NCBI GenBank assembly: GCA_030538085.1
Contig: JAUNUR010000003.1
Location: 23,281 to 87,280 of the forward strand
DNA: 64,000 nt
Direction of reading: 5' to 3'
From: Pseudomonadota bacterium
GTDB lineage: Bacteria > Pseudomonadota > Gammaproteobacteria > Burkholderiales > Burkholderiaceae_C
Part shown: positions 1-64,000 of the stretch, one piece after another
How the letters are laid out: each line of letters begins with the position of its first letter
Position numbering within the stretch: the first letter of the stretch is position 1
Position numbers and translations under genes: made by a program
The notes under the pieces: generated by a model
The model's input: the letters and a program-made list of their open reading frames with translations, nothing else
The model's database searches: none
What the model was told of the DNA's origin: nothing

Positions 1-36
1 CCAATTTCTCCTGGAGCGGCACCGGTTTGCGCCGGA

Positions 37-690
37 TCAAACCGCTTGGGCGATCTGGCGCAGCGCCTGCTCGAACACCTCGGGCGGCTGGCCACCGCTG
101 ATGAGGTGACGGTCGTTGATGACCACCGCTGGGACGGATTGAATACCAGCCTGCCGCCAGAAAGCCTCGGCTTCGCGCACCTCGGCGGCGTACCCGTCGC
201 CGGCCAAAATCTGGCGGGCTTGCTCCACATCCAGCCGCGCCGTGGCAACGGCGGCCAGCAGCACCTCGTCTTGCTCCACCGCCTCGGCGCGGCCGTGGTA
301 GGCCTCCAGCAGCGCGCGCTTCAAGGCCAGTTGCTGGTCACCTCCCTGCAAACCGGCCCAGTGCAGCAGCCGGTGCGCGTTGAAGGTGTTGTAGATGCGC
401 CCGCGCCCCGCCGGGTTGAACGTGAAGCCCACGGCCGCGCCGCGCTCGCGGATGGCGGCGCGGTTCTTCTCGAACTGCTCGGGCGAGCCGCCATATTTGC
501 GCGCCAGGTGTTCGTTGATCTCCTCGCCGCCGGGTGGCATGTCGGGGTTCAGCTCGAAGGGCTGGAAGTGCAGCGTGGCCTGCACCGCGTCGGCGCTCCG
601 TGCCAGCGCATGCTGCAGCGATGCCAGACCCACGGCGCACCAGGGGCAGGCAATGTCGGAGACGAAGTCGATCTTGATGGAGGTAGGCAT
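37..690 (-). CDS. DsbA-family (FrnE-like) thiol oxidoreductase
   Basis: N-terminal DFVSDIACPWC (CxxC), FELNPDMP, GIQSVPAVVIN...ISGGQ; start moved to MPTSIK at 690. Confidence 0.9.
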   Translation of the reverse strand: MPTSIKIDFVSDIACPWCAVGLASLQHALARSADAVQATLHFQPFELNPDMPPGGEEINEHLARKYGGSPEQFEKNRAAIRERGAAVGFTFNPAGRGRIYNTFNAHRLLHWAGLQGGDQQLALKRALLEAYHGRAEAVEQDEVLLAAVATARLDVEQARQILAGDGYAAEVREAEAFWRQAGIQSVPAVVINDRHLISGGQPPEVFEQALRQIAQAV

Positions 691-729
691 GACAGGTGTC
701 CTTTCGTCGGGTATGGGCAGGGTGAACTC

Positions 730-817
730 ATGACAAATGACCGCCGGCATAGACCAATGACCATCTTCCTTCGTCATTGAAGCGCGGCAAAGTCATTTGC
801 CATTTGTCATTTGTCAT
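730..817. repeat. Heptamer tandem/inverted repeat (GTCATTT units)
   Basis: ATGACAAATGAC 730-741 is the reverse complement of GTCATTTGTCAT 806-817; about 3.5 GTCATTT/GCCATTT units in 792-817. Confidence 0.7.
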
Positions 818-1692
818 TCATCCAGGGCACGCAGCAGCGCCGCGTCAAACGCCTCGGCCGCCTCGAACTGTACCCAGTGGCCGGCGCCGTCAATCAGTTG
901 CATGCCGCGAAATTCGGGGGCGGCGGCGGCATAGGCGCCTTCAAGCTGATGGATGTGGGGGTGATAGACCGCGTCGTGCGCACCGTAGATCGCATGCACC
1001 GGGCACCGCACGCCCCGCAGGGCGCGCGCCAGGATGTCGGTGTGCGCCAGACGCCGGCGCAGCAGGCGGTCGCGCTGCACGTTGGCGATGTGCACCTCCA
1101 GCGCCAGGCCGTCGATCAGGCGGTGGTCGTGCAGCATCAGCACGCCCAGGTTATGACGGTGAATGTCGGTCTGCTCACGTGGTGTCTTCAGATGGCGCCA
1201 GCCTTTCAGCGGCAGTTGCCGCCCGGGCACCACGCCCATGGCGGGCGCCCCCACCAGCACCAGGCGCCGCGCCAGATCGGGGTGGGCCGCCAGCAGCAAG
1301 CCCGCCAGCATGCCGCCAAAGGAAAAGCCGACCAGATCAACCGGCTCGCCCGGCAGCAGCGCGCGCAGGCCAGCGGCCAGCGGCGCGACCATGGCATCGG
1401 CAGCACTGCTCCGCGCGGGCGGCGCCGAATCGCCAAAACCCGGCAGATCAACCGCCAGCACGTGGCGACCAGCATCCACCAGCGGTGGGATGTTCTTCAC
1501 CCAGTGCGTCCAGCTACCGCTGCCGCCGTGAAACAGCACCACCGGGGGGGCGCCATCGCCCCGCCCCGCTTCCGGCACCCAGGCATGCCAGACCAGCGAG
1601 CCGCGACCGCACGGCGTGGTCAAGCGCCGTCCACGCGCCAGACGCTCGCGGCTGGCCTGGGACAACAGGGTGGGGATGACGGGCTCGCTCAT
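814..1692 (-). CDS. Alpha/beta fold hydrolase
   Basis: LFHGGSGSW, VDLPGFGDS, nucleophile elbow GFSFGG, GAGHWVQFE; start MSEPV overlaps the hslR stop. Confidence 0.9.
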   Translation of the reverse strand: MSEPVIPTLLSQASRERLARGRRLTTPCGRGSLVWHAWVPEAGRGDGAPPVVLFHGGSGSWTHWVKNIPPLVDAGRHVLAVDLPGFGDSAPPARSSAADAMVAPLAAGLRALLPGEPVDLVGFSFGGMLAGLLLAAHPDLARRLVLVGAPAMGVVPGRQLPLKGWRHLKTPREQTDIHRHNLGVLMLHDHRLIDGLALEVHIANVQRDRLLRRRLAHTDILARALRGVRCPVHAIYGAHDAVYHPHIHQLEGAYAAAAPEFRGMQLIDGAGHWVQFEAAEAFDAALLRALDE

Positions 1693-2117
1693 TCGTCCAG
1701 CATGGCCGACCAGCGCTCGCCCCAGCCGCCGCGGCGCTGCTCGTCCATGGCGCGGCGGTCGCGCTTGGTGGGGCGGCCCTGGGTCAGGGCGTGCGCCGGC
1801 TCGGGCGCCAGCCGGCGCGCGGCGGCGGCCTGCTCGCGCGTGGTGATGCTTTCGGGCGTTTCCGCGTACAACCGCTGCGCCACCGGCGCCGGCCCGCGCG
1901 TGGGGCTGAGACCCTGCACGACCACGGTGCGCACCACATGGCCCTGGCGCAGCGTCACCACATCGCCCACCTTCAGCTCGCGCGCGGGCTTGACATCGCT
2001 GCCCGCCACCTGCACGCGACCGCGCTCGATCTCGTCCACCGCCAGCGCGCGGGTCTTGTAAAAACGCGCGGCCCACAGCCATTTGTCGATGCGTTGTCTT
2101 TCCAGTGGTTCAGCCAT
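1689..2117 (-). CDS. hslR: Ribosome-associated heat shock protein Hsp15 (S4 domain)
   Basis: RIDKWLWAARFYKTR and GRPTKRDRR motifs. Confidence 0.93.
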   Translation of the reverse strand: MAEPLERQRIDKWLWAARFYKTRALAVDEIERGRVQVAGSDVKPARELKVGDVVTLRQGHVVRTVVVQGLSPTRGPAPVAQRLYAETPESITTREQAAAARRLAPEPAHALTQGRPTKRDRRAMDEQRRGGWGERWSAMLDE

Positions 2118-2120
2118 GAT

Positions 2121-2185
2121 CACCTTGACACGGTGTTGACCCGCGGACACCGTGTGGATTGCGGCCTTCGCCGCAATGACGGGAT
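2121..2185 (-). repeat. REP-like element, one-arm copy of the 62322-62422 element
   Basis: Reverse complement matches 62322-62386 with about 2 mismatches. Confidence 0.85.
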
Positions 2186-2285
2186 GAGGTGAAGGCATTG
2201 CATAGGCTTGTCCTGAATGACGAAACTCTCAACAGTGGACAGCCTGTTGGTCGTCTAGGCTGTGCTCCAACGCGAGGGCGCGTCA

Positions 2286-3530
2286 TCAAATCAGCGCTTC
2301 GCGCACATCGGGGTGACCAAGAAAGTCACGCGGGCTGGCGGAGCGGCCATAGGCACCGGATTGGAAGACCACGAACAGATCGCCTGCCGTGGCGCGGTCC
2401 ATCTCGACACCATCAGCCAGCAGATCCAGCGGCGTGCACAGTGGCCCCACCACGTTGACGGTTTCCTGCTCCTTGCGCAGGCATCCCATGGACACGGGGT
2501 AATTTCTGCGAATCACTTGGCCAAAATTGCCTGATGCCGCCAGGTGCTGGTGCATGCCACCGTCCACGATCAGGAACGTTTGTCCGCGCGAAACCTTGCG
2601 CTCAATCACGCGGCTGACATACAGCCCCGCCTCGCCCACCAGGTAACGCCCCAGCTCAATGGCCATTCGTGCGCCAGGCATGTCGCGCGCCAGCTTTTCA
2701 GACAGGGCGTTGAGATGATCGGTGACGGGGACGAGGTCGAGCGCCTTGTCGTTGGGTGCGTAGGGAATGCCAAAGCCGCCGCCCATGTTGAGAATGCGGG
2801 GTGTTCGCGGCAGAAGATCCGCCCAGCTCATCACCAGGCCGTAGCTCAGGGATTGCGCCTCGATCAGCGGTTGGGCCTTCAGGTTTTGCGAACCCGCGAA
2901 CAGATGAAAGCCCTCGAACCGCAACTCCATCGCGGCCAACTCCTTGAGCACGGCGGGGACCTGCTCCGCATCGATGCCAAACTGGCGTGGCCCACCGCTC
3001 ATCTTCATTGAAGATGATTTGGCCTCGAAGGGCAGGTTGACGCGCAGCGCCACCCGTGCCGCATAGCCGGTGGCCTCGCTCATGGTGGCCAGGGCCTGAA
3101 GCTCGCGCAAGGATTCCACGTTGAACAAAATCCCAGCGGCCAGCCCGCGCATGAGCTCCGCCTCTTGCTTGCCCGGCCCCGCAAAGCTGATATCGGCCAC
3201 GGCCATTCCAGCATCAAGCGCCACACCAAGCTCCTGACCCGAGGCCACGTCAAAGCCATCCACCAGACGCGACAGGTGGCATACCAAGGCGGGCATGGGG
3301 TTGGCCTTGATGGCGTAATGCAGATCAATGCGGTTGCCCAGCAAGGCGCGCAAATACGCCACACGGCGCTCGATGGCTGCGCGGTCGTACAAATAGCAAG
3401 GCGTCCCGCCGGCACGGCCCACTGCCTGCGACAAGGGCATGGAGCCGACCATCAGTTCACCATTTTCGTTGCGTGGCCAGGCGCGCGCCACCTCTGCTGC
3501 GTCGTATTGCGGACTGTTCGTGGTCATCAT
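2286..3530 (-). CDS. PLP-dependent decarboxylase, LysA/BtrK type (resembles the exosortase-A-associated family)
   Basis: HYAIKANP (PLP lysine), FAGPGK, GFHLFAGSQ, NMGGGFG, IELGRYLV, VGPLCTPLD, GAYG. Confidence 0.88.
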   Translation of the reverse strand: MMTTNSPQYDAAEVARAWPRNENGELMVGSMPLSQAVGRAGGTPCYLYDRAAIERRVAYLRALLGNRIDLHYAIKANPMPALVCHLSRLVDGFDVASGQELGVALDAGMAVADISFAGPGKQEAELMRGLAAGILFNVESLRELQALATMSEATGYAARVALRVNLPFEAKSSSMKMSGGPRQFGIDAEQVPAVLKELAAMELRFEGFHLFAGSQNLKAQPLIEAQSLSYGLVMSWADLLPRTPRILNMGGGFGIPYAPNDKALDLVPVTDHLNALSEKLARDMPGARMAIELGRYLVGEAGLYVSRVIERKVSRGQTFLIVDGGMHQHLAASGNFGQVIRRNYPVSMGCLRKEQETVNVVGPLCTPLDLLADGVEMDRATAGDLFVVFQSGAYGRSASPRDFLGHPDVREALI

Positions 3531-5146
3531 GCTTGGGCTTGCTGATTGGAGGGTTGGAAGAGGCCGGCAAAGTGTTGCGACAGGGCTTTGCGGTCAATCT
3601 TGCCGTTGGCATTGCGCGGCAAACTGTCCGCGGCGATATGGACATGACTGGGCACCATATAGGCGGGCAGTTGTTTGCGGCACAACTGCTGCACATGCTC
3701 AGGCTCCAGCACTTCCCCCTTGCGCGGCAAGACCACGGTGACGATGGCTTGGCCCAAACGGGGGTGGGTGACGCCAAACGCGGCCACTTCCGCAATGCGG
3801 GCGTCGCTGTAAATGACTTCTTCAAGCTCGACCGGGCTGATGCGATAGCCCGAGGTTTTGATCATTTCGTCCTGTCTGCCAATGAAATACAGATAACCGT
3901 GCGCGTCACGGCGCACCGTATCGCCTGAAAACACGGCCAGCTCGGGGCAGGTCAAGCCACTGCCGGGCCGCGGCAGGGGTTTGAAGCGTTCGGCCGTTTT
4001 TTCAGGATCATTCCAGTAACCCAGCGCCACGGTAGAGCCGCGATGAACCAGCTCACCGGGCTCATCCGCGTCACACTCGGTGCCGTCGGGGCGCAGCACC
4101 AGCACTTCTTGATTCGGGATGGCCCGGCCAATGGAGTCGGGGCGCGCATCGACTTCTTGCGGCGGCAGGTAGGTGGAGCGGAACGCTTCGGTCAGGCCGT
4201 ACATCAGATAAGGGCTGGCCTGCGGCAGTAAAGCGCGCAGGCGGCTCAAGACGTCGCGCGGCATCTTGCCGCCGGTATTGGCGAAGTAGCGCAGATGCTG
4301 GCCCGCGCCGTCAGGCCATTTGAGTTCGGCCAGCTGTATCCACAGCGGTGGCACCGCGGTGAGCCCCGTGATGCGTTCACGCTGCAAAACTTGCAGCACT
4401 TCGCTGGGCAGGGTGTAGTCCAGCAGGACGGCGCAAGCTCCCACGGTAAGGGCGGTGGTCACTTGCGACAAGCCCGCATCAAATGACAAGGGCAGCACCG
4501 CCAGCAGGCGATCTTGCGGGCCGTTGTTCAAATAACTGGCCACGCTGGCCGCGCCGCTGACCATGTTGCGGTGCGACACCACCACGCCTTTGGGTTTGCC
4601 GGTGCTGCCGGAGGTGTAGAGGATGGCGGCCATGTCGGCATCAATCACGCCATGAACCGCGTGCGGGTGGCTGGGCGTTTGCAGCCATTGCGGCCACGGC
4701 AGCAAGTGGCAGCGTTGGGCCTTTACCTCGCCCGCACCCACCAGCACGACATGTTGCAAGGACGGGCATTGTTCCGCCGCCGCGGCCAGCAAACGCCAGC
4801 GATCAGGCGAAGTCACCAAAACCCGCACGCCGCCATCACTGAGGATATGCGCCACCTGGTCGGGTTTGAGCAATGGGTTCACGGGCACGAAAACGCCACC
4901 GGCTTCGGCCGTGCCCAGCATGGCCGCCACCGCTTCAAAGCGTTTGGACAAAAAAATGGCCACCCGCTCCCCACGCTGCAAACCATGAGCCAGCAGTCCT
5001 TGAGCAAAAGCCGATTGCATTGCAACCAGCTCTGCGTAACCGAGGTCTTGGCCGGCATGGCGCAGGGCTATCGCATCAGGGGTTTGCCGTGCGACTGCCT
5101 GGGTCAGGTGCTGCAGGAGTGAAGGCGCTTTCATTGGCGCTTGCAT
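3527..5146 (-). CDS. AMP-forming acyl/aminoacyl ligase (resembles the exosortase-A-associated acyl-CoA ligase family)
   Basis: YTSGSTGKPKG, MYGLTEAFRSTYL, FSGD, GYRISP, PRNANGKIDR; ATGA overlap with the decarboxylase. Confidence 0.9.
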   Translation of the reverse strand: MQAPMKAPSLLQHLTQAVARQTPDAIALRHAGQDLGYAELVAMQSAFAQGLLAHGLQRGERVAIFLSKRFEAVAAMLGTAEAGGVFVPVNPLLKPDQVAHILSDGGVRVLVTSPDRWRLLAAAAEQCPSLQHVVLVGAGEVKAQRCHLLPWPQWLQTPSHPHAVHGVIDADMAAILYTSGSTGKPKGVVVSHRNMVSGAASVASYLNNGPQDRLLAVLPLSFDAGLSQVTTALTVGACAVLLDYTLPSEVLQVLQRERITGLTAVPPLWIQLAELKWPDGAGQHLRYFANTGGKMPRDVLSRLRALLPQASPYLMYGLTEAFRSTYLPPQEVDARPDSIGRAIPNQEVLVLRPDGTECDADEPGELVHRGSTVALGYWNDPEKTAERFKPLPRPGSGLTCPELAVFSGDTVRRDAHGYLYFIGRQDEMIKTSGYRISPVELEEVIYSDARIAEVAAFGVTHPRLGQAIVTVVLPRKGEVLEPEHVQQLCRKQLPAYMVPSHVHIAADSLPRNANGKIDRKALSQHFAGLFQPSNQQAQA

Positions 5147-5171
5147 GGAAATTTCCTTGAATGCGGATAAA

Positions 5172-6251
5172 TCAAGTGGCCGTCTCGAAAGCCGTGTTGC
5201 TCAAGGCTGTCAACCCTGTCAGCACGGTGCGGGTTTGCTCAAAAAGGCGCTTGAAGGGCAGTCCCTCGACATAGCCATGGGCGCCCGCGGTTTGCACGGC
5301 ATCCCGGGTGACGCGGCCAGCCAGTTCAGACACATAACTGGACGAGAGCGCCACGCCTGCCACATTGCCGCCAAAACAAGCTTGCGCATACAGCCACAAG
5401 GCTTGCTGGTTCATGGCGATATCGGCCAGGCGCAAGGCCACTGCCTGGTGGTGAAGCAAGGGCTTGCCCGCCGACTGGCGTGTGCGGGCGTAAGCATAGG
5501 CGGCCAAGCTGGCGCGCTGCGTCATGCCAGCCAACAAGCCCATCAACAGGGCTTGATACTGTCTCAGCACCGCGGCAACGGCAGCGCGCGCGTTTGCATC
5601 GTCAGACGCGGGGGCTGGGTGCAAGGCCGGCGCCTCGGGCTTGGCGCACAGCCACATGGCCATGCCACTGGGCAGGCCCATGAGGGGCGACTCGATTTCC
5701 ACGCTGAAATGGGTCTGCAAATCAGCCAGACTGCAAGGGCCCGATACAGATGCGTTCTGGCTGGCCTCGTCCACCTGCAAAAAGTAGATGAACCGCGCCG
5801 CCTCGGCGCTGGCCGATTGCCAATACACCCAGCGCTGAAGGCCGTTTTCAGTGCGCAGGGGCCAGGCGATTCGCACGCTGGCCGGGCCGGGCGTGGATGC
5901 GCCCGTGTCTTGAGGCTGCGCTGATCCCAGCGCTTGCAACAGCGCTTGCTCCAAGGCGCTCAGCAAGCCCTGCCAAGCCACTTCAGGACGCGCCGCGCCC
6001 AAGGTATAGGCCAGGTGCAGCATGACCGTGGGGCGCTCCGGAGCCTCCATGCCCTCCAGCAAGGCATCCACGTTCAATGCCGCAATGGCCTGCAAGCCTT
6101 GGTCCAGGCTGCTTGCACTGTCGCGCTGCGAGACTTTTTCCAGGTCGATGTCCCTGGCAACGGCCTGCGCGGCATCAATGAATGCCTGCAGGTCTGGCGA
6201 CACGGCGAAGGATATGGGCGAGGTCGGTTCGGTTGTGGTCATGGCGATCAA
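5172..6251 (-). CDS. Degenerate acyl-CoA dehydrogenase-like protein (probable non-catalytic partner)
   Basis: C-terminal YARTRQSAGKPLLHHQAVALRLADIA and DAVQTAGAHGY; no xEGT catalytic motif; divergent N-terminus. Confidence 0.7.
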   Translation of the reverse strand: MIAMTTTEPTSPISFAVSPDLQAFIDAAQAVARDIDLEKVSQRDSASSLDQGLQAIAALNVDALLEGMEAPERPTVMLHLAYTLGAARPEVAWQGLLSALEQALLQALGSAQPQDTGASTPGPASVRIAWPLRTENGLQRWVYWQSASAEAARFIYFLQVDEASQNASVSGPCSLADLQTHFSVEIESPLMGLPSGMAMWLCAKPEAPALHPAPASDDANARAAVAAVLRQYQALLMGLLAGMTQRASLAAYAYARTRQSAGKPLLHHQAVALRLADIAMNQQALWLYAQACFGGNVAGVALSSSYVSELAGRVTRDAVQTAGAHGYVEGLPFKRLFEQTRTVLTGLTALSNTAFETAT

Positions 6252-7438
6252 TACGCAGTAGGGTCAAAGGCGCGCGCGATCATTTGCCGCTGCATGTCGC
6301 CGGTGCCTTCCAGAATGTCGAAGGCCTTGGCATCGCGATAGAACTTGTCGAAGCGCTGGCGCACGGCAGGCGCGGCCAGGGCGAAGCGCTGGCTCAGATA
6401 CTGCGCCAGCTCCATCGACAGCGTGGATGTGAATGCCTTGGCCATCGAAGCATCCAGGGAAACGCGCAACTCCTGGTCATAACGCCAAGCAGCGCGCAGG
6501 GTCAGCAGGCGGGCCGATTCCAGACGCGCCTGGTAAGTGTCCAGATCGGCCTGCACGGCTTGCCGGGCCTGGGCGCTCAGGCCGCCATCGTCGTGCGCGG
6601 CAATTTGCCTGGCCAGGGCCAGCGCGCCAGCGCAGGCTCCGTTGATCAGGCTCGACAGGGCCGGGCGCATATAGTCCCAGGCGTATTGCGCGCCGGTGAA
6701 GGCGTCGATCAAAGGGCCCCGCTTGCCGTTGTGACCCAGCATGGCGCCAGCAGGCACGCGGCAATCCTGAAAGGACAACGAGGTGAGTTGACTGGCGCGC
6801 AGGCCCATCATGTCTTCGCAGCGGTCGGCGGAGAAGCCCTTGGCGTTTTTGTCGACGACAAAGGCGCGAATGCCGAAGCGGCCTTTGCTGGCATCCAGCG
6901 TGGCGAACACCACGATCACGTCGGCACGCATGCCGTTGGTGATGAAGCACTTCTCGCCATTGAGCACATAGTCATCACCATCGCGGCGCGCGTGCAATCG
7001 AAGAGCTGTCGCGTCCGAGCCAATCCCCGGCTCGGTGATGGCAAAAACGCCCCACACCGGGCGGTGCTCATCATGAAAGCGTTCGAAATACACGCGCTGC
7101 TGCTCCGGCGTGCCCAGTGCGAACACCGGCGGCATGGACAGCCCCGGCCCCGGCAAGGCGATGGCCAGCCCCGGGCAAACACGCCCCAGTTGCTCGAACA
7201 ATATGCAGCGGTGTACGGCCGAGCCCGTCGAGGACACGCCACCATGGGCTTGCGGCATGTTGAAGCGGTTGAGCGGCCCCACGGGCACGCGCGACCACAG
7301 CGAGGCGGGTATGTCGGCCTCTTGATCAGCCTGCATGACCAAGCCGCCAAGCTCATGCAGCAAGGTCTGCATGAGTTGCCAGCTCTCGCGGTCTTCGCGC
7401 CGCACTTGCGCGTCCACGGCCTTGATGTCGACATTCAC
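6248..7438 (-). CDS. Acyl-CoA/acyl-ACP dehydrogenase
   Basis: FAITEPGIGSD, LNGEKCFITNG, MMGLRAS, DILEGTGDMQR (catalytic Glu); GTG start spaced after AGGAG. Confidence 0.92.
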   Translation of the reverse strand: MNVDIKAVDAQVRREDRESWQLMQTLLHELGGLVMQADQEADIPASLWSRVPVGPLNRFNMPQAHGGVSSTGSAVHRCILFEQLGRVCPGLAIALPGPGLSMPPVFALGTPEQQRVYFERFHDEHRPVWGVFAITEPGIGSDATALRLHARRDGDDYVLNGEKCFITNGMRADVIVVFATLDASKGRFGIRAFVVDKNAKGFSADRCEDMMGLRASQLTSLSFQDCRVPAGAMLGHNGKRGPLIDAFTGAQYAWDYMRPALSSLINGACAGALALARQIAAHDDGGLSAQARQAVQADLDTYQARLESARLLTLRAAWRYDQELRVSLDASMAKAFTSTLSMELAQYLSQRFALAAPAVRQRFDKFYRDAKAFDILEGTGDMQRQMIARAFDPTAY

Positions 7439-7472
7439 AGTCAATACTCCTTCTCTGCCAGATGTGCCGTGA

Positions 7473-8882
7473 TCAGTCTTGAAGAATCGGGTGTCGGGTG
7501 GCGTCCAACTGGCGGGCGCATCGCCAGCTCAATGCCACGGCGGTGACGCCAAAGCCCAAAGCCAGGCCCTGCCACAAGCCCAGCAAGGCGCCGCCCAGCA
7601 CCACGCCCAAAATCCATTGCCCACCGTTGCCCACCACGCCGTAGCCCACCAGCGCCTGAAAGAATGGCGCTCGCGTTTGGCCCAGGCCGCGCAAGATGGC
7701 GGCGGCCACCAGGATCACCCCTTGCAGCCCCAGCACCAGGCCGGCCCAAGGCATGATCTGGCGCAGCGCGGCCGCCTCGTTCGCCTGGTAAGCCAAGGGC
7801 CCCAGAATGACCGCGCCCATGGGCACGGCGGCGATCGTGAAGACCACCACGGCGATGGCGGTGAACACCAGCGTCAGCGCCATGGCCACCCCCGCGTTAT
7901 GGTTGCGCGCGCGCGGATCGCCTTCCGCATGGGCCACGGCCACATACTGGACCACGGCTTGCGAAATGCCCAAAGGGACTACCAAGGCGAAGGTCACCCA
8001 CAGCGCGGCGACGGAATGCACCGGCACGGCATGAGGCCAATATCGCCCCGCGACCATGGCGGCGAACGCCAGCATCAGGCTATCGAGCAACACCACGGCA
8101 CCGATGGGCCAGCCCACGGCAAAGACCTCGGCAAAGGCGGCGCGAATCCGCGCTCCTTGCACTTGCCAGTCGAAACGCAAGGGCTTGAGCACCAGCAAAA
8201 TGCCCATGGCCGCTGCCGCCATGATCCAGTTCGACACGCTGACCGCGCCGATGGCCATCTCACTGGCATATGCGGGGTCGCCACCCCACCGCCGCATGCT
8301 CAGCGCGGCCAAAACGGCACCACACACCGACCCCAGGATGTAAACACCGGTGGCCTGTCCGGGGCGATCTCGCAAGGACACATGAATGCGAAACACCACC
8401 ACCCACAGCGCGGGCAGCAGCCCCACCGCGTTGGCGATGCCAAAGCCATAAGCGGCCCGCGCCAGCTCGGTGTCAACGCCCAGCAGCAGCAAGGCCTGAC
8501 TGCTCAGCACGCTCAGGCCGCTGCACACCAGCCCCACCACGGTGGAAAAGAAAAAACCCGCCACCATCGCCACACGGTAATCGTCGTCGCGACCACGCCC
8601 CAGCGCTCGGCCTCCCAAAAAATACAAGGCCTGCAGCATGCTGGCCGCGGCAATGAAGATGGGCATGTTGAAACTGGCCATCAAGGCGTAGGCCGCGTAG
8701 CTGTGCGAACTTTTTTGGGCAATGAGGCCAGCCACCACCACGCTCATCAGCAAGGGGGCGCTTTGCGCCAAGGTCATCTTGGTGGACAGGCTCAGCATGG
8801 GCATCAGCACCGGCTTGACTGAAGGACGGTCGCTGACCGCGGTGGCCTGTGCCGTTGCGGAGGCGGAATCGTGTTGTCTCAT
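7473..8882 (-). CDS. MATE-family efflux transporter
   Basis: About 12 hydrophobic segments; VGWPIGA, ILRGLGQTRAP motifs. Confidence 0.82.
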   Translation of the reverse strand: MRQHDSASATAQATAVSDRPSVKPVLMPMLSLSTKMTLAQSAPLLMSVVVAGLIAQKSSHSYAAYALMASFNMPIFIAAASMLQALYFLGGRALGRGRDDDYRVAMVAGFFFSTVVGLVCSGLSVLSSQALLLLGVDTELARAAYGFGIANAVGLLPALWVVVFRIHVSLRDRPGQATGVYILGSVCGAVLAALSMRRWGGDPAYASEMAIGAVSVSNWIMAAAAMGILLVLKPLRFDWQVQGARIRAAFAEVFAVGWPIGAVVLLDSLMLAFAAMVAGRYWPHAVPVHSVAALWVTFALVVPLGISQAVVQYVAVAHAEGDPRARNHNAGVAMALTLVFTAIAVVVFTIAAVPMGAVILGPLAYQANEAAALRQIMPWAGLVLGLQGVILVAAAILRGLGQTRAPFFQALVGYGVVGNGGQWILGVVLGGALLGLWQGLALGFGVTAVALSWRCARQLDATRHPILQD

Positions 8883-8893
8883 GCGGGCGCTCC

Positions 8894-10006
8894 TCAAGCG
8901 CTAGGGCTGCGTGCCTGCAACAGGGCCACGCCGATCGTGCCGCCGGGACTCATGCCCCAACCAAGGTAGCGCGTGCCATCGGCCACCTGGCCTGCCTGGA
9001 TGTCAGCCAGCAGGCGCGCAATGGCGACGGGGCCAGATGCGGCGCAAAGCCAGGCCATGTCCACAAGATCGCGCTCGTGCTCTCTCGTGGACTGCTGCGC
9101 AAGCGGGATTTGCAGGTGGGCCATGCCCAGGCTGGTTTGCAGCGCCTGATCCCAATCAAGCCCCAAGCCTGACGGCAACCAGCCTTGAACGTCGTGGGCT
9201 TGCAAGCCATGTTGGTCCATCAATTCGCACATCAGCATCCGCGCATCAGCCAGCACACGCTGGCGGTCGATGCCGGGCAACGAAGCTTGCGCCGCGCCGG
9301 GCAGGGTGACATAAGGATCGAAACCGCGCACAAGCGTGTCCACGCACGCCAGCGCGGCTTGCCTTGGCGGCTCTTGCAGGCGCTCGATCCACAGCGCGGC
9401 GGCACCATCACCCAGCACGACAGGCCAGCCCAGCACGCGTGGCGTGGGCAGCGGCCACTTCTCGGCACAGATCAGCATCGCGCCGTACTGGCTGGCTGAC
9501 TCGGCACCGTAGGCATCGATGATGTGCATGGCACCGATCCATGACGCACCGTGCCACTGCGCCACCCCGAAGTGCGGCACACGGGACAAGCCCACGCCAC
9601 ACACCACGCGCGACAGGCTGGACTGGAAAAAATTCTCATCCACGCTGCTGGTGGCATAGACAGCCAGGCTGCACTGGGGCTTTTCACCCAGGTGCCGCAT
9701 CAAGCCTTGCACGGCTTGTTCTGCCATGCCGGCCTGGCTGGCCTTGGGCTCCCAGGTGAAACGCGCACCCGCGCGCACATGGGCTTGAACGGCTTCAGGC
9801 GTACACCAGGCGCTGGCATCCTGCCCCACCTCGTCAAACTGCCAGCGCGTGAGCACGCGGTAGGGCATGGCGCTGGTAGATGTTCCGGGTACGTCGGCCT
9901 GCTGTTCGGCAAGTGCCTCTTGCCGCCATTGATCGACCGTCGCGGTCGTTCCGGGCAAGACGGCGCAGGCATGAACAAAGGCCAGCGCGTGATCAGACCG
10001 CGGCAT
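8894..10006 (-). CDS. KAS-III/thiolase-fold protein lacking the catalytic Cys (KAS-4)
   Basis: VVLGDGAAALWI, AVYATSS, GWGMSPGGTIG; Cys position reads QWHG. Confidence 0.65.
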   Translation of the reverse strand: MPRSDHALAFVHACAVLPGTTATVDQWRQEALAEQQADVPGTSTSAMPYRVLTRWQFDEVGQDASAWCTPEAVQAHVRAGARFTWEPKASQAGMAEQAVQGLMRHLGEKPQCSLAVYATSSVDENFFQSSLSRVVCGVGLSRVPHFGVAQWHGASWIGAMHIIDAYGAESASQYGAMLICAEKWPLPTPRVLGWPVVLGDGAAALWIERLQEPPRQAALACVDTLVRGFDPYVTLPGAAQASLPGIDRQRVLADARMLMCELMDQHGLQAHDVQGWLPSGLGLDWDQALQTSLGMAHLQIPLAQQSTREHERDLVDMAWLCAASGPVAIARLLADIQAGQVADGTRYLGWGMSPGGTIGVALLQARSPSA

Positions 10007-10268
10007 CGCACTTGCTTTTGACGAACTCGACCAGATTGCCAAAGCGGTTGAACATCTCGGCCGACAAGTCTTCCACGTCGATGGTGAAGTTGAAGCGGCC
10101 TTCCAGGTCTGTCAGTAACCCGACCACGCTCATGGAGTCGAGGCCGATTTCCAGCAGATTGGTGTCCATGGTGATGGCCTCGCGAGGCATGTCCAGTTGC
10201 AGCAGCTGAAGCACCATGTCGCGCATGGTGTCGGCAATCTCCTGCTCGGTCAGCGTGTTGTTTTGCAT
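9993..10268 (-). CDS. Acyl carrier protein
   Basis: LEIGLDSMSVV phosphopantetheine motif; acidic 91 aa; AAGGA RBS. Confidence 0.93.
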   Translation of the reverse strand: MQNNTLTEQEIADTMRDMVLQLLQLDMPREAITMDTNLLEIGLDSMSVVGLLTDLEGRFNFTIDVEDLSAEMFNRFGNLVEFVKSKCDAAV

Positions 10269-10428
10269 GGTTTGTGTCCTTGATATGAAGGTTGAAAATA
10301 ATTTGGGAAACTGGCGCGATGTTGAGCTTGCCTCGGCGCTCCATACCCCGTGGCCGGGCTGCGCGCTGGCTGGTCGAGCTTGATCGGCGAGCCTTTTTTT
10401 CGAGCCGCAGCGGACGGACTACCCAGCC

Positions 10429-11586
10429 TCATCCGTCCGCGCCTTGAGTCTGGTGTGAGCCAAGAGGCAAGTCCGGATCGGGCAGGTGCGCACTGGCCCA
10501 TCCGTGAGCCATGCGCCGGGCTTGGTGTGAACAGCGAACGCGCAGCGCGGCGGCATGACCGCTTAAGCTGGCCATCCAGATCACCGCGTCAATGGGCTTG
10601 CCTCGCCGGACGGCCAGCCCGACCAGATCGCTCAAGGCGATCAAGGGCGAAGCGCTGGACAGGTGTATGTGATTTGAGCGTCCGTGCTGCGATGGCCAGA
10701 GCAATTCGCCCCCCCAGGCCGAGGTGTCGGCCACTTGCTCCAACAGCGCGGCACTGTAGGCATCGCCCGCCAGCACGGCATGAGCGCGTTGCGAGGGTGG
10801 CAGCGATTGCGCCACATGGGCCACCTGGCTGCTGGCCCATTCAAGCAAGCGCGCATGAAGCTGCCGTGGAGGCTCTTGCCAGGGCTCGGCATCGCATGGC
10901 GCTTCGCTGAGTGCGATCTCTTCGACGGTGGCAATGGCTTGGTCATCGTGTGGATCAGCCCCATCGCCCGCGGTCGCCTCACGCACCAGGCAGGCGGCCG
11001 CGGCATCGCCATAGGTCACCACATCAGGAATGCGGCGATAAAAAGGGGCCATCCATTTGTCCGCCGCGCTGACAAGAATCGGCGCCTGGGCGATGGATGC
11101 ATTCACGGATGTGCGGTGTCCTCCGTCATGCTGGGCGCTGGCCATGGACGCCCACACGCTGGCCAGCCGCAAGGCCGTGGCCAGCCCCGCGGTGCCGTTT
11201 TGGCTGATGGTCTGAGTCAGCCGGCTGCCAGGCGCGTAGGCCTGTTGCAGGCGCAAACAGGTGGAGCCCAGTATTTGCTGATCCAGGGTGCACTGCGTAT
11301 GCAGGATGGCGCGGGTTTGCGCAAGGGGCTGGGCAAGCGCCTGTGCCAGATGTCCCGCCACCTGCGCTGTCTGATCACTGTTGCGCGCCAGGGCAGGCCA
11401 GGTCGGGGCTTGGTAAGCGTCGGCCGGTAGCCGCATGACGCCAGGCTCAACCGTGGCGGGACGGGAAAACTGGCCTGCTTGCTCCAGCAGATGCATATGG
11501 CTTTGCGGCGCCGCCGTGCCCAGCAAGCTGTGTTGCGTTTGGCAGGCTGGCACATCGGTTGTTAGCGCAAGAATGGACAGGCGCAT
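10429..11586 (-). CDS. KAS-III/thiolase-fold protein lacking the catalytic Cys (KAS-3)
   Basis: ILVSAADKW, TYGDAAAACLV; Cys position reads QNGT. Confidence 0.65.
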   Translation of the reverse strand: MRLSILALTTDVPACQTQHSLLGTAAPQSHMHLLEQAGQFSRPATVEPGVMRLPADAYQAPTWPALARNSDQTAQVAGHLAQALAQPLAQTRAILHTQCTLDQQILGSTCLRLQQAYAPGSRLTQTISQNGTAGLATALRLASVWASMASAQHDGGHRTSVNASIAQAPILVSAADKWMAPFYRRIPDVVTYGDAAAACLVREATAGDGADPHDDQAIATVEEIALSEAPCDAEPWQEPPRQLHARLLEWASSQVAHVAQSLPPSQRAHAVLAGDAYSAALLEQVADTSAWGGELLWPSQHGRSNHIHLSSASPLIALSDLVGLAVRRGKPIDAVIWMASLSGHAAALRVRCSHQARRMAHGWASAHLPDPDLPLGSHQTQGADG

Positions 11587-11600
11587 GGATATTCCTGGGG

Positions 11601-12563
11601 TCAAGACGGTGGGCGCCATCCAATGGCGGCATAAGCACCCACGTTGGATTGCGCGCAATACACCACGCGCTGGCCTTCGGACAGGAGCCTGACGCCCTCA
11701 TCGGCCATGTTCACGGCAAAGTCGGCGCAGTAGGCATGTCCGCGCTTGCCAATGTTGTCCAGGAAGAACTGATCCATGCCCAGGCCCAGCGATTTGGCAA
11801 TCAACTTCCAATAAGGGAGGGCCGCATTGATGGTCAGCAAGGTGCCCATCTGGTCAACGGGCAGGCCACAGTCCTGTGCATGCTGCTGAAAGAGCTTTTT
11901 GGTTTGCAGCCAGGTCAGGCGTGCGATGGCGGCTATGTTGGCGGCATCGCTAGGACCTTCAAACAGTTGCGTGTAGTTGAGCACGGTGACGCGATCCAGC
12001 ACGCCGAGCAATGACTCACGCCCGATCAGGATGGCCGATCCACCATCGCTTTGCATGCCCGAGTTTTGATAAATGCGGTACCCGGCCTGTCCAAAAACAC
12101 GGTCCGAGGTGACAACCAGGGCATAGCGCGCCCGCGCATCCTGACGCAACAAATCCGCCGCCCACTGTATGGCGTTGCCCACCGCGGCGCAGGCCAGGTG
12201 CGTGACGGAAAAAGACATGTGCGTGCGCCAGCCGTAGCGCTGGGCCAATTGGCTCAACACCGACACAGGCGCAGCCGGCGCGCTGAAGGCTTGTGTGTGG
12301 GCATGAATCACGTAGGCCACGTCAGCGGGATTGAGTCCGCGCGCCATCAGCTGATCGACAGCGATGCAGATGAGATCAAGGTCAGAGCAATGCGAGCCAT
12401 CGTGGAAATAGCGGCAGCCGTTGCGCAGCAACTGCTCCACCAGTTCGGGAGCAACGTCCTGGTCTTGCACCCAGTCCAGCAGGTCAACGGCGGGGCCTGG
12501 CAAGCTGTAGGCCACATCGACCAGCCCTATTTCGGGCTGTGTGGATTGCGATTGAAATGACAT
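11601..12563 (-). CDS. 3-oxoacyl-ACP synthase III-like protein with catalytic Cys (KAS-2)
   Basis: THLACAAV, SDGGSAILIG, DNIGKRGHAYCAD; start MSFQS just after the GNAT stop. Confidence 0.82.
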   Translation of the reverse strand: MSFQSQSTQPEIGLVDVAYSLPGPAVDLLDWVQDQDVAPELVEQLLRNGCRYFHDGSHCSDLDLICIAVDQLMARGLNPADVAYVIHAHTQAFSAPAAPVSVLSQLAQRYGWRTHMSFSVTHLACAAVGNAIQWAADLLRQDARARYALVVTSDRVFGQAGYRIYQNSGMQSDGGSAILIGRESLLGVLDRVTVLNYTQLFEGPSDAANIAAIARLTWLQTKKLFQQHAQDCGLPVDQMGTLLTINAALPYWKLIAKSLGLGMDQFFLDNIGKRGHAYCADFAVNMADEGVRLLSEGQRVVYCAQSNVGAYAAIGWRPPS

Positions 12564-12568
12564 GGCGA

Positions 12569-13228
12569 TTACTCGGCTTCCGCACGGGGGCAAGCGGCCG
12601 CCGAGTCCACCCAGCCCAAACTGCGGCAGGTCACCCCCGATGCCGCCGGCGCATCGGGAAAGCGTGCAATGAACTCGTGCCGCAGCATATCGAACAATAT
12701 GCGGTCTCTCAGCTCGGCACCCATGCGGTGGCGGCCGCGTTGTCGTCCGGTTTGTGTCATGCCCAGCTTGGCGTGCACACCCACCGATGCAACATTGCCA
12801 TCCACCAGCCATGTGCCAATCGCTTCGCGGCCATGTTCTAAAAAGCCGGTGGCCATGGCGGCCAGCAAGGCCGAAGTGGTTATATTTTTGGGCGCGGGGC
12901 CAAAATGACCACGAACACCCCATATCTCGGCCGAGCCCATGGCGTTGTCGATATCCGTCAAGCACACGATGCCTATGGGTACCGTGCTGTCCGGCGCATA
13001 AAACAGCAAACCGCGGTTGCGCTTGCTGGTCAGCATGGAACCCACGGCAAGCCTGGACAACTGTTGACGGCCGCCGCCAAAATCCAGCCAGCAGTGAACG
13101 CGCTGGTTACTCAGCCATTCATGCACGGTGTCGATGTCTTCATGGCCGACGGTTTTGAGCACAACGCGCGGCAAATCGGTGCCAGGAATGGTCTCACACG
13201 TGGGGCGCTTGGAACGGATGGCTCTCAT
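12569..13228 (-). CDS. GNAT N-acyltransferase, RimJ/RimL type
   Basis: PIGIVCLTDIDNAMGSAEIW, LVDGNVASVGVHAKLGMTQTGRQR; TAATG coupling to KAS-1. Confidence 0.78.
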   Translation of the reverse strand: MRAIRSKRPTCETIPGTDLPRVVLKTVGHEDIDTVHEWLSNQRVHCWLDFGGGRQQLSRLAVGSMLTSKRNRGLLFYAPDSTVPIGIVCLTDIDNAMGSAEIWGVRGHFGPAPKNITTSALLAAMATGFLEHGREAIGTWLVDGNVASVGVHAKLGMTQTGRQRGRHRMGAELRDRILFDMLRHEFIARFPDAPAASGVTCRSLGWVDSAAACPRAEAE

Positions 13229-14178
13229 TATGTCCATGCGCTGGCTTGTGTGCTGAGAATGAAGCCGCCAAAGCAACCACCAATGCCACTGGCAAACACC
13301 AAATGATGTCCAGGCGTTTTCAGTGCCGCGGAGTCTGCCAAATTGACCGCTGCGTCTGAGCCGAAAACATGGCCGATGCGGCTGAAGTTGCGCGTGAACA
13401 AACGCTCTTTCGGCAAACGCAAAGCATCCATGGCCTGATACCAGGCCGGCAAGTTCACATTATGAGGCAGCACGGTGTGCAGATCGGAGGGCGTCAGACC
13501 CGCATCTTTGATAACACGGCGGATCACCGACACCAGGCTCCAGAGATAATTGTTGTTGGATTCGTAACGACCGTCGGGCAAGATGCCATGCACCGCCACG
13601 GGATCGTTGTATGTTTGCAGTCCGAGCAACTGGGTGGGCGCATCGCGGCACACCCACATCACCGATGCGCCATCGCTGTGCATGCCAGCGGTGCCAATGG
13701 CACGCAAATCTTCGCGCAAGATGGTATCCACACAAACGATCAAAGCGTTTTGCCACCCGGTTTGCTTGGCAAACAGGGCACGCAACACGCGCAGCGCGTG
13801 GATGGGCGAGACACACTGCTGCTGGGCAATGGAAAAAGTCAGCGCGCGCGTAAACCCCAGCCGCTGACGCAACTCGCCTGTCAGCGTGTAAGGCATGGGC
13901 AGGGCATTGCAAGGCGAGGTATGACAAACCACCAGCGCATCGACTTCATCAGCGCGCAACCGTGGGCACTCGTGCAGCAGTTTGCGTACGGCCGCAAGAC
14001 CCAGATCGATTTGTTTGGCATCACCCCGAACGCGATAAACGGTATCTACGCCATTGCTGCGCAAGACGGCGGCATCGCCAGACCGATATTGCTCATCGCA
14101 CCACTGTTCCAGCGTCACGCCATGCTGAGGTAACACATAAGCAGCGTGGGCAATGCCCACGGAAGTGGACTTGTTCAT
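13228..14178 (-). CDS. 3-oxoacyl-ACP synthase III-like protein with Cys-His-His residues (KAS-1)
   Basis: QQQCVS, SDGAS, LPHNVN, RIGHVFGSD, SGIGGCFG. Confidence 0.85.
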   Translation of the reverse strand: MNKSTSVGIAHAAYVLPQHGVTLEQWCDEQYRSGDAAVLRSNGVDTVYRVRGDAKQIDLGLAAVRKLLHECPRLRADEVDALVVCHTSPCNALPMPYTLTGELRQRLGFTRALTFSIAQQQCVSPIHALRVLRALFAKQTGWQNALIVCVDTILREDLRAIGTAGMHSDGASVMWVCRDAPTQLLGLQTYNDPVAVHGILPDGRYESNNNYLWSLVSVIRRVIKDAGLTPSDLHTVLPHNVNLPAWYQAMDALRLPKERLFTRNFSRIGHVFGSDAAVNLADSAALKTPGHHLVFASGIGGCFGGFILSTQASAWT

Positions 14179-14402
14179 TTTATGGCGGGGTTAATACCGA
14201 GCGACCACCCACTATCGCAAGCGGATTCACGCGGGCCACCGCATACTGAAAACCCAATCACCTCACCCTCCTCACTGAATATTCCCCAGTGCATATACTT
14301 TTTTAATCTCTTTGGGTCATTTTCACCGCCGCTTGCGGCGGTTCCAGCAACGCCCCCGACAGGGGCAGGAGGCGAAGCGGGCAATATTTCCGTATTTATC
14401 AC
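14175..14402 (-). CDS. 75-aa leader ORF of the operon (hypothetical; possible precursor peptide)
   Basis: Its TGA overlaps the KAS-1 ATG (ATGA); GTG start with a weak RBS. Confidence 0.45.
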   Translation of the reverse strand: MINTEILPASPPAPVGGVAGTAASGGENDPKRLKKYMHWGIFSEEGEVIGFSVCGGPRESACDSGWSLGINPAIK

Positions 14403-14949
14403 GGGGAAGATTATTCCACCGTGGAAAAATTACGCGATTAAAGCCGACCAGCCAAGAGCCAACGATTCCGCCCCGTGATGGAAAATGAACGCCCTACACG
14501 TCAAACTGCAACAACCTTTCCGGCAGAGCCGAGGTCACCCCATATTAATAAATCAACCTCACGGTCACTCACCCGAGTCCCAAACGCAGGACTCAATGTC
14601 GGCAGGATGCATTCCTGAAAAATCCAACAATCCTCGTATTCTGCCATAATTTGCAGGGTCAAAAAATAAAAGTTAGAAAAGTAATCGATCCGCCCGCACC
14701 GAAAATAGCACCCGAGAAACAAGTGGCGTTGGCGCGCGGAATTTTCGCTGCTCAAGCGCGGCATCGACGAAGACCAACATGGCAATAGCGCACATTACCC
14801 GTAGCTTAGCGTGATCGTGTCGCTAGCGGATTACCCTCTTTCGGGGGGCTCAGCGAGGAGGAGCGTCAGTGGCTGCGCCCCGATCACGCGATCTTGCGTA
14901 TCGAGTCAGCGCCCACGGCCCAGCGGCTGGTGCGCTCAAGTGCGCCATG

Positions 14950-15352
14950 TCGATGGCATGCCTTTGATCTTTTGCGTCACTGGAGCCAATCGGCACGATT
15001 CAACCGTATTCGAGCAACTGGTCGATGCCCTGCCAGCCGTTGGCGGCAAGCCAGGCAGACCCAAGCGCAAGCCCGCCAAGCGCATGCGGACAAGGGCTAC
15101 GACTATCCGCGATGCTGGATTCATCTCAAGCGCCGAGGCATCAAAAGCCGCATCGCCCGCAAATGCATCGAGCACAACGACCGGCTGGGGCGTCATCGCT
15201 GGGTGGTCGAACGCACCCATGCGTGGCTGGCTGCCTTTGGCAAGCTGAGAACTCGCTTTGAACGCCGCATCGATATTCACCTGGCGCTGCTCAGTCTGGC
15301 TTGCTGCGTCATCTGCATTCGCAACCTTCCAGCGTTTTGTTGGTCGCTCTAA
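14950..15352 (+). pseudogene. IS5-family transposase 3' remnant with right end
   Basis: GMPLIFCVTGANRHDS, then after a frameshift near 15081 HADKGYD...RWVVERTHAWL...RFER; end TTTTGTTGGTCGCTCTAA. Confidence 0.88.
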
Positions 15353-15589
15353 ACCTAGAAACGGCAGTTGACCGCTCGCCATCCTTGGACAACTGGCATG
15401 AGCACTGACTTTCACAGCTTCGATCACATTCACCTGTTGGGTGAGCGCGCTATGCACCCAATCGCACCGCGCTGGCCGTGCCATGCGGCGTTGCTCGTCC
15501 TCGCAGGCACGAGCCTGCCGCGTCCTCGCGTCTTGCCTGGCACGCCCATCACGGCACGCTCGGGCGCATCCAACTGCCGTTTCTAGGCT
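15352..15589. mobile_element. 238-bp MITE-like element, copy 1
   Basis: Ends AACCTAGAAACGGCAGTTG / CAACTGCCGTTTCTAGGCT; highly similar same-length copy at 44126-44363. Confidence 0.88.
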
Positions 15590-15634
15590 AAATGATCCTG
15601 GAGTGATACGGCTATCAACCGCACAATAGGTGTT

Positions 15635-15871
15635 ATGGAAGAGGTCCCGGCCGACACCTTCAGTGCGTTCAAACGCGCACGCATGGAGCTAAAAAGCGAC
15701 CCCCGAGATGAAGCATTTGCTTCAGTCGGCTGCCACGTTGGAGGGCGTGGACCTGACGGCTTTCGTGCTGTGCGCTGCCGCAGAAAAAGCCCGTCGGGTG
15801 CTGACCGACCATGCCCAGATTGCGTTGTCCCGGTCTTCAGCGGCTATGCTGAACGCGGAAAGCCAGCATGA
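15635..15871 (+). pseudogene. Frameshifted DUF1778/TacA-type antitoxin
   Basis: KRARMELKS in one frame continues from 15708 in another as KHLLQSAATLEGVDLTAFVLCAAAEKARRVLTDHAQIALS. Confidence 0.7.
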
Positions 15872-16966
15872 GTAATATTCATAAAAATGCACATCAGGTG
15901 CAGACCGGGGAGCACTCAGATCCTGGGTCAAAGACGGATCGGCCTCTGGTGCGTTCTTCCGCCGCCGAATATCTGACCTTCATGGCGGCCACTGGCCAAG
16001 CAGGTGTGGAAGCCATCTATGCCGATGAAAGCATCTGGCTGACGCAGAAGATGATGGGGGCGCTGTACGACGTCAACGTGCGTACGATCAATGAGCATCT
16101 CAAAAAAATCTTCGCTGACAACGAGTTGCAAGAAGATTCAGTTATCCGGAAATTCCGGATAACTGCCTCTGACAACAAAACCTATAACACCCTGCACTAC
16201 AAGCTTCCCGCCATCATCGCGGTGGGCTACAAGGTCAACTCCGAACGTGCTGTGCAGTTTCGCAAGTGGGCCACAGGCATCATTGAGCAGTTCACCATCA
16301 AGGCCTATGTGATGGATGACGAGCGCATCAAGGCCGGTGGCTCCATCCTCACCGAGCAGTATTTCGAAGAGCAGCTGCAGCGTGTTCGGGAGATTCGGCT
16401 CTCCGAGCGCAAGTTCTATCAGAAGATCACCGACATCTACGCCACAGCCATAGATTACGACGTCACGGCGCAAGCCACACAGCGGTTCTTTGCCACGGTG
16501 CAGAACAAACTGCACTGGGCCATCCATGGCCAAACAGCAGCAGAGGTCATCTATCAGCGTGCCGACGCAAAAAAAGACCATATGGGCTTGACCATCTGGA
16601 AAGACGCGCCGCAAGGCAAGATCCAGAAGTTCGATGCGGTGGTCGCCAAGAACTACCTGACCGAGCATGAAATGGCACAGCTGTCACGGATGGTCAATGC
16701 CTATCTGGACGTGGCAGAAGACATGGCTCAGCGCAAGATTCCCATGACGATGCAGGATTGGGAAACGCTTGAATCGATTCATCGCAGCCACTGACCGTGA
16801 GGTCTTGCAGGACGCGGGCAAGGTGACTGCCGAAATCGCCAAGGCTCACGCCGAGAGCGAATTCGAGAAATATCGCATCGTGCAGGATCGCTTGTTTGAA
16901 AGTGATTTCGACCGGATGCTCAAGCAGATTGGCTCCGGCAGCTCAGCGCCCAAGGGCGAGGGCTGA
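15868..16966 (+). pseudogene. rhuM: RhuM-family DNA-binding protein, frameshifted at ~16768
   Basis: IWLTQKMMGALYDV, AIIAVGYKVNSERAVQFRKWAT, FFATVQNKLHWAIHG; C-terminus NRFIAATDREVLQDAGKV...ESDFDR lies in the +1 frame. Confidence 0.88.
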
Positions 16967-16971
16967 GACGA

Positions 16972-17529
16972 ATGGCCACAAAGAAAACACCCAAAGCCAA
17001 TCCCAGTTGGAGTGATATCAAAACCAAGCTGGCCGATTTCGACCGTGCTGGGCTGCTGGGGCTGGTGCAAGACCTGTACGCGGCCAGTCAGGACAACAAG
17101 GCTTTTCTGCATGCTCGCTTCGGGCTGGGCGATGACCCGCTGGAGCCCTACAAGGATGTGATCATCCGCTGGATCAATCCGCCGGATTTTCGCAACCCGA
17201 TCTCCGTCAGCAAAGCCAAGAAGGCCATCAGCGATTACAAGAAGGCGGTGGGACTGCCACAGGGTTTGGCCGAACTGACAGTGTTTTACTGCGAAGAGGT
17301 GTTTGCGTTTCTCGCTGGCTGCGGCATGGACGACGAAGGTTTTTACGATGCTCTGGTGAGGATGTTCGCGCAGGCGTTGAAATACGTGTTGGCCTTACCC
17401 AAGGCGCAGCAGGCGGTATTTCTGACCCGACTGGATCGGGTGCGCCTGCTGGGGCAAAACGTCGGCTGGGGTGTGGGAGATGATTTCGACCATTTCTGGT
17501 CGGAAGCTGGTTTGGCGGGTCGGGCATGA
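16972..17529 (+). CDS. Conserved hypothetical protein
   Basis: Coupled ORF with coding-like composition; no motif recognised. Confidence 0.75.
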   Translation: MATKKTPKANPSWSDIKTKLADFDRAGLLGLVQDLYAASQDNKAFLHARFGLGDDPLEPYKDVIIRWINPPDFRNPISVSKAKKAISDYKKAVGLPQGLAELTVFYCEEVFAFLAGCGMDDEGFYDALVRMFAQALKYVLALPKAQQAVFLTRLDRVRLLGQNVGWGVGDDFDHFWSEAGLAGRA

Positions 17530-17861
17530 AGAATGCCAAAAAAACTGTGGCGGGCACTTGGCGCATCGCCAGCATGGAAGTCTGGGACGCCGATTACTTT
17601 GATATGGAAGTGCCAGCGCACATCACGATTCGCAACGATCTGACCGGCGAATTTCAGTTTGGTCTGGTGAAAGGCGATCTGGATGCCCGTGTCAGCATGA
17701 CCGAAGGCGTGGCTCGGCTGGAATTCTCCTGGTCGGGCGCAGATGAGAACGATCCGGCGAGCGGGCGCGGCTGGATGGCGGTGACGGGTGATCAGGCGCG
17801 GGGGCGCATCTTCATCCACCAGGGGGACGACTCGGCTTTCACGGCGGTGCGCGTGGGATGA
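17526..17861 (+). CDS. Hypothetical beta-rich protein (111 aa)
   Basis: ATGA overlaps at both ends. Confidence 0.75.
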   Translation: MKNAKKTVAGTWRIASMEVWDADYFDMEVPAHITIRNDLTGEFQFGLVKGDLDARVSMTEGVARLEFSWSGADENDPASGRGWMAVTGDQARGRIFIHQGDDSAFTAVRVG

Positions 17862-18074
17862 ACGGCTCCGATGTTGATCGGGTCTTGGAACTGGAAGGCC
17901 TGCGAGCCGAAAACGCCCGCCTGATCGCGCTGCTTGAATCCCACGGCATCTCGTGGCGCTTGCCCTTGCCACAGCCGGTTATCGCTGTAAACCCAAAGCC
18001 GGAGCTGTCCCGGCTGTCCACTGCAGAGAAGGCGGCTCTGTTCCGGCGGTTGTTTCGTGGACGAACGGATGTCC
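17858..18074 (+). pseudogene. N-terminal remnant of a primase-domain/DEAD helicase protein (TOTE-conflict-system-like)
   Basis: LRAENARLIALLE coiled coil then EKAALFRRLFRGRTDV; breaks off into SecA sequence. Confidence 0.65.
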
Positions 18075-19046
18075 GCGCTGCACGCCTTCCACAAGGACGA
18101 GCACTACATCATCGCCTACGACGAGGAATCCAAGACCGACAAGGTGCAGATCGTCGATGAATACACCGGCCGCGTGATGCCCGACCGCTCCTGGGAGCGC
18201 GGTCTGCACCAGATGATCGAGGCCAAGGAAGGCGTGCAGATCACGGGTCAGCGCAAGACATTGGCCCAGATGACGTATCAGCGCTTCTTCAAGCGGTACT
18301 TGCTGTTGTCTGGGATGACGGGGACCGCACAGGAGATCGCGCCGGAGCTCAAGCGCGTTTACGACCTGGACGTGCTCCCCATCCCGACCAACAAGCCGAA
18401 CCAGCGGCAGTACTGGCGCCCGCGCTGCTGGCATACCGAAAACGAAAAATGGGCTGCCGTGGCACAGCAGGCCACCGAAATAGCCGCTCAGGGCCGTGCC
18501 GTGCTGGTGGGCACGCGCTCGGTGGAAGGCTCAGAAACGCTGAGTCAGTTGCTGACCGATCAAGGCATTGCCCACACGGTGCTCAATGCCCGCCAGGATG
18601 CCGATGAGGCAGAGCTGATCAAGCATGCCGGCGAAGCCGGCCATATCACGGTCGCCACCAACATGGCCGGGCGCGGTACCGACATCAAGCTGCCCCAGAC
18701 CGTGAAAGACAAAGGCGGGCTGCACGTGATCCTGACCGAATACCACGAAAGTGCCCGCATTGACCGGCAACTGTTCGGGCGCAGTGCCCGGCAGGGCGAT
18801 CCGGGAACGGTGCAGGCGCTGGTGTGCCTGGAGGACGATGCCTTTGTGCGTTATGCACCCACGGCAGCGCGTGGGGTGGCGCGGTTGACGCCACAAAACC
18901 GTGAAGTGCCGACCCCGCTATTGCAATGGCTGGTCAAGCTCACGCAACACACCGCCGAGCGCAACAACCGCAAGATCAGGCTCGATACGCTCAAGCACGA
19001 TCAAAAACGCAGAGAACAAATGGGATTCGCGGGGAATCAAGGCTAG
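18075..19046 (+). pseudogene. 3' half of a short SecA-like ATPase paralog
   Basis: IVDEYTGR, GLHQMIEAKEG, GMTGTA, VLNARQ, VATNMAGRGTDI, RIDRQLFGRSARQGDPG; N-terminal NBD1 missing; ends without the canonical SecA C-terminus. Confidence 0.85.
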
Positions 19047-19210
19047 TACGCCGACACGGAAATTTCGAAACGTGAAAGCGCGCCTTCGCACCGATGGCGG
19101 CGTTGCACATCCTCGCGATACCACCCGGTATCGCTACGGTGTGCGCCTTGCCCTCGGGCCGAATCCCATCACTTTCACCATGTTCCGAAATCTCCGTGTC
19201 GGCGTACTAG
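19043..19210. mobile_element. 168-bp CTAG-bounded MITE-like element
   Basis: CTAGTACGCCGACACGGAAATTTCGAAAC ... GTTCCGAAATCTCCGTGTCGGCGTACTAG, 29-bp inverted ends with 2 mismatches. Confidence 0.78.
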
Positions 19211-19266
19211 CACCGAACTCAGCCGGCGAGCCATTGGGCCTGTTCATCTGCATGCGCGAACTTGGG

Positions 19267-20286
19267 TCAATGTTTCCAATACGCCGGCAGCGAACCTGTA
19301 ACACCATACATCTTCAGGATCTCAGACTCATCGAACCCATCTGCGCGCATGCGATCGCGTAAACGGCTAAGTACGTCGTCGGGGACGAAATGCGCGTCAG
19401 TGGGGAGATGACCCATGACGGTTTCCATCAGAGGGTGTTCAATTCTCGGGTTTTCAAGACCTCGCATTTGGCGCAATTTCAGTACCAGCAAAGCAGCCAT
19501 GGGGAACCGCTGCATTCCTCCACCGGAAAATTCGCGAAGATGCGAGGTGTCTGCCTTTCCCTGATATCCATGGATGGTATGACAGTCGCAAACATTCACA
19601 AGATAAGGCGCTATGACGTCTGGCTCCTCATTTTTCCAGTGCGCCAGCATTTCTTGAAGGTAAGGTGTTGTATCGAAAAAATCCGGTCTTTCGGGATAAA
19701 AACGATCTGGCAATGCGGGCACCGATTCACCAATGTGCTCCCCAAGCATGCGCAACATGAGATTGCCTGCAGAACTGGGGCGCACTTTAGTAGGAATCAT
19801 ATTTTCTCGATAGGCCTGGAGCACCATGCGCGCCAACAAAGTACTCCGTTCGATTTCACCAAGCAGAAAACCGATAACAATCCATCGTATGTATCGATTC
19901 TCTATCTCGTTCTCATTCACGCCGTAGTGACGCATTCGGTATAGCTCGAGAAAAGTAGACAACTCCCCCTGTTCAAATACTTTACTTATGGTTTCCGACG
20001 ACCATTTTACCGAGTTTACAGCCGTTACCTTGAATTGACCCATATAATACCAAGAATAGCAATTTATTTTTTTCGGAAGATATCCCAGCCACTTCTTGGC
20101 CTTTGATTTTTGCTCCTCAGTTCTACGATCGTAAATATTGGATACGGGGATGCCTGTCCTGGCATAATCATCGATAGCCTTCGTTGGCTCCTCAATGTCG
20201 TCAGGTGTGTAATCGGTCTTGATTTTCTTGCCGATTTTATTTTCTTTTATCCAATTTTCGCTGATTCCGGGACGAGGTAACATCAT
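19267..20286 (-). CDS. AT-rich hypothetical protein resembling polymorphic-toxin immunity proteins
   Basis: Visibly low GC; C-terminal CDCHT...EF...FPMAALLVLKLRQMRGLENPRIEHPLM; directly downstream of a large Ig-repeat gene end. Confidence 0.55.
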   Translation of the reverse strand: MMLPRPGISENWIKENKIGKKIKTDYTPDDIEEPTKAIDDYARTGIPVSNIYDRRTEEQKSKAKKWLGYLPKKINCYSWYYMGQFKVTAVNSVKWSSETISKVFEQGELSTFLELYRMRHYGVNENEIENRYIRWIVIGFLLGEIERSTLLARMVLQAYRENMIPTKVRPSSAGNLMLRMLGEHIGESVPALPDRFYPERPDFFDTTPYLQEMLAHWKNEEPDVIAPYLVNVCDCHTIHGYQGKADTSHLREFSGGGMQRFPMAALLVLKLRQMRGLENPRIEHPLMETVMGHLPTDAHFVPDDVLSRLRDRMRADGFDESEILKMYGVTGSLPAYWKH

Positions 20287-20302
20287 TTCTCCTTTTCGAC
20301 GA

Positions 20303-20915
20303 TCATAGCGTCACCACCAGCCCTGTCTGCTCGGCCAGACTGGGCTGCTGCGAGGTTGAGTCGTTAGGCAATACACCTACCGGAACCTGCAACTGCGTAG
20401 AGTCTACGGTGCCACTCCAGTTGATCGTGGCCGGTGTTTGTACGCTGGTTTGCGTGGCTTGCTGCGTCGCAGCCGTGCCACTGCTCACCACGACGTAGTT
20501 GCTTGCGCTGGCGCTGGTCGTCGTACCACTGCCGGGCTGCTGCGACTCGAACGTCACCGCCGCCGTACCCGTCGTTGACGTTCCCACCTGCATGCTCACC
20601 ATCGCCGTGGTGCTCACCCGCCCGTCGCTCAGGGTGATCTGGAAGCTGTCCACCCCCTGATAACCCTCGGCGGGCTGGTAATAGTAGTTGCCCCACCAGT
20701 CCTTGCTCACCGTGCCATGCAGCGGCTGCTGGAAGCTGACGATGCGCACGCGGTCGCCATCGGCATCCTGAAGGCCTGAGCCCAGGTCGATCAAGGTCTT
20801 GGCGTTCGGCGACACGACGTACACGTCGTGCTCGAACATCGGCGCATCGTTCACGGCGGTGATGTGGATGCTGAACCTGACCGTGTTGGACCAGGCCGTG
20901 CCGTCTGAGACCCGC
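20303..20915 (-). pseudogene. C-terminal fragment of a large Ig-like/cadherin-repeat secreted protein
   Basis: VSDG...ITAVNDAP...DADGD...QPLHGTV...YQPAEGYQGVDSFQITLSDG repeat; Ser/Thr-rich tail; 5' end lost. Confidence 0.8.
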
Positions 20916-22496
20916 AGGGTAGGTGTACGTTGAAGGTTGGCCGTGCAGCAGCGCGTCAATGCGAACGTGCATGGCGCCCGCGGAGGCGCCAAGATAACAA
21001 TGGGCGACGGTCTTCAACTGAGGGTTTCCAAAGTCCAGTTGACCAAGCCCGAACGCGGCGCCAATCGGCGTGCCTGCATCGTCCGCGCCGTCAAGTACAT
21101 ACAGGCCGTCGTGACGGCAGCCATAGTAGTGGTCTCCGATGCGCGCGAAGCTGTCGAAGTCGTAATTGGTGTAGTGGGTCGTGCCGCCGGTCTCGCCCAT
21201 GCTCAGCGCGTACACGTCTGCGTTTACGGCACGCCCGCCCAGCCGCCCTGTCGCCAGCAGGCGCATAGCTTGCGTCGCCAGCACGAACCTGGCGGGGCCA
21301 AGGGTCGTATTCGCGGTCAGCCGGCCATCAAGCGCGGCCGTGCGCAGCCGCCTCACGGCGCCGGCCGCGCCGCCACCGCCCAGCACCCCGCGCAGTTGCG
21401 CAGTGGTCAGGACAGCGCGCCCGCGCACGCATCCACCACCGCCCAGCACCGCGCGCAGGCGGGGCACCGCGAACGGCACCATGGCGCCGCCCAGCACCCC
21501 GCGCAGCGGTACTGTCGGCAACATGCCGTCGTCGATCACCAGTGGCGCCAGCGCCACCGGCAGCAACACCTGTCCGTAGGCCAGCCCCACCATGCTGCGC
21601 GGCGCGACACTTTGCGCGCGCCACGCAGGCGCAATGGCCGCGGCCGTGTTGATCGAGTCGCCACCATATGAGCGCCACGCGGGCTGTGCCGACAATGCGC
21701 CGTTTTGACCACTTGCGCGCGTCCGCCAGGCGGGCGAGCGGGCCGGGCGCATGTCGGCATACGGATCGTGGTTGCGCCATGCTGGCGCCGCTGAGCGCAC
21801 CTCGTTGAAGCGCATGTCGAGCACCGATCCGCCAGCACCGGTGCGCCATGGCGGCATACGCGCCACCGCGTAGTTTCCGTCCACATCCGACGAAGCGGCG
21901 TGCCATGGTGGCATGCGGGCTGCCACTGCGTTGTCCGTCACATCCGTGCCGGCCGCGCGCCAGGCCGGCGCCACTGCGTGCGCTGACGCAGTGACCATGC
22001 GAACGTCCAGCAGCCTGGCGTTGAAAATACTCTCGAACTCGGCGGAGAAGGCCGCGTACAGAAATGCAGGGCGCGCGGTACGCGCCGCACCCTGGTGCAC
22101 CAGCGTTCCGCTTACCAACGCGCCGCGGACGATGTTTTGCTCGGCGCTCCACAGGTAATACGGGTTGTCGCCCTCCTCCGTGTAGTCAGGCCAGTACCCA
22201 CCGTCGCCGACTGTGTACACCACCTGCTCGTTGATTCGGTAGATGCGAAACACCAGCAGACTCGCCGATGGCAGACTCAGCCATGGCGTTTTGGCCGCGC
22301 CGGACTCGACAACACAATACTGTTCGTCGAGCACGAAGAAGCCGTGCTCAATGTCCTCCGGCCCTCCCGCGTCCGTGCCAGACACCATCCCGCACGCGAT
22401 GCCGGATGACGGTACGCGGATGGTGAACTCGTAGCAGCCGTCGCCCGGCATCTCCAAAATGCTGCGCGCGCCGTGCCGCCACGTGCGCGCCGTCAT
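20914..22496 (-). pseudogene. Phage virion/tail protein, 3'-truncated
   Basis: Ala/Arg-rich repeats, then TTHYTNYDFDSFARIGDHYYG...GLYVLDG...DFG...KTV phage module; frame runs into the Ig fragment after TYTYPA. Confidence 0.65.
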
Positions 22497-22726
22497 ACAA
22501 CGCCTCCGACGAATCGGCAGGTCGAGTTACCGTCGTTGTCCGTGATGCACAGCCAAGCCCCCTCTGACGGGGGCGGGGCAGGAGCGGCGGGGGCGGTAAT
22601 CGGCCTTGGCGGCTCCGGCGGGTGGCCTGGCGGTGGCGGTGGCGGGGGCGCCGGTGGCGGCGGATAGGGGGTGCGCGCGGGCGGCGCTGGAACCGACTGC
22701 AACTCCACCAGTCTCTGTGCTGGCAT
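22493..22726 (-). CDS. Proline-rich phage hypothetical protein
   Basis: 77 aa with poly-Pro; coupled to both neighbours. Confidence 0.65.
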   Translation of the reverse strand: MPAQRLVELQSVPAPPARTPYPPPPAPPPPPPPGHPPEPPRPITAPAAPAPPPSEGAWLCITDNDGNSTCRFVGGVV

Positions 22727-22729
22727 GGC

Positions 22730-23167
22730 TTACTCCAATGGCTGTTCCATTAGGTAACGGTCCAGCGGGAACGGCGTACCGACATCGAAGGTGACCGACA
22801 TCAGCACCATGTCTGCCGGCGGCGTCAGCCCAATCACGCCCTGCTCCCTGATCGCCGTCGTGCTGGCGGTGCCGTCGTCACCCGGCTTTACGTGACGGTA
22901 AAACGTCGCAACCCCGGCCGCGACGCCAGTGCCGCTCCACACCGCGCCGGGCGGCTTGCGTAAAAAGCGTCCCTCGGTAGACAGATCCAGGCCGGTGCTG
23001 TTGTCGCCGTTCAGCGTCAGCCGGCACAGCAGTGTCGCTGAACCGATACTCGCGTCGGCGCTGGGCGGCACTGGGCCAGCATAGATATCAATGAACCCGC
23101 CGCCCAGCGACGCGCTCTTGCTGTTTGCCAGCTCAGACGCCAGGCCGGTAGATAGCTTCGTGGTCAT
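22730..23167 (-). CDS. Phage virion structural protein (paralog of 23179-23625)
   Basis: MTTKLSTGL...IDIYAGPVPPSADA; AAGGA RBS. Confidence 0.7.
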   Translation of the reverse strand: MTTKLSTGLASELANSKSASLGGGFIDIYAGPVPPSADASIGSATLLCRLTLNGDNSTGLDLSTEGRFLRKPPGAVWSGTGVAAGVATFYRHVKPGDDGTASTTAIREQGVIGLTPPADMVLMSVTFDVGTPFPLDRYLMEQPLE

Positions 23168-23178
23168 GGTGGTTTCCT

Positions 23179-23625
23179 TTATGTTGGTGGGATGAAGAAA
23201 AAGAACGAGTCGATAGGCTCCGACTGGTTCGCGGTCAGCATGGGTTGCGGTAGCACTAGGCCCTCGCCAATGGTCCCGTCCACACGCGGCGTGTAGTCCG
23301 TCGCGCGCCCGCCGTCGTAGCTGTTCCAGTAAAATCGCCACCAGCCAGCAACGCCAGAGCGGTGCACCTTCAAGACCCAGTTGCCCGAGTTCTGGCACGC
23401 GCCCGCCACCGGGCCAGGCACCAGCACCAGCCCGCCCGCTGTCAGACCTGGGTAGACGTCGTTGCCGTCTTGAGTGATGGACGCCAGATGCTCACCCTGA
23501 TCGGCGTCATCAGCACTAGCCGGCTGCTCACCGCTGAACACACGGATATGTCCTAGCTGAAGCATCCGCGCGACCCCGTAGTCGGTGGCCAGCGCGGCTC
23601 GAAGGGCGGAACTAAGGCGAATCAT
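23179..23625 (-). CDS. Phage virion structural protein
   Basis: [10 protein letters not shown]...IRVFSGEQPASADDA. Confidence 0.7.
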   Translation of the reverse strand: MIRLSSALRAALATDYGVARMLQLGHIRVFSGEQPASADDADQGEHLASITQDGNDVYPGLTAGGLVLVPGPVAGACQNSGNWVLKVHRSGVAGWWRFYWNSYDGGRATDYTPRVDGTIGEGLVLPQPMLTANQSEPIDSFFFFIPPT

Positions 23626-26246
23626 CAGAGCGTCCAGACGGGCAGGATGTTGTCGGCCAGATCGTCAATGCCGGTGATCTCGGCAAGGTCAAGCGAGCTG
23701 GAATGAAAAAAGTGATGATGGCCCGCGGGCGCGCCGTCCAGGCCAATCCCAAACATCTGCCAGACCAAGCGGCCCGCTAGCACATACTCGCCGTCGAAAG
23801 TGGCGTCATACATCCTGTCTGGGTATCCAGAAAACCTGGCATAACAGGTGGGGGCGAGGGGCGTCGCGCGCGGGGTGCGCGTGCTCGCGTCGCCGAACGT
23901 GTGCGTCGCTTGCGCGGGGCGCGGAATGCCGACGGCGCCGTAAGTGAACGACGCCTTGAAATCGCCGTCCGGGCTGAGCCCGAACGGCCACGATGGATGC
24001 ACCCTGTGCGACCAATTGCCGACGTTGGCAGACGACCACAGCGGCACCAGCCAAGGTAGGCCCGACGCTGGAGTCTGCGGCTGTACGCGCTGGTACAAGG
24101 TACGCACCAGCTCGGGCGCCACCATGTTGCGCATCACACGCGCGGCGCATACCGTATTGCTGCCGTCCCCCTCTAGCGTGTATTCGATCCAATGTCCGCG
24201 CTCCAGGCGCTCCGGGTCGAGATACAAGAGGTGCCTCACTAAACCAGTCACTACGCGCGCGTCGTTTGCGTCGCTGGCCGTGCTGCAGAACAGCCAGGAG
24301 GCTCCGCCTGGAAACACCAGTTCCGAGAACAAGCGGCGCGCACTTGTCTGGCCCGTCACACTTCCGTGATGATCGATTGACAGATCGACGAAGCGCAATT
24401 CGTTGCCACTGTAGAACGGGAACAGATGGCAGCGCCCCGCCGCGGAATGCTCGTGCACGCCTTCGTCAATGTGCACGCGGATGTCGATTTCGCTGGTCGC
24501 AACTTCGCTGCCCTGCCCGTCGACGAACTCGTAGAAATGGAGGCGCTCGCCGGCCCACCGCCCTGATCCGTCATCCAGGTGCTCGCCAACGGCACATGCT
24601 ACGCGCCGGCCGTCTTCAGAGAACCGGGCCGCCACGGGAATCGTCACAGGGCTGAATGGCAGCACCACGGCCCCGATCTCGCGTTGCGTCGCAAGAAAGT
24701 CCTCTGCCCGCCCCTCCCGCACCACCAGACGACACACGGCGCCTGGTGCTGGCGCCAGATGGATTGGCCCGTACTCCTCGTACATCAAGGTGCGCAGAGC
24801 CAGCTCTTGTCCGTGCGCAGCTTCGAGTACGTCAGCCTCACTGCCGGCGCAAGCGTCATCGCTTGGCAGGCCGGCCGTTGCACGGGCGCGGTTATACGAC
24901 GCTTCCCGCAGCTGCTTCTCGCGAACCCACGTCGCGACGGCTTTGGCGTCGGGCTGCGGGGCTCCAGAGGCGCACAACGCAGCCCCTAGGACGTGCGCGC
25001 GGGACGTTTGCACGCTCTGCTCAGTCTGCCGAACCACCTCGATGTCGGTGTGCCGGTAGCTGACCATTTCGCTGGTAGACCAGTGCAAGCTGTTCACCGG
25101 GGCGCACACGAAGATGCCTGGCGGGCCAGACACACTGATCGAGCCAAACCGTGGGTGCCGCCACGTCGTGCACCGCGCGTCGCGCGGGCCGGCGCTAGAA
25201 AACACCTGCGTGACCTCCCTCATCCGGCTCCCGGCGCCCAGGTCTGCGCGCGGCCACGTCCCAACCGTCATCACTTCGGCGCGGTACTGGGGCGAGCCGT
25301 CGGCGTCGCTGGCGGCTCGCTGGCCGAAGGTGTAGTCGACGCGCATGGTCGCGTCGTGCCCCGGCGAATTGACCCACCACTCGACAGCGTTCGCGCCCAG
25401 GGCCGCGCCCTTGGCGGTGTTGTTCGCATACAGGTTCTCGCCCACGCCCTCCGGCTGTCCAGCACGCGCGTACTGGCGCTCGGCCAGGGTCTGCCAGCCA
25501 GGGCGGAAATCCGGGCTGCCGTGCGCCATCTGACGTGCGCGCACGTTCTCGTCGCAGATCGCTTGGGCAAGGTCAGGTGTCCAGCCAGCCAGAGGTTGTG
25601 ACACCGGGGGCATGTCGAAGGTCGCACGGCGCCCGTTCGTGTTGAGTAACACGGCGTGCATCAACTCGAACGGCCACGGGCGCACCTGCGGGCGATGCGC
25701 GAACCACGCATCCTGTCGCCGCTCTTTGAGCAAGGGCAGCCAGCGACCGACGAACTGCGGCAGGCGCCGCCCGTTCTTCCACGCCCCTACCTCCGCCGCA
25801 TCAAGGTACAGCGCCGGCCAGTTCAGCGTCATGCTCACATCGTTGCCGCGCATGTAGGGCGAGGCCGAATAGACGGTGTGCAGGTATTCCGGCGTGTTGT
25901 TGTGGCGGTAGCGGTTGATGACCACGTAGGGGAAATCGCCGCCCGGCGTGCCCTTGCCGTCGGCTGTGGGCGGCAGGCCCCAGCCTCGCGGCGCACTCTT
26001 GCTGCGCGGCGTGATAACCATACCCTCGGGCACCCACGCCAGGCGGGACAACTGGTTCTGTGTAGCCTGCTCGTCCGCCGTCTGCACGTACAGCCGCTCG
26101 CCGACTTTGCGCGATGTCGAGCCATCAGCGTTACGCCGATGCAGCGCCGGCGCGCCCATCGTTTCCAGCATGCGCGCCTGCCGTTCGCCGGCCCGGCTGC
26201 CCGGCAGCGCGCGGTGGTGCGCGAAGCGCGAGTAGTCCATCGTCAT
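23625..26246 (-). CDS. Large phage protein with an internal CAP/SCP-like domain
   Basis: VGENLYAN...[15 protein letters not shown] resembles the CAP signature GENL...W.NS.GH. Confidence 0.7.
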
Positions 26247-26674
26247 TCCGGGTTGCTGAGCGACAGCGTGACCGGCACCGTCACCGTGTCGCCCGACGAG
26301 TACGCGCGCGGCGTGTCGAGCCGCTGGAGCGCCAGCAGCACGCCAGACCCGGTCGCCTTGCCAGCGCTCGAAATCACAGCGAAACCATGGACGGTCTTGT
26401 CCGCCGTCAGTTCGAACTGCGCGATGCTGGCCGAGTTATTAGTGGCCCCGCCCGCTGCCGCCGCCACCACCAGGCCAGGCCTCGCGGTAGCTGTATAGGC
26501 GGTCAACTCGGTCGAACGCCCAACGATGTTCGCGGCTGTGTCGTCGTCCTGGGGCGTGTAGTCGCCCTCGAACAACATGACGTGCCACGACGTGATCTGA
26601 GCGCGCCCCCGCAGGGCTACGTCCATCATGTAGTTTCGTCCTTCAGCGGGGTAGGTGATAAGCATCGGAGTCAT
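26243..26674 (-). CDS. Phage virion/tail protein
   Basis: [11 protein letters not shown]...[12 protein letters not shown]...[12 protein letters not shown]; coupled to the downstream gene. Confidence 0.7.
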
Positions 26675-26782
26675 CGCAAAGCGGTTGTGGCGGCACGGAC
26701 TCAGCGCCCGCGCGCAGCAGCGCAATACGCAACTCACGCTCCTCGCGCCGCAGCTCGTGCAACTCGCGATTGCGCGCTTCTT
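26643..26782 (-). pseudogene. Displaced 3' part of the holin-like gene (charged tail)
   Basis: [23 protein letters not shown]... is in frame with the 34448 ORF once the inversion is reversed. Confidence 0.85.
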
Positions 26783-29700
26783 ACCGTGCCCAAGGGCAGT
26801 ACGCGCGCCGATGTGGCGCGGGTGCTCAAGGACGCGGGAGCGCTGAGCAATAAACAGAAGGTGTTCGGGCTGGGCGAGCGCGCGGGGGAGGTGATGTTCA
26901 GCCGCAGCCCGGCTACCAAGACCGCTTATGAGGCGCGCATCGACGCCTTGTTCGCCGGCGGCAAACCGGCCCTCGATGGTGTCCGTGTGCTGGATCGTTC
27001 TGATGTGCTTGGCCTATTGGGCATGGGTGATGGGCCAGTGCATCTGGCCGTGGGCAAGGTGCGAACGTCGAAGCACCCGAACATGACGGCCGAGGTGTGG
27101 AAGAAGATTCCAGAATGGCTGGACAACCCGGCGGCGGTGTTCGACAGCGACACGGTTGCCGGCCGCTTGGTGGCTATCGCGCCCGAAGATGTCGGCGGCC
27201 AGCCGGTGCTAATGGTGATTGAGCCGAACGGGCAGCGACGTTCGGATGGCATGCGTGTGCACTTGCTGCAAAACGCCTACGACAAAGACGAAGGTGCGCC
27301 GCCGTTCGACAAGTGGTTCCGTGAGGGCAAGGCCCGCTACGTCAACCAAAAAGAATTCCCGGCTGTCTTGCGCGCCTCCGGACTCCAATTGTCCGGTACA
27401 GCTTGGCAAAACAAGCCGGGAACACCCAAGATTCTAACAGAGAAGAATCTTGCTGGGTGGCGGCGCGCCAACAATCCGGCGTTCAGCTTCGCCGGCGAGC
27501 GCGCCGCCACGGCCAACCAGCATGCGCTGGCCACTGCCCGCGAGCGCATCAACGCCGGCGAGGACGCCGAGACGGTGCGGCAGGACACCGGCTGGCACAT
27601 CGGCGCCGATGGCCGCTGGCGCTTCGAAATCAGCGACCACGATGCGAGCCTGAAGCTGTCGGTGGACGAGTTCCGCGCCTTCGCGCGCGGCGACCAGACG
27701 GTGATGCTGGGCGACCTGCTGGAGCACCCGGCGCTGTTCGCCGCGTACCCGCACCTGGCCGAGACGCCCGTGGGCACTAAGGCGGGTCGTGGCGCCAGCT
27801 ACAGCCAGCGCACGGGAAGAATCCTGATGGGCGGGTCTGTGAGAGCGGGCCAGTTCCAGTCGATCCTGCTGCACGAAATCCAGCACGACATCCAGACCGT
27901 GGAGGGCTTTGCCAACGGCGGCGCGGTCAGCCAGTTCAAGGGTGACCTGGCGGCGCAGCGCGACCAGTACCGGCGCCAGGCCGGCGAGGTGGAGGCGCGC
28001 AACACCCAGACCCGCGAGCACCTGACGCCGGAGCAGCGCCGGGCATTCACGCCGCAGAGCACGCAGGACGTGGCCGAGTCGGACGTGATCGTGACGTTCA
28101 ACGGAAAGGACGCCGCCGATGCGCCAGCGCCAGCCAATGCTGAGATGGCGCTGACACCGGAACTGGCGCGCCGCACCGCCCGCATCCAGAAAGCCGTGGA
28201 TGCCATTCACGCCAAGTGGACGAACGCGCCCGAGACGGTGGTGGTGGCCGACATGCGCGATGCCCGCATTCCGCGTGCCGTGCGCGCAGCGGATGCGCAG
28301 CAAAAGAGCCAGGGCGCCACCGGCGAGCCGGAAGGGTTCTTCTACGGCGGCAAGGTCTATCTGGTGGCGAGCCAGTTGAATGACGCCCAGGCCACCGCGC
28401 GCGTGCTGGCGCATGAAAGCCTGGGGCACCACGGGCTGCGCGGCGTGTTCGGCGACCGCTTGACGCCGATTCTGAACCGCGTGGCGCTTGCAAAGCGCGC
28501 CGAGGTGATTGCCAAGGCACGCGAGTACGGCCTGGTTGGCGAGGATGTGGACGTGGACACCGCGACCGACTCCGAGGTGTGGCGCTCGATGACGCCGGAG
28601 CAGCGCCAGCAGGCGGCCGAGGAGGTGCTGGCGGTGCTCGCGCAGGAGCAGCCTAACTTGCCGCTGGTGCGCCAGGCCATCGCCGTGATTCGAGCGTGGC
28701 TGCGCGAGCACATTCCGGGCTTCAACAACCTGCGAGTGACGGATGACGAGATCATCCAGCAGTACATCTTGCCGGCGCGGGGATGGGTGCAGCGCGGGCA
28801 GACGCGGCAGACAGCGGCCCACTCCGTTGCGGCCGCTTACTCAAGGGCAGGAAAGTCGCAATTCGAGGCTGAGGTTGACGCTGCGATTGCTGCGGGGCTG
28901 AAGGACGACAAGCAGACGCTGCGCCAGCAGGTTTCACTGGGTGCACGCACCCCCGCCGTGCTGCGTGCGCTCGGTGTGGATGACAAGCCGCTGTATACGA
29001 ACCGTGACTTGCTGGCGAAGATGCACATCGACCACGGGGTGCCGCGCAACCAGGTCAAGGATTTGGCTGACCTGCTGGCGAATCCGGCGATGGTCTTCGC
29101 GTCGGACACTCAGCCGGGGCGCTTCACGGTGGTGACCAGCGTTGTGGCGTCTGGCAAGCCGGTGGTAGTGGCCGTGGAGCCGAACGGGGCGTCGCAGGGC
29201 CTGGATGTTGTTTACCTTCCAAGCGCCTACCCAAAGAACAACGCGGATCGCGCGATCACCGGGTGGATCAGGTCTGGGCTGCTTCGCTACGCTGACAAAG
29301 GCAGAAGCCGAGGTCTCGCCACAAATGCCGGGCTCCAATTGCCAGGGGTGGTGTCGAGAGCCATCGGCTTCACGCCGGGCAAGTATAAGACTGAGGCGGA
29401 TGTTGCGCAATCCGCGCCGGAATCCGGCGCATCCTTGCTGGACAAGGCCGTGCGCCCCCGGCGCCAGGCCAGCAACTTCCTGCAAGCACGCGCCGCAGCG
29501 AAGGCGTTTCAAGGCAAGCCGCTGACCAATGACGCCACGGGCATGGTGGCGACGGTCAGCCGCAACAACCTGGACAAGATGCTGAGCACCAGCGCGGTGG
29601 CGAAGTCGGAAAGCCCGGCCAGCCACTCGCTGGCGGTAGCGAACCTGGACGCGCTGTTCAAAGATGCGGTGCTGGGATGGAGCAAGCCGGATCGGGATGG

Positions 29701-32491
29701 CGACGTGAACACGCTGGCCGTTCACCGATTCTTCGCCGTCATCATGAAGGATGGCCGCGCACAGTTGGCGAAGTTGACCGTGAAGGAAACGGCGCGCGCC
29801 GATCAGCCGAATCCGCTCTACACCGTGGAGGCGGTGGAGTTCAATGAAAAATCCCCCGCCGTCAAATGGGTGGACTCGACTGTTCGAGGCGATGGCCTCG
29901 ACCCGACTTCCGACCCGCCCGGCAGGGGAATCCTCAGTCTAGCCCAACAGGTCGAGGATTTCAACCGGGCGCGGCAAGCAGATCAACCTGGCCCGGCCAT
30001 GTTCTCCCGCTCGGCCAGCGCGATGGGCACGCTCACGCCCGCGCAGCAAGCCACCTGGGACAAGGTGGCCGCCCATTCCCAGCCGCAGACGTGGCCCCAG
30101 CGTCTGAAAGGCTTGCGCGCGAACATGGCGGTGCGGCTGAAAACCGCGCTGGTGGATCAGTTCGCCGCCATTGCCGAGTATGACCAGGGCGCCTATGTGA
30201 AGGCGCGCATGAGCCGCGCGAGCGACGGTGCGCTGGAGGCGGCATTGCTGTATGGCAAGCCTTTCCTGCGCGATGGGGTGCCGGACGTGGATGTGAAGGA
30301 TGGCGGCTTTGCCAAGACGCTGGCGAACCTGGGCGGCGAGGTGGATCGCTTCATGTGGTGGGTGGCGGCGCAGCGGGCCAGCAAGCTCAAGAGCGAGGGG
30401 CGGGAGAACCTGTTTCAACACCAGGACATCGAGAATTTTCTTGGGCTCAACGCGGGCAAGATGGACGATGGCCGCTCGCGCGCGCTGGTGTTCGGCCAGG
30501 CGCTGTCGGAGCTGAACGCCTTCAACGACGCGATGCTGAAGATCGCGCAGCAATCAGGGCTGATGGATGAGGCGGCGCTGGCGCTGTTCAAGGATCAGCC
30601 CTATGTGCCGTTCTACCGCGTGATGGAGAGCGGCGAGATGACGGGCGCTCGCTTCAGCTCGGGCCTGACGAACCAGCGCGCCTGGCACAAGCTGCAGGGC
30701 GGCAAGGACAAGCTGAACGCCGATTTGCTGCAAAACCTGATGCAGAACTGGAGCCATGTGCTGGCGGCGAGCGCGCGCAACCGCGCGGCACTGGCGACGA
30801 TGGACGTGGCGGCGAAGATGGATGTGGCCTACCGCGTGAACGCGGACACCAAGGGCGCGGTGAAGGTGATGCGAGATGGGGTGACGGAGCACTGGGCGAT
30901 TGAAGACCCGCACCTGCTGACGGCGGTGAGCGCGCTGCACTACGTGCCGTCGCCGCTGATGGCGCCGCTGGCGGGGGCCAAGCGGCTGTTGACCTGGGGC
31001 GTGACGGTGAACCCGACGTTCAAGATTCGCAACCTGATTCGGGATTCGGTGTCGGCCATCGCGCAGACGGAGCTGGGCTACAACCCGGCCTCGAACGTGG
31101 CGGGGGCGTGGAAGCTGACGGCGGCTGACAGCCAAATTTACGCCTCGATGCTGGCGTCGGGCGGGGTGATCAAGTTCGGCACGATGGAGAACACGCAGCG
31201 GTTGCGCGACCAGGTCAAGCGCCTGGGTGGCGAGGTGCTGGATGAGGGCGGCTGGAAGAAGCTGAGCGGGCAGATGCGCGCGCTGTACGACGCCTATCAG
31301 GAGGTGGGCGACCGCATGGAGAACGTGAACCGGGTGGCACTGTACGAGCAGTTGCGCAAGAAGGGGCACGATCACGCCGAGGCGAGCTTCATGGCGCGCG
31401 GCTTGATGGATTTCAGCATGAGCGGGGCGCACCCGGTGGTGCGGTTTCTGGTGCAGTCGGTGCCGTTCTTGAATGCGCGCATGCAGGGCTTGTACAAGCT
31501 GGGGCGCGCGGCGGGCGAGAACCCAGCGCGCTTTGCGGCGGTGACGGGCGCGGTGGCCATGGCCAGCCTGGCGCTGCTGGCTTTGTTCGGAGACGACGAG
31601 GATTGGAAGAAGCGCGAGGACTGGGACAGGGACGCTTACTGGTGGTTCAAGATCGGCGACAAGGCCTTCCGCATCCCGAAACCGTTCGAGGTGGGGGCGA
31701 TTGGCACCTTGGCCGAGCGCACGGCCGAATGGATGTTCAGCAAGGAGATGACGAACCGGCGCATGATGGAGCGGCTGGGCCACATGCTGGCGCAGACGTT
31801 TGCCTTCGACCCGGTGCCGCAGGCGTTCAAGCCGCTGCTGGACGTGTACGCCAACAAGGACAGCTTCACGGGCCGGGCCATCGAGGGCATGGGCGATGAG
31901 CGGCTGCGCCCGCAGGATCGCTACAACGAGCGCACCAGCGAGGTGGCCCGCCTGCTGGGGCAACTGGGACTGCCCAACCCGGCGCAACTGGTGCAGGGCG
32001 ACTGGCAGGCGCTGTCTCCGAAGCAGATCGACCACTTGCTGCGGGGATACTTCTCGTGGGTGGGCACCACGGGCACGGCGGCGCTGGACCTGGCCGCGCG
32101 CCCGATGCTGGGCCGCGGTGATCGGCCCGCGATGCAGTTGCGCGACACCTTCGTGGTGGGCAACTTCGTGGAGAGCCTGCCCACGGGGTCGAGCCGCTAT
32201 GTGACGGTGATGTACGAGCAGGCGCGCGAGGCGCAGCAGGCCTGGGCGTCGTACCAGGCGGCGCTTCAGGCGGGCGACACACAGGGCGCGGCGCGCATCA
32301 TGACCAGCGACGGCGACAAACTGCGCCAGCGCCTGCGTCTGGCGCATGCCACACGGAGGCTGTCGGAGTTGAACGCGCAGGCCAAGCGCGTGCAGGCCAG
32401 CGCCAGCATGGATGGAGCGGCCAAGCGCGAGCGGCTCGACGAGATCGGGCGGCTGCGCCATGAGGTGGCGAAGGGGGCGCTGGGGGTGTGA
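26783..32491 (+). pseudogene. 3' part (1902 codons) of a large polyvalent phage protein, separated from its start by the inversion
   Basis: Two MuF-C-like segments, LPD23-like [20 protein letters not shown], zincin motifs HEIQH and HESLGH, LPD3-like [13 protein letters not shown]38-like [18 protein letters not shown]; the predicted N-terminal 223 aa of ORF 26114 are antisense to the tail and holin-tail sequences. Confidence 0.85.
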
Positions 32492-32496
32492 TGGGC

Positions 32497-32784
32497 TTAC
32501 AGGTGCTGATCGGCGTCTTGGCGCTGGTGCAGCACGCGGATCACGGCCAAGCGTTCGGGGGTGTCAAGAAAATAGACCACATGCGAGCCGCACAGGTATT
32601 TCTGCAAGTCGGGCAGCACCTGGGCGGGGCGGCCCTGCTTGATGCCCGCCGCCAGTGCATGGCAGGCATCCCGAATGGCATCGGTGTAGCCGTCGGCTTG
32701 ATCGGGCCCCCATCTGTGGGCGCTGTAATCCCAAATTTCGTCGATGTCGGCTTGTGCCGCTGGCGAAAATGCAATGGCTTTCAT
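32497..32784 (-). CDS. parE: ParE-family toxin
   Basis: FSPAAQADIDEIWDYSAHRWG...HVVYF...IRVLHQRQD. Confidence 0.92.
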   Translation of the reverse strand: MKAIAFSPAAQADIDEIWDYSAHRWGPDQADGYTDAIRDACHALAAGIKQGRPAQVLPDLQKYLCGSHVVYFLDTPERLAVIRVLHQRQDADQHL

Positions 32785-33029
32785 TGCGCCGCGAGCCCGG
32801 CGCGCTTGCGGGCCTTGAACGCCTCGAAGTCGAAGGGGCGCGGCTCGCCAGATTGCAGGCCCGCAGTCAGCGCCTCTTGCAGCGCTCGCACCTTGGCTTC
32901 GTGTTCTTCCAGCAGCCGCAGGCCCGCTCGAACCACGTCGCTGGCGGAGCTGTAACGCCCGCCTTGCACCTGGGTGTCGATGAATTGGGTGAAGTGCGGC
33001 CCGAGGGCAACGGAGGTGTTGCGGTTCAT
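32781..33029 (-). CDS. parD: ParD-family antitoxin (ribbon-helix-helix)
   Basis: NTSVALGPHF...GRYSSASDVVRAGLRLLEE...FDFEAF; ATGA overlap with parE. Confidence 0.92.
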   Translation of the reverse strand: MNRNTSVALGPHFTQFIDTQVQGGRYSSASDVVRAGLRLLEEHEAKVRALQEALTAGLQSGEPRPFDFEAFKARKRAGLAAQ

Positions 33030-33056
33030 GAGGGTTCCTCTTGGTGTGCCAAAAAT

Positions 33057-33073
33057 ATACCAAGAATTGGTAA
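33057..33073. promoter_or_regulatory. Putative parDE autoregulatory operator
   Basis: TACCAA-GAA-TTGGTA inverted repeat about 30 bp upstream of parD. Confidence 0.5.
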
Positions 33074-33074
33074 C

Positions 33075-33242
33075 GCTTGCGCGGCAGAACGCCGTGTTCA
33101 AGAACTGCGGCGTGAGAAGCGCGAGCTGGTCAGGCGTGGAGCGAGCCGCGAACAGGTCAAGGCCAAGGAGGATCAGATCACGATGGTCATGACCCGCTTC
33201 AACGAGATGGCGCAGCGCACTACCAGCGTATCAACTCGCTGA
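33075..33242 (+). pseudogene. Orphan C-terminal tip of another polyvalent-protein allele
   Basis: ERRVQELRREKRELVRRGASREQVKAKEDQITMVMTRFNE with no start; helical tail reminiscent of the end of the upstream protein. Confidence 0.5.
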
Positions 33243-33393
33243 GGGTGGCAAAGATAGAGCACAGCACGAAGGCGATAATCCCGACGCCCCAAAACGTCTG
33301 TGCTGCTTCTTCCCCATGAAAGGCCGCTACGACTGGCCCGGCAAGCAGAGCCAGCACAGCGATCACGGCAAAGAACCCGGCGATGGCGGTCAT
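33220..33393 (-). CDS. Small two-TM membrane protein (57 aa)
   Basis: Two hydrophobic segments; AAGG upstream of the ATG. Confidence 0.6.
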   Translation of the reverse strand: MTAIAGFFAVIAVLALLAGPVVAAFHGEEAAQTFWGVGIIAFVLCSIFATLSELIRW

Positions 33394-33403
33394 CGTCGGC
33401 CTT

Positions 33404-33639
33404 AGAGCGTGCTGCTGGCTGCGGCCAAGCATCTGGATTCGGAGCATGTCGGCAACAGAGGTGCCTCAGCCGGTCTGTTCTACGCGCTCGGCGAGGCCAT
33501 CGAGGAACTGATCGACCCTGCTGCGCTGGTGCAATTCGCGGCGCGTCACATCCAGCGGTACGAGCAGTGCAGGGCGGAACTGTACGAGCAGATCAAGCGT
33601 GACAACGCGCGGTTCATTGAAGAGCTTGGCAAAACCGAG
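33404..33639 (+). repeat. 236-bp repeat, copy A (carries the apparent native 3' end of gene X)
   Basis: Reverse complement of 37798-38033; no mismatch seen by eye. Confidence 0.92.
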
Positions 33640-33666
33640 TCAGTGAAGACGGAGCCAGTGCCAGCA

Positions 33667-33687
33667 TAGGGTTTGCCTCGCCGCAGG
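33667..33687 (+). promoter_or_regulatory. TAGGGTTTGC phage motif, copy 1
   Basis: TAGGGTTTGCCTCGCCGCAGG; differs from 34414-34434 at 2 of 21 positions. Confidence 0.6.
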
Positions 33688-33698
33688 GGGCGGGGCGG

Positions 33699-34040
33699 TT
33701 ACGCCGCGAATGCAAACCGTTCGTCATTGAAGATGTCAATGAGTGTCTGCGGGCTTTTGAGGGCGACGGCAATGAGCGTGCGCGCGGCGCCGGTGGGCTG
33801 GCGCCGGCCTTGTTCCCAGCCTTGAAGGGTGCGCACGGATACACCGAGCAACGCGGCAAACTGAGACTGCGATAGGCCCGAACGCCGCCTTGCGTCGATG
33901 ACGGGCGAGTAGGCCACGCTGGTTTTGCCGGCCGCCATTTCGCGCGCGGCCTGAAGCAGGTCGGCCTCGATGTCGCGGCTCGCTTCCCAGGAGGCAAGCT
34001 CAGCGTCGGTCAGTGGTTTGGTTGGCTTTTTCCGTGGCAT
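33699..34040 (-). CDS. higA: HigA-type HTH antitoxin
   Basis: ARRRSGLSQSQFAALLGVSVRTLQGWEQGRRQPTGAARTL. Confidence 0.9.
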   Translation of the reverse strand: MPRKKPTKPLTDAELASWEASRDIEADLLQAAREMAAGKTSVAYSPVIDARRRSGLSQSQFAALLGVSVRTLQGWEQGRRQPTGAARTLIAVALKSPQTLIDIFNDERFAFAA

Positions 34041-34335
34041 CACGTAACTCCTTGAGGGTGGACGCCTTGAGCGTGTCCAACTTCGCTTTGGCGTACATGG
34101 TCAACAACACCACTTCACCGGATTGCAGGCGGGTGAAGTAGATCACGCGCACGCCGCCCGATTTGCCCGATCCGGCGCGGCTCCATCGCACTTTGCGCAC
34201 GCCGCCGGATTCGGCCACCACGTCGCCAGCGTCCGGGTGCTTGGCAATGTGGGCGCAGAACGCGCCGCGCTCTTCCTCCGTCCAGTAGTAAGGCCAGATG
34301 CGCTGGAAGTGCTGGCTTTCGACGACCGTGAGCAT
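34000..34335 (-). CDS. higB: HigB/RelE-type toxin
   Basis: PDAGDVVAESGGVRKVRW...GKSGGVRVIYF...LLTMYAK; toxin-first order. Confidence 0.9.
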   Translation of the reverse strand: MLTVVESQHFQRIWPYYWTEEERGAFCAHIAKHPDAGDVVAESGGVRKVRWSRAGSGKSGGVRVIYFTRLQSGEVVLLTMYAKAKLDTLKASTLKELRDATEKANQTTDRR

Positions 34336-34346
34336 GGGCATGATTA

Positions 34347-34363
34347 TACGCCAATGGCGTATG
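34347..34363. promoter_or_regulatory. Putative higBA operator
   Basis: ATACGCCA-A-TGGCGTAT palindrome just upstream of higB. Confidence 0.55.
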
Positions 34364-34413
34364 ACGCGCTGGTGGTGAGGTGGTCTACCGGCGTGCTGGC
34401 ACCGGCTCCCCTG

Positions 34414-34434
34414 TAGGGTTTGCCGCGCCGTAGG
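34414..34434 (+). promoter_or_regulatory. TAGGGTTTGC phage motif, copy 2 (upstream of the holin-like gene)
   Basis: CCCCTGTAGGGTTTGCCGCGCCGTAGG; motif starts 34 bp before the ATG at 34448. Confidence 0.6.
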
Positions 34435-34447
34435 TGTCTGGTGCCCA

Positions 34448-34651
34448 ATGGTCACCATGAACACCGAGAGCATGGACACGATCAGCGCGGTTGGGGCAAA
34501 GACCGCCGTGGCCGCTGGCGCCACGACAACCGCGTGGGCGTGGCTGACGCAGGAGACGCTGTTCGGCTTTGTGGGCGCGACGGTCGCCGTCCTCGGTTTG
34601 CTGATTACCGCGTACGTCAACTGGCTGACGCAGCGCCGTCATGCGCGGGAA
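34448..34651 (+). pseudogene. 5' part of a holin-like membrane protein gene (split by the inversion)
   Basis: Two TM segments ending in NWLTQRRHARE; continues in frame into 26780-26643 when the inversion is reversed (113 aa). Confidence 0.78.
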
Positions 34652-37400
34652 CGGGCTCGCCCGTGTCGAAGTTCAGCGCCTCGTGTTTCCCAATGAACAC
34701 CGCGCCATCTTTAACGCCGACCTGCTCCGCATCCCCAGGAGCCGTGCCGATAGACAACGGCACATCCTTCTTCGGGTTTGCCACGGGGGCAAGCGCTGGC
34801 GCCGCGCCGCTGGCCTGGACATCGTGCGCATCAATCGCCCGCACCAGATCAGCCGTGCGTGGATAAGCCTTGGGGTCAATTCCCAGCGCGCGCGCCACCT
34901 TCGAAGCGCCCAACATGCTGGCGCGCCAGCCCTGGGGTCTGGAAACTGTCGCCGTGCTCGCTGGCTGCGTGGTCGCCGGATCAGCCCGCGCCCCATTGGC
35001 GCGGTCGGCGGCATCAATCTCCGCCACCAGATTCGCCAGACCCCGGTGCGCACGCGGGTCAATGCCCATATCACGCGCCACCTTCGCCGCACGCAAGTTG
35101 TTGCTGCGCCAGTTGGCCGGGCGCTCGGGCGCTACCCCAGCGGCTTGAACACCACCGTCTGCTCCGGCTGCGGGTACAGCCGGGGCGGTGGCCGCATCGC
35201 CTGCTGCTGGCGCAACCGCTTGGCCTGGCGCGGCTTTGGTTTGCTGATCAGTTGCGGTGTCCGCGCTGGCGTCTTGTGCATTGTTTGCGGTCTGTACAGT
35301 GGCATCGGCTTTGGCTACACTGAAGTCTCCTTGTGGAGGCACCATGCCTACCGAACCGCTTTGGGCGTAGGTCGGAGGAGTCGCAGAGTCACTTTGTGAC
35401 GGCATCAAGACGCGCGTAGGCGTCTTCCACAAGGTCTTTGTCGTCAGCTCCCCGCGCTTTTCACGCACCTCCTCCACGTAGCCTTTGCGCAGGTTGTAGC
35501 TCAAGTCCTGGCGCAAACGCTCAGCCACAGGCTCGGCCCTTCCCGCCGACTGCACGGCTGACCCCGCCTGCTGCGTGCCCGGCTTGGGCGCCAGCGCATA
35601 CCCACCATCCACCTCGATGGCCGCATACTGCCCGCCGTGCTGCGCCGTCGCCAGATTGGCTTGAGCCTTGGTGAACGGCTCGCCCCTCGCGTTGCGCATC
35701 AAACCGTCTTCACCCGCCACCAGCGCCAGCCGGCCGCCCTGGGCCAACGGCGTTGCCGGCTGCGAAATCACTTCGTTTTGTATAGCTGCCTGCGCCTGAC
35801 TGGCAAGGGCTAAAGGCTGGTTTTGTGCAAAATCCTGAGCGCCGCGCAGCGCGGTATGCGCGCCGCTGTCCACCGCCTGCGCCGCCACCGCCGACAGCGG
35901 GCCGGCGGCGGGGTCGATGCCCATCGCTTCAGAGGGGCGCATCGGCGCTGACGCTTCGGCCTGGGGCTCTGCGCTGCGATAGCTGGCCAGTCGATCCAGC
36001 GCCTGCGCCTGATTCAGATCGACCTCGTCGCTGGCCTCAGGACGAATCAACGACCGATCAAGAAACTCCTGCAAGGGGGCAGCTTGCGGGTGAATGGCCG
36101 CATTCAGGCGCGCCTGCTGCTCGGCGGCCGCTGCTTCCTCGGCCAGCCTGGCCTGCTCCATCGCCCGGCTGCGGCCAACCGGCTGCGTGGCCGCCTGCCA
36201 CGCTTTTTGCCCGGCGAACGTCATGCCGCTTTGCCCCAGCGACGACAACGCCTCCAGCGTGGCGTTCTTGGCATCCCACTCGCCAGAGGCAATGCCCTCG
36301 CCCAGAAACTCCCCGGCAAACTCGCCCGCCGGCTCCAGCGCCGCCACGCCCGCGTTGCGCGCCAGATTGCGCCCGCCGCTGGTGGCCGCCTTGAACGCCT
36401 CATCCGCGCCCATGCGCGCGGCCAACTCAGGCGACTTCAGGGCCGCTTTCACCGCCGCCTTGTCGGCCATGTCCACGCCCATATCGGCCAACGCGCGGCC
36501 CGCCGCCGCCTTGGCCGGGGCCTTCAGCAGCGCACCGCCAACGCCCATCGTGGCCACATCCACCGCGCCGATCACGCCGCCCTTGACCGCCGCCTCGCCC
36601 AGCAGCGCATCGCCCCGCCCGCGCAAGAACGCCTGCACCGCGCGCGTGTCCTGCGGGTCGATGCCGGCACTCTGCAGCGCCTCCATCACCTTGCCGCCAC
36701 CTTCGATGGCCGTGTTGCCCGCCGCCGCGCCGCCCCAGGCGCCAGCCAGCGCGCCACCAGCGCCGCCCACTGCCGCGCCAGCCGCCGTGCCAGCGCCCGG
36801 CAGCACCGACCCCACCAGGCCGCCCGCCGCCGCGCCCGCCTTGCCACCCGCCCACCCGCCCGCCAGCATGCCGCCCATCGGCGCCACTATGTTCGGCGCC
36901 TGCTCCACCACGCCGCTGCCCATGGCATAGGCGTTGCGCGCCACCGACACCAGCCCCGCGCCCACCGTGGGCGCCTCGCGCCAGTCCTTGGCCACCTCAC
37001 CCAGCACACCCTTGATCCCGCCGCCGATGCCCTCGCCCTGTTGCCAAGCGGCCATCAGCTCGGCGCCTTCCTTGGTGCCAGGATTGGCGCGCGCGTAGGC
37101 GTCGGCCTCGGCCACCTTGCGGGCCGCGCCCTCCACATCGCCAGCGGCCAGGCCAGCGGTAATGCCGATGTTCTGCTTGGCTTTTTTCCAGCCGCGCGTC
37201 AGCGCCCAGTCGCCTTGCGCGCCGGCCGCATCACCGGCTAGGCCCACCAAGCCGCCAGCGGTCTGCGGAGCCGTCGGCAAATTGAACGCCTGCTCGTAGG
37301 TCATCGGCCCCGACGGCGGACTCGCTCCGGCAGCCGGCGGCACGGGCGACGCCGGCTTCAGGTTGAACGCTTCTTCGTAGGTGAACGAGTCCTTGCCCAT
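34650..37400 (-). pseudogene. 5' part (917 codons) of the large polyvalent/internal virion protein
   Basis: TYEEAFNL/TYEQAFNL repeats, Gly/Ala-rich TM-like region, internal repeat VARDMGIDP/VARALGIDP; ends ALNFDTGEPV and joins TVPKGST at 26783. Confidence 0.85.
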
Positions 37401-37432
37401 GCGCGCCAGTCTCCCGGCGCGCTAGCGATCAA

Positions 37433-37448
37433 GCAAACCCTACGGGGG
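37433..37448 (-). promoter_or_regulatory. TAGGGTTTGC phage motif, copy 3 (upstream of the polyvalent gene)
   Basis: CCCCCGTAGGGTTTGC on the minus strand, 33 bp before the ATG at 37400. Confidence 0.6.
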
Positions 37449-37457
37449 CGCTACACC

Positions 37458-37482
37458 AAAAACAAAGGGCGCCGAAGCGCCC
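37458..37482 (-). terminator. Rho-independent terminator
   Basis: GGGCGC-TTCG-GCGCCC followed by TTTGTTTTT on the minus strand. Confidence 0.75.
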
Positions 37483-37514
37483 CGATGTGCATGCTGAAAG
37501 TGCTTGATGCCGAT

Positions 37515-37586
37515 CTAGTGGGTCGTGACGTACCAAGTCACGCCAGCAGCGGCGATCACGAAGACGATGAGCGCGGTGATGATCAT
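37515..37586 (-). CDS. 23-aa single-TM peptide (below the ORF track cutoff)
   Basis: MIITALIVFVIAAAGVTWYVTTH; AGGA RBS; ATGA overlap with the upstream gene. Confidence 0.6.
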   Translation of the reverse strand: MIITALIVFVIAAAGVTWYVTTH

Positions 37587-37777
37587 GATGGTTTCCTAAG
37601 TTTCCACGACAGCGTCAAAAGTATAGGGCAAATGGCAAACAGGGTCACGATCTCCCCAATGCTCAACGGGCTGTGGCCGGTCAGCCCCACCACGCCGCCA
37701 ATGAAGGCGGACGCGGCAATCGTGTCCAGAAACCGGGCCAACCCCTCCTTCTGCTCCTTGCTGTACTTGGAAGCCAT
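37583..37777 (-). CDS. Small two-TM membrane protein (64 aa)
   Basis: KEGLARFLDT then two hydrophobic segments. Confidence 0.7.
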   Translation of the reverse strand: MASKYSKEQKEGLARFLDTIAASAFIGGVVGLTGHSPLSIGEIVTLFAICPILLTLSWKLRKPS

Positions 37778-37797
37778 GCCTGAAAGTCTACGCCTAG

Positions 37798-38033
37798 CTC
37801 GGTTTTGCCAAGCTCTTCAATGAACCGCGCGTTGTCACGCTTGATCTGCTCGTACAGTTCCGCCCTGCACTGCTCGTACCGCTGGATGTGACGCGCCGCG
37901 AATTGCACCAGCGCAGCAGGGTCGATCAGTTCCTCGATGGCCTCGCCGAGCGCGTAGAACAGACCGGCTGAGGCACCTCTGTTGCCGACATGCTCCGAAT
38001 CCAGATGCTTGGCCGCAGCCAGCAGCACGCTCT
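37798..38033 (-). repeat. 236-bp repeat, copy B (within gene X)
   Basis: Matches 33404-33639 in inverted orientation. Confidence 0.92.
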
Positions 38034-38200
38034 GCATCAAGCCATCGTCACCGCCTCGGATCACCTCGCCCATGATCTCGATCATCGCCTTGGCACCCTC
38101 CTGGTTGCTTTCGGCGTAGCTCGCTCCATCGGTATACACGTCGAAGTAGTCGATATCCGTCTCGGGGCCTGTGGCCGGCGTGGTGATGCACGACACACGG
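37798..38200 (-). pseudogene. Phage hypothetical gene X, 5' part; apparent native 3' end is at 33640-33669
   Basis: PETDIDYFDVY...AKHLDSEH...; after 37798 it reads through into an unrelated gene. Confidence 0.55.
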
Positions 38201-38204
38201 GGGT

Positions 38205-39117
38205 ACACGCGCTTCCGCGCGCTTGGAATCAAGCCCAGGCCGATGCATTCGACTGGCAGGAATCAGCGCGGCTCTACGCCATCGCCACAAGGACACCCGG
38301 CGCAGGCCACCTGATTGACGACGCCGTGACGATCTACCTCAAAGAGCGTGTGCCTCACTTGAAGGCTGGGTTGAACACAGCCAGAGAACTGGCGCTGATG
38401 CTGCCGTTCTACCATGGGCGTCCGCTAGAGGCGTTGGCCGACGTGTGCAAGGCGTACCGCCTGAAGGGGGTCAAGGAGAATGGCTCGCCGCTGTCGCCCG
38501 CCACGCTGCGCAACCGCATCCGCTACCTGACCGCTGCCTGTCGGTACGCATGGAAGCAGCACGGCATGGGCGACGGCGATCCAGCCGCCCGCGTGGTGGC
38601 GCCCACCGTGCAGAACGAGCGCCACCAATACCTGACGCGAGAGCAGGTGCTGATGATTTGCCGCCAGTGCCGAAACAAGACCGCACGGCAGGCGATCCGC
38701 ATCGCCTTTTATTCAGGCATGAGGCTAGGCGAGATTCTGGTGGCCGAGATTTCCGGACAGGCGTGGGTGTTGCGCGACACGAAGAACGGAAACCCGCGCA
38801 TCGTGCCCATGCACCCAAAGGCCGCAGCGGCCGCGCGGGCATTCAAGCCATGCCCAAAAATCACCATTCAGCGGGCGTGGGAGAAAGCCAGGGACAGGGC
38901 AGGATTTCATGGGCACACCTTCCACGATCTGCGCCACAGCGCCGCCACGGCGATGGCAAATGCAGGGGTGGATTTGTTCACGCTTGGCCGCGTGCTGGGG
39001 CACAAGGACAGCCGCAGCACAGCCCGCTACAGCCACCACCACATAGACACGCTAGCCGCTGCTGTGGGGAAGATTGGTCAAAAATCCCCAAACCAGCCAC
39101 AAAAAAAAGCGGCCTGA
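38205..39117 (+). pseudogene. Phage tyrosine integrase, N-terminally truncated with catalytic residues intact
   Basis: SGMRLGE (R), DTKNG (K), FHDLRH, LGH, TARY; starts abruptly at LPRAWNQAQADAFD with no native start. Confidence 0.88.
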
Positions 39118-39150
39118 GCTATCTTTTGAATAGCTACAGGCCGTTATCTG

Positions 39151-39240
39151 TGGCGGAGAAGGAGGGATTCGAACCCTCGATACGGTAAACCGTATACCGG
39201 ATTTCGAGTCCGGCGCATTCGACCACTCTGCCACCTCTCC
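39151..39240 (-). tRNA. tRNA-Ser (CGA)
   Basis: GGAGAGGTGGCAGAGTGG...GGACT-CGA-AATCC, long variable arm, GGTTCGAATCC, encoded CCA end. Confidence 0.97.
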
Positions 39241-39296
39241 TGCTTTCGTGTCGAATCGCGTATTTTAGCAGGAGCCGAGCCTGCCGCCACGGCGCC

Positions 39297-40658
<1,362 letters not shown>

Positions 40659-40779
40659 TCAATAGCTGACTGCGCTCTATACAAGGTGATTTCAGATACA
40701 AAACTATCTGAAATTGTCTAATGACGAGCGCAACCAGCTATCAAATTAACTTGATTGTCAAGAAGTCTCAGATATGGCC

Positions 40780-40855
40780 TGTGGGAGCGGCCGTGGCCGC
40801 GATGGCAGCGTTTCGCCCTGAGCCAAGGCTTATCGCGGGCAAGCCCGCTCCCACA
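40780..40855. repeat. REP element (TGTGGGAGCGG...CCGCTCCCACA)
   Basis: Palindromic arms; related copies at 49676-49752 and 62568-62638. Confidence 0.85.
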
Positions 40856-40945
40856 AAAAAAGATGGAAAACCGCGTGCATGCGTGCACGCTCTAAAACTC
40901 GTTGATGAGCAAGCAGATTAAACCTAGAAACGGCTGAGTTCGCAC

Positions 40946-41920
40946 TCAGCTCAGGTGCCCCAGGTTCGATTCACCCGCGTCGTCCAGCTTCAGGCCCTTG
41001 GGCAGCGGAAACTTGATGGTTTCCTCCACGCCGTCGAGTTTGCGCACCGACAGCGCGCCCAGCGCGCGCAGCCGCTCGATGACCTGCCGCACCAGGATGT
41101 CGGGCGCCGAGGCGCCGGCCGTGAGGCCGATGCGTGTCTTGCCTTCGATCCATTCGGCCTGCAGCTCGTCGGCGCTGTCGACCATGTAGGCGTCGGTGCC
41201 CAGCTTCAGCGCCACCTCGCGCAGGCGGTTGCTGTTGCTGCTGGTGGGGCTGCCGACGACGATGACCACGTCGACCGCTTTCGACATCAGCTTCACCGCA
41301 TCCTGCCGGTTCTGCGTGGCGTAGCAGATGTCCTGCTGCTTGGGCTCGCGCACGTGCGGAAAGCGCGCCTTCACCGCCGCCGTGATCTCGGCGGCGTCGT
41401 CCACGCTCAGCGTGGTCTGCGTGACCACCGCCAGCTTCTCGGTCTGCGCGGGCTGGATGCGCGCCACGTCAGCCACGTCTTCCACCAGGTGGATGCCACT
41501 GTCGAGCTGGCCCATGGTGCCTTCCACCTCGGGGTGGCCCTTGTGGCCGATCATGATGAATTCGTAGCCCTCGCGGTTGAGCTTGGCCACCTCGACGTGC
41601 ACCTTGCTCACCAGCGGGCAGGTGGCGTCGAACACGCGAAAGCCGCGCTGCGCCGCCTCGCGCTCGACCGACTTGGGCACGCCGTGCGCGCTGAACACCA
41701 GCGTGGCGCCGGGCGGCACGTCAGCCAGCTCTTCGATGAAGATCGCGCCCTTGGCCTTGAGGTCGTTCACCACGTAGGTGTTGTGCACGATCTCGTGGCG
41801 CACGTAAATGGGCGCGCCGAACTTGGCGATGGCGCGCTCGACGATCTCGATGGCGCGGTCAACGCCGGCGCAGAAGCCGCGCGGCTCGGCGAGGAGGATT
41901 TCGGCGGCTGGGGTTGTCAT
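40946..41920 (-). CDS. ispH: 4-hydroxy-3-methylbut-2-enyl diphosphate reductase
   Basis: [39 protein letters not shown]. Confidence 0.97.
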
Positions 41921-41945
41921 GCGCTGGAGCTCTCCGGATATAAGC

Positions 41946-42046
41946 TCCCTCTCCACCTCAGGGGGAGAGGGTTGGGGTGAGGGGAAGTTGGCTGGGTGCT
42001 GCGCGCCACCCTCACCCCCGCCCTCTCCCGCCAGCGGGAGAGGGAG
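41946..42046. repeat. Palindromic intergenic repeat (CCCTCACCCC..CCCTCTCCC..GGGAGAGGG type)
   Basis: Two nested hairpin units in inverted arrangement. Confidence 0.75.
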
Positions 42047-42069
42047 TGGCTGGGTACGACGCCAGAGGC

Positions 42070-42513
42070 TCACAGCACGCCAATAATGTGCACTTCGAAA
42101 GTCACCGGCTGGCCCGCCAGCGGGTGGTTGAAGTCGAGCCGCAACGCGCCATCGTCACGCACCGCCTGCACCACGGCGGCGAACTGGCCCTGGCCGTCGG
42201 GCGTGGGCAGGTGGATCACGTCGCCCACGGCATAGCGCTCCTGCGGGTCGCCCATGGCGTCCAGTTCCTTGCGCGCCAGCCACTGGATCATGTCGGGGTT
42301 GCGCTCGCCAAAGGCCTCGCCGGCGGGGATGTCGAACGCGGCGCGCGCGCCCTCGGCCAGGCCGATCAGGCGCTGCTCCACCACGGGCGACAGCTCGCCC
42401 GCGCCCAGCGACAGCGTGGCTGGCTTGCCGCCGAAGGTGTTGACGACATCACCCTGCGGGCCGGCCAGGCGGTAATGCAGGGTCAGGAAGGAACCGGGTT
42501 CGACGACGCTCAT
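42070..42513 (-). CDS. fkpB: FKBP-type peptidyl-prolyl isomerase (SlpA/FkpB)
   Basis: [27 protein letters not shown]; upstream of ispH as is conserved. Confidence 0.92.
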
Positions 42514-42594
42514 GAATATGTCGAGTAGAAAAAAGGCCAAACGCCCCAGATAAACTGCCTCGATTGTAGAAACCGCCCTGCCCCGCCGCCCCGC

Positions 42595-43272
42595 ATGTCG
42601 CTCAAAGACCTTCCTGCCGATGCGCGTCCGCGCGAAAAGCTGCTCGCCCGCGGCCCCGGCGCGCTGAGCGATGCCGAGCTGCTGGCGCTGCTGCTGCGCA
42701 CCGGCACCGCCGGACGCGGCGTGCTGCAGATGGCGCAGGAGGTGCTGGAATCGTTCGGCGGCATCGCCGGCCTGCTGCACGCCGGTGCCGACGACCTGAA
42801 GCGCGTGAAAGGCCTGGGCGGCAGCGCCAAGCGCGCCGAGCTGATGGCCGTGCTGGAGCTGGCGCGCCGCGCGCTGGCCGAGCAGTTGAAGGAGCGCGCC
42901 GCGTTCGACTCAGCCGCCGCCGTGAAGGACTACCTGCAACTGCACCTGGCCGCGCGCCCGCACGAGGTGTTCGCCGTGCTGTTTCTCGACGCGCAGCACA
43001 AGCTGATCGCGCTGGAAGAGCTGTTTCGCGGCACGCTCACGCAGACCAGCGTGTACCCGCGCGAGGTGGCGCTGCGCGCGCTGCACCACCACGCGGCAGC
43101 GGTGATTCTGGCGCACAACCACCCCAGCGGCGGCGTGCAGCCCAGCCGCGCCGACGAGGCCATCACGCAGCAGCTGAAAAGCGCGCTGGCGCTGATCGAC
43201 GTGCGCGTGCTCGACCACGTGATCGTGGCGCCGGGCCAGGCACTGTCGATGGCGGAGAAAGGGCTCATATGA
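42595..43272 (+). CDS. radC: RadC/JAB-domain protein
   Basis: PREKL...[31 protein letters not shown]. Confidence 0.95.
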
Positions 43273-43310
43273 CCCCCCCTGAGCCGCTGCGCGGCTTCCC
43301 CCAGGGGACA
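43272..43310. repeat. REP element (CCCCCTGAG..GC..CGCG.CTTCCCCC); inverted copy near 63515-63555
   Basis: Shared core with the lpxA-fabZ intergenic sequence. Confidence 0.55.
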
Positions 43311-43417
43311 GCGCCACCGGCCGGCGCAGGTCCGGCCACGGCGTTCTGGCACGGCCTGCTCCGCGGCCATCGGTTCAGTCGAGCGGCGTGCATCCTGCGG
43401 ATGCCGGAGATGAAGGC

Positions 43418-44074
43418 GTGAAGGCGAAATCGTTCCAGGATCTGAAAGCCATCCGCGCCCGCCTGGCCGAGGCCGAAGCCCGCGCCGCCGAAGAGGCTGC
43501 CGCGCGCGCCGCCGCAGCGAAGAAGGCGCAGGCCGAGCACAATCTGTTCGCCCGCGCCATCGGCCCCACGCAGCCGCTGCGCGCCCATGGCCGCGTGGTG
43601 CACGCGCCCGTGCCCACGCCGCCCGAGCCGCGCCAGCGCGTGCTGGACGAGCAGGCCGCGCTGCGCGAGGCGATTTCCGACGAGTTCGACGCCAGCACGC
43701 TGCTGCACACCGACGAGCACCTGAGCTTTCGCCGCCCCGGGGTCGGCCCCGACGTGACGGCCAAGCTGCGGCGCGGCCACTGGACGGTGCAAGCGCAGAT
43801 CGACCTGCACGGCCTGCGCACCGATGCAGCGCGCGAGACACTGGGCCAGTTCCTGCGCGAGGCCACGAAAGCCGGCCTGCGCTGCGTGCGCGTGGTGCAC
43901 GGCAAGGGCCTGGGCTCGCCCGGCAGAATGCCGGTGCTCAAGGCCAAGGTGCACGGCTGGCTGATCCAGAAAAAGGAAGTGCTGGCCTTCGTGCAGGCCC
44001 GGCCACTGGAGGGCGGCGCGGGGGCGTTGCTGGTGCTGTTGACCGCCGCGCCGGCAGGAAGACACGGTCTTTAG
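43418..44074 (+). CDS. Smr/MutS2-domain protein
   Basis: QIDLHGL, VVHGKGLGS, GGAGALLVLL. Confidence 0.93.
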   Translation: MKAKSFQDLKAIRARLAEAEARAAEEAAARAAAAKKAQAEHNLFARAIGPTQPLRAHGRVVHAPVPTPPEPRQRVLDEQAALREAISDEFDASTLLHTDEHLSFRRPGVGPDVTAKLRRGHWTVQAQIDLHGLRTDAARETLGQFLREATKAGLRCVRVVHGKGLGSPGRMPVLKAKVHGWLIQKKEVLAFVQARPLEGGAGALLVLLTAAPAGRHGL

Positions 44075-44125
44075 GGCCTGTTCACGATCTCTGAACGGGT
44101 GTCTGAGAGGCTGTCGTGATGATTG

Positions 44126-44363
44126 AACCTAGAAACGGCAGTTGACCGCTCGCCATCTTTGGGCAACCCGCATGAACGCTGACTTTCATGGCTTCGATCA
44201 CGCTCACCTGTTGGGTGAGGGCGCTATGCACCCGATCACACCGCGCTGGCCGCGCCATGCGGCGTTGCTCGTCCTCGCAGGCACGAGCCTGCCGCGTCCT
44301 CGCGCCTTGCCTGGCACGCCCATCACGGCACGCTCGGGCGCATCCAACTGCCGTTTCTAGGTT
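44126..44363. mobile_element. 238-bp MITE-like element, copy 2
   Basis: Perfect 19-bp inverted ends AACCTAGAAACGGCAGTTG. Confidence 0.88.
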
Positions 44364-44383
44364 GAAAACCTCAATAGGTCGCT

Positions 44384-45430
44384 TCAGAACCCAGTCATCG
44401 CAGCCGCCCCTTCGGGGCGTGCCTCGCCACTGCGCGGGTCGATGGCCTGCAAGGGCAGCGGCTGCATCGCGCGGCCGTAAAGGCGCGCCACGCGCTCGGC
44501 CAGCGGGGGGTGGCTGTCCAGCCAGCGGGCCTGCACGCGCTCGTCGATCAGCATCATGTGCGAAAACACGCCATGCCAGCCGCGCGCCACCGCCGCCACG
44601 CCCGCGCGCCGCTGGGTCATGACCTTGCGCAGCACGCCGCCCAGACCATCGCGGCTGCGCGTCCATTGCACGGCCCGTGCGTCGGCCAGCAGTTCGCGCT
44701 CGCGCGAGATCGCCGCCTGCAGCAGGCGCCCGGCCATCCAGCCCAGCCACCCGACGCCCATGATGACCACGCCGGGCGGCACGGTCAGAGCCCTCCATAC
44801 GGGCCTGCGGTCGGCCTCGGGGCTGTCGCCGCGCCCCAGATCGCGCAGGGCCTGGCCGTAACCATGCAGCATCTCCAGGCCCGCCACCATGCCGGCCAGC
44901 TGCATGTTGATGCGCGTGTCGCCCTCGCGCAAATGGCTCATCTCGTGCGCCACCAGGCCTTGCAGCTCATCGCGCGTGAGCGCGTCCAGCGCGCCCTCGG
45001 TCACCACCACCACCCAGTCGGCCGGTGTCCACCCGGCGGCAAAGGCGTTGATGGCCACCACGCGCGGCTGCACCATCACGAGCGGGCGCGGCATCTGCGC
45101 CGCCAACGCCATTTCCTGCACCGTGTTGACCAGGCGCTGCTCGGCGAACGACACGCCCGGCCGAAGTTCACGCGCGCCCAGACGGCGCGCCAGCCTTTCG
45201 CCAGACTGCAGGCTGGAACTCTCGATCCACCAGCCGCCCAGCACCATCATCAGCCCCAGGCCGATGTTGACGGCGGCGAAATGGGGCGGCGTTGACCACC
45301 CCACCAGCTTGAACAGCGCCCACAAGCCCAGATGCAGCCCCAGCACCGTGACCGTCACGGCCACCACGAAGGCCATCATGAGCCGGCGCGAACGCACGCG
45401 CGCGCTGGCCTGGTGATCGAAAAAACGCAT
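44384..45430 (-). CDS. M48-family (HtpX-like) membrane metalloprotease
   Basis: INAFAAG, VAHEMSH, ISRERELLADA, SHPPLAER. Confidence 0.92.
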   Translation of the reverse strand: MRFFDHQASARVRSRRLMMAFVVAVTVTVLGLHLGLWALFKLVGWSTPPHFAAVNIGLGLMMVLGGWWIESSSLQSGERLARRLGARELRPGVSFAEQRLVNTVQEMALAAQMPRPLVMVQPRVVAINAFAAGWTPADWVVVVTEGALDALTRDELQGLVAHEMSHLREGDTRINMQLAGMVAGLEMLHGYGQALRDLGRGDSPEADRRPVWRALTVPPGVVIMGVGWLGWMAGRLLQAAISRERELLADARAVQWTRSRDGLGGVLRKVMTQRRAGVAAVARGWHGVFSHMMLIDERVQARWLDSHPPLAERVARLYGRAMQPLPLQAIDPRSGEARPEGAAAMTGF

Positions 45431-45449
45431 GGGCGCGCGGGCAGCGGCC

Positions 45450-46043
45450 CTAGAACACCACGCGCGGCACGGCGCGCTCGGCCTCGCTGGTGGTGGATTG
45501 CAGCATGGCGTTGGGCGCGAAGTTGAACAGCCGCGCCACCACCAGCGCCGGAAACACGCCGATGGCGTTGTTGTAGTCCAGCGCCGCGTCGTTGTAGGCC
45601 TGGCGCGCGAAGCCGATGCGGTTCTCGGTGCTGGTCAGCTCCTCGCCCAGCTCGCGCATGCGGGCGTCGGCCTTCAGCTCGGGATAGCTTTCAGCCACCG
45701 CCAGCAGCCGGCCCAGGCTGCCCATCAGTCCCTGCTCGGCCATCGCCATCGCGCCCAGCGCCTGCGCATCGCCAGGGCGCTGGCGCGCGCCGGCTGCCGC
45801 GCCCTGCGCCTGGCCGCGCGCGGCGATCACGGCCTGCAGCGTCTCTGCTTCGTGCTTCATGTATCGCTGGGCGACTTCCACCAGATTGGGCACCAGGTCA
45901 TGCCGGCGCTTGAGCTGCACATCAATCTGCCCGAAGGCATTGGCGATGCGGTTGCGCAACTCGATCAGCCGGTTGTAGATCAGCACCGCGCCCAGCAGCA
46001 GCAACGCGATGACGGCAACGATGATCCAGGCCAGGGTACTCAT
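45450..46043 (-). CDS. lemA: LemA-family protein
   Basis: IDVQLKRRHDLVPNLVE, ESYPELKAD, ENRIGFARQAYND. Confidence 0.96.
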   Translation of the reverse strand: MSTLAWIIVAVIALLLLGAVLIYNRLIELRNRIANAFGQIDVQLKRRHDLVPNLVEVAQRYMKHEAETLQAVIAARGQAQGAAAGARQRPGDAQALGAMAMAEQGLMGSLGRLLAVAESYPELKADARMRELGEELTSTENRIGFARQAYNDAALDYNNAIGVFPALVVARLFNFAPNAMLQSTTSEAERAVPRVVF

Positions 46044-46113
46044 TTCGCTTCCTTTTCGGCGGTCTGCCGACGTGGGGCGATTGTGACCGAGCCGGGTGTC
46101 AGCGCGCCCGCCT

Positions 46114-46512
46114 TCACCCGGGCCGGTTGCGCATGAAATCGGCCACCTCCAACAGGCTCTGGCTCAACCGCTGGCGCAGCGAATCCTCCACGCCGGTCTC
46201 GCGCATGGCCTGGTCCATGCAGGCCACCCATTCGTCGCGTTCGCGGATGCCGATGGCGAACGGCAGGTGGCGCATGCGCAGGCGCGGGTGGCCAAAGCGT
46301 TCGATGTAGTGCTGAGGCCCGCCCAGCCAGCCGCACAGAAACCAGAACAGCTTCCGGCGCGCATCATCCAGCGTGCTGCCGTGCGTGGCGCGCACGGCGG
46401 CGTAGCCGGGTTCCAGGTCCATCAAGTCGTAAAAACGCTCGACCAGCGCCTGCACCACCGGCTCGCCACCGATCAAGTCGAACGGCGTGGCGGAATCGGT
46501 TTTCTGAGTCAA
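46114..46512 (-). CDS. Group II truncated hemoglobin
   Basis: LVERFYDLM, FLCGWLGGP, HPRLRMRH.PF.I. Confidence 0.93.
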   Translation of the reverse strand: MTQKTDSATPFDLIGGEPVVQALVERFYDLMDLEPGYAAVRATHGSTLDDARRKLFWFLCGWLGGPQHYIERFGHPRLRMRHLPFAIGIRERDEWVACMDQAMRETGVEDSLRQRLSQSLLEVADFMRNRPG

Positions 46513-46591
46513 ATTGGGCTCCAGCGCTTACGGAATGCGGGCAGTAAGCTACTCTTTTTGTAGCCTTCGACGCCCGGTGGCGCTGTTGATT

Positions 46592-46637
46592 CTATTGAGC
46601 CACCCAACCCCGCGCGCGCGGTTGGGTGGCTCAATAG
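46592..46637. terminator. Perfect 18-bp hairpin at the patatin gene end
   Basis: CTATTGAGCCACCCAACC / GGTTGGGTGGCTCAATAG with a 10-nt loop. Confidence 0.55.
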
Positions 46638-47842
46638 GGTGTGGAGCCATCAGCCGCGGGCGAGGCCGCGGGCCCGCCCGCGGCGCGCACGGCCCGCTCG
46701 GCAGCGTCTGCCGCGGCACTGGCGGCGTGGGCCTGCTCCTGGGCCGACCACAGGAACCGCGTCAGCGCCGCGCCGTCCTCGCCATCTTCGGTGTCGTCAT
46801 CGCCCGCGGGCTCGAACTCCAGCTTCAGCGGGTCGCCGTAGTCGCGCTGCAGGTTGATGGAGCTTTTTTCACCTACGGCGTCGAAGCTGCGCTTGAGCCA
46901 GCGCTGCGCGCTCTCCTGGCCCAGGGCGAACAGTTTTTCCAGCGTGGCGCGCTGCGGCGTGATCTTGCTGGAGGCCGGCATCTCCGCCAGCGCCGTGCCG
47001 CCGTCGATGCGGTGCATGTGCACGGGCTTCAGCCCTTCGCGGGCCACGCCGCGCGCCACCAGTTCATTGACCAGCGCGATGGTGCGCATCTGCGCGATCA
47101 GGCTGGCGTTGAAGGTCAGGTCGCCCACGCGGTCGGTGATCTCGGCCGCCGACGTGGGCTTGCCCGCGCGCTTGAGCGGGTTGATCTGCACCAGCAGGAT
47201 GTCGTTGGTCTCGCCCATTTCCACCAGCGGACCCAGCGCCGGGTTGGCCGAATAGCCGCCGTCCCAGTAGGTCTTGCCGTTGATCTCGGGCGCCTGGAAC
47301 AGCTGCGGCAGGCAGGCCGAGGCCATAACGGCCTCGGCCGTCAGGCGCTTGCCACTGAAGATTTCGGCGCGGCCGGTTTCCACATCGGTGGCGGCCACGA
47401 ACACGCGCAGCGCGCGCAGCTTGCCCAGGCGGTCGAAGTCGATCTCGCGCTCGATCAGCCGCCGCAGCGGGTTGAAGTCGAGCGGGTTGACCTGGTAGGG
47501 CGAAAACCTCGTCAGCGCGCCGGGCAGCGCGCCCATCATCAGCTTGGTCAGGCGCGCGGTGCTCGCGCTGGCGGCGCCCAGCTCCATCACCTTGGTCCAC
47601 ACGCGGGCCAGCGATGCGCGGGCGCCTTCGTACGGGTCCTGCTTGTCGTCCATCGCCTGCGCCCAGCCATGCGCCAGCGCCACGGCGTTGATGGCCCCCG
47701 CGCTGGTGCCGCTAATGCCCAACGGCCGCAGCCGGCCATCCATCAGCAGGGTATCCAGCACGCCCCAGGTAAAGGCGCCATGCGCGCCGCCGCCTTGCAG
47801 CGCCAGGTGAATCGGTCGGGAAGTGTTCTGCATCAGACTCAT
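46631..47842 (-). CDS. Patatin-like phospholipase
   Basis: QGGGAHG, GTSAG, WDGG motifs. Confidence 0.92.
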   Translation of the reverse strand: MSLMQNTSRPIHLALQGGGAHGAFTWGVLDTLLMDGRLRPLGISGTSAGAINAVALAHGWAQAMDDKQDPYEGARASLARVWTKVMELGAASASTARLTKLMMGALPGALTRFSPYQVNPLDFNPLRRLIEREIDFDRLGKLRALRVFVAATDVETGRAEIFSGKRLTAEAVMASACLPQLFQAPEINGKTYWDGGYSANPALGPLVEMGETNDILLVQINPLKRAGKPTSAAEITDRVGDLTFNASLIAQMRTIALVNELVARGVAREGLKPVHMHRIDGGTALAEMPASSKITPQRATLEKLFALGQESAQRWLKRSFDAVGEKSSINLQRDYGDPLKLEFEPAGDDDTEDGEDGAALTRFLWSAQEQAHAASAAADAAERAVRAAGGPAASPAADGSTPY

Positions 47843-48002
47843 ACGGCAAGTGGAGCACGGGCTGCAACCAAAACCCGCTCAGGCACGCCACTTCGCGGCG
47901 TTGACCTACAGAGCGCACACTCTAATTCCTTGGTTGACAGTCCATCGGGCCAGGCCATGGCTCCGTGGATAACACCAACCGGCGCGGACGCCGGCGGCTG
48001 CC

Positions 48003-49625
48003 TCAGAGGCTGCCCTCAAACTGCTCGCGCAAGGCCGCCAACCGCCGCATCAGTTCCTGCGGCACCTCGCGCACGGTGCGCGCCGCACCACGGTAGATGG
48101 CGCCGCTGCCGCCGTCCAGCGTCAGCACCTCGCCCTCGGCCAATTCAACCCCGGCCAGGCGCACGCCGCGTCGCGGCAAATCAATGCCAAGCTGCTCGCA
48201 CCCCACCAGGCACACCTTGCCCAACTGGCGCGCCACCACGGCGGCGTGCGCGGTGCGGGCGCCGCGCGCGGTCAACAGGCCGGCGGCAATGTCCAGCGCC
48301 GCCAGGTCGCGTGTCTCGGCATCCTGGCGCAGCAGCAGCACGGCCACTCCGGCCGCCTGGCGGGCGCGGGCGCGCTCCTCGTCCAGCGCGATCTCGCCAA
48401 TCGCCACGCCGTGCGCGGCGCTCACCGCCCGCGCCAATGGCGTGGCATCGCCCTCGTCGGTGACCACGCGCTGCATGGTCAGTTGTTCCTCATCCAGGCC
48501 TTCGGTGCGCCGGCGCGCCTCGTCGGCGCTGATGACGCCCTCGTCCACCAGATCAAGCGCGATGCGCGCGCATGCCTGCGCCGTGCGCTTGCCGGCTCGC
48601 GTCTGCAGCAGCCAGAGTTGGCCGTTTTCAACCGTGAACTCGAAATCCTGCATGTCGCCGAAGACTTGTTCCAACTGCTGCGTGGCCATCAGCAGCGCCT
48701 GCCACACCGACGGCGCGGTGGCGGCCAGCGCGTCGTGGCCTTGCGCGCTGCGGCGCCCGGACACCACGTCCTCGCCCTGCGCGTTGAACAGGAAGTCCAC
48801 CCAGGGCGCCGGCTCGCCAGTGGAAGGGTGGCGCGTGAAACCCACGCCCGCGCCCGATGTGCCACCGGCGTTGCCAAACACCATGCGCTGCACCGTGACG
48901 GCCGTGCCGATGGCGTCCGACAAGCCGTTCAGGCGACGGTATTCCTGCGCCTTCGGTGCCTGCCAGCTAGCGAACACGGCGGCGATGGCCTGCTCCAGCT
49001 GAGCGCGCGGCGACTGCGGAAAGGGCTGGCCCGCCACCCGTTGCACGCTCGCCAGATGGGCGCGCGTCAAGGCGCGCAGTTCAGCGAAATCGAGTTCACG
49101 CTCGTCACGCCCGGCGGCGATCTGCGCCAGATCGGCTTCGAACACCTCGGCCGGAACGCCCATCACCACTTCGCCAAAACCGGCCACCAGGCGGCGGTAA
49201 GCGTCCCACACCAAGCGCGGGTTGCCAGTGGCGCGCAGGAAGCCGGGCAAGGTGGAGTCAGCCAGGCCGATGTTCAGCAACGTCTCCATCATGCCCGGCA
49301 TCGACACCGGCGCGCCCGAACGCACCGACAGCAGCAGCGGCCGGCCGGCGTCGCCAAAGCGCGCGCCGCTGGCGTGCTCCAGCACGCCCAGGGCATGCTG
49401 CCAAACGCCCGGCTCCAGCGCCCTCGGATCGGCGCACCAGCCGGTGCCCAACACGAAGGCCGGCGGCACCGGCAGCCCCAGCGCCGCCATGCGCGCCAGG
49501 TTGTGCGCCTTGAAGCCGACCAGCTCGGGCGAGGACACGAGGGTGCTGCGGCTGCGGGGCCCGCAGCCGATCAGCACCACGGCGTGCGCGGCGGAGGGGA
49601 AGTGGGTGGTGTCACGTGCGTTCAT
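48003..49625 (-). CDS. PPDK-like protein (ATP-grasp + phospho-His domains, no pyruvate-binding barrel)
   Basis: SVRSGAPVSMPGMM, VQRMVFGN, AQGEDVVSG, LLQTRAGKRT, TAHAAVVAR; ends at 540 aa. Confidence 0.88.
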   Translation of the reverse strand: MNARDTTHFPSAAHAVVLIGCGPRSRSTLVSSPELVGFKAHNLARMAALGLPVPPAFVLGTGWCADPRALEPGVWQHALGVLEHASGARFGDAGRPLLLSVRSGAPVSMPGMMETLLNIGLADSTLPGFLRATGNPRLVWDAYRRLVAGFGEVVMGVPAEVFEADLAQIAAGRDERELDFAELRALTRAHLASVQRVAGQPFPQSPRAQLEQAIAAVFASWQAPKAQEYRRLNGLSDAIGTAVTVQRMVFGNAGGTSGAGVGFTRHPSTGEPAPWVDFLFNAQGEDVVSGRRSAQGHDALAATAPSVWQALLMATQQLEQVFGDMQDFEFTVENGQLWLLQTRAGKRTAQACARIALDLVDEGVISADEARRRTEGLDEEQLTMQRVVTDEGDATPLARAVSAAHGVAIGEIALDEERARARQAAGVAVLLLRQDAETRDLAALDIAAGLLTARGARTAHAAVVARQLGKVCLVGCEQLGIDLPRRGVRLAGVELAEGEVLTLDGGSGAIYRGAARTVREVPQELMRRLAALREQFEGSL

Positions 49626-49675
49626 GCTGAGAACCTTCAGGAATCAGTGCGGTGCGGTGCCAGCGCCGCAGTTTC

Positions 49676-49752
49676 TGTGGGAGCGGCCTTGGCCGCGATG
49701 GCGGCGTGTCGGCCTTGATTGGAGCTGCATCGCGGCCAAGGCCGCTCCCACA
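49676..49752. repeat. REP element (TGTGGGAGCGG family)
   Basis: Arms TGTGGGAGCGGCCTTGGCCGCGAT / ATCGCGGCCAAGGCCGCTCCCACA. Confidence 0.88.
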
Positions 49753-49781
49753 AAAAGACTGCAACGCCACGATGACGCGGG

Positions 49782-51800
49782 TCACGCCGTGGCCACCCCC
49801 ATGCGCTGCATCGTGCGTTCGCGCAGGCCCCAGCCCAGGGCCAGCAGGGCGTCGCTGGCGTCTTCGATGGCGGCGGCCAGTTCGTTGCCCAGGGTCAGCG
49901 CCACGGCATCCGGCTGTTCGCGGCATTGCTGCGCCAGCGCGCGGCGGGCGCGGCGCAGCAGTTCGTCGCAATGGCGTTCGGCCTGCTGCACCCGCCAGGC
50001 AGCCGACAGGTATTCAGCCTGGTCGTCGCTCTGGCTGGCCTGGCCCAGCGTGCGCGCCACGGCCAGCGCCTTCACGTGGTCCTGCACGGCGTTCAGCACG
50101 GCATCGGCCAGCTCGTTCATGACCTCGCGCACTGGCGCGCTCCAGCCATCGGCGGCGGGCGTGGCGGCAAAGTGCTCGGCCAGCAGGCTGAGCACGTAGC
50201 AGGCTTCTTCCAGCGCGTCGGCCACGTCGTCGCCACGGCCGATCAGGCGCATCAGCGGCTGCCATTGCGGCTGGTGCTCGGCCAGCTCGCGCGCGTGCAC
50301 CACCAGTTGGTCGGCGTGGCGCTCCCAGGCTTTGGCGCGCGCGGCCAGGCGCTCGGCAGCGTCGGCATCGCGCTCCAGTCCGTGGGCCAGGGCGTCGCGC
50401 AGGCCTTGCGCCAGAGCGTGGCAGTAGGCGGCGTGTTCTTCCAGCAGCTCGTCGTCGCCACGGCGGCCGCGCAGGCGGCGTGCCAGTTGGGCCTGCGCCT
50501 GGTCGAGCAGCAGCGCGGGCGCCTGCGGGTGCTCGGCAGCGGCGCGCATGACGTGGATGAGAAAGTCGCGCGCCTCGGCCTCGCCCAGCACCTCGTCCAG
50601 CCGATCACCCAGGCGGAACTGGCTGGGCCCTTGCGCGGCCATGGCGTCCCAGATCAGGCGCTCGGCGCCGGCGTTCAGCCACGCCATGTGGCCGGCGCGG
50701 GCGCGCGTGGTGGCCTCCAGCACCGCCACCGCGCCTTCGCGGCTGACGAAGTGCACGAGGCGCTTGCGGGCGCGGTTCCAGTCGATCAGGAACACGATGC
50801 GCTCGCCGATGCCTTCGAGCTGGCGCGCCAGCTCGGTCTCGTCTTGGGCCTCGAAGCGGGCAGTGCCGATGTGATAGGCATCGCCCTGGTTCAAACCCTG
50901 GGTGATGCGCTGCTCGGCACCGCCCCAGTGCGCGCCGACCTCGGCCAGCAGCCGCTGGAAGAAGCCGAAGCGCCGGCGGTGCAGGTCGGAATAGGTCAGC
51001 GTGATGACCTTCGGCGATGTTTCGGTCTCCACCTGGATCACCAGCACGTGCGCGTCGTTGGTGCCGATGTCGTTCTGGATCAGCAGCTTGTCACCGTCGC
51101 CCCCGCCCCGTGTCGCGGCGGTGTCGAGGCCGGGGTGGTCGAACTTGAGCGGCGCCGTGCGGTTCAGCCCGCGCATGAAGGCGGCGATGCGCGCGCGGTC
51201 GCTGCCATTGGGCGCCAACTGCCAGCAGTGCGCGCCGTCGATGCGGTCGGTAGACAGCTCGGCCGCCAGGCGGTTGAGCGCCTTGTGCAGGTCCATCACC
51301 GTGATGTGCAGGCTGTCGCCGCGCTCGCGCTGGCTGTGTGTCAGTGCATTGAGCTGCTCGACCGTCAGCACCGGGCCGCCCAGCGAACCGAGCGTGCGCT
51401 GCCAGCCGGCCACGCGACTCGCCAGCTCGCCGTCCGCGCCTTCGCCCTCGATCACGGGGCGCGCCATCACCCCGAGGTCATCGTGCAGACGCAGCGCCAG
51501 GCGCGGCAGATCAGGCACGCGCAGCCTGCCTGGTGTTTCTTCGGTGGCGGTGGCTGGCAGGTCGTGCAACCAGTCGGCGTCGGCCCGCGCGCCGATATCG
51601 GCGGCCGCGATCTCGCGGGACAGATCCAGAGTTGCCTCGCGCGGGTGCTGGGCATGCGCGCGGGCGGCCTGCAACACGCTCAGATAGAGCTTCAACCGGT
51701 CATTGGCCTTGAGCGCGGCGCGCACTTGCGCTGGCCGGAGCAGTGACGACACCGCTGGCGCCTGTGCGCCGATGGACGCCACGGCGTCGCTTTTTTCCAT
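49782..51800 (-). CDS. Large protein with C-terminal DUF47/PhoU-like helical repeats
   Basis: WERHADQL...DDVADALEEA and AERHCDEL...AIEDASDAL repeats; N-terminal FDHPGLDT..QNDIGTNDAHV. Confidence 0.7.
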   Translation of the reverse strand: MEKSDAVASIGAQAPAVSSLLRPAQVRAALKANDRLKLYLSVLQAARAHAQHPREATLDLSREIAAADIGARADADWLHDLPATATEETPGRLRVPDLPRLALRLHDDLGVMARPVIEGEGADGELASRVAGWQRTLGSLGGPVLTVEQLNALTHSQRERGDSLHITVMDLHKALNRLAAELSTDRIDGAHCWQLAPNGSDRARIAAFMRGLNRTAPLKFDHPGLDTAATRGGGDGDKLLIQNDIGTNDAHVLVIQVETETSPKVITLTYSDLHRRRFGFFQRLLAEVGAHWGGAEQRITQGLNQGDAYHIGTARFEAQDETELARQLEGIGERIVFLIDWNRARKRLVHFVSREGAVAVLEATTRARAGHMAWLNAGAERLIWDAMAAQGPSQFRLGDRLDEVLGEAEARDFLIHVMRAAAEHPQAPALLLDQAQAQLARRLRGRRGDDELLEEHAAYCHALAQGLRDALAHGLERDADAAERLAARAKAWERHADQLVVHARELAEHQPQWQPLMRLIGRGDDVADALEEACYVLSLLAEHFAATPAADGWSAPVREVMNELADAVLNAVQDHVKALAVARTLGQASQSDDQAEYLSAAWRVQQAERHCDELLRRARRALAQQCREQPDAVALTLGNELAAAIEDASDALLALGWGLRERTMQRMGVATA

Positions 51801-51993
51801 GATGCTGAGAGTGGAGGTGGCGAGCCTTGCAGTGTCCGGCAGCCGCATGACGACACCGTGACCGCCACAGCGCCTCAACGCCTCAACGCCGATGTCGTTG
51901 ATACGCTCCGCTGGCGGAGATCAGCAGAGGCGCCACCCCTGCCGATCGCGCTTCACGGGTAGAGCATGGCCTCAAGCAGCGCGCCGCGGCGCG

Positions 51994-54012
51994 TCAACCG
52001 CCCGGCGCCACCTGCAGGCGCAGCAGCTCGGCGCCCTCGGCCACCTGGTCGCCCGGGGCGTACAGCACCTCATCCACCACGCCATCCTTCGGCGCGGCGA
52101 TGGTGTGCTCCATCTTCATCGCCTCCATCACGGCCAGCGGCTGGCCCTTGCTCACCTTGTCGCCGGCCTTGACAGCAATCGACACGACTTTGCCCGGCAT
52201 CGGCGCCGTCAGGCGGCCGCCCACGCCCGCGCCCTCGCTGGCGTGGGCCAGCACGTCCAGCTCGGTGATGCTGGTGGCGCCGTCGGTGCCGAACACGTGC
52301 GCCACCTCGCCGCGCTGGAACACGCGCACCACCTGGCGCTGGTTGCCATAGCGCACGTCGATGCGGCCGTCGGGCTGGCGCGTGAAGGCGATGGGCGCGC
52401 GCTCGCCGTCGTCCACCTTCAGTTGCAGGCCGTCATCCAGATAGCGCAGCTTGGCCACCACCGGCTGGCCAGCGTATTCCAGATCGATGCGGCGCGAGGC
52501 CACGCCGTGCGAGCGGAAGCCGTCGGTGCGGCTGAACGGGTCATGGCTTTCAGCAGCGCGCTCGTTCAGCACCGTTTGCGCCACGGCGGCGGCCACGGCC
52601 ATGTCGCGGCCGATCGGGTCCTGGTTGAACAGGTGCTCCGCTTCGCGCTGGATCAGCGCCGTGTCCAGCCTGGCCTGGCTGAACGATTCGGTGGCCAGCA
52701 CGCGACGCAGGAACTGCACGTTGGTCTGCACGCCGACGATGGCCACCTCGGCCAGCGCGGCGTCGAGCTTGCCCAGCGCCTCTTCGCGCGTGCTGCCCCA
52801 GACGATGAGCTTGGCGATCATCGAGTCGTAGAACGGGCTGATGGCGTCGCCCTCGCGCACGCCGTCGTCGATGCGCACCTCGTCGAACTCGAAGCTGGCC
52901 GCCGCCGGCTTGCGGTACACGTGCAGCGTGCCGGTGGCGGGCAGGAAGTTGTTGTCGGGGTTCTCGGCGCAGATGCGCGCCTCGATGGCGTGGCCGCCGA
53001 TGTCGAGAAACTCTTGCTCCAGCGGCAGCGGCTCGCCGCTGGCCACCAGCAATTGCCACTCGACCAGATCCTGACCGGTGATGGCCTCGGTGACCGGGTG
53101 CTCCACCTGCAGGCGCGTGTTCATCTCCATGAAGTAGAACTTCATGTCCTCGGGCTTGTCGTAGCCGCCCGGCTGCTCGACGATGAATTCCACCGTGCCG
53201 GCGCCCACGTAGTTCACCGCGCGCGCCGCCGCCACGGCGGCCTGGCCCATGCGCTCGCGCAGCTCTTCCGTCATGCCCGGCGCGGGCGCTTCTTCCAGCA
53301 CCTTCTGGTGGCGGCGCTGCACCGAGCAGTCGCGCTCGAACAGGTAGACATAGTTGCCCTGCGTGTCGCCGAACACCTGGATCTCGATGTGGCGCGGGCG
53401 CTGAACGTATTTCTCGACCAGCACCGCGTCGTCGCCGAAGCTGTTGATGGCCTCGCGCTTGCACGATTCGAGCGCGGCGGCGAAGTCCTCGGCCTTGTCC
53501 ACCGCGCGCATGCCCTTGCCGCCGCCGCCCGCGCTGGCCTTGATCAGCACGGGGTAGCCAATGCGGTCGGCTTCCTTCTGCAGCAGTTCGGGATTCTGGT
53601 CGGCACCGTGGTAGCCCGGCACCAGCGGCACGCCGGCGGCTTCCATCAGGCGCTTGGATTCGGCCTTCAGCCCCATGGCGTTGATGGCGCTGGCGGGCGG
53701 GCCGATGAAGACCAGGCCGTTGTCCACGCAGGCCTGGGCGAAGTCCTCGTTTTCGGCCAGGAAACCGTAGCCGGGGTGGACGGCCTCGGCGCCCGTCGCT
53801 TTGGCGGCGTCGATGATGCGCTGCCATTGCAGATAGCTCTCCTTGGGCGCGCTGCCGCCCACGTGCACGGCCTCGTCGCAGGCCATCACGTGCTTGGCGT
53901 GCGCGTCGGCGTCGGAATACACAGCCACGGTCTTCACGCCCAGGCGGCGCGCGGTGGCTGCCACGCGGCAAGCAATTTCGCCGCGGTTGGCGATCAGAAT
54001 TTTCTTGAACAT
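51994..54012 (-). CDS. liuD: 3-methylcrotonyl-CoA carboxylase alpha subunit
   Basis: IANRGEIA, HPGYGFLAEN, RLQVEHPVTE, biotin motif EAMKM. Confidence 0.93.
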   Translation of the reverse strand: MFKKILIANRGEIACRVAATARRLGVKTVAVYSDADAHAKHVMACDEAVHVGGSAPKESYLQWQRIIDAAKATGAEAVHPGYGFLAENEDFAQACVDNGLVFIGPPASAINAMGLKAESKRLMEAAGVPLVPGYHGADQNPELLQKEADRIGYPVLIKASAGGGGKGMRAVDKAEDFAAALESCKREAINSFGDDAVLVEKYVQRPRHIEIQVFGDTQGNYVYLFERDCSVQRRHQKVLEEAPAPGMTEELRERMGQAAVAAARAVNYVGAGTVEFIVEQPGGYDKPEDMKFYFMEMNTRLQVEHPVTEAITGQDLVEWQLLVASGEPLPLEQEFLDIGGHAIEARICAENPDNNFLPATGTLHVYRKPAAASFEFDEVRIDDGVREGDAISPFYDSMIAKLIVWGSTREEALGKLDAALAEVAIVGVQTNVQFLRRVLATESFSQARLDTALIQREAEHLFNQDPIGRDMAVAAAVAQTVLNERAAESHDPFSRTDGFRSHGVASRRIDLEYAGQPVVAKLRYLDDGLQLKVDDGERAPIAFTRQPDGRIDVRYGNQRQVVRVFQRGEVAHVFGTDGATSITELDVLAHASEGAGVGGRLTAPMPGKVVSIAVKAGDKVSKGQPLAVMEAMKMEHTIAAPKDGVVDEVLYAPGDQVAEGAELLRLQVAPGG

Positions 54013-54039
54013 CGTCGTCCCTCTTCAACTTGAATCGAT

Positions 54040-54801
54040 CTAGGCACTGCTGGGCGTTGGCGCACCACTGCCGAAGAAATCGCGCAGCTTGCGTATCACC
54101 ATCTTCAAAAATTTCCACAACACGATCAGCAGCAGCACGGACAGCACGAACATCACCACCAGCGCGATGCCGAAGGCCACCGGGTATTGCGTCGCCAGCC
54201 ACATCACGCCCACGGCCAGGCCGTCCTCGAAGAACGAGGCCAGCCAGTTGCTGACCGGCTCGGGGCTGGTGTTGATGGCGGCGCGCGTGGTGGCCTTGGT
54301 GGCGAACGAGGTGGCCGCCAGCGAGCCGCCCAGGATGCCGGCCACCAGGCCCATGGTGGCGCTGTCGGCCCCGAACACGCCCGCCGCCAGCAGCGCGCCG
54401 GCGGGGATGCGGATGACGCTGTGCACCGTGTCCCACAGGCTGTCGATCCACGGAATCTTGTCGGCGAAGAACTCGACCAGCAGCATGAAGCCGCTGGCCG
54501 CCATCACCGCCGGGTGCATCAAGAGCTTCAGCCCCTCAGGCAGCGGAATCCAGCCCGCGTAGCCCATGGCGCCGGTCAGGAACACCACCGCATACAACCG
54601 GAAGCCGCTGGCCCAGCCCAGCGCCGCCGCCAGCGCGATGAGCGCCGGCATGTCCATCTTGGCGACCACCGGCGCCACGGCGCCGCCCACGGCCGCGCCG
54701 GCCTGGCCCACCGCATCGCCCACGGCCACCGCCGTTTCGTGGTTGGGGTGGATGCCCACGGTGTGCAGCCATTGCACGAGGGTTTGAATGAGGTCTTCCA
54801 T
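54040..54801 (-). CDS. DUF4126-like membrane protein
   Basis: WASGFRLYA, EFFADKIPWIDS.WD, NTSPEP.SN. Confidence 0.85.
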   Translation of the reverse strand: MEDLIQTLVQWLHTVGIHPNHETAVAVGDAVGQAGAAVGGAVAPVVAKMDMPALIALAAALGWASGFRLYAVVFLTGAMGYAGWIPLPEGLKLLMHPAVMAASGFMLLVEFFADKIPWIDSLWDTVHSVIRIPAGALLAAGVFGADSATMGLVAGILGGSLAATSFATKATTRAAINTSPEPVSNWLASFFEDGLAVGVMWLATQYPVAFGIALVVMFVLSVLLLIVLWKFLKMVIRKLRDFFGSGAPTPSSA

Positions 54802-55013
54802 CACCGTACCGCCTGTCAAAGTGAACGGCAGGCCACGTGCGCCTGCCCGCGCACGCACAACGCGGGCGCCAGCGCGAAGGCTGACGCGGGCACCGGCGCC
54901 ACGGCGTAGGACGGCATCGGCCGTTGGCGGATGATCGCTGCGTTATTCATAGCTGTTTGCGCTTATCCCACCTGCACAAAAGTCGAAAAAGACCATGAAA
55001 CCTCATGACGGGT

Positions 55014-55796
55014 TCAACCCTGCACCCAGGCCGGCTTGCGCTTGTTCAGGAAGCTCTGCACGCCTTCCTTGCCCTCGTCGCTGGCGCGGATGTCGGCGAT
55101 GGCCTTCACCGTGTGGTCGATCAGCAGGCGGGTGATGTCGCGGTCGGCCACGTACTGCACCAGCTTCTTGCATTCCTTGATGGCGTTGGGGCTGGCGGCC
55201 AGCAGTGCCTGCACCCAGGTGTTGACGGTGGCGTCGAGCTGGTCGGCAGACACCACCTCGTGCACGAAGCCGATGCGATGGGCCTCCTGCGCGCTGAAGC
55301 GCTCGGCGGTGAGAAAGTAGCGGTGCGACGCGCGCGGCCCCATGGCGCGGATCACGTAGGGGCCGATGGTGGCAGGGATCAGGCCCAGCTTCACCTCGCT
55401 GAGGCAGTAGTGGGCCGTATCGACGCTCACCGCCATGTCGCAGCACGCCACCAGGCCCATGCCGCCGGCGTACACGTCGCCCTGCACGCGGGCGATGGTG
55501 GGCTTGGGGCACTCGTAGATGGTGCGCAGCATGAAGGCCAGCTTCTCGGCGTCCTGCTCGTTTTCCTCGCGCGAGTAGTCGGCCATGCGGCGCATCCAGT
55601 TCAGGTCGGCCCCGGCGCAGAAGGCGGGGCCTTCGGCCATCAGCACGATGGCGCGCACCTGCGGGTCGTCGCCAAGGCGGGCGAAGGCGTCGGTCAGCTC
55701 GGCGATCACCTCGTCGTTGAAGGCGTTGCGCACTTCGGGGCGCGAGAGCACGACGGTGGCGACGTGGTGGACGGTGGTGATGCGAATGGAGGTCAT
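55014..55796 (-). CDS. liuC: Methylglutaconyl-CoA hydratase (crotonase family)
   Basis: RPEVRNAFN, FCAGADL, SEVKLGLIPA; liu operon context. Confidence 0.9.
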   Translation of the reverse strand: MTSIRITTVHHVATVVLSRPEVRNAFNDEVIAELTDAFARLGDDPQVRAIVLMAEGPAFCAGADLNWMRRMADYSREENEQDAEKLAFMLRTIYECPKPTIARVQGDVYAGGMGLVACCDMAVSVDTAHYCLSEVKLGLIPATIGPYVIRAMGPRASHRYFLTAERFSAQEAHRIGFVHEVVSADQLDATVNTWVQALLAASPNAIKECKKLVQYVADRDITRLLIDHTVKAIADIRASDEGKEGVQSFLNKRKPAWVQG

Positions 55797-55874
55797 GCAA
55801 AAACTCAGTGGGTTGCAGAAGTGGCGACATCCGTGCGTTGCACGGCGCAGGCGGCCAGTGCCATGTCTTCGCGC

Positions 55875-56378
55875 TTAGAACACATGAATCTCCTCCAGTA
55901 TGAGCGCGGCTGGCCGGCCAAGCCGCTTTTCCACCCGAAACGTCGCCGTCAAGTCGGACCAGCGGCCGTTCAACGGCAAATCATGTGTGGCTCGCATGAG
56001 GACATCGCCCGCCTCATCTACTTCGGTGATTTCCCTATAGCGGGGCCGACCTGTCGCATCCGCGCGGGCCGTCACGTGAAATGCGACGCCCGACGGGCGC
56101 GCCTCCGGCAAGCCGTAACCCTCGATGACCCGCCGCATCAAGGCGGGCGTCCAGCCGTAGTACGCATCGTGATCCGTCGCCGCGAATGCGGCGGCGTAAT
56201 CTTGCGCTGCGAGATGGTCGATCCAGGTCTCGATGACCACCAGAACCTCCGCTGGCGCCGGACGCTCAGAAAGCTGGGCCATGTTCATTGCTCCAGACGG
56301 CCAGACCTGCACGCCAGCAGCCCGCGCCTTGGCGCCTGACGGCGACTGATTCACGGGTGATGAAGCTGGTATACCCAC
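55875..56378 (-). CDS. Hypothetical protein inserted in the liu operon
   Basis: Abuts the ATPase stop; ends HDLPLNGRWSDLTATF..LEEIHVF. Confidence 0.7.
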   Translation of the reverse strand: MGIPASSPVNQSPSGAKARAAGVQVWPSGAMNMAQLSERPAPAEVLVVIETWIDHLAAQDYAAAFAATDHDAYYGWTPALMRRVIEGYGLPEARPSGVAFHVTARADATGRPRYREITEVDEAGDVLMRATHDLPLNGRWSDLTATFRVEKRLGRPAALILEEIHVF

Positions 56379-57581
56379 TCATGGCAATGCCCCTTGCGCG
56401 CCGGAGCCATCCAGCGGCGCGGCACTGGCCTGCCTGAGCGCCAGCGTGGCCGCGCGCCGCTGTTGCCAGATGGAGCGGACGTGGGGATCAGAGATGATGA
56501 AGCGCCCGTGCCCCACGCGCGCGATCAGGTTGGCGGCGATCAGGCCGTCGATCGTGTTCTGCACCTGCTTGACCTCGATGGGCAAGCCAAGCGCCGCTCC
56601 ATAGTCGGTCAGCGCGCCTTGGCCGTACAGCTCCCGCGTGCCTTCCTCGGGGCCATCGGCGATGCGGGCGAAGACGAGTTCCGCCAGTTCACCGCCAATT
56701 TCGCCCGCGCGCGCGAAGTCGATGTCGGCGGCGGCGTAGGCGATGGTGGCGCAGATCAGCTCGAACTCGGCATCGCTGCCCTGTGGCGCCGATTGAAACT
56801 GGACCAGCGCGCGCTCGAAGTCCTCCGGGCGATGGCCCAGCACCTGAAAACCGCGCCACGCGGCGGCGACCGAAGGCAGGCGCACGCCGTGCTGCGCGAC
56901 CTGGGCCAGCTTCCACTCCACATACGCCCGCGGCAAAGGCTCGAAGGTGGCGGTGACGGCGCCCTTGAACGGGTGCGAGGGCTTGGTCGCCATGTCGTTG
57001 AGCAGCGAGCGGTGCGAGCCGGTGCCGATGAAAAGAAAGTGCCCCTTGGCGTCGGGGTCGCCATTGATCTCGTCGCGCGCCGCTTTCAGGGCGGCCATCA
57101 GCGCGTTGCCGTGGCTTCCGGCGGCCTGCTGCACTTCGTCCACGATGAGCACGACATCGGTTTCGGCCTTCTGCACCAGTTCATGCAGGGCTTGCGCCAG
57201 CGTGGCGCCGCCGGGCAAGCCCAGCGTGTCGATCTGGAAGCTGAAGCTCAGGCCCGCCACGCCCAGCGCGGCACTCTTGACGCGCCGCATCAACGCTGCC
57301 CCCGGCGCTTGCAGCGCGCGCAACTCGCCGCGCACGGCTTCAAGCACCAGATCGAGCGGCGCGCGGTTGACGTCGGCCCAGAGATCCACGTACACGACGA
57401 TGGCGCCACGGGCGCGCAATTCGGGCGCCAGTTCATTGCGCAGAAACGTGCTTTTGCCCACGCGCCGGATGTTGGAGAGAAAGACGCCCGAGCGCACCCC
57501 CGTGTGCAGACCCGATGGCGCCAGCAACTGGTCGGCGAGCGCGGCTGCATAGTCGCTGCGGGGAAAGAGCTTGGAGGTCAT
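56379..57581 (-). CDS. P-loop ATPase (STAND/archaeal-ATPase-like) with probable C-terminal winged helix
   Basis: Walker A IRRVGKST, Walker B LIVDEVQ, LFIGTGS. Confidence 0.82.
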   Translation of the reverse strand: MTSKLFPRSDYAAALADQLLAPSGLHTGVRSGVFLSNIRRVGKSTFLRNELAPELRARGAIVVYVDLWADVNRAPLDLVLEAVRGELRALQAPGAALMRRVKSAALGVAGLSFSFQIDTLGLPGGATLAQALHELVQKAETDVVLIVDEVQQAAGSHGNALMAALKAARDEINGDPDAKGHFLFIGTGSHRSLLNDMATKPSHPFKGAVTATFEPLPRAYVEWKLAQVAQHGVRLPSVAAAWRGFQVLGHRPEDFERALVQFQSAPQGSDAEFELICATIAYAAADIDFARAGEIGGELAELVFARIADGPEEGTRELYGQGALTDYGAALGLPIEVKQVQNTIDGLIAANLIARVGHGRFIISDPHVRSIWQQRRAATLALRQASAAPLDGSGAQGALP

Positions 57582-57647
57582 GGATTTACCAGAAAATACT
57601 CAATTCAAGTATTTTACTTATATCAAGTAATTCATGGTAATAAGCCA

Positions 57648-59270
57648 TCACATGCGGAACACGCCGAACTTCACGTCCGGCACGGGCGCGTTCTGCGCCG
57701 CCGACAGGCCCAGCGCCAGCATGCGGCGCGTGTCGGCGGGGTCGATGATGCCGTCGTCCCACAGGCGGGCGGTGGCGTAGTAAGGGTGGCCCTGGTCCTC
57801 GTACTGCTGGCGGATGGGTGCCTTGAAAGCTTCTTCTTCCTCAGCCGACCATTGCCCGCCCTTGGCCTCGATGCCGTCGCGCCGCACGGTCGCCAGCACG
57901 CCGGCGGCCTGCTCGCCGCCCATCACGCTGATGCGCGCGTTGGGCCACATCCACAGGAAGCGCGGCGAGTACGCGCGGCCGCACATGCCGTAGTTGCCAG
58001 CGCCAAAGCTGCCGCCGATGATGATGGTGAACTTGGGCACGTTCACCGTGGCCACGGCGGTCACCATCTTGGCGCCGTGGCGGGCGATGCCCTCGTTCTC
58101 GTACTTGCGGCCGACCATGAAGCCGGTGATGTTCTGCAAGAAGACCAGCGGGATCTTGCGCTGGCCGCACAACTCGATGAAGTGCGCGCCTTTCTGCGCG
58201 CTCTCGCTGAACAGGATGCCGTTGTTGGCGACGATGCCGACCGGCATGCCCTCGATGTGCGCGAAGCCGCACACCAGCGTGGTGCCGAAGCGCTGCTTGA
58301 ACTCATGGAAGTCGCTGCCGTCGACGATGCGGGCGATGATCTCGCGCACGTCGAAGGGCTTGCGCGTGTCGGTGGGGATCACGCCGTACAGTTCTTCTGC
58401 TGCATATTTGGGAGCAACCGGCGCTTGCAGTGCGCCGCTGTAGGTCTTCTTGTCATTCAGGCGCGACACGGCCTCTCGCGCCAGTGCCAGCGCGTGGGTG
58501 TCGTTGTTGGCCAGGTGGTCGGCCACGCCCGACAGGCGCGTGTGCACGTCGCCACCGCCCAGGTCCTCGGCGCTCACCACCTCGCCGGTGGCGGCCTTCA
58601 CCAGCGGCGGGCCGCCCAGGAAGATGGTGCCCTGGTTCTTGACGATGATGCTCTCGTCGCTCATGGCCGGCACGTAGGCACCGCCTGCCGTGCAACTGCC
58701 CATCACCACCGCGATCTGCGCGATGCCCTGCGCGCTCATCTGCGCCTGGTTGTAGAAGATGCGGCCGAAGTGGTCGCGGTCGGGGAACACCTCGTCCTGG
58801 TTGGGCAGGTTGGCGCCGCCCGAATCGACCAGGTAGATGCAGGGCAGGCGGTTCTGCTCGGCGATCTCCTGCGCGCGCAAATGTTTCTTGACCGTCATCG
58901 GGTAGTAGGTGCCGCCCTTCACGGTGGCGTCGTTGCAGACGATCATGCAGTCCACACCGGCCACGCGGCCAATGCCGGCCACGATGCCGGCGCCGGGCGC
59001 GCTGTCGCTGCCGTCGCGGTCGGGGTACATGTTCAGGGCGGCCAGCGGCGCCACTTCGAGGAAGGGCGTGCCGGGGTCGAGCAGCATCTGCACGCGCACC
59101 CGGGGCAGCAGCTTGCCGCGGTCCATGTGCTTCTTGCGCGCGGCCTCGCCGCCGCCGGCACCCACCTTCTGCACCTGCGCCTTCAGGTCGTCCACCAGGG
59201 CGCGCATGGCGTCGGCGTTGGCCTGGAAGTCGGCCGAACGGGCGTTGAGCTTGGTTTCAATCACGGGCAT
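57648..59270 (-). CDS. liuB: 3-methylcrotonyl-CoA carboxylase beta subunit
   Basis: [42 protein letters not shown]. Confidence 0.95.
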
Positions 59271-59325
59271 GGATTACACCTTTTGCTATTGTTTGATGAG
59301 CTGCTTGCGCTTTCCTGGCAAGCGC

Positions 59326-61038
59326 TCAAGCCGTTTTTTGCTCTGAAAGACCCAGCTCCTGCTGCATCAGCTCGCGGATCTTGAATTTCTGGATCTTGCC
59401 GGTGATGGTCATCGGGAAGGCGTCGACGAACTTCATGTAGCGCGGCACCTTGTAGTGCGCGATCTTGCCCTTGCAGAACTCGCGCACCTCGTCTTCATCC
59501 AGCGTCTGGCCCGGCTTGGCGATGATCCAGGCGCACAGCTCCTCGCCGAAGCGCTGGTCGGGCACGCCCACCACCTGCACGTCCTGGATCTTGGGGTGGC
59601 GGTAGAGGAATTCCTCGATCTCGCGCGGGTACACGTTCTCGCCGCCGCGGATCACCATGTCCTTGCTGCGGCCCACGATGTTGACGTAGCCCTCGTCGTC
59701 CATGGTCGCCAAGTCGCCCGTGTGCATGAAGCCCTCGGCGTCGATGGCCTCGCGCGTGCGCGCGTCGTCGCCCCAGTAGCCCTGCATCACGGAATAGCCC
59801 TTGGTGCACAGTTCGCCGGTGGTGCCGCGCGGCACGGTCTCGCCGGTCTCGGGGTTGACGATCTTCACCTCCAGGTGCGGCTGCACCAGGCCGACGGTGG
59901 ACACGCGCTTGTCCAGCGGGGTGTCGGTCTGGCTCTGGCAGCTCACGGGCGATGTCTCCGTCATGCCGTAGGCGATGGTCACCTCGGCCATGTTCATGTC
60001 GCGCTGCACGCGCTTCATCACCTCGATGGGGCAGGGGCTGCCGGCCATGATGCCGGTGCGCAGCGTGCTCAGGTCGAACTCGGCAAAGCGCGGGTGATCC
60101 AGTTCGGCGATGAACATGGTGGGCACGCCGTGCAGGCCGGTGCACTTTTCGGCCTGCACCGTCTGCAGCACCGTGAGCGGGTCAAACGCGTCGTTGGGGT
60201 ACACGATGCAGCCGCCGTGCGTCAGCACCGCCAGGTTGCCCAGCACCATGCCGAAGCAGTGGTACAGCGGCACGGGGATGCACAGGCGGTCCTGCTCGGT
60301 AAGCTTCATCGCCTCGCCGATGAAGAAGCCGTTGTTGAGGATGTTGCGGTGCGTCAGCGTGGCGCCCTTGGGGAAGCCCGTGGTGCCGCTGGTGAACTGG
60401 ATGTTGATGGCATCCGTGTTGTGCAGCAGCTTGGCCACCTGCTCCAGGCGCGGGTCTTGCGGGTCGCCCGTCTTCATCAGGTCGGAGAAGCGCATGAAGC
60501 CCGGCTCGTCGGCGCCCTCGCCTTCCACGTCGATCCAGATCGCGTGCTTCAGGTGCGGCAGTTGCTGCGATTCCAGCGGCTCGCCCGGCTTGGCGTGTGC
60601 CCACTCAGGCGCCAGCTCGCGCAGCATGCCGAGGTAGTCGCTGGTCTTGAAGCGCGGCATCACCACCAGCGCCTTGCAGTCGACCTTGTTCAGCGCGTAC
60701 TCCACCTCGGCCGTGCGATAGGCGGGGTTGATGTTGACCAGCACCAGCCCGGCCATGGCCGTGGCCAACTGCATCAGCACCCATTCGGTGTTGTTGTGCG
60801 ACCAGATGCCGATGCGGTCGCCGGGCTTCAGCCCCAACCCCAGCAGGGCGCTGGCCAGGCGGCGCGATTCGGTCTGCAACTGGCGGTAGGTGAAACGCCG
60901 GCCCTGGTGCACCACCACCAGGGCCTCGCGCTCGGGAAAGCGCTCGACCATGTCGTTGAAGAAGGCCCCCAGGGTCTGTTCGATCAGCGGCGTGTCGGTG
61001 CGGCCGCGGACATGGCTGTCGCTGAGTTCGGTGCTCAT
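59326..61038 (-). CDS. AMP-binding acyl-CoA synthetase
   Basis: [38 protein letters not shown]. Confidence 0.93.
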
Positions 61039-61184
61039 CGCGCTTGTCTCCTTGAAATAGGTGTTCTTGCAAGGCGCTGCCGGCACATCGTAGCGCGCCC
61101 ATTGGGGCGAGCATAGGCGAGACATGTGCGCAAGGGGTGACAGCATGGTTGCAAATCACGCCATCGTGCCCTAGGCTTGGCGCC

Positions 61185-62228
61185 ATGCCCGCCCGCGCCT
61201 CGTCGCAGCCCGGCCGATTGGTCGGCGCCCACACACCCATCGCCTTCGTGCAGGCGATCACGCAAGCCTATGCGCTGCGCGGCCTGAGCGCCGAGGGCGC
61301 GCTCACCAAGGCACAAATTGAGACATCTTCGCTGGACGACCCGCAGCACCGCGTCACCGCCACGCAGTTCGAACGCCTGTGCGCCGCCGCTATGCAGGAG
61401 CTGGACGACGAGGCGCCAGGCTGGTTCAGCCGCCGTCTGCCCTGGGGCAGCTACGGGCTGCTGGCGCGCGCCAGCATCACGGCGCCCACGCTGGGCGTGG
61501 CGCTCAGGCGCTGGTGCCGCCACCACGGCCTGCTGACGGACGACGTGGCGCTCACCGTGAAGACCAGCCAAGGCCATGCGCGGGTGGAAATAGACGAGCG
61601 ACGCGACCTGGGCGCGCTGCGCGAATTCGCCCTGCTCTCGCTGCTGCGCAACCTGCACGGCCTGGCCTGCTGGTGGGTGGATGCGCCCATCAGCCTGCAG
61701 CTGGCGCAGTTCCCGTTCGACGCGCCGCCGCACGCCGACGTGTACCCGCGCCTGTTCCCCGGCCCGGTGCGCTTTGGCGCGACGCAGGCCGCGCTGCAGT
61801 TCGACGCCAACGACCTGGCCCTGCCGCTGCGCCGCGACGCCGCCGCGCTCGACCAGATGTTGCGCCGCGCACTGCCCATCATGGTGTGGCCGTACCGCCG
61901 CGATGCAGGGCTGTCACGCCGTGTGCACCAGTTGCTGCAACAGCCGCACGCCGCCCACACCGCCGAAACCCTGGCCGCGCGGCTGGCGCTGTCGCCGCGC
62001 ACGCTGCACCGTCAGTTGCGCGGCGAAGGCACCAGCTTGCAGGCCTTGAAGGACGAGGCCCGCCGCGCCCGCGCCACCGAGCTGCTGCTGCGCACCACCC
62101 AGCCCGTGGCCCGCGTGGCGCGGGCGGCGGGGTTTCAGAACGACAAGAGCTTCATCCGCGCCTTCCGCCAATGGACGGGGCTGACGCCGGAGCAGTACCG
62201 ACTCACGCACGGAGGGGGCACGCCCTGA
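61185..62228 (+). CDS. AraC-family transcriptional regulator
   Basis: LALSPRTLHRQL, AGFQNDKSFIRAFRQWTGLTP; divergent from the synthetase. Confidence 0.93.
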   Translation: MPARASSQPGRLVGAHTPIAFVQAITQAYALRGLSAEGALTKAQIETSSLDDPQHRVTATQFERLCAAAMQELDDEAPGWFSRRLPWGSYGLLARASITAPTLGVALRRWCRHHGLLTDDVALTVKTSQGHARVEIDERRDLGALREFALLSLLRNLHGLACWWVDAPISLQLAQFPFDAPPHADVYPRLFPGPVRFGATQAALQFDANDLALPLRRDAAALDQMLRRALPIMVWPYRRDAGLSRRVHQLLQQPHAAHTAETLAARLALSPRTLHRQLRGEGTSLQALKDEARRARATELLLRTTQPVARVARAAGFQNDKSFIRAFRQWTGLTPEQYRLTHGGGTP

Positions 62229-62321
62229 ACCTGAAAACCTGCTTGATTCCCAAGAAACCTCAGAGGCTGTTCAACCAGGGTTTCGTAATTCAGGACAAGC
62301 ATATGTAATGACTTCTCCTCT

Positions 62322-62422
62322 ATCCCGTCATTGCGGCGAAGGCCGCAATCCACACGGTGTCCGCAGGTCAACACCGCGTCAAGGTGACGCTCCATGGATT
62401 GCGGCTTTCGCCGCAATGACGA
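62322..62422. repeat. REP-like palindrome (GTCATTGCGGCGAAGGCCGCAATCCA...TGGATTGCGGCTTTCGCCGCAATGAC)
   Basis: 26-bp inverted arms; one-arm copy at 2121-2185. Confidence 0.85.
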
Positions 62423-62567
62423 GGGAGCGTGAGGGGTTTTTTCTGATGGCCCGCGCTGTCGTGATTTTTGAAAACGTCAATAGAAGCGGCCGTTGGATGC
62501 GCCCGAGCGTGCCGTGATGGGCGCGCCGCGCACGCGTCTCAATCTCAAGCACCTGCGAGGAGACTTT

Positions 62568-62638
62568 GAAGCGGCCTTGGCCGCGATAGCAGCGCTTGGC
62601 CCTGAGCCAAGGCTTATCGCGGGCAAGCCCGCTCCCAC
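62568..62638. repeat. REP element (TGTGGGAGCGG family)
   Basis: Shares CCCTGAGCCAAGGCTTATCGCGGGCAAGCCCGCTCCCAC with 40780-40855. Confidence 0.85.
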
Positions 62639-62645
62639 TGAAACA

Positions 62646-63434
62646 TCAGCGCACGACGCCGCGCGTGGCCGTGGCCAGGAAGTCCTGCATGAGCTGGATG
62701 TCCGCGTCGGCCTCGGCCAGTTCGCCGCGCAGGGCGTCGATCTGCTGGCGCGCGGCGTCCAGCGTCAGGCCCTTGCGGTAGAGCAGGCGGTACATCTGCT
62801 TGATCAGCGTGATGCGCTCGGCGGAAAAACCCCGGCGCCGCAGCCCCTCGGCATTGATGCTCTGCGCCTCGGCCGGGTTGCCGCCCGCCGTGACGAAGGG
62901 CGGCACGTCCTGCGCCAGCCGGGTCTGGAAGGCCGTCATGGCGTGCGCGCCAACGCGGCCAAACTGGTGCACGCCGGTCAGGCCGCCCAGGAACACCCAG
63001 TCGCCCAGATGCACGTGGCCCGCCAGTTGCACCGCGTTGGCCAGGATGATGTGGCTGCCCAGCTGGCAGTCGTGCGCGATGTGCACGTAGGCCATGATCC
63101 AGTTGTCGTCGCCCAGGCGCGTAACGCCCGCGTCCTGCACCGTGCCGGTGTTGATGGTGACGAACTCGCGAATGGTGTTGCCGTCGCCGATCTCCAGCCG
63201 CGTGGGCTCGCCGGCGTACTTCTTGTCCTGCGGCGCGGCGCCGATGCTGGCGAACTGGAAGATGCGGTTGTCCCGCCCGAGGGTGGTGTGCCCCTCGACG
63301 ACGCAGTGCGCGCCGATGCTGGTGCCGCCGCCGATGCGCACGTGCGGCCCGATAACGGCATACGCCCCCACGCTCACGCCCGAAGCCAGCTCGGCCCGAG
63401 GATCAACCAGCGCCGTGGGATGAATCTCAGCCAT
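62646..63434 (-). CDS. lpxA: UDP-N-acetylglucosamine O-acyltransferase
   Basis: IHPTALV, hexapeptide repeats, [21 protein letters not shown]. Confidence 0.97.
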
Positions 63435-63578
63435 GCCAGACATTCAAGAGGCAGCGGAGCAGGCCATGCCAGCGGCCACCGTGGAGCGGGCTTGGCCCGG
63501 CCACTGGTGGCGTCCTCCCGTGGGGGGGGAAGGCGCGAAGCAACTCAGGGGGACAGGTCATGCCGCGACTCAGAGAGG

Positions 63579-64000
63579 TCACACCACTTTCCTCATCGTG
63601 CACATGATCTCGGCCTCCGCCGCCACCTCGCCTTCCACGTCGGCATGGCACCTGAATTTATAGATGCCGCCGCGCGAACGATCCATGGCCGCGTGCAGCA
63701 CCAGCTGATCGCCAGGCTCCACGGGGCGCTTAAAGCGCGCGCCGTCGATGCCGACGAAGTAGAAGACGGATTCGTCGTCGAGCGAGATGCCCTCGGTCTC
63801 GAACGAGAGCAGCGCGCAAGCCTGCGCCAGCGCTTCCAGCATCAGCACGCCGGGAAACACCGGACGGTTGGGAAAGTGCCCGGTGAAACAGGGCTCGTTC
63901 ACCGTCACGTTCTTGATCGCGCGGATGGTCTTGGCCCGCATGTCGATGTCCAGCACGCGATCCACCAGCAGAAAGGGGTATCGGTGCGGCAGCTTGGTCA
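63579..64000 (-). CDS. fabZ: 3-hydroxyacyl-ACP dehydratase (start lies beyond the window)
   Basis: [36 protein letters not shown]. Confidence 0.97.

Follow-up and report, generated by a model that had tools for sequence, protein, structure and literature searches.

What does the compact minus-strand operon of carrier-protein, ligase and KAS-III-like genes in the window (the whole stretch of 64,000 nucleotides analysed here) build, and is this copy still able to build it? Based on a Pfam and NCBIfam scan of its gene content, the locus forms a tight operon of 11 co-oriented genes (2286–14178), with successive genes spaced by −1, 5, 14, 160, −14, 8, 28, −4, 25 and −4 nt (negative values being overlaps), which confirms the translational coupling proposed by the first-pass annotation. 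The latter counted 12 genes and set the end at 14402, but the supplementary ORF (14175–14402, GTG start, 75 aa) displayed a flat codon-position GC (0.55/0.55/0.49, vs a GC3 of 0.65–0.83 across the 11 real genes), no match in the family search and, in the other loci, no equivalent upstream of KasA. The features of the locus are as follows:

14179–14800, no strand: AT-richer, non-coding leader upstream of KasA, presumed to hold the promoter and bounded by a DDE transposase fragment (14811–15352, from domain search); an ORF at 14501–14785 has neither coding signature nor family match
13228–14178, minus: KasA, AfcO-type KAS-III-like protein (Cys122/His270/Asp275; Pfam ACP_syn_III_C 1.6e-8, above cutoff)
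12569–13228, minus: GNAT-fold N-acyltransferase, 219 aa (Pfam Acetyltransf_3 1e-7)
11601–12563, minus: KasB, second AfcO-type KAS-III-like protein (Cys/His/Asp; similarity to afcO)
10429–11586, minus: KasC, AfcR/BolP-type KAS-III-like protein (Thr132 at the nucleophile position, His308, Ser313)
10269–10428, no strand: intergenic gap of 160 bp, occupied by a 409-aa L-amino-acid-ligase-type ATP-grasp gene in the other loci covering the position
9993–10268, minus: free-standing acyl/peptidyl carrier protein (ACP) with a GLDSM motif (Pfam PP-binding 2.8e-10)
8894–10006, minus: KasD, divergent AfcR-like thiolase-fold protein without catalytic triad (profile against FabH, HMM against afcR)
7473–8882, minus: MATE efflux transporter (Pfam MatE 4.5e-18; NorM-family 6e-16)
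6248–7444, minus: ACADa, complete acyl-CoA/ACP dehydrogenase (three Pfam ACAD domains; ILEGTGDMQR with the catalytic Glu)
5172–6251, minus: ACADb, degenerate ACAD paralog (only the C-terminal domain, Pfam Acyl-CoA_dh_1 1.2e-12)
3527–5146, minus: stand-alone VinN/AfcQ-type adenylation enzyme (TIGR03098, AfcQ identity, specificity code)
2286–3530, minus: PLP-dependent fold-III decarboxylase of the BtrK/exosortase-A-associated type (TIGR03099, BtrK structures)

The same gene order was found in L001/L003, L002, L004, L006 (partial), L018 and the P0130 locus, with protein identities of 26–78%, and at least six further lineages, with GC contents of 48–71%, preserve this synteny. The operon is real and rare, and its synteny is conserved far beyond chance. 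The operon contains no KS-AT module, condensation domain or FabF, as previously noticed, and none was detected in those large ORFs that were tested across the rest of the window.

The entry point of the pathway is indicated by the ligase, an amino-acid adenylation-type enzyme that scores 752 bits against TIGR03098 (cutoff 592), matches the structure of VinN (3wvn, 2e-55) and shares 57% identity with AfcQ over 372 aligned aa. The 10 residues of its specificity code, DASTATMFRK, are exactly those of AfcQ (Table S8), and the same holds for all the ligases checked (5/5: window, L001, L002, L004 and L018). AfcQ was shown biochemically to activate the side-chain carboxyl of L-aspartate, and its in vitro reconstitution with AfcK and AfcP converted Asp into beta-Ala-S-carrier (Zhong et al., JACS 2025, PMC12186527). 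The window ligase is predicted from this code to adenylate the same beta-carboxyl of L-aspartate and would load it onto the ACP, whose family HMM matches afcK at 1.7e-5. The decarboxylase gene shares a 4-nt overlap with the ligase gene, and its product (PLP Orn/DAP/Arg-type in Pfam and NCBIfam) reaches 551 bits against TIGR03099 (cutoff 478). Its best solved relative is BtrK (7ru7/2j66, 1.4e-70), with true DAP decarboxylases far behind. Decarboxylation of a tethered amino acid has been shown for AfcP, BtrK and VinO; the coupled enzyme would here remove the alpha-carboxyl to yield beta-alanyl-S-ACP, and loading could be repeated on the freed amine, as with AfcQ, producing short beta-alanine oligomers. 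The aminoacyl-ACP unit anticipated by the first-pass annotation from this trio of proteins is supported by these relationships. Most likely, the operon converts aspartate to beta-alanine on the carrier and assembles a small enamide or peptide-like molecule for export; we moderately favour a thiotemplated assembly free of condensation domains, akin to the dehydro-beta-alanine pathways of afc and bol but without their lipid part.

Two other fates for this ligase–decarboxylase pair deserve consideration. In a butirosin-like route, Glu would be tethered via its gamma-carboxyl and converted to GABA-ACP, leading to a product with a 4-aminobutyryl-derived unit and not beta-alanine. This very improbable route would fit the BtrK kinship of the decarboxylase and the presence of an ATP-grasp gene beside the ACP in relatives, like btrJ with btrI, but it conflicts with the Asp-specific AfcQ code of the five ligases, with the absence of any recognised BtrO/V, BtrH or BtrG-like gene, and with the ATP-grasp itself, which is missing from the window and whose top matches are L-amino-acid ligases (4wd3 at 4e-13; BacD, DdaF) and not a carrier-loading enzyme. 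Butirosin, initially cited as the precedent for this chemistry, is replaced here as the closest system by the Asp to beta-Ala to dehydro-beta-Ala cassette of afc and bol, which is closer and whose full AfcQ code is found in the ligase.

Alternatively, ligase, decarboxylase and ACP could decorate a cell-surface polysaccharide, as in exosortase-A/PEP-CTERM systems, modifying an envelope polymer or lipid and releasing no diffusible metabolite. Both enzymes exceed the curated cutoffs of the exosortase-A trio families and share 54–67% identity with members whose genes lie within Luteimonas and S. meliloti pSymB polysaccharide loci, the decarboxylase reaching 60–67% with thousands of “exosortase A system-associated” decarboxylases; MacB-like and LolA-like export genes also lie upstream in L001 and L003. 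We nevertheless judge this envelope role to be very unlikely, as no glycosyltransferase, Wzy, exosortase, PEP-CTERM or other polysaccharide gene occurs near the operon in the window, nor any of the first four in L001, L002 and L018, as the pair is always embedded with KAS-III, ACAD, MATE and GNAT genes, and as AfcQ itself strongly matches TIGR03098 yet makes a secreted lipopeptide.

Under the favoured beta-alanine assembly, the following genes would tailor and export the carrier-bound intermediate. The GNAT-fold protein, whose family includes just 11 clusters among 5.8e9 proteins, was modelled with AF2 (pLDDT 85), and Foldseek retrieved SpeG spermidine N-acetyltransferases and PseH as top matches (TM ≤0.86). 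On this modelled fold it probably adds an N-acetyl or N-acyl cap to an amine; we propose it as the amine-capping enzyme, using acetyl or another short acyl group, because no fatty-acyl-AMP ligase is present. ACADa matches short-chain ACADs (3e-43) and the prolyl-ACP dehydrogenase 4irn (1e-30) in structure, and its Glu motif is invariant across the family. Its paralog ACADb, always encoded immediately after it in related loci, has not conserved the catalytic Glu (FEQT in three members vs YALS and FARL in L004 and L006), giving a heteromeric-looking pair in which one subunit is putatively catalytic and the other degenerate. Deletion of bolQ in the bolagladin producer led to a beta-alanine analog (PMC7756342); by analogy, the ACAD pair would desaturate the N-acyl-beta-alanyl thioester to an enamide, which lends support to the desaturation suggested at first reading. 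Export through the MATE pump, also suggested at that stage, is plausible, and the position of its gene is kept in all related loci.

The function of the four KAS-III-like proteins is central to the nature of the product. Their count stands as first annotated: KasA exceeds its Pfam threshold and matches FabH structures at 2e-7, KasB and KasC have sub-threshold Pfam scores only, and KasC and KasD were recognised by profile (KasC vs KAS III 8vdb, 2.5e-4; KasD vs Aquifex FabH 2ebd, 1.8e-5), KasD having no match in the Pfam and NCBIfam searches. All four match AfcO or AfcR. Family HMMs relate KasA (2.7e-44) and KasB (2.4e-79; 36% identity, tblastn 1.5e-56) to afcO, and their Cys/His/Asp triads, invariant in KasA, align with AfcO C128/H279/D284; KasB has Ile at the FabH His244 position. 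The KasC (1.7e-32) and KasD (1.1e-18) families are related to afcR. In KasC, Thr/His/Ser align with AfcR T157/H307/E312, and KasD carries Gly for Cys, Ser for His and Tyr for Asn of FabH, making it probably a non-catalytic partner. In the plasmid collection, KasC matched only two Burkholderia replicons. KasD falls into only 8 clusters at 90% identity, and its matches at E<1e-30 are limited to 31 representatives out of 1.84e9.

Ketide extension by these proteins, as initially proposed, is not favoured: none of the four has Cys/His/Asn, the triad used by condensing KAS III enzymes. KasA and KasB have Cys/His/Asp, KasC has Thr/His/Ser and KasD has no triad, a pattern that argues for acyl transfer. 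If they did condense, by malonyl extension of an amino-acid-primed ACP thioester or head-to-head joining, an amino-ketide or pyrone-like product would result. Such a rather unlikely outcome is consistent with the thiolase/FabH fold of all four, with the nucleophilic Cys kept in KasA and KasB, with one distant relative adjoining KS/CLF/dehydratase genes, with the bolagladin authors' consideration of BolM or BolP extending citryl-CoA with malonyl-ACP (PMC7756342), and with the published afc gene table, which still labels AfcL/O/R “C-C coupling (Claisen)” (PMC12186527). However, the third triad residue of KasA and KasB is Asp, as in the acyl-transferring AfcL and ChlB3, KasC and KasD lack any Cys nucleophile, and the cluster encodes neither a malonyl transferase nor a ketoreductase, a dehydratase or a second ACP. 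AfcL, also of the Cys/His/Asp type, holds (beta-Ala)n as a thioester and forms an amide (PMC12186527); KasA and KasB match AfcO and gave no detectable match to AfcL, the acyltransferase that has been characterised. In the acyl-transfer reading, the chain would be taken up by KasA and KasB as a thioester and handed on to an acceptor with an amine or hydroxyl group, which would create C-N or C-O bonds and set the product free, with the Cys-less KasC and KasD as putative partner subunits.

Whether this copy still operates is questioned by two missing genes. The ATP-grasp gene is present in L001, L002, L003, L004, L006, L008, L009, L017 and L018, and occurs together with a 94-aa pentapeptide-repeat gene in all the other lineages whose contigs cover those positions (8/8), leaving the window as the sole lineage of nine without them. 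This loss is visible only by comparison with these eight lineages, and not from the window sequence alone. In the ancestral 13-gene form, the ATP-grasp would add or prepare an amino-acid building block and the pentapeptide-repeat protein may confer immunity; their loss therefore points to a truncated product or ongoing inactivation. The window copy may be non-functional because, in addition to these genes, it lacks the upstream exporter genes of L001 and L003 and the GerE regulator of L001–L003. A decaying remnant, brought in with a mobile element and making nothing, would also agree with the transposase fragment located 630 bp upstream and the integrase-bearing element that comes after it, and with a cluster GC of 0.63 vs ~0.68 in the flanking chromosome. 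We hold it to be unlikely, though still a serious possibility, as the 11 genes are full-length relative to their orthologs and free of frameshifts and stops, start/stop coupling is retained, and the two genes were excised cleanly, tblastn revealing no ATP-grasp remnant in the window.

Compared with known systems, the favoured aspartate-to-beta-alanine assembly shares with butirosin (BtrI/BtrJ/BtrK) and vicenistatin (VinL/VinN/VinO) the tethering of an acidic amino acid to a free-standing ACP via its side-chain carboxyl, followed by alpha-decarboxylation by a PLP fold-III enzyme, VinN being among the better ligase relatives. The predicted substrate is here Asp, not Glu or 3-methyl-Asp, and the operon has no aminoglycoside or macrolactam PKS context and no homologs of BtrO/V/H/G or VinM/K/J. 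In the exosortase-A trios, too, the ligase gene precedes the decarboxylase gene and its stop overlaps the next start, and the S. meliloti pSymB ligase has the same code DASTATMFR, but these trios sit amid glycosyltransferase and polysaccharide genes, whereas the window pair lies amid KAS-III-like, ACAD, GNAT and MATE genes.

The closest known systems for the core enzymes, judged from homology, are the afc cluster of AFC-BC11, an antifungal lipopeptide of the Burkholderia cepacia complex (Zhong et al., JACS 2025, PMC12186527), and the bol cluster of the bolagladins from Burkholderia gladioli (Dashti et al. 2020, PMC7756342). Relative to afc, the operon differs in gene order and lacks AfcA (a fatty-acyl-AMP ligase), AfcS (citrate synthase), AfcT (O-methyltransferase), AfcC/D/N (desaturases), TauD-type AfcU, AfcM and a detectable AfcL ortholog. 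Its decarboxylase, of TIGR03099/BtrK type, is only 25% identical to AfcP, and its ACAD pair (398 + 359 aa) replaces the 616-aa AfcE, which ACADa matches weakly (HMM 8.6e-8, 164 aa). The SpeG-like GNAT, the MATE, a second AfcO-like gene and the triad-less KasD are extra here, to which relatives add the ATP-grasp and pentapeptide-repeat protein; family HMMs found no afc counterpart for ACADb, GNAT, MATE, ATP-grasp or pentapeptide protein. The bol cassette supplies both a multimodular NRPS and a citrate-primed fatty acid, neither of which is found here, and the Cys of KasA and KasB is replaced by Ser in BolM.

By contrast with these differences, afc shares a free-standing carrier protein, an AfcQ-type enzyme with code DASTATMFRK, a PLP decarboxylase that works on the carrier-bound amino acid, an ACAD, KAS-III-like proteins of both the AfcO (Cys/His/Asp) and AfcR (Thr at the nucleophile position) types, and the absence of condensation domains; the relatives L001 and L003 also carry afcB/G/H homologs (ABC ATPase, FtsX permease and LolA-like genes) directly upstream. 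In bol, the same cassette, leading from Asp via beta-alanyl-ACP to dehydro-beta-alanine, is made up of BolC, BolO, BolN (already described as BtrK-like, PMC7756342), BolQ and two KAS-III homologs, BolM and BolP, the latter carrying Thr at the active-site Cys position, like KasC. Overall, the label “unassigned” holds for this exact gene set, an uncharacterised architecture, but not for its parts, since for 6 of the 11 families a published Burkholderia cluster (the afc AFC-BC11 or bol bolagladin cassette) contains homologs already characterised or named.

Eleven closely packed genes occupy positions 2286-14178 on the minus strand of the window and form the operon described here, which includes four KAS-III-like proteins (KasA to KasD) and a pair of acyl-CoA/ACP dehydrogenases, one complete (ACADa) and one degenerate (ACADb). 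In transcription order, these genes are as follows:

13228-14178, minus strand, KasA, 1st, KAS-III-like protein
12569-13228, minus strand, GNAT, 2nd (Pfam/NCBIfam)
11601-12563, minus strand, KasB, 3rd, KAS-III-like protein
10429-11586, minus strand, KasC, 4th, KAS-III-like protein
9993-10268, minus strand, ACP, 5th (Pfam/NCBIfam)
8894-10006, minus strand, KasD, 6th, KAS-III-like protein
7473-8882, minus strand, MATE, 7th (Pfam/NCBIfam)
6248-7444, minus strand, ACADa, 8th (Pfam/NCBIfam)
5172-6251, minus strand, ACADb, 9th, ACAD-related (Pfam/NCBIfam)
3527-5146, minus strand, AMP-forming ligase, 10th (Pfam/NCBIfam)
2286-3530, minus strand, PLP decarboxylase, 11th (Pfam/NCBIfam)

Intergenic gaps ranged from -14 to 28 nt, with the sole exception of 160 nt preceding the ACP gene, and the translational coupling claimed in the first-pass annotation therefore stands. 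That annotation had counted a twelfth gene at 14175-14402, which is not supported: this ORF had no family match, no counterpart 5' of KasA in related loci and a flat GC content by codon position, as opposed to the GC3 of 0.65-0.83 observed in the 11 real genes. The ORF at 14501-14785 was unsupported in the same way, and the best reading of the sequence between 14179 and ~14800 is a non-coding leader. Scanning both operon ends for promoter and terminator consensus revealed none exceeding shuffle expectation. With 11 genes instead of 12, the initial observation is largely confirmed.

Directly upstream of the operon, an integrated mobile element was identified, with the following features at 14811-39240:

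14811-15352, DDE transposase fragment, following the space 5' of KasA
15868-16794, RhuM-family gene
18057-19046, SecA-like fragment
26114-32491, polyvalent protein of 2125 aa with MuF_C and LPD domains
37990-39117, tyrosine integrase, abutting tRNA-Ser
39151-39240, tRNA-Ser(CGA), adjoining the integrase

A direct (att) repeat of the tRNA-Ser 3' end, sought to define the ends of the element and to see whether it includes the operon, was not found, and three long minus-strand ORFs within it (20364-22496, 23625-26246 and 34617-37400; 710, 873 and 927 aa) had no Pfam match at E<=1e-4. The GC content of the cluster was 0.63, against about 0.68 for the flanking chromosome. Judging by its seryl-tRNA synthetase cluster, the host belongs to the Comamonadaceae and resembles Ottowia. 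On the operon strand, past an Hsp15-like gene, lie an alpha/beta-hydrolase gene (814-~1650) and then a DsbA-like gene (37-777). These were rejected as cluster members and treated as resident genes because the pair (37-1650) had no homologs in the loci other than P0130 and because its GC3 was above that of the cluster genes. The P0130 locus (JGI 3300041966), a distant version of the cluster immediately preceded by aryl-polyene-like genes (ApeI-like dehydratase, ACP, KS and CLF), also carries an alpha/beta-hydrolase and DSBA pair 5' of KasA, a resemblance to the window that may be coincidental.

The operon is rare. KasD accounts for no more than eight clusters at 90% identity in a set of 5.8 billion proteins, an exhaustive profile search of 1.84 billion returned 31 representatives with E<1e-30, and a pattern-based scan of 185,579 species-representative genomes yielded two matches, one MAG from Burkholderiales and one from Rubrivivax. 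Where contigs were long enough for synteny to be assessed, gene set and order were kept in L001/L003, L002, L004, L006, L007-L012, L017, L018 and the P0130 locus. The operon occurs in Comamonadaceae-like and Rubrivivax-like bacteria and in one genome of only 48% GC. Such a conserved gene order, in spite of protein identities to the window of 26-78% and locus GC contents of 0.48-0.71, indicates that the operon is a real, selected unit. It is also self-contained, as shown by L018, where its 13 genes are bordered on either side by unrelated two-component and ABC-F genes. The GNAT family comprised 11 clusters, one of which originated from the cultured myxobacterium Hyalangium versicolor (P0295; 42% identity, on a 976-kb contig), which would offer a tractable host if the rest of the cluster is present there.

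Compared with these relatives, the copy in the window, which borders a mobile element, is reduced and possibly decaying. Every other locus covering the position between KasC and ACP harbors a 409-aa ATP-grasp gene, the best matches of which are L-amino-acid ligases and whose identity between L001 and L002 reaches 89%, above the 57-76% that the remaining cluster genes show when the window is compared with its relatives. Likewise, every other locus covering the interval between MATE and ACADa contains a 94-96-aa ORF with, in most cases, pentapeptide-repeat Pfam matches. Neither gene, nor any remnant of either, was detected in the window. Also absent from it are the ABC ATPase, FtsX-type permease, LolA-like and 452-aa proteins encoded upstream in L001 and L003, as well as the GerE regulator found downstream in L001-L003.

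The chemistry of the operon can be approached through two published Burkholderia clusters, afc (AFC-BC11) and bol (bolagladins), work on which between 2020 and 2026 showed that peptides can be assembled on a single small carrier with no condensation domain (PMC12186527, PMC7756342). AFC-BC11 itself is an antifungal that photoisomerises and degrades (PMC12186527). In afc, the VinN-type adenylation enzyme AfcQ activates L-Asp at its side-chain carboxyl before loading it onto the sole carrier AfcK, the PLP enzyme AfcP decarboxylates it into beta-alanyl-S-AfcK, and the cycle is repeated; the trimer is capped by a fatty-acyl-AMP ligase (PMC12186527). The KAS-III-like AfcL forms an amide via a Cys thioester, while AfcE, an ACAD homologous to BolQ, is the expected maker of dehydro-beta-alanine residues (PMC12186527). 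The bol cluster contains the same cassette (BolC/O/N/Q) with the KAS-III homologs BolM and BolP, and deletion of bolQ led to a beta-alanine analog (PMC7756342). At the AfcQ-equivalent positions, the window ligase reads DASTATMFRK, identical to the AfcQ code (Table S8, PMC12186527). The same ten residues occur in the ligases of L001, L002 and L004, and the first nine, which were those read in L018, are identical there. The window ligase shares 57% identity with AfcQ (HMM 4e-137), and the family matched afcA only weakly (3.6e-17). We therefore predict from these code residues that its substrate is Asp, activated via the beta-carboxyl, and not Glu. The ACP (PP-binding, 2.8e-10; GLDSM motif) is a single free-standing carrier whose family HMM matched afcK at 1.7e-5. 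The decarboxylase, whose gene overlaps the ligase stop by 4 nt, matched the BtrK structures 7ru7/2j66 at 1.4e-70, as against 3e-41 or weaker for named DAP decarboxylases, and is distantly paralogous to AfcP (25% identity, HMM 3.5e-21). Pyrrole-type prolyl-carrier and aminomalonyl-/methoxymalonyl-ACP pathways were both rejected because the ligase carries an Asp code and because genes for a 3-hydroxyacyl-CoA dehydrogenase and an FkbH-like protein are both missing.

The afc locus used for comparison (L015, from B. cenocepacia CMCC(B)23006) was chosen after a search of a plasmid collection with KasC, which matched only two records, both Burkholderia. In L015, afcQ is split between two ORFs that overlap in different frames (13884-14531 and 14420-15472; span 13884-15472), which points to a frameshift or else to a sequencing error of the assembly.

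The four KAS-III homologs of the first-pass annotation do correspond to four FabH-fold genes, but they are not equivalent to each other. KasA exceeded the Pfam threshold for the FabH C-terminal domain and matched FabH structures, KasB and KasC had sub-threshold Pfam scores only, and KasD had none. Family profiles nevertheless matched FabH-type structures for KasD (2ebd, 1.8e-5) and KasC (8vdb, 2.5e-4). The AlphaFold model of KasD, built from 8 sequences, was poor (pLDDT 55.6) and was left out of the fold search. KasA and KasB are paralogs (~25% identity) with an invariant Cys and His-x4-Asp motif, KasC has an invariant Thr in place of the Cys, then His and Ser, and KasD has Gly in the Cys position and lacks a conserved His. 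These conserved columns of KasA/KasB and KasC coincide exactly with the published triad positions of AfcL (C111/H238/D243), AfcO (C128/H279/D284) and AfcR (T157/H307/E312) (PMC12186527). The family HMMs of KasA and KasB matched afcO (2.7e-44 and 2.4e-79) and those of KasC and KasD matched afcR (1.7e-32 and 1.1e-18); no detectable match linked AfcL to KasA/KasB (E about 7). The first-pass annotation had proposed that these proteins extend the chain into a ketide, a reading in keeping with their FabH fold. However, the Cys-His-Asn triad of condensing KAS III and type III PKS enzymes is found in none of KasA/KasB (Cys/His/Asp), KasC (Thr/His/Ser) or KasD (no triad), and on this comparison of residues ketide extension is disfavoured. 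Given their acyltransferase-type triad, KasA and KasB most likely carry and transfer the chain, forming a C-N or C-O bond with release, and the Cys-less KasC and KasD are probably partner proteins. The 1:1 ratio of AfcO-type to AfcR-type genes in afc and bol, and the 2:2 ratio in the window operon, suggest that both types work in pairs. AfcO, AfcR and AfcL are not discussed in the 2026 AFC revision, and the window operon represents a natural experiment on the role of AfcO-type and AfcR-type proteins.

ACADa is a bona fide ACAD of 398 aa with its catalytic Glu, matching afcE at 8.6e-8 over about 164 aa only. In ACADb, which had no afc match, this Glu is not conserved and the N-terminal two thirds are degenerate. 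The pair is likely a heteromer with one active subunit that would act, by analogy, like BolQ. The GNAT was modelled with confidence (pLDDT 85), and its nearest structures were SpeG-type amine N-acetyltransferases. Because of this fold and of the lack of a fatty-acyl-AMP ligase in the cluster, we infer that it may serve as the N-cap enzyme; according to the AFC authors, an N-cap is required ahead of desaturation, as the free enamine otherwise hydrolyses (PMC12186527).

In the proposed pathway, the ligase would load Asp on the ACP through its beta-carboxyl, and the PLP enzyme would carry out an alpha-decarboxylation yielding beta-alanyl-S-ACP. These two steps are the best supported, owing to the identical code, the BtrK-like decarboxylase and the overlapping genes. 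All later steps are inferred: the GNAT would cap the amine, ACADa/ACADb would desaturate as BolQ does, KasA/KasB, with KasC/KasD as partners, would hold and pass on the chain, form a C-N or C-O bond and release the product, and the MATE protein would export it. Where all 13 genes are present, an amino-acid unit would be provided or added by the ATP-grasp of L-amino-acid-ligase type and, more speculatively, the pentapeptide-repeat protein might confer immunity. A further but improbable scenario would make the 13-gene unit a self-contained, lipid-free line for a new class of small N-capped oligo-(dehydro-)beta-alanine enamide peptides. Amide bonds would then form without condensation domains, through an adenylation enzyme working iteratively and through KAS-III-like heterodimers that pair a catalytic (Cys/His/Asp) with a triad-less subunit, and the 94-aa pentapeptide-repeat protein, always linked to the other genes, would be a target-mimicking immunity factor. 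If true, this immunity factor would point to a nucleic-acid-enzyme target, e.g. a topoisomerase. The initial interpretation of the operon is partly supported and can be sharpened.

The ligase and decarboxylase also belong to families described as exosortase A system-associated, scoring 752.2 on TIGR03098 (cutoff 592.35) and 550.8 on TIGR03099 (cutoff 478.45), respectively, and being 54-67% identical to thousands of proteins so annotated. In the window, L001, L002 and L018, the operon adjoins no glycosyltransferase, Wzy, polysaccharide-export or exosortase gene. By contrast, the modules of the two comparison loci L013 and L016 sit in polysaccharide loci. In S. meliloti pSymB (L016, 8899-12028), a ligase followed by a decarboxylase and a carrier protein lies inside such a locus, while in Luteimonas the decarboxylase homolog occurs among polysaccharide genes with an AMP-binding ligase of a different type. 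The pSymB ligase code, DASTATMFR, is that of the Asp-activating AfcQ, the C-terminal two thirds of which score 472 bits on TIGR03098, suggesting that the widespread exosortase-A trio may make beta-alanyl-carrier thioesters from aspartate. The literature yielded nothing useful on the biochemistry of exosortase-linked ligases and decarboxylases. Given the shared Asp code, beta-alanyl-carrier formation becomes a function that can be tested for this module, which thousands of genomes are annotated as carrying. Elsewhere, in L014 (10001-15235), another close decarboxylase homolog (65% identity) was observed near a large hybrid PKS/NRPS gene. Alongside it are a carrier protein and an AMP-ligase with the pocket residues DYYFTTMKR, similar to the beta-carboxyl Asp codes of FlvN/VinN; the decarboxylase/carrier/ligase module seems to be put to yet another use here.

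Among characterized systems, butirosin, the analogy initially drawn, fits the ligase/ACP/decarboxylase chemistry, and the window decarboxylase is of the BtrK type. However, the predicted substrate is Asp and not Glu, and the systems nearest to the window operon are afc and bol. In butirosin, the ATP-grasp BtrJ loads glutamate on the ACP, whereas the window has no ATP-grasp gene and loading is assigned to the AMP-forming ligase with an Asp code. Furthermore, domains of the flavin monooxygenase pair, BtrH acyltransferase, BtrG cyclotransferase and aminoglycoside core of butirosin were absent from the 11 window genes and their flanks.

The likeness to afc is closer: the window ligase, ACP and decarboxylase match afcQ, afcK and afcP, KasA/KasB match afcO, KasC/KasD match afcR and, weakly, ACADa matches afcE (8.6e-8), while the ABC, FtsX and LolA-like genes upstream in L001 match afcB, afcG and afcH. 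Profile HMMs of the GNAT, ACADb, MATE, ATP-grasp, pentapeptide and 452-aa upstream proteins had no significant match in the afc locus. The fatty-acyl-AMP ligase, citrate synthase and O-methyltransferase of the afc lipid (MMFA) part are missing from the window operon and from the self-contained L001, L002 and L018. A role in ordinary membrane-lipid synthesis is not supported. With afc counterparts for only 6 of the 11 window families, a different gene order and no lipid-forming half, this architecture is, as first stated, not that of a characterized cluster. This rare lipid-free variant occurs in Comamonadaceae-like, Rubrivivax-like and 48% GC genomes, and its GNAT has a homolog in a myxobacterium, which makes it a good target when genomes are mined for new dehydro-beta-alanine compounds. 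Relative to afc and bol, which have one AfcO/BolM-type and one AfcR/BolP-type protein, the window operon has two of each, representing a rare version of the same chemistry in which the lipid part is gone and a GNAT, an ACAD pair, a MATE protein and doubled KAS-III-like genes have been added.

Follow-up and report, generated by a model that had tools for sequence, protein, structure and literature searches.

Organization of the Locus

The stretch of DNA analyzed here, a window of 64 kb, carries four FabH-fold paralogs (KAS-1 to KAS-4) on the minus strand between positions 8894 and 14178. All four open reading frames and their motifs lie where the original prediction had placed them. KAS-1 (13228..14178, 316 aa) is assigned from its open reading frame and motifs, Pfam and PDB matches, family invariants, and column mapping onto FabH. 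KAS-2 (11601..12563, 320 aa) is a homolog of AfcO and is assigned from a family alignment, hhalign, the score of an AfcO-like protein on its HMM, and gene fusions. KAS-3 (10429..11586, 385 aa) is a Cys-less homolog of AfcR; its assignment uses a family of 33 proteins, their invariant residues, profile alignment, and fusions. KAS-4 (8894..10006, 370 aa) is assigned from a family alignment, a profile match to FabH 2ebd, an AlphaFold (AF2) model, and Foldseek. Beyond the four KAS genes with which the prediction dealt, the same interval also contains a GNAT gene and the single ACP gene of the cluster.

All remaining genes of the operon are on the minus strand as well. The GNAT (Acetyltransf_3) acyltransferase (12569..~13237; Pfam 1e-7) has a start that, by homology, overlaps the stop of KAS-1. 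GNAT homologs of 212-218 aa come after KAS-1 with 4-bp overlaps in L005, L007, L009, L012, and L013, and in L016 a GNAT gene immediately precedes a fused KAS gene. The ACP (9993..10268) is an open reading frame of 91 aa with a GLDSM motif that matches NCBIfam ACP models at 1.8e-11. It is the sole carrier protein of the operon and lies between KAS-3 and KAS-4, with its end overlapping the KAS-4 start by 14 nt; this coupling of ACP to a following KAS-4 is kept in six related loci. A MATE efflux protein (7473..8897; Pfam MatE 4.5e-18) is also identified by synteny, as it directly follows KAS-4 in related clusters. Next to it is ACAD1 (6248..7444), an acyl-CoA/ACP dehydrogenase recognized by three Pfam ACAD domains, by NCBIfam, and by an LEGT catalytic-Glu motif in its sequence. 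By analogy with BolQ and AfcE (PMC7756342, PMC12186527), ACAD1 is a candidate desaturase of a tethered N-acyl-aminoacyl unit. The diverged paralog ACAD2 (5172..6251) matches only the C-terminal Pfam domain Acyl-CoA_dh_1. Its sequence, which terminates in ...TVLTGLTALSN, has no YEG/LEG catalytic-Glu motif, and ACAD2 is likely a non-catalytic partner of ACAD1. The pair is kept in all full clusters and also in L014 and L016.

A stand-alone adenylating ligase (3527..5146) scores 752 bits on TIGR03098 (cutoff 592). Its best stand-alone PDB match is VinN (3wvn, 2.3e-55), and beta-aminoacyl-ACP synthetases match as well; the ligase is predicted to load an acidic amino acid on the ACP via the side-chain carboxylate. 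A PLP-dependent decarboxylase (2286..3530) scores 551 bits on TIGR03099 (cutoff 478). Its best PDB match is BtrK, the L-glutamyl-[BtrI ACP] decarboxylase (1.4e-70), whereas entries named as diaminopimelate decarboxylases reach at best 2.9e-49 (6knh). The decarboxylase belongs to a group of enzymes whose substrates are amino acids bound to a carrier protein. With this ligase, this decarboxylase, and the ACAD pair, the operon is a thiotemplated omega-aminoacyl pathway.

Relatives of the operon have ATP-grasp, pentapeptide-repeat, and exporter genes that this copy lacks, and it may be non-functional. The closest relative, L005, is colinear at 68-75% DNA identity but has an ATP-grasp gene (1.3 kb) and a pentapeptide gene (0.4 kb) that are cleanly missing here. 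The ABC/FtsX/LolA-like/452-aa genes that lie upstream of KAS-1 in relatives are found nowhere in the 64-kb window, and a fragment of an IS-type transposase lies 0.6 kb upstream. That the operon is a decaying remnant whose product is no longer made, whatever its original function, is possible but on balance doubtful: all 11 genes have uninterrupted reading frames in which catalytic residues are conserved, a Rhodopila relative likewise has no ATP-grasp gene between KAS-3 and ACP, and the exporter genes absent from the window could be elsewhere in the genome.

FabH Homology and Catalytic Positions

The homology of the KAS paralogs to FabH is far beyond chance. KAS-1 matches the FabH structure 2ebd (E = 1.9e-7) and Pfam ACP_syn_III_C (1.6e-8), the KAS-3 family profile matches FabH 8vdb (E = 5.4e-5), and the KAS-4 family profile matches 2ebd (E = 3.9e-10) and, weakly, PqsC (E = 1.3e-3). 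Alignment by hhalign links KAS-2 to KAS-1 with 99.9% probability and KAS-4 to KAS-3 with 98.5%. The AF2 model of KAS-4 (pLDDT 80.8, pTM 0.86) is matched to E. coli FabH by Foldseek with E = 4.7e-19. A Pfam search does not recognize KAS-4 at all and returns KAS-2 and KAS-3 only below threshold.

Catalytic positions were mapped by column alignments and follow E. coli FabH C112/H244/N274. KAS-1 contains the motifs QQQC (C122), PHN (H239), and IGH (H270), which place Cys122, His239, and His270 at the Cys, His, and Asn positions; the Cys and both His are invariant in the family. KAS-2 contains HLAC (C125), TIN (I245/N246), and RGH (H276). It has an invariant Cys125, Ile245 in place of His244, and His276 at the Asn position. 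In both proteins an Asp (Asp275 in KAS-1, Asp281 in KAS-2) lies five residues after the last His, and the H270-D275 and H276-D281 pairs are invariant in the family alignments. KAS-3 has Thr132 (QNGT), Gly274, and His308 at the three positions, of which Thr132 and His308 do not vary among 26 KAS-3 sequences. KAS-4, with the motif QWHG, has Gly153, Ser279, and Trp319, none of which is conserved in its family. T132 and G153 both fall on the FabH Cys column, in line with the predicted division into two Cys-bearing and two Cys-less proteins. A reading of KAS-3 as an inert partner of the PqsB type is not supported: Thr132 and His308 are not only invariant but also present in AfcR, and only KAS-4 looks catalytically dead.

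The loop HTQCTLDQQ, which holds Cys99, is invariant in the KAS-3 family. In FabH-fold enzymes the loop in which this Cys lies spans the dimer interface. Because the Thr/His pair and this interface loop are invariant, KAS-3 probably supplies residues for catalysis or for binding of the substrate. With Thr132, His308, and Cys99 it may even be an enzyme in its own right.

Probable Pairing of Cys-Bearing and Cys-Less Subunits

The arrangement of mixed Cys-bearing/Cys-less pairs around one ACP had been predicted from the residues, and it holds up, more strongly for one pair than for the other. The pairing of KAS-2 with KAS-3, probably as a heterodimer packed like the FabH homodimer or KS/CLF, is well supported. 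Their genes are neighbors in all nine of the related loci, and in six of these the start and stop overlap by 4 bp; Rhodanobacter, Steroidobacteraceae, and Nguyenibacter have the pair but neither KAS-1 nor KAS-4. Three natural fusions (P0033, P0042, and P0043, with mutual identity down to 45%) join KAS-2 as the N-terminal half to KAS-3 as the C-terminal half. The AF2 model of P0033 (pLDDT 85.9, pTM 0.91) finds as its best Foldseek match the covalent KS-CLF didomain of PfaC (6riw), with a TM of 0.64 across the whole query, whereas single FabH chains reach about 0.40.

We infer the KAS-1/KAS-4 pairing from co-occurrence, related reverse-order fusions, and the tree, which support it indirectly. 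KAS-1 and KAS-4 are both present in eight loci and both missing in four. Three reverse-order fusions, in which a Cys-less half precedes a KAS-1-like half, are found in related ACP/decarboxylase/ACAD clusters, and two of the three have the C/H/H set. One of them, P0095 of L014, lies between the ACP and MATE genes, the slot that KAS-4 occupies in the window. Cys-less halves equal Cys-bearing halves in number in every cluster examined except L009, where there is one additional copy of KAS-2, and afc, where AfcL, the third protein of KAS-III-like type, fits no family profile. In the tree, the Cys-less and the Cys-bearing subunits fall into two distinct clades (SH-aLRT 90 and 89), as expected if an ancestral catalytic/non-catalytic pair was later duplicated; the fused relatives take unresolved positions.

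It is also conceivable, if unlikely, that KAS-2/KAS-3 is the sole heterodimer. KAS-1 would then be a conventional KS-III-like homodimer that acts together with the GNAT, and KAS-4 a catalytically dead FabH-fold protein with another job, e.g., as an ACP-binding chaperone or scaffold, or in keeping hold of the tethered intermediate as a homodimer. The full Cys/His/His set of KAS-1 fits such a homodimer. Four genes lie between KAS-1 and KAS-4; the former is coupled to GNAT, and the latter is translationally coupled to ACP in the window and in six related loci. Within the orthologous family no KAS-1::KAS-4 fusion was found, and 34 of 34 close KAS-4 representatives are single-domain. The perfect co-occurrence, the reverse-order fusions, and the 1:1 ratio of halves, with the exceptions given above, argue against two separate proteins.

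Proposed Function

The reading that we favor, by a little better than an even chance, is that the four paralogs form two heterodimers, KAS-2/KAS-3 and KAS-1/KAS-4, each with one Cys-bearing and one Cys-less subunit in the packing of a FabH homodimer or a KS/CLF pair, that transfer acyl groups to an ACP-held amino acid. The VinN-like ligase would place Asp or Glu on the single ACP, and the BtrK-like decarboxylase would convert Asp/Glu-ACP to beta-alanyl- or gamma-aminobutyryl-S-ACP. The two KAS pairs and the GNAT would carry out N-acylation, transfer, or release of the tethered unit. KAS-1 and KAS-2 carry the Cys/His/Asp(+5) residues of KS-III-like acyltransferases, and would therefore most likely accept an acyl or peptidyl group from a thioester on the Cys before handing it on to an amine. 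To judge from these residues, an amine would be the most likely acceptor and an alcohol or thiol a less likely one; decarboxylative Claisen condensation also appears less likely. KAS-4 is predicted to be a purely structural partner subunit. The ACAD1/ACAD2 pair would desaturate the N-acylated unit, comparable to the formation of dehydro-beta-alanine by BolQ and AfcE, and the MATE protein would export the product.

The chance is smaller that the pairs are true C-C condensing enzymes, comparable to PqsBC or OleA/LstAB, that elongate an aminoacyl-ACP or serve to prime fatty or polyene chains. The Cys/His/His set of KAS-1 is the triad of KAS I/II condensing enzymes, and the cluster of a Rubrivivax relative adjoins KS/CLF, KR, DH, and a second ACP. 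A bolagladin KAS-III homolog has been proposed to elongate citryl-CoA with malonyl-ACP (PMC7756342), and DpsC combines acyl transfer with condensation. Against condensation, KAS-2 has no equivalent of His244, which FabH requires for malonyl decarboxylation (PMC4807248 for the His/Asn role), the His-Asp(+5) pair found in the acyl-transferring subgroup (PMC9573744) occurs in KAS-1 as well as in KAS-2, and neither the 64-kb window nor L005 has a KS/CLF, KR, or DH set.

It is very improbable that all four are independent homodimeric enzymes, with Thr132/His308 as the catalytic pair of KAS-3 comparable to the Ser in DpsC, as two proteins joined in one chain cannot each form a homodimer of the usual type, the three natural KAS-2::KAS-3 fusions are accompanied by a confident KS-CLF-like intramolecular dimer model, and none of the catalytic positions of KAS-4 holds a conserved residue; what speaks for it is the invariance of Thr132 and His308, the treatment of AfcL, AfcO, AfcR, BolM, and BolP in this manner in the literature, the listing of AfcR with a Thr/His/Glu 'triad' (PMC12186527), the Thr of BolP and Ser of BolM at the Cys position (PMC7756342), and the activity of the Ser-bearing DpsC (PMC9573744).

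Comparison with Known Systems

The PqsBC alkylquinolone synthase of Pseudomonas aeruginosa (PDB 5dwz/6et3) consists of diverged FabH-fold paralogs from adjacent genes that form a pseudo-symmetric FabH-like dimer, one subunit of which is without the catalytic Cys (PMC4807248). The likeness to PqsBC in the original prediction extends to this two-paralog architecture, but not to the residues. PqsC has a Cys, a His of the His244 type, and Val at the Asn position (PMC4807248), whereas KAS-2 has the opposite arrangement, in which Ile replaces the His and His replaces the Asn. No triad can be recognized in PqsB, in contrast to the invariant Thr/His of KAS-3. PqsBC performs C-C/C-N condensation with free 2-ABA and octanoyl-CoA, whereas the substrates here are predicted to be ACP-tethered, and there is no close sequence relationship between PqsBC and the KAS paralogs.

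In acyl-transferring KAS-III homologs His replaces Asn, as the original prediction noted. CerJ, ChlB3, DpsC, and AfcL have the FabH fold, a nucleophile at the Cys112 position, His at Asn274, and an Asp about five residues later, and transfer acyl groups to O, N, or S instead of condensing them; CerJ, ChlB3, and AfcL have Cys/His/Asp and DpsC has Ser/His/His (PMC9573744, PMC12186527). ChlB3 His296-Asp301, CerJ His295/Asp301, and the AfcL triad (PMC9573744, PMC12186527) are matched by KAS-1 H270-D275 and KAS-2 H276-D281. Acyltransferases of this type are among the top structural neighbors of the P0033 and KAS-4 models. However, ChlB3 is homodimeric, and each of its monomers has its own active site (PMC9573744), whereas here each catalytic subunit is apparently paired with a Cys-less paralog. 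Such pairing is known from the type II PKS KS/CLF and the PfaC KS-CLF, where a catalytic thiolase-fold subunit and its Cys-less paralog make up an obligate pseudo-dimer, in some cases within one chain. Those proteins are KAS I/II-type, of about 420 aa, and perform iterative decarboxylative elongation; the present ones belong to the KAS III type, are about 320-385 aa long, and have residues like those of acyltransferases.

The loading genes resemble BtrI/BtrJ/BtrK of butirosin and VinL/VinN/VinO of vicenistatin, where Glu or an Asp analogue is loaded by its side-chain carboxylate and decarboxylated on the carrier by a PLP enzyme of the DAP-decarboxylase fold. A BtrJ-like ATP-grasp gene is present in relatives of the cluster. 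Unlike those pathways, the operon has no aminoglycoside or macrolactam PKS genes, and the fate of the omega-aminoacyl-ACP is proposed to be set by the KAS-III pairs.

The Burkholderia afc and bol clusters are the nearest characterized relatives of the operon. In these clusters a carrier protein is accompanied by a stand-alone A domain that activates Asp, a PLP decarboxylase for the tethered Asp, an ACAD-type desaturase that forms dehydro-beta-alanine, and KAS-III-like proteins whose residue sets are Cys/His/Asp and Thr/His/Glu (PMC12186527, PMC7756342). A point against the favored reading is that, in AFC-BC11 biosynthesis, the FAAL AfcA has been shown to carry out N-acylation and AfcL to release the peptide (PMC12186527). 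An AfcO-like protein from the afc cluster belongs to the KAS-2 family (283 bits on the KAS-2 HMM, 34% identity) and an AfcR-like protein to the KAS-3 family (122 bits), with which it shares the motifs QNGT and HLSSA (HLSSAE in the AfcR-like protein). The clusters differ in several respects. The FAAL, citrate synthase, methyltransferase, and third KAS-III-like protein AfcL of afc are absent here, while KAS-1, KAS-4, the GNAT, and the short ACAD pair of the window have no afc counterpart. The ligase and decarboxylase are distant from AfcQ and AfcP (27-38% over parts). The paired afc and bol genes are parted by decarboxylase and A-domain genes (O-P-Q-R, M-N-O-P), whereas KAS-2 and KAS-3 are adjacent in the window, and AfcO/AfcR and BolM/BolP have been discussed as separate alternative enzymes rather than as a heterodimer. 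Pairing of the KAS-2/KAS-3 type would explain two unassigned enzymes, of the AfcO/AfcR type, in the AFC-BC11 (afc) and bolagladin pathways of Burkholderia.

Operon Organization and the FabH Fold

A single, tightly packed operon occupies positions 2286–14178 of the window on the minus strand. It opens with KAS-1 (13228–14178) and continues, all on the minus strand, with a GNAT gene (12569 to about 13237), KAS-2 (11601–12563), KAS-3 (10429–11586), an ACP gene (9993–10268), KAS-4 (8894–10006), a MATE exporter gene (7473–8897), the acyl-CoA/ACP dehydrogenase paralogs ACAD1 (6248–7444) and ACAD2 (5172–6251), an adenylating ligase gene (3527–5146), and a PLP decarboxylase gene (2286–3530). The ACP, a 91-aa protein with the motif GLDSM, is the only carrier protein of the operon, and the end of its gene overlaps the start of KAS-4 by 14 nt. 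The original prediction placed four KAS-III paralogs in 8894–14178; the four motifs that it named are all found in the ORFs where it had put them, and the interval additionally holds the GNAT and ACP genes.

All four KAS proteins have the FabH/KAS III fold of the thiolase superfamily. KAS-1 matches the FabH structure 2ebd directly (phmmer, E = 1.9e-7). Single-sequence Pfam and NCBIfam searches barely detect the other three, with only sub-threshold matches for KAS-2 and KAS-3 and none for KAS-4, so that family profiles were needed. Among 5.8 billion clustered proteins, only 33 relatives of KAS-3 were found, and the profile of this family matches FabH 8vdb at E = 5.4e-5. The KAS-4 family profile (alignment A2) matches FabH 2ebd at E = 3.9e-10 and PqsC at E = 1.3e-3. 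In hhalign comparisons, KAS-2 is related to KAS-1 at 99.9% and KAS-4 to KAS-3 at 98.5%. Structure models agree: KAS-2, modeled as part of a natural fusion protein, matches FabH chains with TMt of 0.71–0.78 (Foldseek), and the PDB entry nearest to the AlphaFold model of KAS-4 (pLDDT 80.8, pTM 0.86) is E. coli FabH (Foldseek, E = 4.7e-19). None of the four is a canonical FabH; the NCBIfam FabH models score far under their cut-off (e.g., 47 bits vs. 249).

Catalytic Positions of the Four Paralogs

Residues were mapped onto C112/H244/N274 of E. coli FabH (sequence from NC_000913.3). MAFFT --add of E. coli FabH misaligned the KAS-3 family and, in part, the KAS-2 family, and HMMER and hhalign alignments replaced it there. 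KAS-1 has C122, H239, and H270 followed by D275, all invariant in 8 sequences. KAS-2 has C125, I245 (with an adjacent invariant N246), and H276 followed by D281, invariant in 12 sequences. In KAS-3 the corresponding positions are T132, G274 (next to an invariant D275), and H308, and both T132 and H308 are invariant in 26 sequences. In KAS-4 they are G153 (Ser in one relative), S279 (Ser/Cys/Ala in the family), and W319 (Trp/Tyr/His/Gln), and there is no conservation at these positions. The KAS-1 and KAS-2 families have an invariant catalytic Cys and the KAS-3 and KAS-4 families have none, which confirms the predicted division into two Cys-bearing and two Cys-less paralogs. An Asn at the FabH 274 position is found in none of the four proteins, and the canonical Cys112/His244/Asn274 triad is accordingly absent.

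KAS-1 and KAS-2 instead carry the signature of KS-III-like acyltransferases, namely a nucleophile, a His at the Asn274 position, and an Asp about five residues downstream. The catalytic sets are Cys113/His296/Asp301 in ChlB3, Cys116/His295/Asp301 in CerJ, Cys/His/Asp in AfcL, and Ser/His/His in DpsC, and they bear out the earlier statement that His replaces Asn in acyl-transferring KAS-III homologs (PMC9573744, PMC12186527).

The two Cys-less proteins differ from one another. Judged by its residue pattern, KAS-4 alone of the four looks catalytically dead, while KAS-3 is probably not inert. The invariant T132 and H308 and a conserved loop show that KAS-3 is not featureless: it conserves the stretch H96-T-Q-C99-T-L-D-Q-Q104 as well as C110/R112. 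The loop HTQCTLDQQ aligns with FabH residues 78–86, immediately before Phe87. Phe87 of FabH extends into the active site of the partner subunit, and the trans-acting Glu117 of OleA occupies what we take to be the equivalent place. Given this equivalence and the alignment of the loop, KAS-3 may contribute residues in trans.

Probable Pairing of KAS-2 With KAS-3

A mixed pair of Cys-bearing KAS-2 and Cys-less KAS-3 is predicted, with strong though indirect support from gene order, natural fusions, and structure prediction. KAS-3 directly follows KAS-2 in 9/9 related loci fetched for comparison, with a 4-bp overlap in six. In Rhodanobacter, Steroidobacteraceae, and Nguyenibacter, the pair is found with neither KAS-1 nor KAS-4. 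In Nguyenibacter vanlangensis, they form a single 656-aa protein, P0033, whose N-terminal half is 41% identical to KAS-2 and whose C-terminal half is 30% identical to KAS-3. Two further KAS-2::KAS-3 fusions are 79% and 45% identical to P0033, and the fusion is therefore old and maintained.

The AlphaFold model of P0033 has a pLDDT of 85.9 and a pTM of 0.91, which in a two-domain chain means that the domain pair is placed confidently. In the input alignment each half-family was placed on its own half of the protein; a first MAFFT alignment had put the KAS-3 rows on the wrong, N-terminal half, and this was fixed after adding two more fusions. The best PDB match of the model is the covalent KS-CLF didomain PfaC (6riw; Foldseek TM 0.64 over the 656-residue query), and single FabH chains reach a TM of only about 0.40. 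Because the match to a KS-CLF covers the whole chain, the two halves are predicted to pack as a classical thiolase-fold dimer.

Proposed Pairing of KAS-1 With KAS-4

Support for a mixed KAS-1/KAS-4 pair is moderate and indirect, and comes from co-occurrence and from fusions in the reverse order. The window and seven related loci have both genes, whereas the four loci with only the KAS-2/KAS-3 type have neither. An exhaustive KAS-4 family profile search returned 34 close representatives, all single-domain. Its more distant matches include three double-length proteins (P0095, P0156, and P0158). In each of these, the N-terminal half is Cys-less and the C-terminal half resembles KAS-1. The KAS-1-like halves have the motifs QQNC/PPN/GH, GQHC/PHN/GH, and GQAC/PHN/GH, and they score 143–173 bits on the KAS-1 HMM, above their KAS-2 HMM scores.

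All three reverse-order fusions sit in versions of the same pathway. P0095 lies between ACP and MATE genes, which is exactly the place of KAS-4 in the window; next come ligase, decarboxylase, ACAD2-like, and ACAD1-like genes. The P0095 cluster also has a second, unfused pair of a 353-aa Cys-less and a 309-aa Cys-bearing protein. P0156 is preceded by genes for an ATP-grasp protein, a decarboxylase, an ACP, an ACAD pair, and a GNAT, and P0158 by ligase and ACP genes. Cys-less and Cys-bearing halves occur 1:1 in all examined clusters except that of a Rhodopila MAG and the Burkholderia afc cluster, where the exception is AfcL, which matched 0/4 KAS family profiles.

A maximum-likelihood tree of 48 halves and FabH separates a Cys-less clade (KAS-3, KAS-4, and the fusion N-halves) from a Cys-bearing clade (KAS-1, KAS-2, and the fusion C-halves), with SH-aLRT values of 90 and 89; the positions of the fused relatives within each clade are unresolved. 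Duplication of an ancestral catalytic/non-catalytic pair as a unit would produce such a split. Two mixed pairs around one ACP, as originally proposed, are the best reading of these data, with KAS-2/KAS-3 standing firmer than KAS-1/KAS-4.

Two of the related clusters have arrangements of their own. In the Rhodopila MAG (locus L009, 7723–10004), two tandem KAS-2 copies precede KAS-3, the ATP-grasp gene is absent, and the ratio of Cys-bearing to Cys-less proteins is 3:2. The P0095 cluster, from a metagenome assembly (L014, 1373–6752; GCA_002400495.2), is a distant version of the pathway; its unfused pair (a 353-aa Cys-less protein, then a 309-aa Cys/His/His protein) and its fused pair of 657 aa occur along with a luciferase-like monooxygenase (BtrO-like) and a FabA/ApeP-like dehydratase.

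Genomic Surroundings of the Operon

At 68–75% DNA identity, the window is colinear with its closest relative, a Burkholderiales MAG (locus L005), over the stretch between the start of KAS-1 and the stop of the decarboxylase gene. In relatives, KAS-3 is followed by a BtrJ-like ATP-grasp gene and MATE by a short pentapeptide-repeat gene, and KAS-1 is preceded by an exporter-type set of ABC, FtsX, LolA-like, and 452-aa genes that also occurs in afc. Compared with L005 and most other relatives, the 409-aa (1.3-kb) ATP-grasp gene (BtrJ/L-amino-acid-ligase-like) is cleanly missing between KAS-3 and ACP (window 10269–10428), and the pentapeptide-repeat gene (about 90–106 aa, 0.4 kb) is missing between MATE and ACAD1 (window 7445–7472). 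Genes for the ABC ATPase, the FtsX permease, the LolA-like protein, and the 452-aa protein are found nowhere in the 64-kb window. The region upstream of KAS-1 (14179–16794) instead contains a transposase-like fragment (14811–15352) and a RhuM-family gene (15868–16794). The surroundings suggest that a mobile element truncated or relocated the cluster. All eleven operon genes are intact, and the Rhodopila relative likewise has no ATP-grasp gene; it is therefore possible that the operon in this genome is a reduced version and not a wreck, and its function here is not assured. A search for public sequencing runs for the region found none.

Neighboring genes were not counted as part of the cluster. 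A 75-aa ORF that overlaps the KAS-1 start (14175–14402) has no counterpart in any related locus. Alpha/beta-hydrolase and DsbA genes lie after the decarboxylase (37–2082), and the same two Pfam families occur consecutively upstream of KAS-1 in a Rubrivivax relative; no similarity to the Rubrivivax pair is detectable, and the sharing of families is either coincidence or very old divergence. Farther away, a 329-aa ORF (18057–19046) contains parts of SecA domains (PP-binding, DEAD-like, P-loop). Its length falls far short of that of SecA, and it probably represents a fragment or a SecA-like remnant carried by a phage or island.

Predicted Pathway

The operon has all four gene types of the afc/bol-type thiotemplated beta-alanine (dehydro-beta-alanine) pathways: a carrier protein, a stand-alone adenylating enzyme, a PLP decarboxylase for the tethered amino acid, and an ACAD-type desaturase. 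The ligase passes the curated cut-off of TIGR03098, and its best stand-alone solved relative is VinN (2.3e-55), which loads an aspartate analogue via the side-chain carboxylate. The decarboxylase passes TIGR03099. Its closest solved structure is that of BtrK (1.4e-70), which decarboxylates L-glutamyl-[ACP] in butirosin biosynthesis, against a best value of 2.9e-49 (6knh) for entries named diaminopimelate decarboxylase. Readings of the ligase, ACAD, and KAS-III genes as an OleABCD/lipstatin-type or a pyrrole-2-carboxyl (PltF/PltL/PltE-type) pathway were dropped because the decarboxylase is BtrK-like and KAS-2/KAS-3 resemble AfcO/AfcR of the afc cluster.

We infer a pathway of five steps. The ligase would load Asp or Glu on the ACP, and the decarboxylase would convert it to beta-alanyl- or GABA-S-ACP. 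The Cys of KAS-2 (with KAS-3) and that of KAS-1 (with KAS-4, beside the GNAT) would take up acyl or peptidyl thioesters and pass them to an amine, resulting in N-acylation and/or transfer and release. The part of KAS-4, like that of PqsB, would be to shape the pocket and possibly the surface where the ACP docks. ACAD1, probably partnered by ACAD2, would then desaturate the N-acylated unit, and the MATE protein would export the product. Between the condensing and the amide-forming chemistry offered by the original prediction, amide formation is the better candidate.

Only the C-terminal domain of ACAD2 (5172–6251) is recognized, and its catalytic Glu motif is missing (it ends in TVLTGLTALSN, vs. 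ILEGT in ACAD1). ACAD2 adjoins ACAD1 in all full clusters, and the two look like a second catalytic/non-catalytic paralog pair of the operon, recalling heteromeric ACADs. In a Rubrivivax MAG (locus L001, 1472–5854), the cluster is preceded by an aryl-polyene-type chain-building set consisting of a KR, an ApeI-like dehydratase, a second ACP, and a KS with a Cys-less, CLF-like KS. This set hints that, in certain lineages, the KAS-III pairs may hand over a polyene or a special fatty acid. A bioactive product is suggested by the presence of MATE and pentapeptide-repeat genes in these clusters. Together, the related loci define an orphan cluster family (ligase or ATP-grasp protein, BtrK-like decarboxylase, ACP, ACAD pair, and KAS-III pairs) whose product is not known, and the family is present, with the complete cluster, in the cultivable isolates Myxococcus dinghuensis, Hyalangium versicolor H56D21, and Piscinibacter defluvii SH-1.

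Comparison With Known Systems

The nearest characterized system is the Burkholderia afc cluster, which makes the antifungal AFC-BC11. Beta-alanine arises on the carrier AfcK, where AfcP decarboxylates the Asp loaded by AfcQ, and AfcE, an ACAD-type homolog of BolQ, is expected to make dehydro-beta-alanine (PMC12186527). The cluster encodes three KAS-III-like proteins, of which AfcL and AfcO have a Cys/His/Asp set and AfcR a Thr/His/Glu set. AfcL catalyzes amide bond formation via a thioester on its own Cys; afcO is essential without an assigned step, and AfcR is not discussed (PMC12186527). A second paper on AFC-BC11 does not mention the KAS-III-like proteins (PMC13614206). We compared the operon with the afc cluster of Burkholderia sp. 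FXe9. Two of its proteins fall into KAS families of the operon: the AfcO-like one into that of KAS-2 (283 bits and E = 3.6e-88 on the KAS-2 HMM, 34% identity) and the AfcR-like one into that of KAS-3 (122 bits, E = 4.4e-39 on the KAS-3 HMM). The AfcR-like protein also has the QNGT and HLSSA motifs of KAS-3 and an equivalent of its Cys99. The bolagladin cluster has the same gene order in bolM-N-O-P, and the Cys position is occupied by Ser in BolM and by Thr in BolP; for two steps, including N-acylation of beta-alanyl-BolC, the proposed enzyme was "either BolM or BolP" (PMC7756342). A heterodimer is considered in neither study (PMC12186527, PMC7756342).

The operon thus resembles afc and bol in having an AfcO/AfcR-type KAS-III-like pair together with a carrier, ligase, decarboxylase, and ACAD set. 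FAAL (AfcA), citrate synthase, O-methyltransferase, and AfcL genes are found neither in window 1–16000 nor in L005, which makes this a related pathway and not an afc or bol cluster. A tentative extension, to which we give rather less than even odds, is that the AfcO/AfcR-type pair (KAS-2/KAS-3, BolM/BolP) is an obligate heterodimer with two working centers, a Cys/His/Asp site and either the partner's Thr/His site or a trans interface loop. It would be a new bifunctional KS-III-like enzyme for carrier-bound beta-alanyl or GABA units, whose ancestral pair would have been duplicated to give KAS-1/KAS-4, and it would represent a small NRPS-independent amide-forming family found in Burkholderiales, Gammaproteobacteria, Acetobacteraceae, and myxobacteria. 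The pairing is indicated by natural fusions of the genes in either order, which give a clean, directly testable prediction, which is cheap to test and bears on two published Burkholderia pathways, those of AFC-BC11 and bolagladin. If AfcO/AfcR and BolM/BolP are heterodimers, in vitro work calls for co-expressed pairs.

To our knowledge, very few heteromeric FabH-fold enzymes are known, PqsBC being the textbook example, and this one operon seemingly encodes two. Each proposed pair resembles PqsBC in combining two different FabH-fold subunits, one of them without the catalytic Cys. PqsC has a Cys-His dyad with its His at the His244 position and no Asn, whereas KAS-2 has Ile there and places its His at the Asn position (PMC4807248). 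PqsB has no triad (PMC4807248), and unlike it KAS-3 keeps its invariant Thr and His; KAS-4, alone of the four, is like PqsB in having no conserved catalytic residue. The predicted likeness to PqsBC largely holds for the architecture of mixed Cys-bearing and Cys-less FabH-fold pairs, but it does not extend to membership in the PqsBC group, from which the operon's proteins differ in their residue patterns and in a KAS-3 that is probably not inert.

Follow-up and report, generated by a model that had tools for sequence, protein, structure and literature searches.

A balanced 7.9-kb inversion splits the genes for a polyvalent virion protein and a holin in a defective prophage remnant

Within a decayed prophage, the genes for a giant polyvalent virion protein and for a holin are each broken at the ends of one and the same 7867-bp segment (26783-34649, no strand assigned), which raises the question of whether the segment is turned by a recombinase as a regulatory switch or was inverted once, by accident, as the prophage decayed. 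A preliminary description of the 64-kb window (the whole stretch of DNA analysed here) had left both possibilities standing. The two junction strings that it quoted are present exactly as given, and when we flipped 26783-34649 in silico both genes were rebuilt with zero bases gained or lost, just as it had claimed, the TT/AA microhomology allowing the breakpoints to slide by 2 bp. One restored junction lies in a 2826-codon open frame that encodes, from its first ATG, a 2819-aa protein with the join between residues 917 and 918 (EPV|TVPK; example sequence GACACGGGCGAGCCCGTTACCGTGCCCAAGGGC), and the other lies in a 136-codon frame that holds a 113-aa protein and crosses the sequence GCGCGCTTCTTCCCGCGCATG. 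GC skew inside the segment has the opposite sign to that of its flanks. Moreover, the independent Logan assembly of run SRR24915823 has both present junctions in the inverted form, on two contigs (L002 and L003) that are 100% identical to the window, run unbranched through both junctions (contigs drop rare variants) and break only at a 236-bp repeat; the second orientation is seen in none of the contigs, these being assemblies from which rare variants have been dropped. The inversion is thus real, reciprocal and base-precise.

The 5' part of the larger gene (codons 1-917; 34650-37400, minus strand), recognised by a match to phrog_22591 and by its similarity to Pseudomonas phage vB_PaeP-D14S, today continues into 10 foreign codons and a stop at 34617, giving a predicted product of 927 aa. 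The 3' part (codons 918-2819; 26783-32491, plus strand), assigned from its domains and from a D14S match, is now left with neither its own start codon nor its own promoter. The N-terminus of the protein has 48.6% identity to the N-terminus of a 3812-aa D14S protein, and the rebuilt protein matches it again at residues 1151-1369, such that a single D14S protein, whose gene is directly followed by a holin gene, matches both sides of the junction. The rebuilt protein has two MuF_C domains together with LPD23, LPD3 and LPD38; like polyvalent proteins it is very large, multidomain and of the MuF/LPD type, is encoded among virion genes and is homologous to large phage proteins. A first junction-spanning search had returned only MuF_C modules, starting 35 aa past the junction, as if the join lay in an unconserved linker, a view that was overturned by exhaustive HMMER searching with the 230 aa of the N-terminal side alone as query. 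All nine of the distant homologues found in this way continue across EPV|TVPK without a gap, and G39, E40, P41, V44 and G47 of the alignment at the junction are invariant among them. Judged by these alignments, the rebuilt big protein is the ancestral state. A by-product of the search was a module of roughly 60 aa that is conserved among polyvalent proteins and for which the scan gave no Pfam family.

The first 67 codons of the holin gene, in which the hydrophobic stretch lies (34448-34649, plus strand), now run into 15 foreign codons to form an 82-aa ORF (34448-34696), and the 3' part of the gene (codons 68-113, a charged tail; 26643-26782, minus strand) ends with a stop 13 nt before a Gp80-like podophage fibre protein gene (26243-26629, minus strand), which lay directly downstream of the holin gene in the ancestral order. 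The rebuilt 113-aa protein matches the holin profiles phrog_4237 (E 6e-9, residues 9-94) and phrog_20 (E 1.5e-5), both of which span the 67/68 junction, and weakly resembles the D14S holin (E 1e-5). The restored sequences are supported at both joins, by nine collinear homologues at the one and by the holin profiles at the other. A word search with the restored holin found no homologue except its own truncated form, and a collection of 15 billion proteins, Logan gene calls included, holds truncated holin forms and not the rebuilt sequence; the 50-aa cluster representative P0032 proved to be unrelated, a clustering artefact. Neither an endolysin nor a spanin gene was found beside the holin gene. 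Beyond the Gp80-like fibre gene, virion genes encoding proteins of 873, 148, 145, 77, 710 and 338 aa follow down to 19267, and for the 873-aa fibre protein a search of 50,697 phage records gave no match.

Since both breakpoints are intragenic, one in the polyvalent protein gene and one in the holin gene, a single event disrupted the two genes at once, in agreement with the earlier reading. That it "switches off" these genes is too strong an expression: both are truncated, and the N-terminal part of each persists behind its own upstream TAGGGTTTGC motif, the big protein keeping 917 aa and the holin 67 aa, the latter including its hydrophobic stretch (residues 40-58). The three exact copies of this motif reported earlier are indeed present, at 37433-37442 (minus strand; 33 nt upstream of the big gene ATG, just after a terminator-like hairpin), at 34414-34423 (plus strand; 34 nt upstream of the holin ATG) and at 33667-33676 (plus strand), and become co-oriented after the flip. 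Also inside the inverted segment are a ParD-ParE toxin-antitoxin pair (32497-33029, minus strand) and a pair made up of a RelE/HigB-like toxin and an HTH antitoxin (33699-34335, minus strand). Before the inversion the genes would have stood in the order big gene, ParDE, integrase/X, HigBA-like pair, holin.

What remains of the phage around these genes bears directly on whether a switch could be of any use. The host element is a remnant within a strain-specific island of 37 kb at tRNA-Ser. The stretch from 2119 to 39150 is entirely absent from related isolates, and a search of sequencing runs with host DNA, which suggests wastewater as a habitat, likewise listed only related organisms that are without the island. 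At the right end of the island the tRNA-Ser(CGA) gene (39151-39240, minus strand) adjoins a tyrosine integrase gene (38230-39117, plus strand), which encodes the sole recombinase in the window. Between 2119 and 39150 we found no genes for terminase, portal, capsid or replication; no endolysin was found in the element, and a search for a second att copy was negative. Of the features of an intact temperate prophage, the integrase and the tRNA-Ser are present. A SecA-like gene has been cut down to profile positions 283-594 of 806, and the same element has other illegitimate junctions, among them a perfect 236-bp duplicated gene fragment. We conclude that the element is a defective phage remnant, having only an integrase, the big protein gene, the holin gene and fibre genes, and that its source prophage was podophage-like (Hollowayvirus/F116-like, GP4-like). 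No uninverted close relative of this prophage was found in genome contigs, which gave one distant match; viral contigs gave two distant MuF_C matches and none for the holin, and an exact restored-junction 33-mer is absent from metagenome contigs.

The 236-bp repeats are, as had been described, real, 100% identical and inverted (33404-33639 and 37798-38033), and become direct after the flip. They are an internal fragment of an ORFan gene, here called X, for which we found no homologue. Arm A (33404-33639, plus strand) is followed by a natural-looking 9-codon end of X in an 86-aa ORF (33409-33669), and arm B (37798-38033, minus strand) is preceded by a natural N-terminal part of X and followed by non-coding-like sequence (171-aa ORF, 37681-38196). 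The duplicated fragment has sharp edges, and neither copy of X is whole. For the stretch between the two arms (33640-37797) the orientation is that of the deposited 110-kb draft contig, its only source.

We then turned to the crossover sites themselves, where the preliminary description had seen in the 2-bp TT/AA core a signature of serine recombinases. This interpretation is not supported: an overlap of 2 bp or more arises by chance in about 19% of cases (18.6% of random breakpoint pairs in the same DNA, P = 0.19); statistically the overlap is unremarkable, and the "core" is an ambiguity in breakpoint position and nothing more. Dyad symmetry within each site is limited to 3-7 of 13 positions, and identity to hixL to 8-9 of 26, which agrees with the earlier remark that the flanks are not hix-like. 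The same description had noted the lack of a serine recombinase in the 64-kb window, and this stands: Pfam searches of all sizeable ORFs revealed no resolvase or invertase, tblastn of the window with a Hin probe gave a best E of 1.6, and there is no large serine integrase gene (450-700 aa) in the window to go with sites that are without dyad symmetry. The two sites are nevertheless more alike than expected. In the inverted register they are identical at 16 of 26 and 27 of 60 positions, against a codon-phase-matched null of 7.6 +/- 2.3 and 16.3 +/- 3.5, respectively (P ~0.002 and ~0.008, both conditional on at least 2 bp of microhomology). Codon periodicity was considered as the source of this similarity and rejected, the excess surviving the phase-matched null; the island's tyrosine integrase was likewise rejected as the agent, as the best ungapped match of either site to 39115-39245 is 13/26, with a random mean of 13.2. 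The above-chance similarity fits recombination at short imperfect homology, and the junctions have the marks of such an illegitimate event: they lie in unique sequence, combine microhomology with patchy similarity, are without a recombinase site and are crossed by unbranched contigs.

Taken together, these observations suggest that the locus probably records one recent inversion by illegitimate recombination, made as the prophage decayed, and not a regulatory device, so that of the options in the preliminary description the evidence favours the one-off illegitimate recombination. Two short, imperfectly similar sequences in inverted orientation, one in the holin gene and the other in the big gene, would have recombined without a recombinase, with the crossover at their 2-bp exact overlap; the reciprocal exchange would have cut both genes, and the inverted form would then have become fixed in the strain. 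We read the inversion as one decay step of an already defective remnant because the element is such a remnant and has other illegitimate junctions. It is likely to be recent, since the promoterless 1902-codon fragment is still stop-free and the 236-bp copies are 100% identical; mechanism, recency and order of events are what we infer from these traces. No regulatory or biological consequence is evident because the element was already without genes for particle making. The locus thereby offers a clean, fully reconstructible case of prophage dismantling, in which a balanced inversion truncates two late genes after earlier deletions, and a caution for similar scans, given that a base-precise rearrangement with a 2-bp overlap (19% by chance) can be mistaken for site-specific recombination.

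Two other explanations deserve to be weighed against illegitimate inversion, and we consider each of them unlikely. The first is that a site-specific recombinase inverted the segment at TT/AA. The enzyme would be a serine invertase, or else a large serine integrase with attB/attP-like pseudo-sites as its targets, and would be encoded elsewhere in the genome or have been lost with the phage, the event being a reversible phase switch or one-way. The sites joined by large serine integrases have little in common besides the central dinucleotide, which we counted in favour of this explanation. A reciprocal exchange in perfect balance, in which no base is gained or lost and the overlap is 2 bp, is also what a site-specific recombinase would yield, and the excess similarity between the sites could equally mean that an enzyme encoded outside the window recognises them weakly; both points count against the illegitimate reading. 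Opposed to them are the frequency of such overlaps among random inversions, the low dyad symmetry of the ancestral sites where dimer-binding recombinases need it, the poor hix likeness, the lack of a serine recombinase in the window, the unbranched passage of contigs through both junctions, and an element without head and lysis enzyme genes, in which nothing is left to regulate.

The second, for which we see a similarly small chance, reaches the same breakpoints through a 10,005-bp circle. Here the 236-bp repeats, direct at that time, would have recombined to excise a circle with the 236-bp fragment, the big gene, ParDE and two genes for small membrane proteins. The circle would have re-entered the element at the holin gene, through one illegitimate crossover inside the big gene, and a later RecA flip between the 236-bp repeats, by then inverted, would have given the present order, or, as a variant, 33640-37797 is already flipped in the true order of the cell. 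In its support, block algebra shows that flipping 33640-37797 makes gene X whole beside the integrase. The integrase gene, X, the toxin-antitoxin pair and the holin and fibre genes then form one natural block, interrupted in the holin alone by a circularly permuted 10,005-bp insert; in addition, the Logan contigs stop exactly at the repeat, and the orientation of the 4.2-kb segment lacks independent confirmation. However, a non-replicating circle must re-integrate illegitimately and then undergo an extra flip, which makes two rare-or-extra steps against one for direct inversion, and the deposited 110-kb contig has the orientation used here.

A narrower form of the recombinase explanation, in which the breakpoints are weak sites for an enzyme encoded outside the window and the 7.9-kb segment is a reversible intragenic switch, we regard as very improbable; if true, the flip would gate an injected polyvalent protein together with the holin, and the phage remnant would be a domesticated one. 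This phase-switch reading finds neither site features nor a serine recombinase in the window, and since the element is already a defective remnant, there would be nothing functional for a lysis-and-ejection switch to control. Finally, an assembly artefact hiding an uninverted genome can be dismissed almost entirely, for although this DNA comes from only a single strain and a single dataset, and was deposited as a draft contig, each junction sits in unique sequence, away from any repeat that could mislead an assembler, the NCBI and Logan contigs hold the inverted junctions at 100% identity, and the 15-billion-protein collection contains the truncated and not the rebuilt holin.

Returning to illegitimate inversion in a decaying prophage, we compared the locus with known systems. 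Similar to cryptic or defective prophages that have decayed by RecA-independent short-homology recombination, the element has lost modules and has several novel junctions and truncated genes, and it shares with them microhomology plus patchy similarity at the crossover and a single orientation, as seen in contigs. It differs from usual prophage decay by deletion or IS insertion in that a balanced inversion, with a mechanism that is deduced, hits two genes. The Hin, Gin, Cin and Pin switches (Salmonella; phages Mu, P1 and e14) resemble it as phage-borne inversions of a few kb with a 2-bp overlap, but here there is no invertase gene in the window, no dyad-symmetric 26-bp sites and no hix or gix likeness, the breakpoints fall in unrelated genes and not in alternative tail-fibre C-termini or a promoter, and both products are destroyed instead of swapped. 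Intragenic invertons are defined by a flanking inverted-repeat pair together with both orientations in the reads of one culture, and a described example spans 57 bp (Chanin et al., bioRxiv 10.1101/2023.03.11.532203). Like them, our inversion has breakpoints within coding sequence and changes reading frames; unlike them, the segment is 7.9 kb long, its flanks are alike at 16 of 26 positions and the second orientation is unseen in contigs. As for the interrupted gene, its rebuilt product shares MuF_C, LPD23, LPD3 and LPD38 with large polyvalent virion proteins (Iyer et al. 2017, PMC5512222), and as in the Hollowayvirus D14S the big gene stands among late genes just upstream of the holin gene, although here, unlike in D14S, the inversion has split the gene and the surrounding phage is defective.

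We found that reverse-complementing the segment 26783-34649 (7867 bp) in silico rebuilds two genes, as the preliminary description had proposed, and both of its junction strings were located, at 26781-26784 and 34648-34651. The flip yields a minus-strand open frame of 2826 codons, whose first ATG starts a 2819-aa protein (residues 915-921, EPV/TVPK), together with a 136-codon frame encoding a 113-aa protein. In the present arrangement the 5' part of the big gene (34650-37400, minus strand) ends after 10 foreign codons to give a 927-aa product and its 3' part (26783-32491, plus strand; 1902 codons) is without its own start codon, while the small, holin gene is divided between 34448-34649 (plus strand, first piece) and 26643-26782 (minus strand, second piece). 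GC skew is positive within the segment and negative in both flanks, as expected if a minus-strand gene block was turned over. A word-based search with a junction-spanning query returned only MuF_C modules, starting 35 residues beyond the junction. An exhaustive HMMER search, made with only the N-terminal-side 230 residues, which the window encodes unaltered, matched 22 proteins, mostly large, and all 9 of the 22 that were retrieved run past the query end into sequence coded across the inversion. When the rebuilt big protein was aligned with eight homologues no gaps were seen at the junction, with G39, E40, P41, V44 and G47 invariant, and because the homologues align in this way the inversion is exact to the codon. 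Pseudomonas phage vB_PaeP-D14S (Hollowayvirus) has one 3812-aa protein that matches rebuilt residues 11-545, coded outside the segment, and 1151-1369, coded inside it, and in this phage a holin gene directly follows the big gene. The rebuilt 113-aa protein matches the holin families phrog_4237 (E 6e-9, residues 9-94) and phrog_20, both matches covering the junction at residue 67/68. D14S and the holin profiles thus agree with the homologue alignment in pointing to the restored form as the ancestral one.

The '2-bp core' of the crossover is the number of positions over which both breakpoints slide together. It had been taken for the signature of a serine recombinase, a reading that we do not retain because random breakpoint pairs from the region overlap by at least 2 bp in 18.6% of cases (n=200,000). 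The flank similarity previously called loose is indeed imperfect, with 16 of 26 bp identical at the crossover when the ancestral sites are set in inverted register (pattern GCGnGCnnnTTnCCGnGCnnnAnGGC; null 7.6 +/- 2.3), and it also exceeds chance: against a codon-phase-matched null, and given at least 2 bp of microhomology, P is about 0.002 over 26 bp and about 0.008 over 60 bp (27 identical; null 16.3 +/- 3.5), the true P being somewhat larger since window size and shift were picked after looking. Patchy short homology is associated with RecA-independent illegitimate recombination, and we suggest that the inversion arose by such recombination here. An unknown enzyme acting on weak sites would, through a balanced exchange, leave a product that looks the same; no dyad symmetry was found in the ancestral sites (3-7/13), and the island's own att/tRNA region shows no likeness to them (13/26, the random mean). 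In agreement with the preliminary description, the flanks are not hix-like (each site 8-9/26 against hixL) and no serine recombinase was found encoded in the window.

The element also holds a sharply bounded 236-bp inverted repeat with identical arms (arm A, 33404-33639, plus strand; arm B, 37798-38033, minus strand), which comes from the interior of an ORFan gene, X, for which no homologue was found. Arm B is preceded by the natural N-terminal part of X (GC3 0.80) and followed by sequence that is non-coding-like in that frame (GC by codon position 0.53/0.76/0.55), whereas arm A follows a stop codon and leads into a natural-looking 9-codon end, so that X is incomplete at both arms as assembled. 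Before the inversion the copies were direct, as had been pointed out, lying 10,005 bp apart and flanking a big-gene module. We infer that this pattern is the one expected if two identical tandem prophage copies each lost a different part by deletion, in which case the region of X kept in both would become the repeat. However it came about, at least two more illegitimate junctions lie in the element, no further than 12 kb from the inversion. The identity of the repeats, together with the 1902-codon 3' fragment, which is promoterless and still without stop codons, argues for a recent inversion. Homologous recombination between the present inverted repeats could flip 33640-37797, which would restore a complete X beside the integrase and leave the holin and big genes broken. 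For the orientation of this 4.2-kb piece the deposited assembly, a 110-kb NCBI contig, is the sole source, since the independent Logan contigs of run SRR24915823 match the window at 100% identity but end precisely at the repeat and nowhere else (L003, about 19.2 to 33.4 kb, crosses the left junction; L002, 33610-37827, crosses the right). Were the piece flipped in reality, the same breakpoints would describe an insertion of 10,005 bp, circularly permuted, in the holin gene, a structural alternative that we consider unlikely; we follow the deposited orientation.

The domains of the big protein (two MuF_C, LPD23, LPD3 and LPD38) indicate that it belongs to the polyvalent proteins, which Iyer et al. 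(PMC5512222) predict to be virion-packaged and to enter the host along with the injected DNA, and its C-terminal third is common to large virion proteins of many podophages. A conserved module of ~60 aa, here at restored residues about 875-940 (minus strand 34650-34780 joined to plus strand 26783-26850), is shared by many large polyvalent proteins, where it immediately precedes MuF_C or other modules; it has no Pfam match and may be an undescribed domain or linker. In the ancestral order a Gp80-like fibre protein (Pfam PF23140, podophage GP4) and more virion proteins lie downstream of the holin. Two toxin-antitoxin pairs, ParDE (32497-33029) and a RelE/HigB-like toxin with an HTH antitoxin (33699-34335), lie within the segment, where they separate the big gene from the holin and are coded on the other strand from the late genes. 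In contigs of related isolates and of wastewater/sludge metagenomes, matches to the window are confined to 37-2118 and to the part from 39151 on, so that 2119-39150 is a 37-kb strain-specific island at tRNA-Ser(CGA) (39151-39240), with a tyrosine integrase (about 38230-39117) also at its right end. The longest integrase ORF (375 aa, from 37990) overlaps X on the opposite strand (37990-38230) and has a non-coding look over its first ~90 residues; translation probably begins near 38230 instead, as the phrog_1 match starts at residue 31 of the 295-aa version. The left third of the island (2286-14178) is a small biosynthetic cluster with a PLP-dependent decarboxylase, an AMP-dependent ligase, two acyl-CoA dehydrogenase-like genes, a MatE exporter and two KAS III-like genes. 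Between 2119 and 39150 we found no genes for terminase, portal, capsid, replication or endolysin; a second copy of the tRNA-derived att sequence was likewise not found, and a SecA-like gene (18057-19046) looks truncated, matching only positions 283-594 of the 806-position phage family profile phrog_32805. These gaps, and the absence of the island from relatives, indicate that the element is not an intact prophage. After the SecA-like ORF, between convergent genes, lies a 33-nt, 91% complementary hairpin (19042-19211). A MITE-like element of ~236 bp with terminal inverted repeats CTAGAAACGGCAGTTG ... CAACTGCCGTTTCTAG occurs at 15352-15587 and 44126-44361 (93.6% identical) and partially at 62481-62527, with several further copies in related isolates.

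Three exact copies of TAGGGTTTGC are present (33667-33676 and 34414-34423, plus strand; 37433-37442, minus strand; ~0.1 expected by chance), two of them in the extended form CCCCnGTAGGGTTTGC. The start codons of the big protein and the holin each have a copy 33-34 nt upstream, one of these copies following a terminator-like hairpin, and the motif is a candidate phage-specific late promoter or regulatory site. In the big gene the 5' 917 codons retain their upstream region (terminator-like hairpin, CCCCCGTAGGGTTTGC, 33 nt, ATG), and the first 67 codons of the holin, hydrophobic stretch included, retain their own copy of the motif 34 nt upstream. One event did truncate both genes, but with these regions kept the earlier wording that both were switched off is overstated.

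The element cannot make particles and so has no lysis or ejection function left to regulate, and the Logan contigs, which are insensitive to rare variants, show no branch towards a strong second orientation; that the segment is a real switch seems to us highly improbable. An assembly artefact is very unlikely, since the Logan contigs carry both junctions and truncated products of 82, 927 and 1901 aa are on record, while the restored holin is absent from a collection of 15 billion proteins. Of the interpretations offered in the preliminary description, its fallback of a one-off illegitimate recombination is the one that stands, as the inversion failed the tests made for the features that define Hin/Gin-type switches and integrase secondary-site events, and its sites failed those for large-serine-integrase att sites. 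Compared with the intragenic invertons of Chanin et al. (bioRxiv 10.1101/2023.03.11.532203), the present segment is far larger (7.9 kb), is without clear flanking inverted repeats and was seen in one orientation only. Prophage decay by illegitimate recombination is the class that suits it best, and it makes a tidy and fully reconstructed case of a known process.
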